Assembly: GCA_051866635.1 (NCBI GenBank) | Contig: JBJDXJ010000034.1 | Coordinates: 1 to 37,437 of the forward strand | From: Clostridia bacterium | Lineage (GTDB): Bacteria > Bacillota > Clostridia > UMGS1883 | Direction: 5' to 3' | DNA: 37,437 bases | Shown: positions 1 to 37,437 of the stretch, one piece after another | Layout of the letters: every line of letters starts with the position of its first letter | Numbering within the stretch: position 1 is the stretch's first letter | Translations under genes and position numbers: made by a program | Notes under the pieces: model-generated | Seen by the model: only the letters and a program-made list of their open reading frames with translations | Database searches by the model: none | What the model was told of the DNA's origin: nothing

Positions 1-4
1 ATTT

Positions 5-65
5 ACCACTGGGGACGGGTTCATTTTGATAAAAAATTTGCCAAAATGAACCCGTCCCCAGTGGT
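5..65. repeat. Perfect 24-bp inverted repeat (REP/MITE-like hairpin)
   Basis: ACCACTGGGGACGGGTTCATTTTG (5-28) is the exact reverse complement of 42-65; 13-nt loop. Confidence 0.85.
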
Positions 66-128
66 TATAAATTTGTCAACACCAATGACAATCATAATAA
101 TCTTTTACCGCAGAAAGAGATGCAAAAA

Positions 129-275
129 GCCTCCCTCTGACGAGGGAGGTGGCACGGCAAAGCCGTGACGGAGGGAAAGAAAATGTTAAGTTTCTCATAT
201 CCCCGATGAAAAAGGAACAATTTCTTTTCTCTCCCCCTGTCAGCAAAGCTGACAGCCCCCTCGTCAGAGGGGGCC
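129..275. repeat. GC-rich multi-hairpin REP-like interspersed element
   Basis: Outer arms CCCTCTGACGAGGG / CCCTCGTCAGAGGG, inner hairpins CACGGC-AAA-GCCGTG and CTGTCAGC-AAA-GCTGACAG around an AT-rich spacer; resembles interspersed repeats of gut Clostridia (from recall). Confidence 0.7.
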
Positions 276-290
276 AAGGGTTAAAGGGTT

Positions 291-324
291 AAAAAGAAGC
301 TCCCGATTTGGGAGCTTCTTTTTT
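291..324 (-). terminator. Rho-independent (bidirectional-type) terminator of the 339..5993 gene
   Basis: AAAAAGAAGCTCCC-gattt-GGGAGCTTCTTTTT, 15 nt past the stop codon, A/T tracts on both sides. Confidence 0.9.
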
Positions 325-338
325 GCATTTGTATTGGA

Positions 339-3300
339 TTACTGAATCTGAGCGGTATCAAATGTGAGTGTGTATGTACCGTCACCGTTGTCTGTAAGCT
401 GTGTTGCAACCTTAACCTTTGAGTTATTGTTGTTAATTCTTACATATTCGCTCCAGTAATTTGTGTTAAGCTTTGCATTGCCTACGGGTGTAAGTGTTAC
501 AGTATATGTTGTACCATCTACTGTTGTTTCGCTTACATTAAAGAATGCATCGCCTGTGTAAGCACCTGTACCTGTTGTACGTGCTGTAAGTGTGCTGTCT
601 GCAAAAGCAAGACGGATACCTGTCTGGTTTACATATGCGTTAAGCACATTTACAAGTACTTCGGGCATTTCACCTGTATGGTCTTCGGGGTCACTTGCTG
701 TACCGTTATCTGTTGTGTAACCGTTTGCAAGGAGACCTGCCGCTACCTTATAGATACTTCTTGTAACAGGAGTACCGTAGTACTTTGTACCGCCAATTGA
801 TACATAAGGTGTAGCTGTGAAGTTACGGTTGTAGTTTGTTACTTCAAGGTTTGTAAGTGCAGAAGTGTATACAGAGTCAGCTACCTGCCACTTTTCTGCA
901 GGAATGTCAACAGTAGTTGTTGTGTTGCCTTCTGCTGTGATTTCAACACCGAAGGTTGCACCTGTTACTGTTGCAAGAGAGTCAGTAGCATTTACTGTTG
1001 TGATAAATCTGAGACCGCTTCCTGTGGAAACCTTGCCGTCTTTATCAACGCCGTCACCAATACGTACCTGAGCACCGTCAACCATTGCAACGCCTACGCT
1101 TGCCGGACGATAGTCAGCATCTGTATCAGGTGCAATTGTTACTACACCGTCTGTAACTGTGTAAACGTTTGTATCGTCTGTTACATAAGCTGCTGTTGTG
1201 TAAACCTTGATTGTTTCGCCTGTGGGAACAACATAGCTGTCTGCTGTGTCTAATAATGTACCCATCTTTGTAACCTTTGTTGCGCCTGTAACTGTAACTG
1301 TGTTAGCAGAAACAACATCGATATAGGATGCGTTACCTTCGTATGTGCCGCCTGCTACGCACGCTTCACGTTCTGCAATGTATGCAGCACCGTAAGCCGC
1401 ACCAAGACGGATTGTAATTGTGGAAAGACCTGCGTTAGCTGCTGCCTTCATCATTTCAGTTACATCCATCTGGATATACTGAGCTGTGTTTGTGGAAGCA
1501 TTGGTGAACATATATTTTGTATAGCCTGTGAAACGAGGAGCAGCTGTATCTGTGTATGTTGCACCGTCTGTAAGCGTTGTCCAGCTGTCGTCATTAATAG
1601 CTGTACCGGAAATACGAAGTGTTGTATTACCGTTAGCAAAGCCGTTGCCATGCCATGTACGAACATAGAAGTTAGCAATTGCAGCTTCGCCGTCAGCAAG
1701 TGAAACTACGGGGAACTGAAGGTAACCGTTACGGTTGCCGCCGAGTGTTGCAGGTGTCTTACCTGCATCTGTTACGGATACTCCGTCATCATCAGTAGCA
1801 GGGTCGTTACGGTCTGCATTACCTGCAGATGCAACGAATATGCTGTTAGAGTTTGTAGCATTTATACCCCAAACGTTGTTGTCGTTATCAACAAGCATAT
1901 CTTCCAAAACTGCATATCTTTCGATAAGTGTAAGTGTTACAGTCTTAACTGCACCTTCGTCTGCATCTGTAACTGTGTAGCTCTGTGCTTCTGCACCTAC
2001 AATATATGCCTTGCCGCCAAGTACAAGGTACTGACGTGCGCTTGCAGCAACATTGTATGCTTCTGTACCGATGATAAATTCTCTTGCGTCGGTATAGAGT
2101 GTTTCGCCGTCTGTTGTTACGTAGTTAACTGTCATGTTAACGCCGGGAGCTACCTTTGTAGCAAGGATAACATCAGAAAGGCTTGATGTAGTGTAGCTGA
2201 TAGCTTCGCCTACTGCTGCTTCTGCAAGAACTGTTGTTCCGTCAGAGGAGAGAAGTACGTCAACTGTTGTGTTGTCTGTGCTTGCCTTGGGGAATGTAAG
2301 TGTTACATCGCCTGTGGGCTGTACAGAATCAGTATTGAACTGCATAAGGTCAAGTTCATAAGCTGTTTTAGCGGTGTATGTTACATCGCTGATTGTGTAT
2401 GCATTTGTTGAACTTGTAGCTCCAACTGTCCACTTTGTGGAGAAGGGAACGTTTGTCTGTGCACCTGTGATTGTAACATTGTTGTCTGTTCTTGTGAAAT
2501 CTGCTGTGTAAGAGTAAGCAGAACCTGTACGGTTGAACTTATTAAGTGCAGTATAGTACGTATCAATGTTACTTACAACATCATTCATCATAAAGATGTC
2601 GCCCTTGCCGTAAGCCATCCAGTTGTAGAAGTTAGTTTCGTTAATCCAGTTGGGGTTGTTGCTCTGTGCAGCACTAACAAGGGTGTTTCCTGTGCCAAAG
2701 AGGCTTGTAGGTGTTGTATAAGCATGAATCTGAGAAATTGTTGCACCGTCTGTAAGAGAGGAATATGTGCTGTCAAGGTAGCTTACGATGCTGCTATAGC
2801 TACTTTCTTCTGTATATGTAGTACCACCATTTAAAGCAGAACGGTTTATAAAGTAGCTGCCCTGACAGTTAACAGCTCTACCCTTAGCAAAGGGAAGGAT
2901 AACTGCTTTTGTACCGCTTGATGTAATTTCGCCGTACTTTTTGTCCCAAGAAGTTGTCATGTACTCGGTAAGGCCTGTGTCCTTAAGGAGCTCAACAAGT
3001 GCAGCGTATACGTATGCGTTGTCGTCACCTTTAGAGGCACCGTACTGTGAGTCGTTATCTGTAATTACCTCGTAATGACCGTCTGCGCTACCACCGTAGA
3101 GGGCGTCACGAGTTGTCTGGAAGTCAAGGATGATAACTTCACCGGGGTTTTCTTTACACCACTGTGCAATTGTGATTGCAACGTCACGGAAGTTTTCAAA
3201 TGCAGGACCATGTACTGTTGCAAATGTGCCGTTCTCCTGACGGGAAAGACGAATATCGAAGTATCTTACACCTGAATTAAGCTGGGTAAGAGCGTCTGCA

Positions 3301-5993
3301 GTCTGTGTACGGGAGTTGCCTATTACTGTGGAAGATGAACTTGATGCACCGCTATCGCCGAAAAGGGCACCACCTTCGTTTGTAAATACGCTTGATTTAT
3401 CCGCAAAAGCGTTATGAGCACCGATATACTTGGACTGAGAGAGCCAGTTATCGTCTGTGAAGTTGTTTCTCATGTACCAAGAACCGATAGAAGCTGTTGT
3501 AGCTTCGTATGTAGCTGTAACTGTGTTACCGCTTACTGTTCTTGACTTCATGATGTGACCGTCATAATGAGGAATGGGTAATGTTTCAGCACCTGTGCAT
3601 TTTACAGTGTATGTGTCAGAAACAGAACCTGTTGCAGTAAATGTAACTGTTACAAACTGGCTTGCCTGGTCGGGTGCGTATACCTTTACGTTGGAAAGTG
3701 CAGCCGAACCTGTGTTACCGCCGCCGTTATTTGTCATAACGATAGTATTGATGTAATCAGCTGCAGCACGGAAAGCATAGTCTGTACATGTAAATACAAC
3801 ACCGGTTGTTACTGTGTCGTAAACTGTGAGAGAGTATTTATCTGTGTCTACATTACCGTGGATAAAGAAACGGTATGTCTTGTTCTTTTCAAACTGAATA
3901 TCTGTCTGAGCAACAGGCTGTGCACGGAAGTAACCGTTGCCGTCAGCGTCCCAACCGAGACCAATCTGACCTGCGCCCCAAAGGTTGCTGTCGGCAGAAT
4001 GATATATCCACAAGTTGTCGTAGTCAGACGCTGTAAGGTCGTATTCAATATAGAAATCGCCTGTTACGTTTACGGGGAAAGTAATTGTACCGTTTGCTGC
4101 AAGGTCGCCGGGTGCGAATGTTTCGGAAAGAACTGTAACAGTTGTGCTGCCGGATACTTCATTACCTTCGATAGTAACTGTACCGTTAATTGTGTGTGTA
4201 CCTACACTAAGACCTGTGTAGCCGGACCATGTAGCACCGGAAACAGTTGTTGTTGCGCCGGCACCTGTAACTGCTGTTACGGTTGTGGGCATAATGGGGT
4301 CGTTACCTTCAATTACCGTGATAGCATCTGCTGTAAAGCTAACAAAAGCGTCGGTTGTATATGTAAGTGTAACAGTATCTGTGTTACCTACAACTGTGTA
4401 GCTTGTGGGGTTTGTGCTATCTAAAGAATAGGGGTTGCCGTTGTATGTAATTGTTGAGGGAACAAGGGTCGTATTTGTAAGGTCAATAACATCGCCTACA
4501 ACGCCTGTTACTGTAGTTGATGTTGCAATTTCAGTAGTTCCGTCAGAAGAGTCAACAAACTTGATTGTTGTGTTGGCAATCTTAGAAGAGTCAATCTCTA
4601 CAGGGTAAACTTCAACATCTGCAAGACCTACAGAACCCCAGCCTTCGAAGAATACGAGGTATTCTTTTGTTGCTGTGAAAACGCCTGTCTTCTGTACCCA
4701 AGCGCTGCTTGTGCCGAAGCCGCCATTTCCAATAATGTCAAGGCTTTCTGTAGTTGCGCTGTCGGATTGACCTAAACCGTGCCACTGGTCGCCTGCCTTA
4801 ACCCACAAGCTGTAGTAGTATGTTGTGCCGGGTGTTATATCCCAAGCCTGCTTGATAGAGTTTGTGGAAGATGCGCCGCCGTTACCGGAAGATACAGCTG
4901 CTCTTGTTGCACTGTCGGGCTTATCGCTTGTTGAAATTGAGTAATTTGTGGGAGGTGTTGTGTTAGCACGGCTGTACCAACCATTCATACCGTGTTCAAA
5001 GTCACCATTGGGAACAATGTTACCGCCTGTTGTAACATAGGGTGTGCCGTCAACTGTGATTGCACTGCCTGTAGTATAGTTACCCCAGTTAGTAACAGGA
5101 CTCATTTCGATTGTACCTGTTGCAGAAAGTTCCTGCTCCGGAGCATAGTAGAGTACATTTGTACCGCTTGCTCTGTAGTAGTATTCAGCCAAAGCAAGAC
5201 CTGTTGCTGTTGTACTATCGTACTTGCCTGTAACAGTTTTAACTGTTTCGCCGCCTGCTGTGTATGTAGCTGTTACTTCAACCTGTGTTTCTGTTGCAGG
5301 GTATACAGCACCGATTGTAAGGTTACCGAAACCGATATGGTTCCAAGCTGTGGACCAACGACCGTTAGAAGATGTGATACCGCCGAAGCCTGTGATTGTA
5401 CCTGCTTTGTCAGCTACTGTGGAAACAACGCTGCCGCCTACATAGTATTCAACTGTATGAGTGCTGCCGTCTTCATTGTTGTATGCAACGATAGCACAGT
5501 CTGTACCTTCTGCGGGATAACCCATGTAGTACTCGCCTGTAACAGATGTGTAGTTCTTATCGAGCTTTAAGAACGCAATTTCTGTGCCGTTCTTATCTGT
5601 GAAGGAGAAGTCGAAGTACAAGTCAGAAGGGTTCTGTCTCTTCAATACCCATTCGATAATGAGCTTTTCTTCTGTACCGTCACCATAGCCGGGAGAAGTG
5701 ATTGTTGTAACGTTTGCAGTACCGTTTACATAGTACTGAATAACGTTACCTACGCCGGAATATGTTTTTACGTTAACATAACCGCTTGTAATGCTGGATG
5801 ACCAGCCGGAAAATGCGTCAGCGATAGCTGTGTCGTTGAAGGATCCGTCGGGACAAGCCCAAAGAACATCACCGCCAAGAGTGTCGATAACGCCTGTTGT
5901 TCCTTCAGCGCCTACTGTCAAGCTAAACGCCGGAACAATAGAAAGGACCATTGCAAGGGAAATTACAATGGCCACAAAACGTTTAAGTTTCAT
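339..5993 (-). CDS. Large secreted modular protein (1884 aa): signal peptide, CBM4/9-like, MucBP/Ig-like and lectin-like modules, PI-PLC-X-type catalytic domain, DNRLRE-like module, conserved C-terminal domain
   Basis: ATG at 5993 with GGAGGA RBS 7 nt upstream (ORF track starts 5 codons earlier); signal peptide MKLKRFVAIVISLAMVLSIV; NIVPNGDFEHG (CBM4/9-like); GAHNAF...TQ...QLNSGVRYFDIRL...TVHG...EVIILDFQ (PI-PLC motifs, ~3480-2540). Confidence 0.85.
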   Translation of the reverse strand: MKLKRFVAIVISLAMVLSIVPAFSLTVGAEGTTGVIDTLGGDVLWACPDGSFNDTAIADAFSGWSSSITSGYVNVKTYSGVGNVIQYYVNGTANVTTITSPGYGDGTEEKLIIEWVLKRQNPSDLYFDFSFTDKNGTEIAFLKLDKNYTSVTGEYYMGYPAEGTDCAIVAYNNEDGSTHTVEYYVGGSVVSTVADKAGTITGFGGITSSNGRWSTAWNHIGFGNLTIGAVYPATETQVEVTATYTAGGETVKTVTGKYDSTTATGLALAEYYYRASGTNVLYYAPEQELSATGTIEMSPVTNWGNYTTGSAITVDGTPYVTTGGNIVPNGDFEHGMNGWYSRANTTPPTNYSISTSDKPDSATRAAVSSGNGGASSTNSIKQAWDITPGTTYYYSLWVKAGDQWHGLGQSDSATTESLDIIGNGGFGTSSAWVQKTGVFTATKEYLVFFEGWGSVGLADVEVYPVEIDSSKIANTTIKFVDSSDGTTEIATSTTVTGVVGDVIDLTNTTLVPSTITYNGNPYSLDSTNPTSYTVVGNTDTVTLTYTTDAFVSFTADAITVIEGNDPIMPTTVTAVTGAGATTTVSGATWSGYTGLSVGTHTINGTVTIEGNEVSGSTTVTVLSETFAPGDLAANGTITFPVNVTGDFYIEYDLTASDYDNLWIYHSADSNLWGAGQIGLGWDADGNGYFRAQPVAQTDIQFEKNKTYRFFIHGNVDTDKYSLTVYDTVTTGVVFTCTDYAFRAAADYINTIVMTNNGGGNTGSAALSNVKVYAPDQASQFVTVTFTATGSVSDTYTVKCTGAETLPIPHYDGHIMKSRTVSGNTVTATYEATTASIGSWYMRNNFTDDNWLSQSKYIGAHNAFADKSSVFTNEGGALFGDSGASSSSSTVIGNSRTQTADALTQLNSGVRYFDIRLSRQENGTFATVHGPAFENFRDVAITIAQWCKENPGEVIILDFQTTRDALYGGSADGHYEVITDNDSQYGASKGDDNAYVYAALVELLKDTGLTEYMTTSWDKKYGEITSSGTKAVILPFAKGRAVNCQGSYFINRSALNGGTTYTEESSYSSIVSYLDSTYSSLTDGATISQIHAYTTPTSLFGTGNTLVSAAQSNNPNWINETNFYNWMAYGKGDIFMMNDVVSNIDTYYTALNKFNRTGSAYSYTADFTRTDNNVTITGAQTNVPFSTKWTVGATSSTNAYTISDVTYTAKTAYELDLMQFNTDSVQPTGDVTLTFPKASTDNTTVDVLLSSDGTTVLAEAAVGEAISYTTSSLSDVILATKVAPGVNMTVNYVTTDGETLYTDAREFIIGTEAYNVAASARQYLVLGGKAYIVGAEAQSYTVTDADEGAVKTVTLTLIERYAVLEDMLVDNDNNVWGINATNSNSIFVASAGNADRNDPATDDDGVSVTDAGKTPATLGGNRNGYLQFPVVSLADGEAAIANFYVRTWHGNGFANGNTTLRISGTAINDDSWTTLTDGATYTDTAAPRFTGYTKYMFTNASTNTAQYIQMDVTEMMKAAANAGLSTITIRLGAAYGAAYIAEREACVAGGTYEGNASYIDVVSANTVTVTGATKVTKMGTLLDTADSYVVPTGETIKVYTTAAYVTDDTNVYTVTDGVVTIAPDTDADYRPASVGVAMVDGAQVRIGDGVDKDGKVSTGSGLRFITTVNATDSLATVTGATFGVEITAEGNTTTTVDIPAEKWQVADSVYTSALTNLEVTNYNRNFTATPYVSIGGTKYYGTPVTRSIYKVAAGLLANGYTTDNGTASDPEDHTGEMPEVLVNVLNAYVNQTGIRLAFADSTLTARTTGTGAYTGDAFFNVSETTVDGTTYTVTLTPVGNAKLNTNYWSEYVRINNNNSKVKVATQLTDNGDGTYTLTFDTAQIQ

Positions 5994-6041
5994 TTTAATT
6001 TCCTCCAATAAATTTATTTCCTATTATATATGAAGAAACGC

Positions 6042-6108
6042 ATACTGCGGTTACCACTCCGCAATATAATTTCCGCTTACAGACCCGTTACCACTCGGCT
6101 CTCTAAGC
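6042..6108 (-). promoter_or_regulatory. Tandem hairpins with identical AGUGGUAA loops in the 5' leader
   Basis: TTACCACT at 6051-6058 and 6088-6095, each closed by a different stem (6042-6050/6059-6067; 6081-6087/6096-6102). Confidence 0.55.
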
Positions 6109-6278
6109 CTATATAAAAGGATTACAATATTAATATGTTTGCCTTTCGGCAGGACGTGAAAACCGCCTTTATCCCTGTCGACCTCAGGAATGTTTGTAAG
6201 GCTAAATTCCCACAAATTAAAGTCTTATAAATAGGGTGTGGGCGATAAAAACCCACTATCAACCTATTATACGGAAAT

Positions 6279-6307
6279 ATAATACCACCCAAAGCAATAA
6301 TTGTCAA
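6279..6307 (-). promoter_or_regulatory. sigmaA promoter for the large secreted protein
   Basis: Minus strand TTGACA-17 nt-TATTAT with a TG extended -10 motif. Confidence 0.75.
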
Positions 6308-6434
6308 CACATTTTTTGCTGTCAGAAGGGAATTTTTTAAGCTAAATTTCTTCTAAATTCATGAAAATAACGGGGTGGAAAATAAAACTGTTTGATTTTA
6401 TATACAGTTCAGTGGTAAAAAATGTGTTCTACAG

Positions 6435-6605
6435 AACAAAGTGTCTCCTCACTTTTGGCAATAGCTTTGCTAAAGTGAACAGAGGAGAAAACACTTTGTT
6501 ACGCCATGTGCGTTTTCCTCTTTTGCGAGGAAATTCTCGCACGGCAATAAAATCAAAATTTATTTTTGCATTATAGAAAAAGAGGAATTTCCTATAATGC
6601 AAAAA
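6435..6605. repeat. Cluster of inverted repeats at the island's left edge
   Basis: Long imperfect hairpin 6435-6500 (AACAAAGTGT/ACACTTTGTT, TCTCCTC/GAGGAGA) and a 14-bp IR TTTTTGCATTATAG (6563-6576)/CTATAATGCAAAAA (6592-6605). Confidence 0.55.
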
Positions 6606-6606
6606 A

Positions 6607-6668
6607 ACAGCACACCTTAAAGTGTGCTGTCCTGGCGGAGAAAGAGTTCTGCCTGTCATATACACAAT
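6607..6668. repeat. Direct repeat copy 1: terminator-like hairpin + tRNA-Ser-3'-end-like att core
   Basis: ACAGCACAC-n6-GTGTGCTGT then TGGCGGAGAAAGAG (reverse complement CTCTTTCTCCGCCA); repeated at 8335-8397 and 8553-8588. The hairpin is also placed to terminate the ATPase gene. Confidence 0.8.
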
Positions 6669-8116
6669 CATTCAATACCCCTGTACCCGTTCTTTTCTGC
6701 ATGACCAAGCAAATACAAAAATGCATATGCAGGAATACGAAGCATTTTAAAACCATTTTTAGCATTATGCACGCCGTAATCATTGGGAGCTTTTGTAACA
6801 ACAATTGATGCTGCTGATTCTTCACACAATTCACATATTGCGTCAGTATCTGCAATCGGTGCTCCATCACGGTATTTTACTTCTATCAGAATATTTTTTA
6901 ATTTTGGATATTCTACCACAATGTCAATTTCTTTATTCTTTTTTCCACCTCTATAATAGCCTACAGAAGTTGCCTTTTGATAGTAAAAGGCTGCAATATG
7001 CTTATAAACGGCAGTTTCTGCAATTTTGCCCATTTCCACAGGATCTGTGAGCAAATTATCGTCCATTAAAACGGCATTTCTTATAGCGGCATCTGCGATA
7101 TATATTTTTGGTCTTGCCTTTAACACTTTTTTGTCTGCCATATTTATCGGCCAGCTTTGATAAATGAGATTTGCGCTTTCAAGATATGATATATAATTTT
7201 CAACTGTCGGACGGCTTACTCCATTAAGTTCTTTCGCTATGGCATCCAATGACACTATTTCAGAGGAAACATTGCACAAATAGAGAAATATCCTTTCTAA
7301 TTCCGTTGAATTGCGTATATTGTACAAGGACGGCAAATCTCTTTTTAAAACCTTGTCAACTACATCTTCTCTCATTACCTGTTCGGCAAAAATATCATCA
7401 TTAGCAAGTGCTAATTCAGGGAATCCACCCACCCTTAAATATCGGTTAAAGTGTTTTTGTATATCAGAGAGCTTTATCATAATCTCCGAAAATTCGCGAT
7501 ATTCCATTTTTACAAGATTTGTTGGTCTTAAATCCTTTGGTAACACCGGTCGCTCAATGTTTAAAAGTTCACAATATTCATAGAATGACATTGTAGGAAC
7601 CTGTATAACAGACCATCTTCCTGCACCGCTTTCCCTGTCGCCTTTAATAAGGGCCGGACTTGCAGAGCCTGTTGCAACAACCTTAGTTTCCGGCTGCATA
7701 TCGTAGATTATTTTTAACCATTTATCCCATTCGGATGCGTATTGTATTTCATCAAAAAAATAATATACATCTTTATCTGCACAGATGTTTTCATGATAAC
7801 ACTCTAAAATATCATTAAATGCACTCAATTTTAACATGGGATGATCCATTGATATAAAAACAATCTTTTGAGGACTTACGCCTCTTTTTAAAAGAGATTC
7901 AATCATCTGGTACTGTATTGTAGTTTTGCCAACTCTTCTTGTGCCTGTAAGCACAACAATTCTTCTTATTTGCTCATTGCTAATTTTTTTCATGGCTTCA
8001 TAAAAAGCAAAGCGTTTATACGTTTTGGAAAAAGCTGTACTCATGGTACCGTTTTTCCACCACGGGTTATAAGCTGAAAGTACCTTCAGTATATTTTCCT
8101 TTGTTGTAATTGCCAC
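6668..8116 (-). CDS. AAA_14 / DUF4143 family ATP-binding protein
   Basis: Walker A GTRRVGKT, Walker B FFDEIQ, TGS, GGFPE, C-terminal EIDIV...IEVK restriction-endonuclease-like motif; GTG at 8116 with GAGGTG RBS (track start 8125). Confidence 0.9.
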   Translation of the reverse strand: MAITTKENILKVLSAYNPWWKNGTMSTAFSKTYKRFAFYEAMKKISNEQIRRIVVLTGTRRVGKTTIQYQMIESLLKRGVSPQKIVFISMDHPMLKLSAFNDILECYHENICADKDVYYFFDEIQYASEWDKWLKIIYDMQPETKVVATGSASPALIKGDRESGAGRWSVIQVPTMSFYEYCELLNIERPVLPKDLRPTNLVKMEYREFSEIMIKLSDIQKHFNRYLRVGGFPELALANDDIFAEQVMREDVVDKVLKRDLPSLYNIRNSTELERIFLYLCNVSSEIVSLDAIAKELNGVSRPTVENYISYLESANLIYQSWPINMADKKVLKARPKIYIADAAIRNAVLMDDNLLTDPVEMGKIAETAVYKHIAAFYYQKATSVGYYRGGKKNKEIDIVVEYPKLKNILIEVKYRDGAPIADTDAICELCEESAASIVVTKAPNDYGVHNAKNGFKMLRIPAYAFLYLLGHAEKNGYRGIE

Positions 8117-8137
8117 AAAAACCACCTCTTTATTTAT

Positions 8138-8166
8138 ATAATATCCAAAACTTTCATTTTTGTCAA
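8138..8166 (-). promoter_or_regulatory. sigmaA promoter of the ATPase gene
   Basis: Minus strand TTGACA-17 nt-TATTAT. Confidence 0.75.
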
Positions 8167-8259
8167 CAATAATTTAAAGTATATTTATAATTATTTGCAA
8201 TTTTTTTGTAAATATACTTCAATTATTGTTTTTTAATGGTTGGCGCATTATATAAATTA

Positions 8260-8397
8260 TTCATTTTTGAGCATTACCGCAACTTAAAAAGACAAATCTT
8301 CGTTTTCCTTGGTTTTACTTCCTTTACGCAAAAAGCAGCACACCCTAAAGTGTGCTGTCAAGGGCGGAGAAAGAGTTCTGCCGGTTATATACACAAT
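8260..8397. repeat. Direct repeat copy 2 (with ~75-bp left extension shared with copy 3)
   Basis: 8335-8397 matches 6607-6668; 8260-8372 matches 8470-8588 (GAGCATTACCnCAACTTAAAAAGACAA...CTTCGTTTTCCTT...). Confidence 0.85.
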
Positions 8398-8437
8398 TTA
8401 TTTTTCTACAAAACAACCTGATGAACTTATTCTGTTT

Positions 8438-8461
8438 TATCGTTTAATTGTGAAACGTCCC
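8438..8461. other. Isolated res-subsite-like sequence
   Basis: TATCGTTTAATTGTGAAACGTCCC is 22/24 identical to 16670-16693 directly upstream of the resolvase gene. Confidence 0.55.
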
Positions 8462-8469
8462 CAAAAACT

Positions 8470-8588
8470 TTCATTTTTTTTGAGCATTACCTCAACTTAA
8501 AAAGACAAGCCTTCGTTTTCCTTAGTTTTACTTCGTTTACACCAAGATACAAACAGCACACCCGTAAGTGTGCTGTCCTGGCGGAGAA
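8470..8588. repeat. Direct repeat copy 3
   Basis: Same left extension, hairpin ACAGCACAC/GTGTGCTGT (8553-8576) and TGGCGGAGAA (8579-8588), diverging afterwards. Confidence 0.85.
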
Positions 8589-8760
8589 GTTAAGACTTCT
8601 CCCAATATCCTAATCACCCAATCTTTGCAAAATGCACGATTTAGTTTGATTGTAATTCCTCATACGGCAATATTAGAAATAAACCTACTTGAAGTATCTT
8701 ATTTTTATTTATAATGCAACAACTTTGTATTAAAGCATTTGTATATAATGTTCAGTTATA

Positions 8761-9978
8761 TCAATTACCATATCTAAGTTCGGTAATTTTATCCCTTAAA
8801 TCGTTGTTGTTTTTTATATCAGAAAATTCGGGTTTTATTAATAAATTAATTACTATCTGTTTTGCTAGCCAAATAGCCTCACATCGTTCGGTTTCAATAT
8901 CTTTTGAAAAAACACCATGTGCTACTTTTGATCTAATTGAATATAATTTTCTAAACAGTGTTTCGATTTCTTTTCGTGTTTTTAAATCTGAACCAACAAT
9001 AAAGGCCGCATATTCTGCAATTTGTGCTGTTATACTTTTAGTAATAAAATCGCTTTGATCTTGCAACAAGCACTCTATTGCAAATATGCTTTGCAAAAAT
9101 GACAAGCAGAAATCTATTTCGTTAATTGATCTACCTATCCATTCTACTGATTTCAGTATTCTTTTTTGAATTTCATTTTTACTTTCTAATTGAACAATTT
9201 GCCATAGTTTGTCATTTCCGCTTTCGCCTGGAAAAAACCAAGTATCATCAAGCTGAATACCTCTTGGAGGATTTTGAACATTTGCATATGAAAACTTCAC
9301 ACCTTCATTAGGTTTTATGCACATATATCCACCCAATAAATTCGTATTAAAATCAAACATCCCCAAACCACAATTTTTATCCATATTTCCTGACATAAAA
9401 CGCAAAACATTATCCAATTGATGTAATTTTTCATCAGCAGTTTCTTTCGCAAAATCAACATCTTTTGCAACAACAGCGATTTCAACATAGCAAATAAAAT
9501 GTGTTTTGCTCTGATGGTCCAGAAAAAACTTCACATGTTGCTCATCAGTATATTTCTTAAGATATTCTTTGACATAATAGCTTGATATAAATTTATATCC
9601 ATAAAAATCTATTATTTTGTTATTTTTAAGATATCCACCATATAGAGGTCTTATATAAAAAAATTTTTGTAATTCGATATTAGAAAACTCTTCTAATATT
9701 TTTTCAATAATGTTATTTTCTTTTTTTATCAGTAATTGGTGTAGCTTTTTTTCAAAAAACTTATATGATATTTCCTTTTCCGAAACGATTATGTGGTCAT
9801 ATAATTTCGTCATGCATTCTTTATATTTAATAGCATTCTCTTGTGTCATAATATAAATCTCGCCATTTTTATAAGTCACAATTCTTACTGCGTCTTTGAT
9901 TTTTGCATCAATTGTGTCTTTTACTATAATTGATGCAAGAAGTTCTGATAATGTTTGTTCAATTACTTTTGAATTCAA
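8761..9978 (-). CDS. HEPN domain protein (ApeA-like HEPN), candidate RNase/defence effector
   Basis: C-terminal AIECLL...LYSIRSKVAHG with RxxxxH motif; strongly AT-rich; likely TTG start at 9978 behind GGGAG (ATG at 9996 is the alternative). Confidence 0.75.
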   Translation of the reverse strand: MNSKVIEQTLSELLASIIVKDTIDAKIKDAVRIVTYKNGEIYIMTQENAIKYKECMTKLYDHIIVSEKEISYKFFEKKLHQLLIKKENNIIEKILEEFSNIELQKFFYIRPLYGGYLKNNKIIDFYGYKFISSYYVKEYLKKYTDEQHVKFFLDHQSKTHFICYVEIAVVAKDVDFAKETADEKLHQLDNVLRFMSGNMDKNCGLGMFDFNTNLLGGYMCIKPNEGVKFSYANVQNPPRGIQLDDTWFFPGESGNDKLWQIVQLESKNEIQKRILKSVEWIGRSINEIDFCLSFLQSIFAIECLLQDQSDFITKSITAQIAEYAAFIVGSDLKTRKEIETLFRKLYSIRSKVAHGVFSKDIETERCEAIWLAKQIVINLLIKPEFSDIKNNNDLRDKITELRYGN

Positions 9979-10011
9979 AATATTTCTCCCTTTCATTATT
10001 TTAATATACTA

Positions 10012-10908
10012 TCACCCAATATACGGCACTTTAAAATACTCTAAATACCTTTTAAATTTATCCTGTGCAGACAGGCAAGTATCAGTCAAATACCCTTTTT
10101 CATTATTCCATTCGGACAGACCTCGATAGTAGAACATTTTAAGGTTGTCATCTATGATAAATGGAACAATATTGTTTTTTAAGCACTCCTTAAACATTAT
10201 CAGTCTGCCGACTCTTCCATTGCCGTCTTGGAATGGATGTATTGTTTCAAACCGGTAATGAAAATCTATTATTTCTTCCAATGAATGTTCGTTCTTTTTA
10301 TTATAAGATTTCAGTAATTCCTTAATTTCCCACGCAACATCTGTAGGGCTTACCGTTTCTTTTCCCCCAACCTCATTAGGAAGCTTTTTATATTCCCCTA
10401 CATTGAACCAATCTTTTCTTGAATCACTCGTGCCTGATTTTAAAGTAAAATGCAGTTCTTTTATGAATTTTTCTGTAAGCTTATACGTGGCATTATCAAT
10501 TATCATATCAATGCACTTAAAATGATTTGCTGTTTCTATAATGTCGTCCACATTCAAGCTGTCCTTTTCTGTGCCGATAGTATTTGTTTCAAAAATATAT
10601 CTCGTTTGGTCATGTGTCAGTTTACTACCCTCGATATGATTTGAATTATAAGTAAGCTCTATTTGTATTTTGTGATAAATTCCGCCTTTTAAGGAAGATT
10701 TCTTCTCTTCACGTAATCTTTCAAGAAGGTTTTTAGGTTCATTGCTTCTTTTATTTATTCGCTGAGGCTTCTTGGCATTTTCAGGGATGTTCCACGTTTT
10801 ACCCGTTAAAAATGCTCCGGGGATTTTATTTTCAGCACAGTATTTTCTAACACCACGCTCAGACATATTCCATTTTTTCGCAACTTGAGAAACAGATAAA
10901 TAATTCAT
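10012..10908 (-). CDS. Fic family protein with N-terminal HTH
   Basis: Canonical HPFQDGNGRVGR motif, YNSNHIEG motif, N-terminal HTH (SVSQVAKKWNMSERGVRKYC); ATG at 10908 with AGGAGG RBS (298 aa). Confidence 0.93.
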   Translation of the reverse strand: MNYLSVSQVAKKWNMSERGVRKYCAENKIPGAFLTGKTWNIPENAKKPQRINKRSNEPKNLLERLREEKKSSLKGGIYHKIQIELTYNSNHIEGSKLTHDQTRYIFETNTIGTEKDSLNVDDIIETANHFKCIDMIIDNATYKLTEKFIKELHFTLKSGTSDSRKDWFNVGEYKKLPNEVGGKETVSPTDVAWEIKELLKSYNKKNEHSLEEIIDFHYRFETIHPFQDGNGRVGRLIMFKECLKNNIVPFIIDDNLKMFYYRGLSEWNNEKGYLTDTCLSAQDKFKRYLEYFKVPYIG

Positions 10909-10932
10909 ACAGTACCTCCTAATATTGTATAT

Positions 10933-11003
10933 ATTATACCACATTATCGGAACAAAATCAATAATTTCAACAGCATTATTTTGCATTTGTGCCGACATCG
11001 GCA
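10933..11003 (-). promoter_or_regulatory. sigmaA promoter and candidate operator for fic-HEPN
   Basis: TTGATT-17 nt-TATAAT with TGTG extension (10961-10933); palindrome TGCCGA-ca-TCGGCA at 10990-11003 and a related half site in the spacer. Confidence 0.65.
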
Positions 11004-11038
11004 TTTTCTTATTTATAATAAAAAAACAAAACACAATA

Positions 11039-11063
11039 GCCCTGTACCGCTTCGGTACAGGGC
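11039..11063 (-). terminator. Terminator after the large serine recombinase
   Basis: GCCCTGTACCG-ctt-CGGTACAGGGC 6 nt past the stop, followed by T-rich sequence on the minus strand. Confidence 0.75.
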
Positions 11064-11068
11064 CTCTC

Positions 11069-12595
11069 TTATCTCAATATATCCTTCTTAATCCTAAAAT
11101 CATTGTGATTTGTCGGCGATATATTAAATTCTATACTAATTTTATCTCTATAAATAATTACCTTATTAATATACTGGGCAATTATCGCCTTTTTATTCTT
11201 GACAGTGCCGTTTCTCAGCATATCCTTCGCTTTGTAAAAAGCCTGCCTTAGTTGCACTTCATCTATATTCATATCAGAAATCTTACTTTCAATCTCGCTC
11301 AATGAAGCTTGTAATTGCTCTTTACGTGTTTCTAATTCCTGCAACTTTTCGCTAAGAGCTGCCGAACCCGTCTTCATCATTACGTTAACAATATTATTGA
11401 TGCCTTTGTTGATATCCGCTAATTCCCTCTCAGTCGCCTCTCTTGCTCTTGCCAAATCAGTGTTTTGACTCATTGCATATGTATTATATTGTGCCATTAC
11501 AGCCGAAAACATACTGTCACAAAACAGAGAGTCCGCCAGCTTCTCTAAAACAATGTTTTCGATTGCGTCTCTTTGAATTTCCGGATTTTTACACTTCACC
11601 TCATTGTTTCGGCGAGTACATCTATAAGATATGTACATCGTATGATTACTGTAAGCCTTACGAGAATTTCCGCAGTAGGCACAGCCACATTCCCCACACA
11701 CAATTTTACCTGACAATAAATATTCTTGTTTTGCCTTAAAGGTCGCCGTTTTTAATCGTCTGGCTGCCATTTTCTGTTGCACTTTTTGAAAATCTTCTTC
11801 CGATATTATCTGCGGCACCCCTCCGGGAATCCTTATAATATCTTCATCGCTCTTGTTTTTATGTCTGTTGAACTTACCCTCGGCATTTTTTGAGGCTGAC
11901 TTGTTGTAGACAAAAACGCCCGTGTACTTCTCGTTACGTAAAATTTCGTACAAAGAATTCCTTTTAAAAGGCGTTCCTCGTTTAGTTCTGTACCCTCTAC
12001 GGTTCAGTTCATTAATAATAGCCTCATAGCCCTCTCCGTCAATCACCATCTTGAATATCATTTTCACTGATTCTGCTTCGTGTTCATTAATAACCAGCTT
12101 CATCGTCGTTTTATCTACATCATATCCCAACGGAGGCGTGCCCCCGGTATGTCTGCAGGTCAGAGCATTTTCGCGTAATCCTTTCATTACTTCTCGACGC
12201 AAATTTTTAGAATAGTACTCATTATACCCTTCAATAACGCTTTGTAAGATAATCGACTCCGGGCTATCATCGAAATTTTCCGTGACCGAAATCAGCCTCA
12301 CGCCATATTTTTCGAGCTCTTTTCTGTAAATTGCACTGTCTGCCCGGTTTCTCGCAAAACGGTCTAATTTGTGCACAAGGATCACATCGAACACACCCAA
12401 CCTTGCATCGTCTATCATGCGTTGAAACTCAACACGCTTATCTGTGGTAGCACTCATAGCCCTGTCAACGTAGGTTCTGATTAAAGAGTAATTGTTCTTT
12501 TCAACGAACTGACGAATTGCACGTTCCTGGGCATCAATAGATTCCTCTCTCTGCATGTCGCTGGAAAACCGGCAATAGCCTACTGCTCTTAGCAC
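11069..12595 (-). CDS. Large serine recombinase (integrase)
   Basis: GYCRFSS catalytic motif, KLDRFARN, recombinase domain (PPLGY...ILRNEKYTG), zinc ribbon (CGECG...YRC...C), coiled coil. Confidence 0.95.
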   Translation of the reverse strand: MLRAVGYCRFSSDMQREESIDAQERAIRQFVEKNNYSLIRTYVDRAMSATTDKRVEFQRMIDDARLGVFDVILVHKLDRFARNRADSAIYRKELEKYGVRLISVTENFDDSPESIILQSVIEGYNEYYSKNLRREVMKGLRENALTCRHTGGTPPLGYDVDKTTMKLVINEHEAESVKMIFKMVIDGEGYEAIINELNRRGYRTKRGTPFKRNSLYEILRNEKYTGVFVYNKSASKNAEGKFNRHKNKSDEDIIRIPGGVPQIISEEDFQKVQQKMAARRLKTATFKAKQEYLLSGKIVCGECGCAYCGNSRKAYSNHTMYISYRCTRRNNEVKCKNPEIQRDAIENIVLEKLADSLFCDSMFSAVMAQYNTYAMSQNTDLARAREATERELADINKGINNIVNVMMKTGSAALSEKLQELETRKEQLQASLSEIESKISDMNIDEVQLRQAFYKAKDMLRNGTVKNKKAIIAQYINKVIIYRDKISIEFNISPTNHNDFRIKKDILR

Positions 12596-12630
12596 CTCAC
12601 CACCCCCTTCCTTCTAAAATTTTAGTTTAT

Positions 12631-12762
12631 TTACGCGGCTACATCAGAAATAACCGCTTCTTCCGTAGCAACAGCCTCGTATACCGCTTCCAGCAACGTG
12701 GTAATACTTGCCTCGTTACATTCCCTAAATACCATTTCAACATTTATTTCTCTTGAACTCAT
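12631..12762 (-). CDS. Small hypothetical protein (43 aa) upstream of the recombinase
   Basis: Read manually: MSSREINVEMVFRECNEASITTLLEAVYEAVATEEAVISDVAA*, GGTAGGTG RBS-like; fills the helicase-recombinase gap co-directionally. Confidence 0.55.
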   Translation of the reverse strand: MSSREINVEMVFRECNEASITTLLEAVYEAVATEEAVISDVAA

Positions 12763-12795
12763 AAAACACACCTACCAAACAATATTAGCTCAGGG

Positions 12796-12826
12796 CTACG
12801 ATGGTGGAAAATCCCCACCATCGTAG
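12796..12826. other. 12-bp perfect hairpin after the helicase gene
   Basis: CTACGATGGTGG-n7-CCACCATCGTAG; no clear U-tract, so attenuator/processing site/origin element rather than a classical terminator. Confidence 0.5.
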
Positions 12827-12837
12827 TCAGAAGCATA

Positions 12838-14361
12838 TTATTTCAACTCAATATCAAGATACTTTCTTGATATCTTATCTTTAGCACGAGTAAAGCCACG
12901 AACGGCAAAATCTTTGCCAAATTTGGTTTCGCTCATAGGAGTCAAGAAGTTATCCGCACAATACAGAAGATACGCTTCATACAACATCCTTGCTCGAACT
13001 TCGGCACCTTCAGCCTTCCTGATGCATGCATCTATGAAGCCGCCCAGAGTATCCTGAGACTTACGATACCTTTTAGTAGCTTTATTTACTGCCTCGCAAG
13101 TACCAAGTCCCTCAGAATAATACTTAACGGCACCTTTAACCAACCACGCAAGTACTGCTTTCCTGGACTGTTTGAGTTCATTCAATAGATTTTTATTCAA
13201 CTTGTCCTTTGTAACAGTGTGTTCAAAGGGAACAACCCGAATTCTTCTCCAAATTCCGTGGTCGGTTCCGCTTATTTGAGGAAGGTAGTTCGTATCAATT
13301 ATACATTTGAACTCGGGTTCGTAAGTAAATGCCTGCGAGTAAAGTTGGCGCGCAGCCAAGGTTTCTCCGCTCGACATAATCTTGATTTTCCCTTCGTTCA
13401 ATGCATCCGTACAATTAAGCTCACTGCAACATACCAGCCTCTTGTGAGGGAGCTGCGCAATTTCTGATGTAGCTGCCCCTGCCTTTTCGGAGCTGGTCAG
13501 CACTTTGGCAGGTATCACCGCCGCATAGTCATGCATTATATATTGCACAAGAGATATTAATGTACTCTTGCCGTTAGCACCGTTTCCTAAGAAAAAGTGT
13601 ACCACTTGCTCCTTCGTCTCCCCTGTTATACAGTAGCCGAACAAGCGCTGAATATACCTTATTAACTCTTCTTCCTCAAAGGTGTCTTTGAGAAAGGCTT
13701 TAAATTGCTGACACTTAGCAGATGCATCGTACATAATCGGAATCATTTTAGTTAAATAATTCCTGCGATTGTGCTTTCGCAAAGTTCCATCCCTTAAATC
13801 GATTGTTCCGTTAAGAACATTCAATAGATTTGGATGTTTGTCAAACTTATCGTTACTAAACGCGAGCGTCGCCTTCGCACCTTCAACTAACGCCTTGACC
13901 TGATGATGGTTACAACATCGATATGCATGGAAGAGAAGGTCCTCATAGTTGTTCCTGCCGTATTCCTTCTGCAAGCGTTTGATTGTATAATCTCTACGCG
14001 CTCGCATAGCCGTTTGCGCCCAAAGGAGTATTTTTTTCTCTGTGTCTTCCTTCCACAACCTTCCTGTCCAATAGTAATAGGTGTTCTTATCGCTATTATA
14101 AATAACGTAATCCCCAAACATATCCATAAAGCAATCGATGTTTCCGGCATCATCAGTTGTGTAGTCAAGAACCTTGTCTTTTATCTTTTTCTTTCGTTCT
14201 TTAAGTTCTTGCAGAAAATCCGGTGCAAGTTCATTCAAGTACGGCTTGGTATTACTACCGTGAATGACGTTCTTGCCTTCGTTTTCCGTGAACTCCCTTA
14301 TCTGGGTTTCGCCAAAAAGCTCCTCAAATGTAATTAAATTATTATTTTTATCTTTAGACAT
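12838..14361 (-). CDS. Phage/plasmid P4-family (D5-like) SF3 helicase; no recognisable primase domain
   Basis: D5_N motifs (YYWTGRLWKED, LLNVLNGTIDL), Walker A GNGANGKS, SE Walker B, TNYLP, DHGIWRR; AGGAGG RBS. Confidence 0.9.
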   Translation of the reverse strand: MSKDKNNNLITFEELFGETQIREFTENEGKNVIHGSNTKPYLNELAPDFLQELKERKKKIKDKVLDYTTDDAGNIDCFMDMFGDYVIYNSDKNTYYYWTGRLWKEDTEKKILLWAQTAMRARRDYTIKRLQKEYGRNNYEDLLFHAYRCCNHHQVKALVEGAKATLAFSNDKFDKHPNLLNVLNGTIDLRDGTLRKHNRRNYLTKMIPIMYDASAKCQQFKAFLKDTFEEEELIRYIQRLFGYCITGETKEQVVHFFLGNGANGKSTLISLVQYIMHDYAAVIPAKVLTSSEKAGAATSEIAQLPHKRLVCCSELNCTDALNEGKIKIMSSGETLAARQLYSQAFTYEPEFKCIIDTNYLPQISGTDHGIWRRIRVVPFEHTVTKDKLNKNLLNELKQSRKAVLAWLVKGAVKYYSEGLGTCEAVNKATKRYRKSQDTLGGFIDACIRKAEGAEVRARMLYEAYLLYCADNFLTPMSETKFGKDFAVRGFTRAKDKISRKYLDIELK

Positions 14362-14596
14362 AAATTCGTCCTCCTATAAATTTTTTTATGATTTCAAACA
14401 TTGTCAAAATCTAATTGTGAAGTGGGTTACGTTCTGATATAATAATTATAAGAACATAACAGGCGCCATACACAACACCATTAGCTTGTCAACATCGTGG
14501 ACCACACACATAATATAATTTAAAAGTGAATAACTGTCATTCACTTTTGGAGGGAACTTATAAACGCAAAGTCCAAATTTTTTAGGAGGTCACGCT

Positions 14597-16030
14597 ATGG
14601 GCAGAGGAAAAACCGACAGCAGCTCGCAGTCTGCATACACTGATAAAACCAATGAAAATATCAACAATAAGATTTTCGAATCAAAAAGAAGCATTGCGCC
14701 TGAGAGAGCAGAAGAGCGAAAGTCTCTATCATATTATTCAAGGTATTTTTTGAACAGCAATAACAAAATCTGCATTACCCGCAATCCATTAACCACAAGC
14801 GATAAAGATGCTCGCAAAAAATTTTTAGCCCTGATTAATAATTTTGAGAAAACCAATTCCATGTGTCTAAAAGACACATCAAAAAACGAGCTCATTTACG
14901 CCATTCTCCATTTTGCTGAACACGAAAATGCGTTAATACTTGTTAAAGATGATTCTAAGCAGTTTCTGCCTTTTCGCTTTCTTTTCCCAGATGCACTGAA
15001 ACTATATTTTTACAAAATGTTTTATCCTATGATTTTTGATTATGAAACCATCCGAGAATCTGAAGTTGTTCAAATAAAGTTCCTTAGTGAATATATTGAG
15101 GAAAATTTCATTTCAATTTACCAACAAATTGAAATGTTGGGTTTTGCTATAGTTTACGATGCTCTGCTGATAGCTATCGAAAGAAGTGCTTCCAAACAGG
15201 TAGCTTCGATTAAAAAGTATAAAGTGGAATTAAATCCTTCGGATGACATTGAAAACATCAAGGATTACCTTGAAAATGAACTTTCTGTAATGAACAACGT
15301 GAATAATGATGCAAGAGCTCCCATTCTAAAAGAATTTATCCCAAGCGCCATATTTCTTTCCAGGCACTATTATCACCTGTATAAAAACCGCGAAATAAAA
15401 GAAAGACTGCTTACCACAGTCTTAAATTCAAACACGTTTTATATTGGCAAACGAGCAGATGACAGTCGGAACGCTCTAATCTCTGCATACGCTGAATGTG
15501 CCGCCGCACTAAATGACAACAGTCAGCCGTTTTCAAGACTCCTAAATCTTTACTACATAAATAAACGGTCATATGTTTACGATTTAAACATATTAAAAGG
15601 CAATGTTGAATTTATGCCTTTTCTTTTAGACGGCATTGTTACCAAGCATCACATTAATTCCGTAATAATTGATAATAACAAAAAAATTAACATCACCTCA
15701 TCGGAAAGGTTAACTCTCTCCTCCATACATAATAATCCAAATTGTATAATTGACAATCTTTCTTTCCGTGATTATGAAATGCTTGATTTTATAATATCTC
15801 GCACCGCAAGAACAATGCAAGCATATTATCTTATGGAGGACGATAAGGACGTGCCGCCGTCTCGACTTTGTGAATTGATTCGTTGGTTAAACAGAGAGCC
15901 TCTTACAAAAACAATAAATTCAATTGTCGGAACATTTGATAGATTATATACCAACAACGTAGATTATGATATGGTCTTAAAACTTTCACGGGTTTTCCCA
16001 AAAGGTGACGGGAATGACGGGTTAAAGTAA
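14597..16030 (+). CDS. Hypothetical protein (477 aa)
   Basis: Long ORF with AGGAGG RBS, divergent from the helicase; no motif recognised. Confidence 0.8.
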   Translation: MGRGKTDSSSQSAYTDKTNENINNKIFESKRSIAPERAEERKSLSYYSRYFLNSNNKICITRNPLTTSDKDARKKFLALINNFEKTNSMCLKDTSKNELIYAILHFAEHENALILVKDDSKQFLPFRFLFPDALKLYFYKMFYPMIFDYETIRESEVVQIKFLSEYIEENFISIYQQIEMLGFAIVYDALLIAIERSASKQVASIKKYKVELNPSDDIENIKDYLENELSVMNNVNNDARAPILKEFIPSAIFLSRHYYHLYKNREIKERLLTTVLNSNTFYIGKRADDSRNALISAYAECAAALNDNSQPFSRLLNLYYINKRSYVYDLNILKGNVEFMPFLLDGIVTKHHINSVIIDNNKKINITSSERLTLSSIHNNPNCIIDNLSFRDYEMLDFIISRTARTMQAYYLMEDDKDVPPSRLCELIRWLNREPLTKTINSIVGTFDRLYTNNVDYDMVLKLSRVFPKGDGNDGLK

Positions 16031-16099
16031 ATTTTCTGCTAAAAAAAATTGGGTTTTTTCTCTCATAATTTTGCTACAACCCGTCAACCTGACACCTTC

Positions 16100-16645
16100 T
16101 CATCCAAATCTGCGATAAAATGTGCTTTTACTTATCCCAAGCCTCCGTATGGCATCCGCAGCAGAAATCTGTCCATCTTTCCATTTCTTTACAACAGTAT
16201 CACTATCGGCAGGAAGCTTTTTGGGCTTCCTGCCTTTATATTTTCCCATGGATTTTGAAATGGCAATTCCCTCTGCCTGTCTGCTAAGAATATAACTTCG
16301 TTCAAGTTCGCTGACAGCACCGAATATCGTCAGCATAAATTTACCGGTCGCAGTAGTGGTATCAATAGCCTCCTTCTGACTTACAAACTCCACCTCTTTT
16401 TGTGTCAAAACATCAATAAGTTCTAAGAGGTCTCTTGTGTTTCTTGCAAATCGACTTATCTCACTTACAATTACCGTATCGCCCTTTCTTACATATGAGA
16501 GTAGTTTTTTCAACTGAGGTCTATCCGTATTCTTTCCCGATAATTTATCAATGAACACCTCTTCTACACCAAGCTCCTCCATCAACACCTCTTGCCTAAT
16601 CGTATTTTGCGTTGCTGAACTGCATCTAATATACCCTATCCTCAT
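16100..16645 (-). CDS. Resolvase/invertase-type small serine recombinase
   Basis: GYIRCSS, DKLSGKNTDRPQL, SRFARN, C-terminal HTH (LGISKSTFYR). Confidence 0.95.
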   Translation of the reverse strand: MRIGYIRCSSATQNTIRQEVLMEELGVEEVFIDKLSGKNTDRPQLKKLLSYVRKGDTVIVSEISRFARNTRDLLELIDVLTQKEVEFVSQKEAIDTTTATGKFMLTIFGAVSELERSYILSRQAEGIAISKSMGKYKGRKPKKLPADSDTVVKKWKDGQISAADAIRRLGISKSTFYRRFG

Positions 16646-16669
16646 TTTCCCTCTCCTTTCCCATTAGGG

Positions 16670-16770
16670 TATCGTTTGATTATGAAACGTCCCAAAAAAA
16701 CAAAAAACAATTCTAATGGAACGCTTTTAGATAGTGCCACTAGAGTATACTCAAATGACACTATCGTTCC
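16670..16770. other. Putative res site
   Basis: Nested dyads just upstream of the resolvase: CGTTT-n7-AAACG, GATAGTG...GAGTATACTC...CACTATC, GGAACG/CGTTCC; the usual position of res sites. Confidence 0.6.
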
Positions 16771-16970
16771 CGTTCCGATCTTTACATTCATTCCGCCATT
16801 CCTCGTGTATTTCGCTATAATTTCTACCAAGACTGTCGATGCTCTTTATAACCAACAAATCATCTTTTTTCAAAGCACAGTTTAACTGCTGTCCTTGTGG
16901 CTTGTGTAAATTTCCACCAATAGCTCTATTAAAGCCACCAAAACCAACTTTATGTACCTCATACTCTTGT

Positions 16971-17897
16971 CTACACTTCTAACCCGTACAGATAATCCTC
17001 AATTTCTTCAGGCGAAAATCCTTCTCTCAAAAGATGGTCAATCTCATCAGGCAAGTAACCATATGCACTCGCCACAGCCTTAAGTGTTTCTATGTATTCC
17101 CCGTACGGGTCCTCCGTTGTTTTCGTGGGGTGGAATGCATAATCATACCAACGCATACCGCTCCAATAGTCAAACTTGAAATGTTCCCTTTTAGTCTCAC
17201 CATTTGCGCACAGCTTTAAAATGTCCCCCTCTTCTATCTCTACTTCTTCAAATGCCCCCTGCTTTATTTCCTTAAACAAAGGCGGGTAATCAATAATACT
17301 TCTGTATAATATCTCGTCAGTGCTGGCAAACACATACATCTTTAACCGAGGAAAGTGAATTATCGATAACGGTGAGTCACCCTTCACTAAATAAACATTA
17401 TTCTTTTCATCCAATATCACGAAGGAAAATGACCCCTCAATCTTCTCTGCCATAAACCGAAGGCTTTCAAAATCCAACTTTTTCTGACACTCAATTAACT
17501 GAACGGCTATGTAACTGTCGGTCTCCACCTTAGTTGACGGGAGATTCAGCTCTTTTCTCAATCGTATATCGTTATTTATAACACCGTTGTGAGCTAAGGC
17601 AAATCTTATCTTAGCCCTGCCATAGAAAGGGTGGTTGTTGAAGTTTTTCTTTTCACTCCCCTGGGTTGAATGTCTCGTGTGACCGATTACAGCTTTAATT
17701 TCATCCCCATGCTTAAAATCAATCTTCATTGCAGATTTAGATTCTTTTAAAATTCTTAAGAGCCCTTTTGAATTAAATGCAATACCCGTTGCATCCACAC
17801 CTCTTACAGTGCTCTGGGCCGCTAATGAATTTGTCAAATCTGCAAGATTTTTAAGTTTAGCATCACCATAAATATGGAACCCAAAAAGTCCGCACAT
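16971..17897 (-). CDS. Class II (NTN) glutamine amidotransferase
   Basis: N-terminal nucleophile MCGLFG, RGVDATG, GHTRHSTQG, NNHPF, AHNG, TDS. Confidence 0.92.
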   Translation of the reverse strand: MCGLFGFHIYGDAKLKNLADLTNSLAAQSTVRGVDATGIAFNSKGLLRILKESKSAMKIDFKHGDEIKAVIGHTRHSTQGSEKKNFNNHPFYGRAKIRFALAHNGVINNDIRLRKELNLPSTKVETDSYIAVQLIECQKKLDFESLRFMAEKIEGSFSFVILDEKNNVYLVKGDSPLSIIHFPRLKMYVFASTDEILYRSIIDYPPLFKEIKQGAFEEVEIEEGDILKLCANGETKREHFKFDYWSGMRWYDYAFHPTKTTEDPYGEYIETLKAVASAYGYLPDEIDHLLREGFSPEEIEDYLYGLEV

Positions 17898-17899
17898 AA

Positions 17900-18997
17900 T
17901 TACATCTCCTCCGTTCCATTTTCAATCTCGTTCACGTAAAGCCTCTTTGACTTCAGGTAACGTATCAATTCCTGAAATTCAGGATTAATCTTAAGCACAA
18001 ATTCACTCCATGCCATATTTTCAATTTCTTTATCGCTTAAACAGATAGCGAAGCGGCAAATTTCATGTACAAGCTGAAGTGTTGCTATAAAAGTCTCATA
18101 CCTGAGCGTGCCTCGCCACATACGAAATTCCACTGTTGAATAGTTCTCAAGGTTCACAGCTACATACCTGCCTAAATGCTTGTCCTTCGCTTTTTTGTAC
18201 GTATCCTTAGCACTGTCAGAAATACCATAGCGACTTGCCCAACGCTGAAGGTTTGCTTCCGTTCTTCGGCTGAAGCGGACAAGTTCATTCCAGTGAAGTT
18301 CAAAGAAATGTACAATTTTTGCAATAACTGCTTCCTGCTCCTCATAGGTTTTACCAAAAGCGGTTTTATTTACATGAACATGTAACCCGCAGGTGTCTGT
18401 CTGATGGCTTCTGTAATGCATTCGAATAGCCTGTTCGAACACATCTCCCCATGGCATTTTATGTATATGATAATCCAAACTCATGGGATGACTTACAATC
18501 TCAAAACCGTCATCCAAGCTTCCGTCATGCTTACAGTAAATCCTGTCACTTCCGGCAATCTCAATAAGTGCCTGTGCATTATCGTGCAACTCTTCGCCTT
18601 CATCAATCTCCAATTCAACGCCCATAAATAAAATACCCGAGCCGTAAAATATTGGCTCAGGCTTATATGAGTATGGCTTTATTGCCGCTTCCTCAAGCTG
18701 CACATAACAGTTATGGCAATAAGGAATATCCCCATCCTCTTCATAATATGTGTTGTTACTATGTATAATTCTGCCGCAGGTCTCACAGGTGTTGTAATTA
18801 TCGTCATAACAGTCATTGCATACAGCGATATTCCCATCACTGCGGAGGTCGCTATTCCATACCCTATCCCCGCAGTCCTGACAGATACCGGTGTTCCCCT
18901 CTAAGCACTCTTCACAGTAGTAATTACCCTGAAACTCTCTTGCATCCTCTTCATTTAACACAGCACCACAAATGGCACATGTAATTATCTCATTCAT
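17900..18997 (-). CDS. Amidoligase (COOH-NH2 ligase type) with N-terminal CxxC zinc-ribbon repeats
   Basis: Six CxxC pairs, then GVELE, HDGSL..GFEIVSHP, CGLHVHV, RYVAVN, TVEFR. Confidence 0.88.
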   Translation of the reverse strand: MNEIITCAICGAVLNEEDAREFQGNYYCEECLEGNTGICQDCGDRVWNSDLRSDGNIAVCNDCYDDNYNTCETCGRIIHSNNTYYEEDGDIPYCHNCYVQLEEAAIKPYSYKPEPIFYGSGILFMGVELEIDEGEELHDNAQALIEIAGSDRIYCKHDGSLDDGFEIVSHPMSLDYHIHKMPWGDVFEQAIRMHYRSHQTDTCGLHVHVNKTAFGKTYEEQEAVIAKIVHFFELHWNELVRFSRRTEANLQRWASRYGISDSAKDTYKKAKDKHLGRYVAVNLENYSTVEFRMWRGTLRYETFIATLQLVHEICRFAICLSDKEIENMAWSEFVLKINPEFQELIRYLKSKRLYVNEIENGTEEM

Positions 18998-19009
18998 TTT
19001 CTTTCCCCC

Positions 19010-19297
19010 TTAGTATTCATAATTCATCAGCATAGTCGAATGTGTTTCATCATCTATCACAAACACCTTGCCTTCAATTACTTCGCCGACGTCAAATTTG
19101 TGTTCACGTCTGTACTCAGGTTCCTCCTGTTCGTGAACCACCACCTGCTTTCCCTCTTCTTCAGATAAAGAAAAAACCTGTAAATAGTCTTTACTATCTA
19201 CAGGCATTTCGTCTATCAACTGCCATAAAAGCATTTGAAGAAGCGGAGGGATATTTTCGTCAATCCCTCTTGTTATAAATCTTTTGTTGTCAAACAT
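19010..19297 (-). CDS. DUF960 family protein
   Basis: RFITRGI...DYLQVF...HEQEEPEY...KVFVIDD...TMLMNYEY pattern; GGAGG RBS. Confidence 0.8.
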   Translation of the reverse strand: MFDNKRFITRGIDENIPPLLQMLLWQLIDEMPVDSKDYLQVFSLSEEEGKQVVVHEQEEPEYRREHKFDVGEVIEGKVFVIDDETHSTMLMNYEY

Positions 19298-19415
19298 ACT
19301 TTAACCTCCTTTGTTTTCAAAAATATAATATATGTTTCCTTCGCTCAAAAATCCAAAATTAAAACTTAATTTTTAATAACATTAAATTAATAATAAACTG
19401 AAAGGAGAAAATCTA

Positions 19416-19604
19416 ATGTTTGAAAACCCTAATGATATTCTGTCCCCTGAAGAGGCGATGTTGGAACTTCAGATTGGCAAAAATGCAATTTACATACTTT
19501 TAAATAGCGGTAAATTAAAGGCTTTCAGGATAGGTCGCAACTGGAAGATACCGCGTAAATCAATAGACGCATATATCGACAGCAACATAAACTTGAAAGG
19601 ATGA
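19416..19604 (+). CDS. Excisionase-family (HTH_17) DNA-binding protein
   Basis: LSPEEAMLELQIGKNAIYILLNSGKLKAFRIGRNWKIP; AAGGAG RBS. Confidence 0.85.
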   Translation: MFENPNDILSPEEAMLELQIGKNAIYILLNSGKLKAFRIGRNWKIPRKSIDAYIDSNINLKG

Positions 19605-19611
19605 CAAAATA

Positions 19612-20250
19612 ATGGAACTACATAATTTCTTACAACACCTTACCATTCGCATAGATGTTAAAAGTGAAAACGAGGAAACAATATCAGCCACAGGATTCTT
19701 TGCAAAACTTAACAATGAAGATGTCCTCATTACAGCAAAGCATGTAGCGGAAAAAGCAAGCACCTGTACATTACATCTCAGATATAAATCAGATGATGAA
19801 ATTTTAACTGAAGCAGTTAGATGTAATCTCAACTGGCAGACAACACTGGGTTCATACTTAGCATTCTGTAAACTGGATTCTATCAAAGAACAATTCAAAA
19901 AAGTTACAAAAGCAGACCTATACTACATAACCTTAACCGAAGAAAATATCCTCCCCGAAGCTGACGATCTGTTATATGAATTAATCAAATTCATCACCAT
20001 AGGCTATGTCCCTGATGGAGCAATTGTTCGATGCGGCAGTATCCTTATGCCCATGTCAGATATGATTGACGATGATTTAGATTTAAGTATTACAGGCTTC
20101 TCCGGCTCACCTGTTTTCACTAAGGATAGACAACTCCTCGGCGTCTCACTCCAATCCGAAACAGATGACTTGTTCGCCTCAATTGATGCCACCGCATTTG
20201 CTATGAATTTCCATTTAACCGCTCTGAAAAATCACTGTAACTTACAGTAA
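19612..20250 (+). CDS. Trypsin-like serine peptidase domain protein
   Basis: ATGFF...LITAKHV (His) and GFSGSPVF (Ser); 7 nt after the HTH gene; no signal peptide. Confidence 0.75.
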   Translation: MELHNFLQHLTIRIDVKSENEETISATGFFAKLNNEDVLITAKHVAEKASTCTLHLRYKSDDEILTEAVRCNLNWQTTLGSYLAFCKLDSIKEQFKKVTKADLYYITLTEENILPEADDLLYELIKFITIGYVPDGAIVRCGSILMPMSDMIDDDLDLSITGFSGSPVFTKDRQLLGVSLQSETDDLFASIDATAFAMNFHLTALKNHCNLQ

Positions 20251-20297
20251 ACAAATAACGTGTAATCGCATCTGCGATTACACGTTATTTGTTTACT
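20246..20297. terminator. Perfect 25-bp inverted repeat; bidirectional terminator-like palindrome
   Basis: AGTAAACAAATAACGTGTAATCGCA-tc-TGCGATTACACGTTATTTGTTTACT between convergent stop codons. Confidence 0.7.
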
Positions 20298-20406
20298 TCA
20301 CTCTAAAATTGTAAACCTCGAAAGCTTTTCCGCCCTTATTTTCAACAAGAGCAAGGGTGTCAAGCACATCTGCCGAATTTCTGAATCCTACATTTTCGGC
20401 TACCAA
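20293..20406 (-). pseudogene. 3' fragment of a paralog of the 25833..29090 GH43 protein C-terminus
   Basis: Translates LVAENVGFRNSADVLDTLALVENKGGKAFEVYNFRVK* versus LVAENVNFRVEAEYIDTLALVENKGGEMFEVNNFTVK*. Confidence 0.85.
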
Positions 20407-20845
20407 TCCACTTGCAATATACCTCTTCCCAATTTTCAGGTTTTTTTGTTTTAGGTCTCCCCATGTGTTTGTTCCGCTTCTTTGCCGAGTCTATCCCTTC
20501 ACGCTGTCTTGCACGTATTGTAAGGCGTTCCTGTTCTGCGATTGTGCCGAGTACTTCAATCAGTATGTTATTAACCATATCAAATACCCATTCCTGCCCG
20601 GGTGGCAACTCCATCATTGTTGTGGGCAGGTCAATAACCCTTACTCGAATATTGTTGTCCTTAAAATATTGCAGCTCATTCTTTATGTCCGCTTTGTTTC
20701 GGCTCAATCTGTCAAGGCTCTTTACTACAAGCGTATCTCCGCCACGTAACATAGCATTTTTCAACGCCTGATATCCTGTCCTTTCTAAATCCTTACCGCT
20801 TTCCTTGTCACAGATAATTTCCCGCTCATCTGCATCAAGGTTTTT
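20407..20845 (-). pseudogene. Resolvase remnant lacking the catalytic N-terminus and the C-terminal HTH
   Basis: DKESGKDLER...GDTLVVKSLDRLSRN...AEQER...RQREGI...GRPK present; no YxRVS motif; part of track ORF 20360..20854. Confidence 0.85.
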
Positions 20846-20899
20846 AATTTCCAAATAATCAAGATACTTTTTAAACTTGTCCTGTGCAGAAAGGCAGGT
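20846..20899 (-). pseudogene. 3' fragment of a second fic gene, fused in frame to the resolvase remnant
   Basis: Translates TCLSAQDKFKKYLDYLEI versus TCLSAQDKFKRYLEYFKV at the end of Fic 10012..10908. Confidence 0.8.
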
Positions 20900-21029
20900 A
20901 ACTTAATGACATTAGGATTTATACAGACTTTTTCGACAGGCCGAGCCCTCCTTGTGGAGGGCTCATGGCTTGGTTGGAGGACTGCCTTTAGATTAGGTGT
21001 TTTTTGAAAACATACGCTTTGTAAAAATT

Positions 21030-24000
21030 CTAATAACAGCTTTTTGCAATCGGAATTAGTTTTTTCTCGTTGTCTGTCCACGCAAAAGCCTTAACTATAT
21101 CATTTTCACTCACGTTAAGCTCTATGGGATAATCCTTTTCTTCATCTTCATTAAGCTCTGCCGTTATGCTCACAACTTCCTTCAACTCATTATATTTGCC
21201 GAACACTCCAACAAAAACTTTAGCATTCAAATATCCGAAGCCCACATTCTTTACATTAACTTTCAGTTCTTCATTTTCTTCCTTAAATGCAAGCTCCACA
21301 GGGTATTTTCCTATCTTAACATCATCAAAGCTGAAATCTCCTGTGTTTCCTTCTCCCCAAAAGTCTCCCATAGCAATCGTGTCGCAGTATGTCATTGTTT
21401 CATCTTGTGCAACTAATTTTCCGTCAATGTACATATTTACCCCATTGCAGGATGAATAATCCCACAAAAATTCGTGCCAACCTGTCTCTCTTGTCACTTC
21501 TGTAGCATACCAATCACTTCCCATTCGGTAAACATATTTATCTGTCGAGGTTGAAGTTTTTACCCCCATTCCTCGCCACTCACTTGTGCTTTTTGCCGAA
21601 TCTGCTCTCGCTATGCATTGTTGATTGCTTCCGTCACAACTGTCATAGAACCAAACACATACTATATCATTGCATTTTTCAGGCAATTTTTTCGATATTG
21701 CTTCCAAATCTCCCTGCACACTGTAGCTCTTTTTTCCGCTATGTGCTCTGTTTTCTGTTATCTCAGGGGTTCCGTAATAACTACTCCAGCCTTTCATTCC
21801 TTCTTCAAAGCTGTCTTTCTTAAACTCCCCCAAAAGATTTACCTCATGAACCGAGAAATCTGTGTAGCTTATCTTACCTGCCACCCAGCTGGACTGGAAT
21901 AACAGTTCATTACTTTCCGCCGTATATACACAACAAAGCTTCTTCCATCCGTTTGTGCTTGTCTGTCCTATTTCGTTTCCGAAATCATACACGCTCACGC
22001 TTCCGTCTATCAGCTTATTGTACTGAAGGTTGTTCGATGATATGCTTCCTTCAAGGTTTACGAAAAATTCCACATAATATTTCTTTCCTTTTTCAACCTT
22101 CCACTTGGTTCCTATGCTGTTTGCCGCACTCTGTCCGCCAAGACCGTTCTTTGCCCTAACTCCCTTCTCGGCTTCAATTTCTGCTTCATTTACGCTTATT
22201 ATTTCAAAGTTTTCCTGGTTCAGTTCATTTCCGACTCTGTCATACCATCCTGTGAAGCCATATGCGAAATCCCCATTGACTGCCTTGTTACTTCCTTTGA
22301 TTTCGTACTCTGTTCCGTCAATCGTTATCTTTTCTCCCGCAGTGTATTTTGAAGCGTTTTCAACTGCTTTCAGTTCTATAACACAGCTTTCGCCTATTAC
22401 CTGTGCTTCTGCCGCATACAAAACTCCGCTTCCGTTTTTACTCACCGCCACTGCGTCAAAAAGTGCACCCTCTTCCTTTGTATGGTCGTACACCCTTGTC
22501 TGACTTTCTATAACCTTTCCGTTATAAATATAGTCAACAGAAACCTTTGTTTCGTTTTCGGATGGAGTAGAATACACCGCAAAGTCACCAAGAGACATAT
22601 TTACCCATATACTGCTGTCTGCCTTGGCTGTGCTTTCAATCTTCTTAAATCCGTTTACGCTTTCGTATTCTTCTCTATATGTTTCATTACCGTTCACATA
22701 ATATATTACCGACCAATTGTCTCCCATATCTTCAAACTTTATCTGACATGTATCTCCCTGGTCCGGCAAGCCGAATTTATGAGTAGAATCTGCCTTTTTG
22801 CACCTTGTGTCAAAGTCCCATGTTGCGATTGTATTTGAGTCATTATCAATGAATTTCATCACCTGATGGTTTACTCCTGTTCTCATGGTTCTGGAGTAAT
22901 AGAACTGTATTACCATCTCTTTCTTGTTTTGTCCGTATCCCGGTGAAACTACAGTTGCTGTCATATCACTTGCAACATTCGAGCTTTTGTAGAACTCTAT
23001 ACCGTTTGTATAGTTGCCTTCCTTTGTGTCTATCGGGAATGTTTCAAGGTCTGTTTTGAAATTGGAGCTTGTTGTACTCTTGCTCCAGCCCGACCATGTG
23101 GAAATGTTTGCTGTACTGTAAGGCTTCTTTTCGTCATATGCCTTTTCATAGCTGTCAATTTCTCTGCCCCATTCGCAAATATATTCCGACATATCAATAC
23201 TTTTTTCGGGGATTGCTTCAACACAATACGTCTTACCGGGCTGAACAGAGAATGTAATCTTATCATTGCCATCAGCATCATATGTTACAGCGTTTCCGTC
23301 ACTGTCAGTGATAACACAATGTGCAACATTGTCATACATAAGCTCTATATTATCTCGTGTACTGTTCTCGTCCACTGTAATATTAAGCTTTGTCATTACT
23401 CCGTTTTCCATTGCTGCTTCAACAACAGTTCTCTGAGTTGCCCAAAGCTTATAGTCGACATCCCAATCCTTCGGCCATGCCACAAAAGGTGCTATAACAT
23501 CGCCCTTTGCCTGAAGTGCCATTTCCTGAAGTCCCATCGAGCCTGTTCCGCCCCAGTTATGGTCAGGTGTCCAGTCGTGACCGGGACCCCAGAACGCAGG
23601 AAATCTCTTAGAAGCATTCTTCATTTTCTTAACGGTTATATCCTTAGCAATATCCGTAAGACCTACTCTTGCGGCATAAATGTTTGTATAGTGCCAGCTT
23701 ATATGGTCTTTTTGGGAATTGTTGAGTGTGTACCATGTGGATTGTGCAATGTCAATATCCTTCTCACCGTTTACAACACCAACAAGCTCAAAGGGGAATA
23801 CAACGTATGTCTGTGGTGCTTCGCAGTTTTTAAGGAAATATGTATCTCGGTCATAATATCCTTCTGCCATATCTCCCGGATGCTGACCGGGCTTATACAC
23901 CTTGCCGTAGTCTGAATCTTCAACTGTCATTTCGGGAATTCTACCCTGTAAATCTTTCCATCTTTCAACGTCTATATCATCATAGCCTTCTTCATAAAGG

Positions 24001-25721
24001 AATATGAGATCCTCTATAACGGCATTAATACCTGCAATAGTGTCGTTGGGATTAAGCACATTTTTATACGTTTCAACTGCTGTTGAAGGATAGATTACAA
24101 GCTTTCCGTTTTCGTCATAACCGTCTGTACTGTTAGGATTGTACTGCTTGTATCTCATTTGATAATGTTCTTGGAAAAATGTAAGAGCACTTTCGATGTA
24201 ATGTATATATTTACCGATATCTATGCCTGAGTAGCGATAGTAATCTACCATCATATGTGCAAAATCAAGCTGATGTATATATTCATATATAACATAAGAA
24301 TTTGCTACAATGCCCTCTTCAACGTCATCTCTATCCGCCCATTGATACAGATAACCTGCACTGAGTCCGTAATGAGTGGGGTATTCATTAAATGCGGTAC
24401 CGTTATGTCCCCAGTAGGCCTTTACAGTTTGCTCATTATTTCCGCAACCGTTGTTGTAAAAATCCAACTCGGATTCCATTGTATCAAAATCTCCCGATTT
24501 GAGCATAGGCCAGAACAAAAGTCTCTGATTTTGTGCAGTCATGGTAGCTCCGCCCCAGTTACGGTAATCGGGATCACCATTATACTCCCATGTGAACAAA
24601 CCACCATTAAATTTTGTAGGTATCTTACCAAAGGCGTTACAACCCTGCATATATCTGAACAATGTGTAGTTTCTTGCAACCTGCCAACCTGTATCTGCCT
24701 CAATCGCTCCGTCATTTACAAATATATGACTTCTCTGCCAGTATTCATTCCACCATTCTTTACTATCTTCATGGGAAGTGGATGCTGCCATTCTTTCGTC
24801 CAGCACTGTTTCCAATTCTTCCAAAGTGTCTGTTTGGTCGGAATATGTGGCAATTTTTATATGATGACTTGTTGCGGCTTTTTCACTTACCAAAGACCAT
24901 AACTTATAGTTACAGCCCGAATATGTGCCACTTGTAATCTCGCCTGCAACCATGCCTTCGCCATTCATTTTGCCGCCATATGTAAAGTTTGTAACAGGGT
25001 CATACCATGTATCCCAGTCAATTTTGCCTTCCATGCCCTGTTGTTTTATAATTTTGTGCATCGCAAGGTCGGTGTTGTCATTTCTGTGATAGAAAAAGAC
25101 ATCATTACCCTGATAAGTGATATTATCCTTATGCTTTGTGGTGTTACCCGGATAATCTTTAAAATCCCAGATGGCATTGCCGGGGATTGTTGATGTTGTG
25201 TACAAAATATCATCGTATCTCCAGCTTAAATACTCAGCTTTTAATTCAACAGCCTCTTCACTTGTCACACAGGCGTGTATAACACCGTTGTAAACATCAA
25301 CCCATACGTCAATGGAGGTTTCCTTGTCCTTTGCATCAATTGCCGTAATTGTAACATACCCCTCTTTAAGTTTTAATTCCTGCTTAAAGCTTACGGCATT
25401 CTCAAATGGGTTTGGCGTTAAATTAAGTTTTACCAATCCTAATTTAACAAGCTGATTATTTTCATCAAAGGCATCGCTCTTGCCTATGTAAAAATAAACT
25501 TCATTATTCTCCACCCATAAGTTAAGCCCTAAATCATGACCGCCCACAGGCATTGATTCTTCCGAGGATTTACTTTGACTTGTCCATATTACATTGTAGC
25601 TGTCATATACCATCTTTTCCACCTCTTCCTGACTTTCTATTTTCATTTTACTTTCTGCAGGAAGATCGGGCAGTAGAGATAAACTCACCATTAAACACAT
25701 TAAAAATGCCATCTTTTTCAT
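21030..25721 (-). CDS. Secreted modular glycoside hydrolase, DUF5703/GH95-like (alpha/alpha)6 fold (possibly GH142-type beta-L-arabinofuranosidase) with CBM4/9-like and lectin-like modules
   Basis: Signal peptide; SMPVGGHDLGLNLWVE, DYRNWGG..TAQNQRL, FWGPGHDWTPDHNWGG..GLQEMALQ; VNGDFAYG module; family call from recall. Confidence 0.75.
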   Translation of the reverse strand: MKKMAFLMCLMVSLSLLPDLPAESKMKIESQEEVEKMVYDSYNVIWTSQSKSSEESMPVGGHDLGLNLWVENNEVYFYIGKSDAFDENNQLVKLGLVKLNLTPNPFENAVSFKQELKLKEGYVTITAIDAKDKETSIDVWVDVYNGVIHACVTSEEAVELKAEYLSWRYDDILYTTSTIPGNAIWDFKDYPGNTTKHKDNITYQGNDVFFYHRNDNTDLAMHKIIKQQGMEGKIDWDTWYDPVTNFTYGGKMNGEGMVAGEITSGTYSGCNYKLWSLVSEKAATSHHIKIATYSDQTDTLEELETVLDERMAASTSHEDSKEWWNEYWQRSHIFVNDGAIEADTGWQVARNYTLFRYMQGCNAFGKIPTKFNGGLFTWEYNGDPDYRNWGGATMTAQNQRLLFWPMLKSGDFDTMESELDFYNNGCGNNEQTVKAYWGHNGTAFNEYPTHYGLSAGYLYQWADRDDVEEGIVANSYVIYEYIHQLDFAHMMVDYYRYSGIDIGKYIHYIESALTFFQEHYQMRYKQYNPNSTDGYDENGKLVIYPSTAVETYKNVLNPNDTIAGINAVIEDLIFLYEEGYDDIDVERWKDLQGRIPEMTVEDSDYGKVYKPGQHPGDMAEGYYDRDTYFLKNCEAPQTYVVFPFELVGVVNGEKDIDIAQSTWYTLNNSQKDHISWHYTNIYAARVGLTDIAKDITVKKMKNASKRFPAFWGPGHDWTPDHNWGGTGSMGLQEMALQAKGDVIAPFVAWPKDWDVDYKLWATQRTVVEAAMENGVMTKLNITVDENSTRDNIELMYDNVAHCVITDSDGNAVTYDADGNDKITFSVQPGKTYCVEAIPEKSIDMSEYICEWGREIDSYEKAYDEKKPYSTANISTWSGWSKSTTSSNFKTDLETFPIDTKEGNYTNGIEFYKSSNVASDMTATVVSPGYGQNKKEMVIQFYYSRTMRTGVNHQVMKFIDNDSNTIATWDFDTRCKKADSTHKFGLPDQGDTCQIKFEDMGDNWSVIYYVNGNETYREEYESVNGFKKIESTAKADSSIWVNMSLGDFAVYSTPSENETKVSVDYIYNGKVIESQTRVYDHTKEEGALFDAVAVSKNGSGVLYAAEAQVIGESCVIELKAVENASKYTAGEKITIDGTEYEIKGSNKAVNGDFAYGFTGWYDRVGNELNQENFEIISVNEAEIEAEKGVRAKNGLGGQSAANSIGTKWKVEKGKKYYVEFFVNLEGSISSNNLQYNKLIDGSVSVYDFGNEIGQTSTNGWKKLCCVYTAESNELLFQSSWVAGKISYTDFSVHEVNLLGEFKKDSFEEGMKGWSSYYGTPEITENRAHSGKKSYSVQGDLEAISKKLPEKCNDIVCVWFYDSCDGSNQQCIARADSAKSTSEWRGMGVKTSTSTDKYVYRMGSDWYATEVTRETGWHEFLWDYSSCNGVNMYIDGKLVAQDETMTYCDTIAMGDFWGEGNTGDFSFDDVKIGKYPVELAFKEENEELKVNVKNVGFGYLNAKVFVGVFGKYNELKEVVSITAELNEDEEKDYPIELNVSENDIVKAFAWTDNEKKLIPIAKSCY

Positions 25722-25770
25722 AATGTAATCACTCCTCTTGTTTTATTATAATGCATACTAAAATGGAATT

Positions 25771-25810
25771 ATAAAACCACGGTGCGTTGGAGGGTTCACC
25801 GTGGTTTTAT
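25771..25810 (-). terminator. Intergenic hairpin (terminator or mRNA stabiliser)
   Basis: ATAAAACCACGGTG-n12-CACCGTGGTTTTAT, 14-bp perfect stem after the GH43 stop. Confidence 0.7.
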
Positions 25811-25832
25811 GTTAAATAAATTTACTGCAGAT

Positions 25833-28800
25833 TTATTTTACAGTAAAGTTATTAACCTCAAACATTTCACCGCCCTTGTTTTCAACAAGAGCCAAAGTAT
25901 CAATATATTCTGCTTCAACACGGAAGTTCACGTTTTCTGCAACTAAAACACCGTTTAAATATAGGTTATATGTGTCTGAAAGCACGCCTGCTTCAATCTT
26001 TACACTAACCGCTTCGCCCACTGTATAGTCGGCAACCTTTGTTTTGCTCTCATTGTCACGTGTATAGATTTCGCCGTTTGCAAAAAGTATAACAATACTG
26101 CCGGTTGCGAAATAGTTACGGCTTGAAGAGTTTAACACATTGCTGTCGCCTAAAATAATACCGCTGTCTTCGCTGCCGTTATCTGTAAATGTAAAGTCGT
26201 AAACAGCCGCTTCCGTCTTTGCAGGAATATCTAAAAAGGCGTTTTCGTTCTGATTAGAGGATACAGCCCTTTCAAAAACAGGCTCTGCTTTATATCGTGC
26301 CATGCTTTCTCCAATAGGTGTTATAACATCGCCTGTGCGTACCATCAGCCTTACTTTTTTTGTGCCCTCGGGTGTATTACTTGTGATAAGCTGCACACCT
26401 TTTTCTGAAAGAATGGTTGTACCAAGACCTATAAGCTCACCTTCATCGCTGTAAAAAGCTGTGTAAAGCTTTAAGGGCTCATCGTCATAATACATAACAG
26501 TACCTGTCGTGGCATCTTCATCTGCATAAAGGTTAAACACCCTCACACCCAAATCCGATACAACTATGTTTTTAACAGTGAATAATCCGCCCGACACATA
26601 GTTACCGGCTCTTACGGTCACCTTACCTATTTCGTCAGCTTTAAAACGGAAAGAAAAGTCCTTTGCAACAGTTCCGCTGTTGCCGTAGTCATCGGTAACA
26701 TAAACACTGTAGACTTGATTTGTCACATCAACATCCAAAAAAACATGATATGTAATATCGGTTCTGTATTCTATTTCTTCGGTTTTTGCGTAATCACCAA
26801 GGTTTCTTGCATCGAAGAAATTATCGGGGCGTATTCTGAATGTAATCGGATAATCACCCCAGTCAGTTGGCGTTTCATCAGTTGAACAAAAAGCCATCAT
26901 TCCGTCGCTCGCTTCTTTCACAATCAAATCAAAGGAAATATAGCCCCGGTCTTTTATTGAGCCTACATTTATTGTGCCAAAGCTTGCTGTTGATAAATAG
27001 TCTTCGCTCTCTGCGGGAACAAGCACGTTATAATCTTTGTTTACAGTTTCACCGTCGGCTTCATAAATTGCCGTAAGTGTTATATATTCGTCGCTTTCGC
27101 CTCTGTTTGGTCTGTTAACGGTGCCGTCCTTTGATATAACACTACCGCCTGAGTATGTAACAGAGGTTCCAAAGTATGATTTAAAGGGGATATTTTCCGT
27201 AAGTATACTGCTTATTTTTTCGTTATACTTTAAGTCAAGTTCAATTTTGTCATTTCCCGACAAATACTCTGTGCTTTGCTTTGCAAGGGTTACTCTACTT
27301 ACAGAATACGCATCATAATCTTCTATTTTTTCATTTGAAAGACAAATTTTGTTTATTTCGCTTCCGTCCTCACGCCCCCAAACATTGATAATGTAGGCAT
27401 CTGCCCGGGGGAAGTTTATCTTCCACACATCATCACTAAGCCACATATTTTCGCCAACGTTGTCCTCGCCTGTTGAGGTGAAAAGGTATTCACCGTCCAC
27501 ACCTATATGCAAGCTGTTGCCTGAAATATCAGGGTGTGATGTGTTAAGTGCAACATAATAATCCCCGGGCTCTGCTATAAACACTCTGTAGTAAAGGCAA
27601 GGCGCTTCGTTCCTTTTATCAGTATCGCGCCACTCACCGCTGCGGTCGGGAAGAATTTCCAAGCCTGTTTCTGTTTCCGACCAATAGTGATAGTCACGGG
27701 TAGAATTAAATGCAACTTCGCTGTTTTTCAATGCATCTTTTGCATTTATCATAACAACGCCGTTTTCACCAATGTAGGCACGAGCACCAATGTTGGTTGC
27801 CTCCACAGTAAATGTTACTGCGGCACCGTCATATCCTCCGCCGCCCACACGGATAGTTATACTTATTTTCCCTGTGTCCAAGGCATAGAAAGTAAGCTCG
27901 CTGCCGTTAAGCTCCATATCAATTTTATCCGTATCGCCCTCAAGAGATAATATATGGGGTGTTTCCCCTGTAATTGAGTTAATCCTTGTTTTGTAAACAT
28001 CACCGGGCTTTAATGTAATATTGTTAACCTGGTCAACGCCGGTTTCATCTACCCAGCCATCGATTGTCCACTCGTCTTTCCATTCAATCTTAAAGGTTTC
28101 ACTTCCTGTAAATTCAATGGGGAGCCAAATATAACGGCTATCGGAATGATTACTTGGTCTCCATATATCCGCCATAAATATAAATTTACCATTATCCTTG
28201 TCTACAGGGAATACATAACAGCTTTGTCCGCCAAAGGTTATGTCTGCATCATCACCCTCGCAAGGGTTACCCTTACTATACCAAGGGCCCATAGGGTTAT
28301 ATGCCACTGCAGAATCTGCCTTGTTTGGGTCCCAACCCGAGCAACCGCTGTTTACCATAAAATATCTGTTTTTGTATTTAAAAACCGCAGGTGCTTCTCT
28401 CTGCCAGTTTTCAAAAAGCTTGGTGTATGTACCTTCAATGCCCAAATAGTCGTCAGTCAGCTTGTGGCAGTACATTGTCTTATTATTATCGCCCGAGGCG
28501 TAGAGATACGCCGTTCCGTCATCGTCCACAAAAAGTGTCATATCACGTGCCATTTTACCGTTAGGACGGTATGATGCCAAATACTTAAAAGGTCCTGTAG
28601 GGCTGTCACTTACCGCAACACCTGCTCTTGCATAAGAGTAGTCAGAGTAGTCAACGTGCAGCCACATAACGTATTTTCCTGTTTTTTCGTTATAAATTAC
28701 CTTTGGTCTTTCAAGAACTCTATAGGGCTGGATATCGCTTTCGGGATAATTGCCTGTATAATAATTCAAAACCTTTAATGCCAGTCCCTCGTATGTCCAG

Positions 28801-29090
28801 TTGTATAAATCCGTTGAAGAATAACAGCTTACACCTATTCTTTCACCTGCATTTGCAAGCCACTTTATATCAGAGGGAATTATGCTTGTTTTTCTGGCTT
28901 CGCCGTAAAAATAGTATTTCTGTGTTATTTCGTCCCAGATAACACAGCCACCATGTGCCTGTATGTGTCCGCCGTTATTGTCGTACCATAACTCACCGGG
29001 CTGTATGCTGTAGTAATCCTGTGCAAAAACGCCCTCTGTGCATATTAAAAACATTATTATTGTCAAAACAGCAAAAAAAATCTTTTTCAT
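25833..29090 (-). CDS. Secreted GH43 (subfamily 24-like, exo-beta-1,3-galactanase-type) with Ig-like and lectin/CBM-like modules
   Basis: Signal peptide; IQAHGG, ERPKV, RDMTLFVDDDG, REAP, SGWDPN, TFGGQS motifs. Confidence 0.88.
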   Translation of the reverse strand: MKKIFFAVLTIIMFLICTEGVFAQDYYSIQPGELWYDNNGGHIQAHGGCVIWDEITQKYYFYGEARKTSIIPSDIKWLANAGERIGVSCYSSTDLYNWTYEGLALKVLNYYTGNYPESDIQPYRVLERPKVIYNEKTGKYVMWLHVDYSDYSYARAGVAVSDSPTGPFKYLASYRPNGKMARDMTLFVDDDGTAYLYASGDNNKTMYCHKLTDDYLGIEGTYTKLFENWQREAPAVFKYKNRYFMVNSGCSGWDPNKADSAVAYNPMGPWYSKGNPCEGDDADITFGGQSCYVFPVDKDNGKFIFMADIWRPSNHSDSRYIWLPIEFTGSETFKIEWKDEWTIDGWVDETGVDQVNNITLKPGDVYKTRINSITGETPHILSLEGDTDKIDMELNGSELTFYALDTGKISITIRVGGGGYDGAAVTFTVEATNIGARAYIGENGVVMINAKDALKNSEVAFNSTRDYHYWSETETGLEILPDRSGEWRDTDKRNEAPCLYYRVFIAEPGDYYVALNTSHPDISGNSLHIGVDGEYLFTSTGEDNVGENMWLSDDVWKINFPRADAYIINVWGREDGSEINKICLSNEKIEDYDAYSVSRVTLAKQSTEYLSGNDKIELDLKYNEKISSILTENIPFKSYFGTSVTYSGGSVISKDGTVNRPNRGESDEYITLTAIYEADGETVNKDYNVLVPAESEDYLSTASFGTINVGSIKDRGYISFDLIVKEASDGMMAFCSTDETPTDWGDYPITFRIRPDNFFDARNLGDYAKTEEIEYRTDITYHVFLDVDVTNQVYSVYVTDDYGNSGTVAKDFSFRFKADEIGKVTVRAGNYVSGGLFTVKNIVVSDLGVRVFNLYADEDATTGTVMYYDDEPLKLYTAFYSDEGELIGLGTTILSEKGVQLITSNTPEGTKKVRLMVRTGDVITPIGESMARYKAEPVFERAVSSNQNENAFLDIPAKTEAAVYDFTFTDNGSEDSGIILGDSNVLNSSSRNYFATGSIVILFANGEIYTRDNESKTKVADYTVGEAVSVKIEAGVLSDTYNLYLNGVLVAENVNFRVEAEYIDTLALVENKGGEMFEVNNFTVK

Positions 29091-29143
29091 TTTTCATTCC
29101 TCCCGATATTATTTTAACATTATAACGGGCTTTTCAAAATATC

Positions 29144-29175
29144 AAAATGTATTCATTTTTTGTGAAAACGTATAC
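29144..29175 (-). promoter_or_regulatory. Candidate AraC tandem operator 1
   Basis: AAAATGTATTCATTTTTTGTG-AAAACGTATAC, 21-bp periodic, just upstream of a TG-N-TAAAAT -10 (29111-29116) lacking a good -35. Confidence 0.7.
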
Positions 29176-29176
29176 A

Positions 29177-29242
29177 AAAAGACCTGCTAAAATCAAAAAA
29201 AATTTCAAAAAAATTTTCTCGATTTTATTTAGCAGGTCTTTT
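29177..29242 (-). terminator. 15-bp inverted repeat downstream of the peptide gene
   Basis: AAAAGACCTGCTAAA (29177-29191)/TTTAGCAGGTCTTTT (29228-29242) with a 36-nt A/T spacer. Confidence 0.55.
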
Positions 29243-29338
29243 GGTTTCATTGACGCGGAGTTGGAGGAAACCTCATAAATGAAACATTTATTCTGAAATA
29301 TGATTAATTTTAAATTAAATTTACTGTCTTATGCCTTA

Positions 29339-29479
29339 TCAATCCGCAATCATCCAGCCACTTTCGTCATCGTAGTTATCATCGACAATATCAACTTGGG
29401 CATTATCAAGATTGCTGGTGAGGAGAATATCTTCCAATTCCATGTTGTCAAAAATAGGGGTAGTGTAGGATTTTTTCAT
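29339..29479 (-). CDS. 46-aa acidic peptide with YxxP...EDILLTS leader-like motif (absent from ORF track)
   Basis: MKKSYTTPIFDNMELEDILLTSNLDNAQVDIVDDNYDDESGWMIAD*; GGGAGG RBS 9 nt upstream; starts 17 nt after the stop of the upstream gene. Confidence 0.8.
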   Translation of the reverse strand: MKKSYTTPIFDNMELEDILLTSNLDNAQVDIVDDNYDDESGWMIAD

Positions 29480-29496
29480 ATTTTTCATCCTCCCTA

Positions 29497-32400
29497 TCAG
29501 ACTGTAGGAGTTGTGAATGTAAATGTAAGAACTCCGTTTTCATCAATTGTAACATCAGAGATGTTATTTTTGACAACAGAATTGTTGTTGTTAATTCTTA
29601 CATATTCTGTCCACCAGTTGGGTTTGATTTCAACTTTTGTATTAAAGTTTTCATCGGGAGTAACAGTAATCAGATATGTTCCGTCATCGTTCTTTACAGA
29701 TTCTACATTAAAGAATATATCGCCTGTATAAGCGCCTGCTCCTGTCTCTCTTGCAGAAACTGTGCCGTCAGATTTAAGAGTAAGGCGAATACCAACCTGA
29801 TTTACATATGCCTGCAATACGTTTATAAGTGCCTTGTTTTGCATTGAATAATCATCATTTGCATCTTCGCCGTTGTCAGAAGCTGTCACACCGTTTTTAA
29901 GCAAGCCTGCCGCAACCTTATAAATGCTTCTTGTAACACTATCATTTCCTGTAAATTCCTGTCCGTCAACCTTTACATAAGGTGTTGTAGTAAAGTTACG
30001 GTTGTAGTTATTTTCTTTAAGGTCAGTAAGTGCCACTGTGAAAATGCCGTCTTCTTCGTTCTGGAATTTTTCAGCCTTTATATAAACAGCTACATCGCTT
30101 TCCTGGGCTGTAATTTTAATACCGTATTCTGCACCTTCTACATTTACAAGGGAGTCATTACGGTCTACCTTGCCGATAAATCTTAAGCCGTTGCCGCTTA
30201 ATACCTTACCCGTTTCGTCAACACCGCCGCCGTAACGAACCTGTGCACCGGAAACTGTGCTTACACCTAAAATTGCAGTAGTATAGGCACCTTCAACGGG
30301 ACGAACGTCACTTTCTACCCTATAGACCTTTGTGTAATCGGTAAATGCTGCAATATTTTCATTTTCGGAGTAAAATCTTACGGTATCGTTTTCTGTCATT
30401 ACAAATTCTTTGCAATTTTTTAATAAGCTACCATTCTTCGTTATGCTCGAAGCACCTGACACCTGAACTGTCCATGCACCACACACCTCAAGATACGATG
30501 CTTTGCCCTCGTATGACTTTCCGTACTCTGCATTTTCACGATTTACAATGTATGCACCTGCCGTAGGAGCATAGAGTGCAAAGGTAATTTTATCCGTCTG
30601 CGCATTTTCAATTGCCTCAGTTACATCAATAGATATCCACTTATCACATGGATTTTTTCCGTCATCAGATGTACTTACAGCAATAACAGAATCCTTTGAC
30701 CAAAGTAATCCCTCAAGGCTTGCAACATCGCCAACATTGTACATTGCGAGTTCATTTACCTGTATATCAACAACATTTGCAGCTATACGCATGGAATTGT
30801 TTATGCCCAGATTCTGATTTGTATTTGCAACATAAACATTCAGTTTAACTGCATCGCCTTTTTTATAATTTTCGGGGATATTGAAAGTGAGAAGTGGTAT
30901 CCTGGCGCTTCCAAGTACTCCGCCACTTCCAACAGTGGCAGAATTATCCTCATCCTGATTGGGTGCATTACTTAGCCCCGACGCTCCAACAAAGAGCATA
31001 TCTCCGCTGTTGTCTTTGTTTCCGGGGTCACTTGCCGTTACCGCATAGGTATCATCTAAAACAGCATTTTCATGTATAATTTCCAGCTTTACCTCGTATG
31101 TTTTTTCGTCATCATCTTCTGTGACAATATGACTTTGCTCTTCGCAGGAAGCAATATATGCCTTATCGCCTATGCGTACATAAAAGGCCTCTGACGCGGG
31201 AAAATCGTAAAGTGTTTCGCCGACAATATAGCTCTCTGTTGTACTTGCAATAATCTTTTCTCCATCAGTATAGTTTACTGTAACATTAACTGTATCGGTA
31301 CTGCAATAAACTCTTATATTATCTGCGTGGAACTGACCTTCATATTCCCCTCCGTTTGTAAGTATTGACAAGCAATCAATAACATCCAAATTTGTTCTGA
31401 AGCCATAATTTGTAACAGTTGTTTTGACTCCCTCCGGATCAGTGAGTGTCAGAGAATATTTATCCGTGGATGCATTCGCTTTTATCATTATTCTGTATAC
31501 AGTATCCGTTGAGAGGGTCGTGTGAACTACATCGGGGTTTGTGTTTCTTCCACCGGTGCCGTTACCGTCTACACATCGAAATCCACCCGATGAATTGACA
31601 CCAAAAAGGATTTGGTCAGGACCAAAGTAGTTTTTAACACTGCTATCCTTAAGCATAATCCATTCATCACCAAATTCCTGCCATACCACATCCATCTCAA
31701 TTATAAATTCATCCTCAATCGAAACAGGGAATTTTTTCATGTATGTGTCAGCATCTTCCTGATTTTTTAACGAATACATGCCTTCGAGTGCAAATGTTTC
31801 TGGATAAACCGTAACAGACGCAGTAGCAGGTGCACCTGAAGCGTCACCTTTTACGGTAACGATTTTAACCTCTTCTGTATCGTTGGAATAATCAGCATCT
31901 TCCCATACAACTTCTGATATGATTTCTTCACCATCTGATTTTTTAACTCTTACAGTCTTGGGCAAAACAGGCTTATTTCCGTCAATAACCGTTGCTGTAA
32001 CCTCATCAAGCACCGTGTCTGTGTCGACACTTATAAGCTGTATGTATGGCTCATAATCGCCTTCAACGGAAAGGTTAATTCCGTTTACAGGCACCTGAAA
32101 GCGAAGTACAACCTGGCTTTTACCTGCACTTACAGCATTGTAAACAGCCTTTGTTACATCAACCTTCGCCCATCCGGATGTTGAACCGATACTTCCGCTT
32201 GCTGTGAATTTTTCATCGGACCACATTGCCGCAGAATAAGAATAATCATTATTTACTGCTGCAAAGTCTGATGCATTCATACCTCCTACGTTATATGTAA
32301 GCGAAGGGTTTTCTGTCTCATACACCGCAAAACGCATCCAGTTACCGCCAAGGTTTCCGTTTACTGAATTTACATATACGTTCAATGTCGCCTTTATTAT

Positions 32401-32697
32401 TTTGTTCAAGTCTGCACCTTCAACTGAAAATGCCATAACACCTATTCTTGTGCTGCCAAGCCTTGTGGATGCCGACGCAGTATCTCCCTCAACATAAGGT
32501 GCGCATGTGCTTGAGCCTGATGTGTCGGGGGCATCCACTGTTGCAACCAAAATACCTGTCCCCAATGCGGTTCCGCTGTGTCCGTAGCCTACAAGCTCAA
32601 GAGTTGTTTCGCTTACTTCTGCAAACGCAACAATCCCTCCGGGAACAACCCCCAAAAGCATGCTTACTGCCAAAATTAAGGATATTACCTTCTTCAT
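29497..32697 (-). CDS. Secreted, apparently non-catalytic surface protein: two DNRLRE-like modules, Ig-like and lectin-like modules, conserved C-terminal domain
   Basis: Signal peptide MKKVISLILAVSMLLG (alternative ATG at 32706); internal repeat (LNVYV..VN.NLG...MR.A); middle and C-terminal regions align by eye with the 339..5993 protein. Confidence 0.82.
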   Translation of the reverse strand: MKKVISLILAVSMLLGVVPGGIVAFAEVSETTLELVGYGHSGTALGTGILVATVDAPDTSGSSTCAPYVEGDTASASTRLGSTRIGVMAFSVEGADLNKIIKATLNVYVNSVNGNLGGNWMRFAVYETENPSLTYNVGGMNASDFAAVNNDYSYSAAMWSDEKFTASGSIGSTSGWAKVDVTKAVYNAVSAGKSQVVLRFQVPVNGINLSVEGDYEPYIQLISVDTDTVLDEVTATVIDGNKPVLPKTVRVKKSDGEEIISEVVWEDADYSNDTEEVKIVTVKGDASGAPATASVTVYPETFALEGMYSLKNQEDADTYMKKFPVSIEDEFIIEMDVVWQEFGDEWIMLKDSSVKNYFGPDQILFGVNSSGGFRCVDGNGTGGRNTNPDVVHTTLSTDTVYRIMIKANASTDKYSLTLTDPEGVKTTVTNYGFRTNLDVIDCLSILTNGGEYEGQFHADNIRVYCSTDTVNVTVNYTDGEKIIASTTESYIVGETLYDFPASEAFYVRIGDKAYIASCEEQSHIVTEDDDEKTYEVKLEIIHENAVLDDTYAVTASDPGNKDNSGDMLFVGASGLSNAPNQDEDNSATVGSGGVLGSARIPLLTFNIPENYKKGDAVKLNVYVANTNQNLGINNSMRIAANVVDIQVNELAMYNVGDVASLEGLLWSKDSVIAVSTSDDGKNPCDKWISIDVTEAIENAQTDKITFALYAPTAGAYIVNRENAEYGKSYEGKASYLEVCGAWTVQVSGASSITKNGSLLKNCKEFVMTENDTVRFYSENENIAAFTDYTKVYRVESDVRPVEGAYTTAILGVSTVSGAQVRYGGGVDETGKVLSGNGLRFIGKVDRNDSLVNVEGAEYGIKITAQESDVAVYIKAEKFQNEEDGIFTVALTDLKENNYNRNFTTTPYVKVDGQEFTGNDSVTRSIYKVAAGLLKNGVTASDNGEDANDDYSMQNKALINVLQAYVNQVGIRLTLKSDGTVSARETGAGAYTGDIFFNVESVKNDDGTYLITVTPDENFNTKVEIKPNWWTEYVRINNNNSVVKNNISDVTIDENGVLTFTFTTPTV

Positions 32698-32719
32698 AAA
32701 TTCCATTCCTTCCTTTACT

Positions 32720-33095
32720 TTATTTATTTTTTACTTTTACAATTATTTCTTCCTCGGTTTTATTGCCTGCAAAATCAGTAACATAAATAACAACAGGGTA
32801 GTCTCCCGGCACTGTTACATCAAGATATGATACATCTGCACTATTCTTTCATTTGCGTCCAAAGCCAGCCTATATCAAAAGGACGGATACTTATTTTTCT
32901 GGCTTCGCCGTAAAAATAGTATTTCTGTGTTATTTCGTCCCAGATAACACGGCCGCCATGTGCCTGTATGTGTCCGCCGTTATTGTCGTACCATAACTCA
33001 CCTGGCTGTATGCTGTAGTAATCCTGTGCAAAAGCGCCCTCTGCGCATATTAAAACCATTATTATTGTCAAAACAGTCAAAAAAATCTTTTTCAT
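32720..33095 (-). pseudogene. Internally deleted, frameshifted paralog of the GH43 gene 25833..29090
   Basis: First ~70 aa nearly identical to that GH43 N-terminus; frameshift after WL; then in another frame DVSYLDVTVPGDYPVVIYVTDFAGNKTEEEIIVKVKNK* (Ig-like/DUF5011-type tail) ending at 32720. Confidence 0.85.
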
Positions 33096-33148
33096 TTTTC
33101 ATTCCGACCGATATTATGTTAACATTACCATGGTTTTTGCACAATATC

Positions 33149-33180
33149 AAAACGTATTCATTTTTTGTGAAAACGTATAC
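33149..33180 (-). promoter_or_regulatory. Candidate AraC tandem operator 2
   Basis: AAAACGTATTCATTTTTTGTG-AAAACGTATAC, 31/32 identical to 29144-29175. Confidence 0.7.
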
Positions 33181-33183
33181 AAT

Positions 33184-33210
33184 AAGGGGAACGCTATTGC
33201 ATTCCCCCTT
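33184..33210 (-). terminator. Terminator-like hairpin after 33219..36389
   Basis: AAGGGGAAcGC-tatt-GCaTTCCCC immediately past the stop. Confidence 0.6.
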
Positions 33211-33218
33211 TGCATTAA

Positions 33219-36200
33219 TTATTCACCTATAACTTTAATTTCAAAAAATTCTGAAGGATATGTATTTTCTTCACTGTTTCTGGGTTTTGCATTGACAGCT
33301 GTCAATCTTATGTACCTTGCCGCACCAACTGTGTTGTCAACAGTAAATCCGTAATCTGTATAGCTGTCGGTTTTGTCCACTAATGTTTCGTATGTAACAC
33401 CGTCACAGCTTCCCTCAATCTTATACTGATAATATGCTTCGCTGCTGTTCCATATCATCCATGAAATCTGCACCTGATTGATATTTCTCATTTCTCCCAA
33501 ATCTGTTTCCCAAACATAAGGCCACTTTTTCTCTGTGCTCCAAAGCGTGTTGTAATTGCCGTCGTTTGCCTTATCGTTTAAACTGAATTTGCCGTTTTCC
33601 CCCGCGGGCTTTTCCTGTGACAAAATCTTGCCTCTCTGTACGGGTACAAGTATATCGTTCTCCCAGTTATACAAAAGCTCCTCATAGAAATCATAAAATG
33701 CATAACCGTTAGAAACCTTTATGGGGAATCTTCTGCTTTGTGTTGATTTTGTAACAGCATCCTTCCAGTAATACATCCATCTGTAAGGATTCATAATGTA
33801 GTTTTCTCCGCCTTCTTTAAGTGTATATACACCGCCTGACTGTGCAGAGAAGGTTGTGCGATTTCCAACATGACGTAATTCGCTCCAGGGTCCTTCCATA
33901 CTTGTTGCACTGTTATACATACTGGGTGTGGGGTACCAGCCTGCACAGCCTGATGTAAAGAGATAATAAATGCCGTCAACCTTCAAAATATTGGGAAACT
34001 CTCTCCATTTGTTGTGGTTAATAAGTGCCACTCTCTTTTCAACGCCTGACCAATCTTCTTTAAGGCGGTAAATTGCCAAGTTTGCATTGCCGTGTACTGC
34101 CGCCATAACATAAGCTGTGTTGTCATCATCAACGAACACATTAAGGTCTCTTGTGTCGTCACCGTTAGGTCTTACTGCACCGTGGAAAATCATTTTTTCG
34201 CCAACCTTCATTGTGGCAAAGGATGTTTTTGCCGTACCGTAACCGCCGTCTGCCTCAAAGTGTGCAATAAATGCAAAGGTGTCTGTATCGGGATTATATT
34301 TATAGTTAACGCTTTCAAAGCGGCACATTTCGTGACCCTTGCAGCTTTCGTGAGAAAGAATATCATTAATATTCATTACCTCAACGGCATCTGAGTATGT
34401 AATATCGTCCGTACTCGTGCGTACCATCATTCTGCCGAAGCCGCCCTTGCCGTCTTCTCTGCCCCATTGCTCGAACTTGTAGTATACACCGTCTTTAGTT
34501 TTAAGTTTATTGGGAGTATTTAATCCGGAAGGATTAATATTATCTGCACTTTCCAAATCAGCAGGCAATTCATAAGCTGTCACAGCTTCTGTTTTAGCAT
34601 AATCAATAAGGTTTGTATTCTGGAGTGCGTAAATCTGATATGTAACTGTATCTCCAACATTAAGGTCATAGTCGTCAACAGTTATAGCAGATGTGTTTGT
34701 GAAAAATTCATACTCACCGCCGTTAACGCTTTTGAAAATATCATAGCTTGTTGCACCGCCAACTTCATTCCATTGGAGTTTAACATTTGTAACAGCATCT
34801 TCGCCCTTTAAAAGGAAAAGCGTTGCCGCAGCACCAATCATTTTCTGATTGCTTTCGCCCATATCTTCAAGGGTAAACTTCTGTGTACCGTTGCCCACAT
34901 AGTTTTCCTGTGTAATAGATTCATTTTTTGCTGTAAGGTAAAGATTCGATGTCTCGTTCTTGAAAAGAACTGCCCCTCCGTCTTCAATCATTTCAAAAAT
35001 CTGGTTACCACCGTAATTTGGACTATACTGTGTAACTTCTATGCCTGCATCCTTGCTGTGGTTGGGAATATCTATTGCAAGGTTTGAGTTCTTGTTTATA
35101 AGAACATATTTATTATTGCCCATTGAAACAAATGCCCAAATTTCACTATCCTTGTTTGTTTGAGTCCAAGAGATAACCTTACCGCCGTTATCCATTGAGT
35201 CCATTGCAACGGTTACTTTTTTCCCACTTGCAACGTTTGTTAATTTGTAGTATCTGCCGCCTGTTTCGTCTTTTGTGTAATTGTCAACACTTATTTTTGC
35301 ATCGCTGATTTTTACGGAATAATCACCGCTTGTAAGTGTATCGCCGTTTAATGTAAACACATCAGCAGCTGCAAAGTCATCTGTTTCGCCCTGCTTTTTA
35401 AGTAGCTTTCCTGTTTCTTTATTTTCTAAGATATAGCTACCCCTGCCGTCAAGGATTACTTTGTAGACGCCTCTGTTTTCAACCTCTACAAATTTTCCTG
35501 TCATGGCATCTTCTTTGGGAAGCTCCGCCTTTTCATTTGTTTGGGCATTTTCTTCCTTTGTAATTTCCACAAGTTCAAAGGAGTCTCTTTCCTTATCGAA
35601 TTCACTATATTGCGCAACAGTTAAGTTTTCTGTTGCACCAAGGTACATATTGGAATGATTCATAACAAGTGCAAATGTACCGTCGCCGTTATCAACTAAA
35701 TTAACCCTCTGGTTTGTACCCTCCGTGTTGCCGTACTGAATAAGCTCCAATCCTTCGTCACTTTTCCTGTTTGGCATATCAATACTGCGGAGGCTTTTTT
35801 GGTTAATAGTACGGTAAACATTGCTACCGCGTGATAAGAACTGCCAGATTTGTGCATCACTGTTGTCCATATCTGTAAGGACAATAAGTGTTCCGTCACG
35901 TGTCTCTTTGTCTTTAGGCATCATTACCTTGCCTGTTGCTTTATGCTTTATAACATAATACTTGCCGTCAAGAAGAGATATTTCCACATTAACGGTGTTC
36001 TTTTCTTTATCAAAGGAATATGTAGCTTCAAATCCCTTTAACGCATCTATTGGCATATATGTGCTACCAGCTATGATAATTGTTTCATTTGTCATGCTGT
36101 TTTTAAGCCCGTTTTTCTTTACCCATTTTTCGTCCACGGGAATTTTGATTTCATTGTTACTATTTACCGCCACAGCACAACGCTCTTCATCGTCCCACTT

Positions 36201-36389
36201 AACACTATAGCCCAAATACTCACAAAAAGCGCGCATAGGGATATACGGAGCATCATTTTGTATAATAACATCTCCGCCAAGGACAACTTCATTGTTATTG
36301 ATTATAACAGTAATCTTTTCATCGCTTGCAAATACCGTTATTGAAAACAGCATTATGAATACAAGCAGCAAACTTATAAGTTTTTTCAT
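33219..36389 (-). CDS. Secreted modular GH43 (GH43_24-related): copper-amine-oxidase-N-like domain, two ricin-B (CBM13) modules, FN3-like, GH43, F5/8 type C (CBM32)
   Basis: Signal peptide; YIPMRAFCEYLGYSVKWD; QxW repeats; RDLNVFVDDD, REFP, AGWYP, TFSAQS; KANDGNYNTLW...DLGE...ARYIRL. Confidence 0.85.
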   Translation of the reverse strand: MKKLISLLLVFIMLFSITVFASDEKITVIINNNEVVLGGDVIIQNDAPYIPMRAFCEYLGYSVKWDDEERCAVAVNSNNEIKIPVDEKWVKKNGLKNSMTNETIIIAGSTYMPIDALKGFEATYSFDKEKNTVNVEISLLDGKYYVIKHKATGKVMMPKDKETRDGTLIVLTDMDNSDAQIWQFLSRGSNVYRTINQKSLRSIDMPNRKSDEGLELIQYGNTEGTNQRVNLVDNGDGTFALVMNHSNMYLGATENLTVAQYSEFDKERDSFELVEITKEENAQTNEKAELPKEDAMTGKFVEVENRGVYKVILDGRGSYILENKETGKLLKKQGETDDFAAADVFTLNGDTLTSGDYSVKISDAKISVDNYTKDETGGRYYKLTNVASGKKVTVAMDSMDNGGKVISWTQTNKDSEIWAFVSMGNNKYVLINKNSNLAIDIPNHSKDAGIEVTQYSPNYGGNQIFEMIEDGGAVLFKNETSNLYLTAKNESITQENYVGNGTQKFTLEDMGESNQKMIGAAATLFLLKGEDAVTNVKLQWNEVGGATSYDIFKSVNGGEYEFFTNTSAITVDDYDLNVGDTVTYQIYALQNTNLIDYAKTEAVTAYELPADLESADNINPSGLNTPNKLKTKDGVYYKFEQWGREDGKGGFGRMMVRTSTDDITYSDAVEVMNINDILSHESCKGHEMCRFESVNYKYNPDTDTFAFIAHFEADGGYGTAKTSFATMKVGEKMIFHGAVRPNGDDTRDLNVFVDDDNTAYVMAAVHGNANLAIYRLKEDWSGVEKRVALINHNKWREFPNILKVDGIYYLFTSGCAGWYPTPSMYNSATSMEGPWSELRHVGNRTTFSAQSGGVYTLKEGGENYIMNPYRWMYYWKDAVTKSTQSRRFPIKVSNGYAFYDFYEELLYNWENDILVPVQRGKILSQEKPAGENGKFSLNDKANDGNYNTLWSTEKKWPYVWETDLGEMRNINQVQISWMIWNSSEAYYQYKIEGSCDGVTYETLVDKTDSYTDYGFTVDNTVGAARYIRLTAVNAKPRNSEENTYPSEFFEIKVIGE

Positions 36390-36456
36390 TTTGACAACTC
36401 CTCTTATTTTATTCTATATTTAAATATTACAGTATTTATCGATTTTCATAAATAAC

Positions 36457-36519
36457 AAAACGTACTCATTTTTTGTGAAAATGTATACTCTTTGTTTTTT
36501 GTGAAAATGTATACTCTTT
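36457..36519. promoter_or_regulatory. Candidate AraC operator 3 with an additional duplicated half site
   Basis: AAAACGTACTCATTTTTTGTG-AAAATGTATAC at 36457-36488; 25-mer TTTTTTGTGAAAATGTATACTCTTT exactly repeated at 36469 and 36495. Confidence 0.7.
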
Positions 36520-36522
36520 CAG

Positions 36523-36551
36523 TTGACAATTTCACTTAAAAATAATAAAAT
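36523..36551 (+). promoter_or_regulatory. sigmaA promoter of the AraC gene
   Basis: TTGACA-17 nt-TAAAAT, then GGAGGTG RBS. Confidence 0.8.
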
Positions 36552-36569
36552 TATATTGGAGGTGATACT

Positions 36570-37388
36570 ATGGCTTATTCTTCATACCATTCTTCCGATG
36601 TATCAAATAACGATTTTAATGTTGTTCAATACGGTTTTAGGGACTGTCTTCCAAATTTTTGCGTATATTACGAGTCCTGCCCAAACTATCTGTTTCATTA
36701 TGTGTATTCGGGCGAGGGGACTTTCTGCGTAAAAAACAAAACGGGGCACGTAAACAAATATAAACTTTCGGCAAATCAGGCATTTATCATATACCCCGGG
36801 CAAGAGGTCTGGTATTCCTCTGATAAAGATAACCCATTCTCCTACCGTTGGGTTGAATTTTTCGGCAATAAAGCACTTGATTTTCTCTCCTCGGCCCGTC
36901 TTACAAAAGAAAACCCCGTACACATTGCAACAGAACCTTATGATTGCGGAAGCATTTTAAAAGAAATCACTGACAGCGGTGTGTTATCCCCTATGCGTCT
37001 TACAGGGCTTTTCTGGGTGATGGCGGATTCATTGGCAAAAGACAATACCCGTTCCAATGATAATTTATCACTGCTTTTCAACAATGCACTTAAATATATC
37101 CACGAAAATATCAATAAGCAAACAACTGTTGAGGATGTGGCAAGATCAATAGGCGTGTCGAGAGGTTATCTTTCCAAAATTTTTTCAAAATTCATTGAAC
37201 AGTCACCCAAGCAATATATAACCGTCTATCATATAAATGAGGCAAAGTCACTTCTTTCAGGCACCACTTTAAGCGTGTCTGCTGTTTCCGAAAAAGTAGG
37301 CTATGAAAACTTGTCGGATTTTACCAGAACATTTAAAAAAGTAACAGGGCTTTCTCCCCGTAAATATAAAAAACAATATACGCAATAA
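36570..37388 (+). CDS. AraC family transcriptional regulator (MsmR/RafR-like cupin + double HTH)
   Basis: YLFHYVYSGEG...YRWVEF cupin; VEDVARSIGVSRGYLSKIF and VSEKVGYENLSDFTRTFKKVTGLSPRKY. Confidence 0.95.
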   Translation: MAYSSYHSSDVSNNDFNVVQYGFRDCLPNFCVYYESCPNYLFHYVYSGEGTFCVKNKTGHVNKYKLSANQAFIIYPGQEVWYSSDKDNPFSYRWVEFFGNKALDFLSSARLTKENPVHIATEPYDCGSILKEITDSGVLSPMRLTGLFWVMADSLAKDNTRSNDNLSLLFNNALKYIHENINKQTTVEDVARSIGVSRGYLSKIFSKFIEQSPKQYITVYHINEAKSLLSGTTLSVSAVSEKVGYENLSDFTRTFKKVTGLSPRKYKKQYTQ

Positions 37389-37392
37389 ATAT

Positions 37393-37417
37393 CCACCCGC
37401 AATAGCGGGTGGTATTT
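37393..37417 (+). terminator. Terminator after araC-family gene
   Basis: CCACCCGC-aata-GCGGGTGG followed by TATTT. Confidence 0.75.
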
Positions 37418-37437
37418 CATTTTCGGGTATAACCCTA

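Follow-up and report, generated by a model that had tools for sequence, protein, structure and literature searches.

A new, mostly C-terminal extracellular module on diverse secreted proteins of an uncultured hindgut Clostridia genus

Carrier genes of the window

The window, i.e. the whole stretch of 37,437 nucleotides that was analysed, contains five large genes on the minus strand whose products are secreted. Two of these products, P0001 and P0002, end with a domain of ca. 250 aa, hereafter referred to as the module (copies P0006 and P0007, respectively). The location of the genes, of the two copies and of the sub-domains predicted in the first copy is given in Table 1. P0001 is composed of a signal peptide followed by large unannotated N-terminal regions, a stretch with weak resemblance to PI-PLC-X, a CBM96-like region and the module. 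Its length in the table is counted from a TTG codon, while the ATG of MKLKRF at position 5993 is more likely to be the start. In P0002, the signal peptide is followed by a Big_4 domain, a CBM96/DNRLRE-like region and the module.

Table 1. Location of the carrier genes, of the module copies and of the predicted parts of copy 1 in the window
Feature	Position	Strand	Description
Carrier gene 1 (P0001)	339..6008	-	1889 aa counted from the TTG start
Carrier gene 2 (P0002)	29497..32706	-	1069 aa
Module copy 1 (P0006)	342..1103	-	Last 254 aa of P0001 (residues 1636-1889); stop codon at 339-341, where the HMM envelope ends
N-lobe, copy 1	756..1103	-	Module residues 1-116; FN3/Ig-like beta-sandwich predicted by AlphaFold2; GAQVR, GLRF and NYNRxFTAxPY motifs
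Helical hairpin, copy 1	621..755	-	Module residues 117-161; helices TRSIYKVAAGLL and VLNAYVNQ predicted by AlphaFold2
C-lobe, copy 1	342..620	-	Module residues 162-254; small beta-sandwich (164-250) predicted by AlphaFold2; invariant YTGDxFFxV and YVRINNNNS
Module copy 2 (P0007)	29500..30276	-	Last 259 aa of P0002; stop codon at 29497-29499

Alignment of the two copies revealed 122 identities over 231 positions (53%, E 2e-71; 51.5% over 262 columns in a local BLASTP), and every motif string quoted in a preliminary description of this DNA was found in it. The close similarity of the two C-termini claimed in that description is therefore confirmed, as opposed to ca. 32% identity upstream, where the best cargo segment is 31.8% identical over 359 aa. 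A second block displays 31% identity over 237 columns and the full 621-column alignment 40%. P0001 and P0002 are thus paralogues over ca. 600 more residues outside the module, so that presenting them as otherwise different proteins was an overstatement for this pair; transfer of the module between unrelated proteins is documented by other carriers (see below) and not by these two. Pfam profiles detected neither SLH nor dockerin in P0001 or P0002, no LPxTG motif occurs in the last 60 aa of either protein and both lack a hydrophobic tail (maximal 19-aa hydropathy of 0.34 or less), in agreement with the earlier statement that LPxTG, SLH, dockerin and transmembrane tail are missing from both.

Copies, position and distribution of the module

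The assembly to which the window belongs (2.33 Mb, 96.6% complete) was searched and found to contain 16 matches to the module, corresponding to 13 full copies and to three fragments at contig edges, with two C-terminal ones located at contig starts and one N-terminal at a contig end. All 78 pairs of paralogues have the module in common, with 33-71% identity, and for 46 pairs it is the sole common region at E<=1e-3. Seven of the 13 carriers also have in common a region of ca. 250-340 aa immediately upstream of the module, which indicates that part of its spread is plain paralogy. Many paralogues align to P0002 solely from residue about 797-812 onwards, and these starting points independently support the N-terminal boundary of the module where the preliminary description had placed it. 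The module is a discrete unit, mobile by domain shuffling.

Eleven of the 13 full copies finish 10 aa or less before the stop codon, and the two others are internal, being followed either by a tail of 417 aa that contains GH88 or by an unannotated domain of 217 aa. A signal-peptide-like N-terminus of the Sec type, with a basic n-region and a hydrophobic h-region, was recognised in all 12 carriers having a complete N-terminus, by a heuristic that is too permissive genome-wide, where it flagged 183 of the 379 ORFs of at least 500 aa; no cytoplasmic carrier, which the preliminary description had proposed to look for, was found among these 12. None of them has an LP.T[GASN] motif in its last 60 aa or a hydrophobic C-terminal tail (maximal 19-aa hydropathy of 1.01 or less).

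The 13 full copies were aligned (A1), and the resulting profile, when compared with 1.84 billion representative sequences, retrieved 396 proteins at E<=1e-3, with 113 matching over the full module at E<=1e-30. Rescanning of the relatives yielded 166 proteins with the full module, always in one copy and never in tandem; since these are cluster representatives and include fragments, the counts below do not correspond to independent events. The tail that follows the module is 15 aa or less in 128 of the 166 and 16-45 aa in 15 others, in which it is mostly acidic and not hydrophobic. In the remaining 23 the module is internal or near the N-terminus, with 15 GH88 fusions, five proteins having a tail of ca. 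217 aa and three in which the module occupies residues 127-384. The count of occurrences and positional bias called for in the preliminary description thus places the module at the extreme C-terminus in most carriers, both in the genome and more widely, the internal position being that of a minority which mostly belongs to one GH88-fusion lineage. Since copies also occur internally and near the N-terminus, the module cannot be a processed sorting signal that acts strictly at the C-terminus. In 22 further proteins from Oscillospiraceae MAGs, the N-lobe and the helices occur alone at the C-terminus, downstream of LRR_5, Big_2 or Flg_new cargo.

When GTDB species genomes were screened, all nine of the same genus proved to contain the full module (5-14 matches per genome at E<=1e-10), as did the only genome of each of two other genera of the family. 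Neither the largest genus of the family (39 genomes) nor the other families of the order (23 genomes) yielded it, and a tblastn search of all PLSDB plasmids, including those of Ruminococcus albus 7, gave no match. One sister genus displays weak matches limited to the N-lobe in 5 of 11 genomes. Named records having the module are Clostridia or Oscillospiraceae MAGs from the hindgut of goat, roe deer and water buffalo. The module is therefore limited to one uncultured Clostridia/Oscillospiraceae genus of the ruminant hindgut and to two neighbouring genera.

Two other candidate sequences were discarded. The tail of cargo homologues in the sister genus (...DFIPEL) was compared with the module profile and gave a probability of 10% with an E-value of 0.003 over 41 columns, by which homology is not established. 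A small "KAFxW" domain, suspected on visual inspection of P0003, P0227 and two proteins of the sister genus, was not recovered by jackhmmer, which found only the query when started from the last 100 aa of P0003.

Family searches and predicted structure

Database searches with the module provided no usable relative. In Pfam at E<=10 the best match was Filamin (E 0.023, 16 bits versus a cut-off of 26.9), and the fn3 and Big families gave no sequence match at any useful threshold; NCBIfam matches at E<=1 were of 13.5 bits or less; PDB sequences at E<=10 included no usable match to the module and no sequence match to CBM56; and solely unnamed Bacillota clusters were returned by the ESM Atlas. SLH (PF00395) was detected neither when the module was scanned by itself (E<=10) nor in the 11 other carriers, and dockerin type I (PF00404) was not detected within the module. 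A clear relationship with an already characterised family of CBMs or anchors, which the preliminary description had named as a refutation, emerged neither from these databases nor from the fold searches or the hhalign comparison with CBM37 described below, and a limited literature search retrieved no description of the module. The module is thus a new domain family with no relative in Pfam, NCBIfam or the PDB.

AlphaFold2, when run on the 13-sequence alignment, predicted a single confident unit (pLDDT 83.8, pTM 0.82) in which an N-lobe and a C-lobe are connected by a helical hairpin. The helices of the hairpin lie at residues 117-127 and 148-161, separated by an acidic loop (130-143) that is predicted to be disordered (pLDDT <50) and whose length varies across A1. 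When folded alone, the C-lobe reached a pLDDT of 62 and its best structural match (Z 5.2) is meaningless; this poor confidence suggests that the C-lobe may require the other parts of the module, from which novelty of its fold does not follow.

Foldseek found no match to the modelled module in the PDB at E<=1e-3. Its top row corresponded to a CBM56 (5t7a_B, BhCBM56), with weak scores (E 1.3e-3, TM 0.24 on the query and 0.58 on the target, 13% identity), and the remaining rows to FN3 domains of cytokine receptors. In the VIA wide search, the best match was a generic FN3/Ig fold that covers residues 1-119 only, with an rmsd of 2.9 over 98 aa and a Z of 8.3, which lies in a range that, according to the tool, unrelated models commonly reach. 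By this predicted generic sandwich, the N-lobe may resemble the "X" modules with an FN3/Ig-like fold that occur in clostridial enzymes and scaffoldins, whereas the module would differ from these in adding the hairpin and the second lobe as one predicted unit.

The module is better conserved than its cargo, and the 13 paralogues agree completely at 38 columns, including six Arg, seven Asn, two Gln and three Tyr. In module numbering, R14, R32, N90, N92, R93, R115, R164, R222 and N224-N226 belong to these invariant polar residues. This has to be considered in relation to a module that would have no binding role, acting as a stalk, a spacer or a folding or secretion helper and owing its spread to a lineage-specific expansion of paralogues. 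Such a role would be in line with the upstream region common to seven of the 13 carriers, and Ig-like spacers are common in proteins of this type. It nevertheless appears improbable: conservation above that of the cargo and so many invariant polar residues would be unusual for a spacer, more than half of the paralogue pairs (46 of 78) have nothing but the module in common, and a module that is terminal in most carriers cannot act as a spacer there.

Cargo, other anchoring systems and possible function

Systems for surface attachment are already present in the genome. SLH is represented by 76 repeats, which are distributed over 38 ORFs and lie at the N- or the C-terminal end of the proteins, and a small cohesin-dockerin set comprises five cohesins and four dockerins, one of the latter being located upstream of the module in carrier C11; no sortase (PF04203) was found in this 96.6%-complete genome. 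The module thus comes in addition to these systems and does not replace them, contrary to the preliminary description, which had seen in it an alternative to SLH and to cohesin-dockerin pairs. SLH and the module are mutually exclusive across the proteins of the genome, with none of the 13 carriers having both, and no SLH was found in the precomputed Pfam annotation of 93 relatives or in 25 more that were scanned. They resemble each other as terminal address modules (a non-covalent one being a candidate role for the module) on large secreted Clostridia proteins, where they occur at either end with one set each. The SLH fold, which anchors proteins non-covalently, is a helical trimer, whereas the module is made of predicted beta-sandwiches and its carriers all lack an SLH profile match.

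Among the carriers of the genome are an alginate-lyase-like protein that also has ricin and MucBP domains, proteins with DUF6055 or GH88 and a protein with 16 matches to BspA-type LRR_5. Carrier C11 (2385 aa) has a scaffoldin-like layout in which a peptidase M23 is followed by cohesin-dockerin-cohesin and then by the module. Because in cellulosome systems the cell-wall module, usually SLH, sits on the anchoring scaffoldin, this carrier agrees with an anchoring role. Cargo in the relatives corresponds to heparinase II/III-like, BNR_4, GH127, PL11 rhamnogalacturonan lyase, GH97, GH141 and M26-like peptidase domains. Based on domains, most of the cargo is active in glycan degradation, which makes a common substrate ligand plausible, and much of it targets anionic glycans.

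A new CBM family would account for such a cargo, the module then serving to target its enzymes to a plant or host polysaccharide of the niche and to concentrate them on food rather than on the cell. The ligand would perhaps be anionic, such as pectin, rhamnogalacturonan or a glycosaminoglycan, and the module could bind the cell as well, as has been reported for CBM37. The predicted beta-sandwich architecture is typical of CBMs, the Foldseek top row is a CBM56 in spite of its weak scores, six Arg are invariant within an acidic domain, enzymes of uronic-acid glycans (PL11, GH88, heparinase II/III-like, alginate-lyase-like) dominate the cargo, and internal and N-terminal placements do exist. However, the module also occurs on BspA-type LRR proteins, on M23 and M26-like peptidases and on a cohesin scaffoldin, with identical conserved motifs across enzyme classes; it is never tandem nor found more than once per protein, and it never accompanies SLH, with which CBMs commonly co-occur. 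A CBM in the sense of substrate targeting is considered somewhat less likely than the envelope tether proposed below, of which it is the main and a serious rival.

The distribution of the module also recalls that of dockerins. Like dockerin type I with its cohesins, it is a terminal module, found once per protein on many carriers, that could give many enzymes a common destination. It might then act in docking or self-assembly, by binding an S-layer protein, a receptor at the surface or a partner resembling cohesins, or by oligomerising, so as to cluster its carriers. FN3/Ig folds often mediate contacts between proteins, and dockerins and cohesins are few in the genome. Dockerins, however, are Ca-binding helices of ca. 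60 aa, whereas the module has ca. 250 aa of predicted beta structure and no dockerin profile match, and C11 has a genuine dockerin and cohesins besides its module. Furthermore, the cohesins that are present are matched numerically by ordinary dockerins, and ORF clustering in the flanks of 79 loci identified no recurrent partner gene adjoining the module genes, the clusters consisting only of antisense shadow ORFs and of small orthologous groups (7 loci or less). Docking thus appears very improbable.

A further parallel is provided by CBM37, a domain of ca. 100 aa. PMC4081043 describes it as restricted to the species Ruminococcus albus, in 51-102 copies per genome and on many enzyme classes, as often tandem and rarely joined with dockerins; attachment of enzymes by it to polysaccharides and to the cell surface or wall is reported. 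Compared with this description, the module is similar in being lineage-restricted, high-copy, usually C-terminal and non-catalytic, on diverse secreted enzymes of an Oscillospiraceae gut bacterium, and differs in never being tandem. The reference used here for CBM37 was one sequence, the 97-aa C-terminus of a GH11-CBM22 (CBM_4_9)-GH10 protein of R. albus 7 pRUMAL02, whose identity as CBM37 is presumed from the architecture table of PMC4081043; GH11 is present on pRUMAL02 and absent from pRUMAL01. This presumed CBM37 is a single FN3-like stretch while the module has two lobes and ca. 250 aa, and an hhalign comparison of A1 with it (probability 0.18%, E 0.33) led to the rejection of the module as a CBM37 member.

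The module is an autonomous non-catalytic extracellular unit of ca. 250 aa, and the new family probably does a known kind of job. By analogy with the systems above, the best explanation, which is proposed as a tentative one, is that it may be a cargo-independent, non-covalent tether to a common ligand on the producer's own envelope. Its many copies, with one per protein, its independence from cargo, the secretion of its carriers, its mostly terminal location, its conservation above that of the cargo and its exclusion from SLH proteins all argue for an address module. Domain shuffling has put the module once per protein, usually at the extreme C-terminus, onto many unrelated Sec-secreted proteins. 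As an envelope tether, it would use a putative invariant polar surface to bind the same ligand in all carriers, most likely a polymer or a protein of the cell envelope, and the secreted enzymes would thereby be held non-covalently on the cell, as is reported for CBM37 in R. albus and as SLH does elsewhere. The attachment role put forward in the preliminary description is retained in this generic form, which copy number, cargo independence, the single copy per protein, SLH exclusion and the cohesin-bearing carrier all fit, and is abandoned as a strictly C-terminal signal. More doubtfully, the module might constitute a previously unrecognised surface display system, non-covalent and parallel to SLH, that binds a lineage-specific polymer or receptor of the envelope and anchors the small cohesin-dockerin assembly.

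Several observations weigh against an envelope tether. The structural matches are to generic FN3/Ig folds, from which no ligand can be deduced, and the internal and N-terminal copies (23 of 166, e.g. those followed by GH88) are as typical of CBMs as of anchors. Since SLH anchoring already exists in the genome, there is no gap for the module to fill. The 79 loci have no conserved neighbouring partner gene, and charge is uninformative (see below).

In ruminant metagenomes, a large part of the fibre- and pectin-degrading genes comes from uncultured hindgut Clostridia, and how these bacteria retain their very large enzymes close to the cell has mostly been deduced from SLH and dockerin annotations. 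The module escapes Pfam and NCBIfam, yet it marks ca. 15 secreted proteins of this genome, and a name for it would help to annotate several hundred large proteins now listed as "hypothetical" (396 cluster representatives at E<=1e-3). If it were a true anchor or a broad-specificity CBM, it would provide a new tag with which to display proteins on surfaces or to target enzymes, and would be a second natural lineage-invented retention module after CBM37. A display system, if real, would add to the solutions for enzyme retention in Clostridia, beside SLH, sortase, anchored cellulosomes and CBM37. The module is thus of use for annotation and for the CAZyme and cellulosome field, concepts being unchanged unless the ligand is unusual.

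Finally, charge was rejected as a clue to the ligand, because the module, with a pI of 4.2-4.9, is no more acidic than the cargo (4.1-4.5) or the SLH regions of this genome (4.2-5.7).

Regions upstream of the module

The region lying directly upstream of the module, ca. 340 aa in length, is common to seven of the 13 carriers, i.e. the module-bearing proteins of the window's own genome, which indicates that the family has spread in part through duplication of a C-terminal block larger than the module itself. In P0002, the second carrier of the window, this region is CBM96/DNRLRE-like. Family assignment is lacking for most of the first carrier, P0001 (1889 aa), in which a weak PI-PLC X-domain-like stretch occurs centrally (residues 888-964), with a match (E 1.5e-4, 21.8 bits) that falls slightly below the 23.1-bit cut-off.

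Truncated modules and alternative tails

In congeners, proteins of ca. 450-500 aa match the N-lobe of the module only (module profile positions 3-131/136); a profile search of the window's own genome yielded none of these N-lobe-only matches. Among relatives, the module is followed in one subgroup (P0090-P0095, P0159 and P0160) by a strongly acidic tail of 28-29 aa (...ERPSDSNDN...DGFDGE...), and many of those carrying the N-lobe only end in ...GDNDSAWPWN, both types of short tail being described as acidic and aromatic-ended. Four cargo homologues of a sister genus (L100, L102, L103 and L104; genomes G016, G044 and G048) are devoid of the module and carry at their C-terminus a different region of ca. 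300 aa and then an acidic tail, ending in ...DFIPEL in three cases and in ...SFVEEV in one. When the profiles were compared, similarity of this sister-genus tail to the module was confined to an NxNRxY...SIY motif (probability 10%), and the region may represent another lineage-specific terminal tag.

Cohesin-dockerin proteins

One secreted carrier of 2385 aa, L023, combines peptidase M23, CHB_HEX_C_1 and Flg_new domains with a cohesin-dockerin-cohesin arrangement and the module at its C-terminus. Together with P0227 (contig C17, 702 aa), which has three cohesins and one dockerin, and the adjoining 1709-aa Glug/Big_2 protein with a terminal dockerin, it forms a small cohesin-dockerin system, every member of which is devoid of SLH.

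Gene content around the carriers

The module is absent from three neighbouring proteins, P0003, in which a weak GH95_C-like match accompanies DUF5703_N, P0004, with a GH43 domain, and P0005, which has a Cu_amine_oxidN1-like N-terminus together with ricin lectin, GH43 and F5/8 type C domains. Between the two blocks of CAZyme genes lies a region that resembles an integrated mobile element; its GC content is 0.30-0.36 vs 0.40-0.45 in the flanks.

Location of the features discussed in the text
Feature	Location
Pre-module region, P0001	window 1104-2195
Pre-module region, P0002	window 30277-31300
PI-PLC X-like stretch, P0001	window 3117-3347
N-lobe-only match	G006:C27:182361-182717
N-lobe-only match	G009:C8:34387-34740
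N-lobe-only match	G003:C17:17-364
N-lobe-only match	G007:C26:959-1327
L023	G000:C11:57693-64847
P0003, large secreted glycan-active protein	window 21030-25721
P0004, large secreted glycan-active protein	window 25833-29090
P0005, large secreted glycan-active protein	window 33219-36389
AraC-type regulator	window 36570-37388
Putative mobile element	window 6668-20854
Serine recombinase or resolvase genes (three)	within 6668-20854
D5-type primase-helicase	within 6668-20854
Fic/DOC protein with HTH	within 6668-20854
AAA_14/DUF4143 ATPase	within 6668-20854
Amidoligase/GATase pair	within 6668-20854

Follow-up and report, generated by a model that had tools for sequence, protein, structure and literature searches.

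A small gene downstream of a large secreted-protein gene

The window analysed here is a stretch of 37,437 nucleotides of a Clostridia bacterium genome. On its minus strand lies a large secreted-protein gene (29497-32706), which encodes 1069 aa when read from the first ATG and 1066 aa when read from the MKKVISL start. By eye, the N-terminus of the 1069-aa protein resembles a signal peptide, and the protein contains Big_4 and CBM96 domains. It ends in a conserved C-terminal module of approximately 255 aa (29500-30264, minus strand), recognisable by GAQVR..GLRF..RSIY and then ..RINNNN..TFTFT, of which the genome holds approximately 15 copies. In an AF2 model (pLDDT 68.9), the module consists of two beta-sandwich domains; a Foldseek comparison with the PDB returned nothing below E 1e-3, the matches above that value being generic Ig/CBM-like beta-sandwiches.

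The stop codon of the large ORF is 17 nt 5' of the ATG of a small ORF on the same strand (29339-29479), the candidate precursor peptide gene, which has 46 codons plus a stop and a predicted product of 46 aa, MKKSYTTPIFDNMELEDILLTSNLDNAQVDIVDDNYDDESGWMIAD. Read from the sequence, a Shine-Dalgarno-like GGGAGG (29489-29494, minus strand) precedes the ATG at 29479 by 9 nt, and the paralogues of the genus have AGGA/GAGG-type sites 5' of their own ATG. The small gene, its ribosome-binding site (RBS) and its distance from the large ORF are as the first-pass annotation described them, and the Asp-rich tail noted there is likewise present. An in-frame ATG at 29488 was dismissed as start, since it leaves no spacing to the RBS and since the residues upstream are not conserved in P0003, a relative with 67% identity. 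We also rejected a reading as the frameshifted end of the large protein, since the ORF comes with an RBS and an ATG of its own and since the gap to the preceding gene varies among its relatives (-1 to 384 nt). The peptide lacks a signal peptide. AgrD-like and double-glycine-leader readings were dropped because its sequence contains neither a Cys nor a GG/GA site.

A consensus terminator scan gave no match in the interval that separates the large ORF from the peptide ORF. Further downstream, RNA folding revealed a long hairpin followed by a T-run (approximately 29176-29243, minus strand), which is the likely terminator of a unit formed by the large gene and the peptide gene. Its fold has a z-score of -4.87, and none of 200 shuffled sequences gave an equally good fold. 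The consensus scan missed this hairpin as well, because its loop is too long for the scan rule. Since the small ORF is flanked by the stop of the large ORF on one side and by the terminator-like hairpin on the other, its position would place it in the 3' part of the transcription unit of the large gene.

The neighbouring genes in the window encode large GH43, ricin-lectin, F5/8-C and DUF5703 proteins. We scanned 20 window ORFs, comprising 19 of the 33 ORFs of at least 100 aa (the other 14 overlap longer ones) and an 84-aa ORF at 32841-33095. None of the 20 encodes an RRE protein, a peptidase, a cyclase or a radical-SAM enzyme, so that the earlier statement to this effect holds for the ORFs scanned.

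The peptide gene is conserved and under purifying selection

The genome examined is 2.33 Mb in size, in 63 contigs, and 96.6% complete. A strict leader pattern retrieved 3 small ORFs from it, namely the window ORF and two paralogues that are each 46% identical to the window peptide, and none from the reversed genome. With a profile built from four sequences, we found the peptide at 18 places in all 10 genomes of the genus (g1), and in none of 54 genomes from the six other genera of the family. An HMMER search of 1.84 billion representatives yielded 45 proteins at E<=1e-3. The window peptide is among them, and 44 of the 45 are peptides of 35 to 65 aa with the same layout; the remaining match is a 1875-aa protein aligned in an acidic stretch only. 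Neither Pfam nor NCBIfam has a family matching the peptide, and the ESM Atlas returned unnamed small-peptide clusters only, with scores of 0.89-0.90.

Orthologue comparisons gave dN/dS values of 0.24 for type C (mean dN 0.22 and dS 0.93, 35 pairs) and 0.14 for type B (mean dN 0.15 and dS 1.09, 8 pairs), after 7 pairs with saturated dS had been dropped. For the closest orthologue pairs, dN is 0.017-0.07 at a dS of 0.5-0.9 (e.g., dN 0.017 at dS 0.81). The small ORF is accordingly a genuine gene that is conserved and has evolved under purifying selection, and homologous small ORFs with coding-type conservation, on which the first-pass annotation had made its proposal depend, are present throughout the genus.

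The precursor layout resembles that of linear polyphosphorylated peptides

In the alignment of 44 family sequences, Tyr5, Pro8 and Ser22 are invariant, and Lys3, Leu19 and Asn26 nearly so. The N-terminal half follows MKKxYxxPx(F/L)..EL.LED(V/I)(L/I)xxS. The C-terminal half is acidic, with a few aromatic residues and frequent F-x-F or (I/L)(A/V)D ends. In the window peptide, we predict a leader of residues 1-19 (29423-29479, minus strand), which contains Tyr5-x-x-Pro8-x-Phe10 as RRE-binding motif and Glu16-Asp17-Ile18-Leu19 before the predicted cut, and a core of residues 20-46 (29342-29422, minus strand), which is acidic, rich in Asp and Asn, and ends in GWMIAD. The YxxP-hydrophobic motif seen at first reading is thus present in full, and its Tyr and Pro are family-wide. 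The codon of Ser22 (29414-29416, minus strand) would be core position 3. Tyr and Ser are 17 residues apart in the window peptide, 18 in type C and 19 in type B.

Linear polyphosphorylated peptides (LPPs), encoded by lppA-K-B-S-D-N in Paenibacillus alginolyticus DSM5050, provide the closest comparison (Popov et al., Nat Commun 2026, PMC13381572). LPP precursors have the consensus YxxPxVLxHQxIxFETxxS, the RRE-binding motif is defined as [Y/W]xxPx[L/V/I/F/A], and the reference positions in LppA are Y-16, P-13, V-11 and T-1. LppB is a discrete PqqD-type RRE that binds Y-16 and P-13 of the LppA leader, and LppK is an HprK-like kinase that places several phosphates onto core Ser3, the sole phospho-site of LppA. 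The SipW-like peptidase LppS cuts after T-1; it requires LppB and the triad F-3/E-2/T-1, and a precursor that carries no phosphate is cut poorly. The remaining two proteins are LppD, an exporter of the MsbA-like kind, and LppN, an NTP transferase. The paper covers Bacilli and capsule loci and states that the biological role of LPPs is unknown; the terms 'Clostridi', 'surface' and 'orphan' do not occur in its main text (PMC13381572).

Judged against that account, the precursors of the window family are, like those of LPPs, small and variable at the C-terminus, and they carry a YxxPx(hydrophobic) site near the N-terminus where a discrete PqqD-type RRE could bind; a cyclase is lacking in both cases. 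A Ser at core position 3 lies 17 to 19 residues past the Tyr, the type C spacing being exactly that of LppA. By this analogy, cleavage would take place between Leu19 and Leu20, and Ser22, the counterpart of LppA Ser3, is the predicted phosphorylation site. The guess in the first-pass annotation of a cut near LLTS fits the same analogy. At the genome level, the likeness extends to genes for a kinase of HprK fold, an MsbA-like exporter and NTP_transf_5 proteins, and there are candidates for a SipW/archaeal-type peptidase that lacks a membrane anchor. There are also differences. Instead of HQ and the F-E-T triad, the window family has (E)D(V/I)(L/I) before x-x-S, and the core of the window peptide is strongly acidic. 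Moreover, the window precursor is not clustered with the enzymes but lies directly 3' of a secreted-protein gene, while the enzyme genes are spread over the genome and show a conservation like that of core genes (present in 64-76 of 87 genomes in the order). Given that HQ and F-E-T are absent, the window family is not a canonical LPP member.

In a search of the PDB with the peptide profile, the LppA leader was not recovered, and the only peptides touched were lasso leaders at non-significant values (E 0.37 and 1.8). Paeninodin-type phosphorylated lasso peptides combine a [Y/W]xxP leader with a discrete B1/PqqD recognition protein, an HprK-like kinase, an NTP transferase and an ABC exporter (as described in PMC13381572). 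All five have likenesses here; in contrast, the peptide has no lasso cyclase linked to it, the genome has no B2 cysteine protease, and the product would be linear. SynChlorMet/HPr-rel-A cassettes (NCBIfam TIGR04249 and TIGR04352-04355) provide the best NCBIfam matches of the kinase-like and PqqD proteins, but at 25-33 bits against cut-offs of 125-200 these are sub-threshold and indicate no membership.

Candidate maturation enzymes are encoded elsewhere in the genome

Homologues of the LPP-type enzymes are all encoded in the genome outside the window, on contigs C1, C6, C33, C49 and C58. Two stand-alone PqqD genes score 65.7 and 55.7 bits (cut-off 23.4). The one on C58 encodes a genus-conserved protein and is directly followed by the gene of an MsbA-like ABC exporter (ABC_membrane plus ABC_tran). 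On C6, a kinase-like gene, a 54-aa ORF, a PqqD gene and a SipW-like peptidase gene form a row, followed by membrane and sugar-epimerase-like genes; the product of the 54-aa ORF has a related leader, MKKCEYEYEPPKAKIYRFDDNDRILTESGIDEETYDYAAFALNRFFGGTNTTIE. The PqqD profile matched TbiB1 (7e-11) and the LppB chain 9x8z_B (1.6e-8), and N35, Y62 and D72, the equivalents of LppB N33, Y60 and D70, are invariant in an alignment of 7 PqqD sequences. The equivalent of LppB F74, F76, is present in the genus-conserved protein. As a further likeness to LPPs as described in PMC13381572, the RRE of this genome thereby retains the four residues (Asn, Tyr, Asp and Phe) by which the leader Tyr and Pro are held.

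A second kinase-like gene, on C49, is genus-conserved and shares its start with the final part of a gene for an SLH protein, whose acidic tail ends in ..WW. Its peptidase-like counterpart on C1, also genus-conserved, overlaps the start of a gene that, by a short motif, appears to be GH43-like. The structural model of the kinase-like protein (pLDDT 92.5) has Foldseek matches to PEPCK and HprK/P (E 5e-6 to 1e-4), and its P-loop SGxGKxTH is invariant. At the sequence level, matches to curated models are sub-threshold (ScmC, 25 bits vs 125), and the kinase-like profile had no significant match among PDB sequences. The two peptidase candidates, one of which adjoins a PqqD gene, score 43.1 and 19.5 bits against TIGR02228 (sigpep_I_arch; cut-off 51.85). 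As the scores of the kinase-like and peptidase-like proteins are all below the curated cut-offs, these proteins are distant relatives of the modelled families. The two NTP_transf_5 genes score 148.9 and 119.7 bits (cut-off 31.2).

We co-folded the peptide, represented by a 19-row alignment, with the genus-conserved PqqD protein, represented by a 7-row alignment. The score was 0.44 in three runs, compared to 0.00 for the best of 3 controls; the partner pLDDT was at least 52, and the runs agree in at least 91% of contacts. The mark used is reached by 116 of 157 solved complexes and by 2 of 215 mismatched pairs; at scores of 0.60 or below, only 18 of those 157 complexes reach it, together with both mismatches. 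Since the co-folds used alignments that we made ourselves, these benchmark counts hold only roughly. In addition, solved RRE-leader complexes exist, so that the pass may reflect likeness to them. The model lends weak support to a pairing of PqqD protein and peptide.

In one genome of another family of the same order (G070), precursor and enzymes are found together. A minus-strand row there begins with the genes for a 531-aa secreted protein, a homologous small ORF (MKKEYLEPSFEVLLFEDDDLILTLSGLDGSEDDFWGDIESEGDNDVNIEDIW) and an SLH protein with the same kind of tail end as the peptide, and continues with a 148-aa ORF, a kinase-like gene, a PqqD gene, a SipW-like peptidase gene and an ABC exporter gene. 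In G075, a kinase-like gene is approximately 1 kb from the peptide gene, and in G302 a peptidase-like gene is directly 3' of it. Within the family of the window (f1, with genera g1 and g7), the enzyme genes are dispersed. We considered and discarded a functional linkage with a PqqD-ABC pair that lies 7-13 kb from type B peptides in G016, G019 and G020, as metA and other housekeeping genes lie between.

Of 87 genomes in the order, 76 have PqqD, 74 the kinase-like gene, 64 the peptidase-like gene and 43 a detectable peptide; in genus g3, for example, the enzymes are present and there is no peptide match. Because the enzymes are far more common than detectable peptides, co-occurrence discriminates poorly. 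As the window, 37 kb long, carries no maturation gene and the machinery is dispersed in f1, the assignment of enzymes to the peptide rests on the motif and on co-occurrence only.

Peptide genes are paired with secreted-protein genes

All 18 copies of the peptide gene in the genus lie on the same strand as, and -1 to 384 nt past, a gene that ends in the approximately 255-aa module. Two of them overlap the upstream stop as TAATG. The copies have been retained in varied downstream contexts and represent about five paralogue lineages. These lineages may have duplicated together with the module, so that the 18 copies are not independent. Viewed from the other side, the pairing is sparse: of the approximately 15 module-bearing genes in this genome, only 3 are followed by a peptide gene.

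Beyond g1, related small ORFs occur in g7 and, within the class, in families other than f1, with leaders such as MMKKYNKPEIVTLALD.VDVIETS; those of g7 mostly have W-x-W ends. In other genera, 28 of 29 small ORFs have a same-strand ORF of at least 150 aa ending -1 to 239 nt before them, the single miss being at a locus edge. Where the N-terminus of the upstream ORF is complete, it is signal-peptide-like by a crude rule in 18 of 19 cases. Three further loci that the search pattern did not catch (L093, L099 and L103) show the same arrangement by eye. Profiles of both module domains found no match among the upstream proteins of other genera, save a weak one at L044 (E 1e-4). Given that these proteins lack the module at the sequence level, the constant partner of the peptide gene is a secreted protein and not the module domain. 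The adjacency to proteins with this C-terminal domain that the first-pass annotation proposed consequently stands for every peptide gene of the genus, but it extends neither to most module genes nor, at the sequence level and save for L044, to other genera. Acidic tails resembling peptide cores are fused to the upstream proteins in L020 and L017 and to SLH proteins, e.g., in G070.

Literature searches uncovered no description of such Clostridia peptides or of their pairing with secreted-protein genes, PMC13381572 being the only relevant paper found. On the basis of these searches, the constant pairing of precursor genes with secreted-protein genes is new.

A probable precursor of an exported peptide, and alternative readings

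Taken together, these data make it probable that the ORF is a ribosomal precursor peptide gene of a Clostridia-type branch of the LPP pathway. Its product, by analogy, is most likely the precursor of a small exported peptide, probably phosphorylated, made by an LPP-like pathway. The stand-alone PqqD-type protein would bind Tyr5-x-x-Pro8-x-Phe10, the HprK-fold kinase would phosphorylate Ser22, and a cytoplasmic SipW-like serine peptidase would cleave the Leu19-Leu20 bond. Export of the acidic core, 27 residues long, would fall to the ABC exporter whose gene adjoins that of PqqD. If the peptide gene is transcribed together with that of the secreted protein, both products may reach the cell surface jointly. 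Of the readings offered by the first-pass annotation, that of an orphan RiPP-like precursor processed in trans has emerged as the best supported, given the fit of the leader to the LPP class, the enzymes on other contigs and the single row in G070.

The other reading offered there, a partner peptide for the adjacent protein, would have the peptide or its exported core bind the two-domain C-terminal module as an anchor, cofactor or assembly factor. It is compatible with LPP-type maturation, and only as a stand-alone rival would it leave the leader-like motif unused for maturation; in that form we regard it as rather unlikely. The invariable position of the genus copies behind a module gene, including the two TAATG overlaps, the similar placement of 28 of the 29 small ORFs in other genera, and the core-like acidic tails that are fused to upstream proteins in L020 and L017 and to the SLH protein in G070 all speak for a partnership. 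Most module-bearing genes do without a peptide, however, the upstream proteins of other genera lack the module domains except for the weak match at L044, and the genus copies reduce to about five non-independent lineages. In addition, the peptide has no signal peptide and the module is extracellular, so that the peptide would require a means of export, for which the LPP reading provides. It is also unlikely that the YxxP leader serves export only, as an address tag for the genus-conserved PqqD-ABC pair, with the peptide remaining unphosphorylated and the kinase-like gene serving other substrates, such as the SLH protein encoded immediately ahead of it. In favour of this, PqqD in g1 always pairs with the ABC exporter and not with kinase-like or peptidase-like genes, the kinase-like gene of the genus overlaps the SLH-protein gene end, and two of the nine other g1 genomes, which are 73-89% complete, yielded no kinase-like gene. 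An address tag alone would nevertheless leave the invariance of Ser22 (44/44) unexplained, the kinase-like gene of G070 shares its row with a peptide gene, and an LPP precursor without phosphate is a poor substrate for cleavage according to PMC13381572.

Whether the ORF needs a functional product at all can be asked as well, since by its position it would always lie inside the 3' end of the transcript of another gene, where it could act in translational coupling or mRNA stability or simply hitch-hike with a duplicated gene end. With dN/dS at 0.14-0.24 and dS near 1, residues that are invariant over 44 clusters, and a gene kept at gaps from -1 to 384 nt in differing downstream contexts, we consider this very improbable. 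To a lasso-peptide or radical-SAM RiPP precursor we give next to no credence. The YxxP-hydrophobic leader is common to lasso leaders, which are also the only PDB peptides that the family profile touched (non-significantly), and both PqqD proteins have their best matches in lasso PqqD models, below cut-off. Against this, the B2 protease family PF13471 has no match in the genome, and PF00733 (Asn-synthase) has two strong matches, both on other contigs and in open frames that span 610 and 533 aa, which are tentatively taken for housekeeping AsnB and which nothing ties to a peptide. The sole SPASM enzyme is the SCIFF maturase (TIGR03974, 689 bits), and the window peptide, core included, contains no Cys. 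The lasso and radical-SAM leader classes to which the motif was first referred are therefore not borne out.

Implications for cell-surface biology

For the LPP-like pathway favoured here, the genomic setting suggests a function. The precursor genes would be embedded in transcripts of secreted carbohydrate-active proteins, and throughout this order of gut-type Clostridia the candidate maturation genes show the conservation of housekeeping genes, which favours a role at the cell surface over one as an antibiotic. It is conceivable, if doubtful at present, that the LPP-like machinery constitutes a chromosome-wide service system in this order and not a secondary-metabolite cluster, and that the exported phosphorylated acidic peptide is a dedicated extracellular partner of the neighbouring secreted or surface protein. 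Were this so, the peptide would act as an anchor, cofactor or docking tag, with each precursor gene embedded in the transcript of a secreted or surface protein, and the acidic aromatic tails that are sometimes fused to such a protein or to an SLH wall-anchor would belong to the same picture. The whole would amount to a system, based on RiPPs, for displaying or assembling glycan-degrading proteins at the surface. Since the precursors sit apart from their candidate enzymes in family f1, genome mining based on clusters misses them. The peptide and its neighbour protein would offer a direct experimental handle on the role of LPPs.

Copies of the C-terminal module

The conserved C-terminal module (GAQVR..GLRF..RSIY) of the secreted protein upstream of the peptide is present in approximately 15 copies in the window's own genome, and 3 of these are accompanied by a peptide. 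Within the window, the same module (345-1091) also ends a 1889-aa protein encoded at 339-6008 on the reverse strand, and no peptide gene is present after this gene. On contig C16 of the same genome, a 1539-aa protein (about 22967-27600, reverse strand; GH43-like/LamG-like as read by eye) has the module fused directly, with no peptide-like linker, to a further domain; this domain is a homologue of the 343-aa secreted protein encoded after type-C peptides.

A mobile-element island (6668-20854) lies between the carbohydrate-active-enzyme genes of the window and encodes an AAA_14/DUF4143 ATPase, a Fic protein, a large serine recombinase and a D5-type primase, together with two resolvases and a GATase_6 and Amidoligase_2 pair. 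An 84-aa ORF (32841-33095, reverse strand) sits between two large secreted-protein genes and has no family in Pfam or NCBIfam.

Candidate maturation genes and acidic tails elsewhere in the genome and in relatives

Contig C6 of the same genome carries a 54-aa ORF that is a second candidate precursor (locus L026, 6923-7087, reverse strand). It sits between the kinase-like and PqqD genes of an extra cluster, which runs on into genes for a polytopic membrane protein of 774 aa and an epimerase-like protein. The SipW-like peptidase gene, conserved in the genus, is located on contig C1 (3060-3491, reverse strand), where it overlaps the 5' end of a gene whose secreted product is GH43-like as read from a short motif.

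Acidic tails are also carried by upstream proteins and by SLH proteins. At loci L020 and L017, the upstream proteins end in acidic tails resembling the peptide cores and containing DPAGNDGFD, a stretch also present in type-C peptides, and the upstream stop codon overlaps the peptide start as TAATG. In G070, a relative from another family of the same order, the tail of the SLH protein (L093, 6620-7634, reverse strand; ..DNFVDIDEIW) is similar to the end of the adjacent peptide (..DVNIEDIW). An SLH protein of the window's genus (448-509 aa; region C49:12953-15027, reverse strand, in the window's genome; also L108 and L111) has an acidic tail, which ends in SK(E/D)WW plus 1-2 residues, and the kinase-like gene begins within the end of the gene for this protein. 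This SLH protein might be a second substrate, or a wall anchor, of the proposed LPP-like system.
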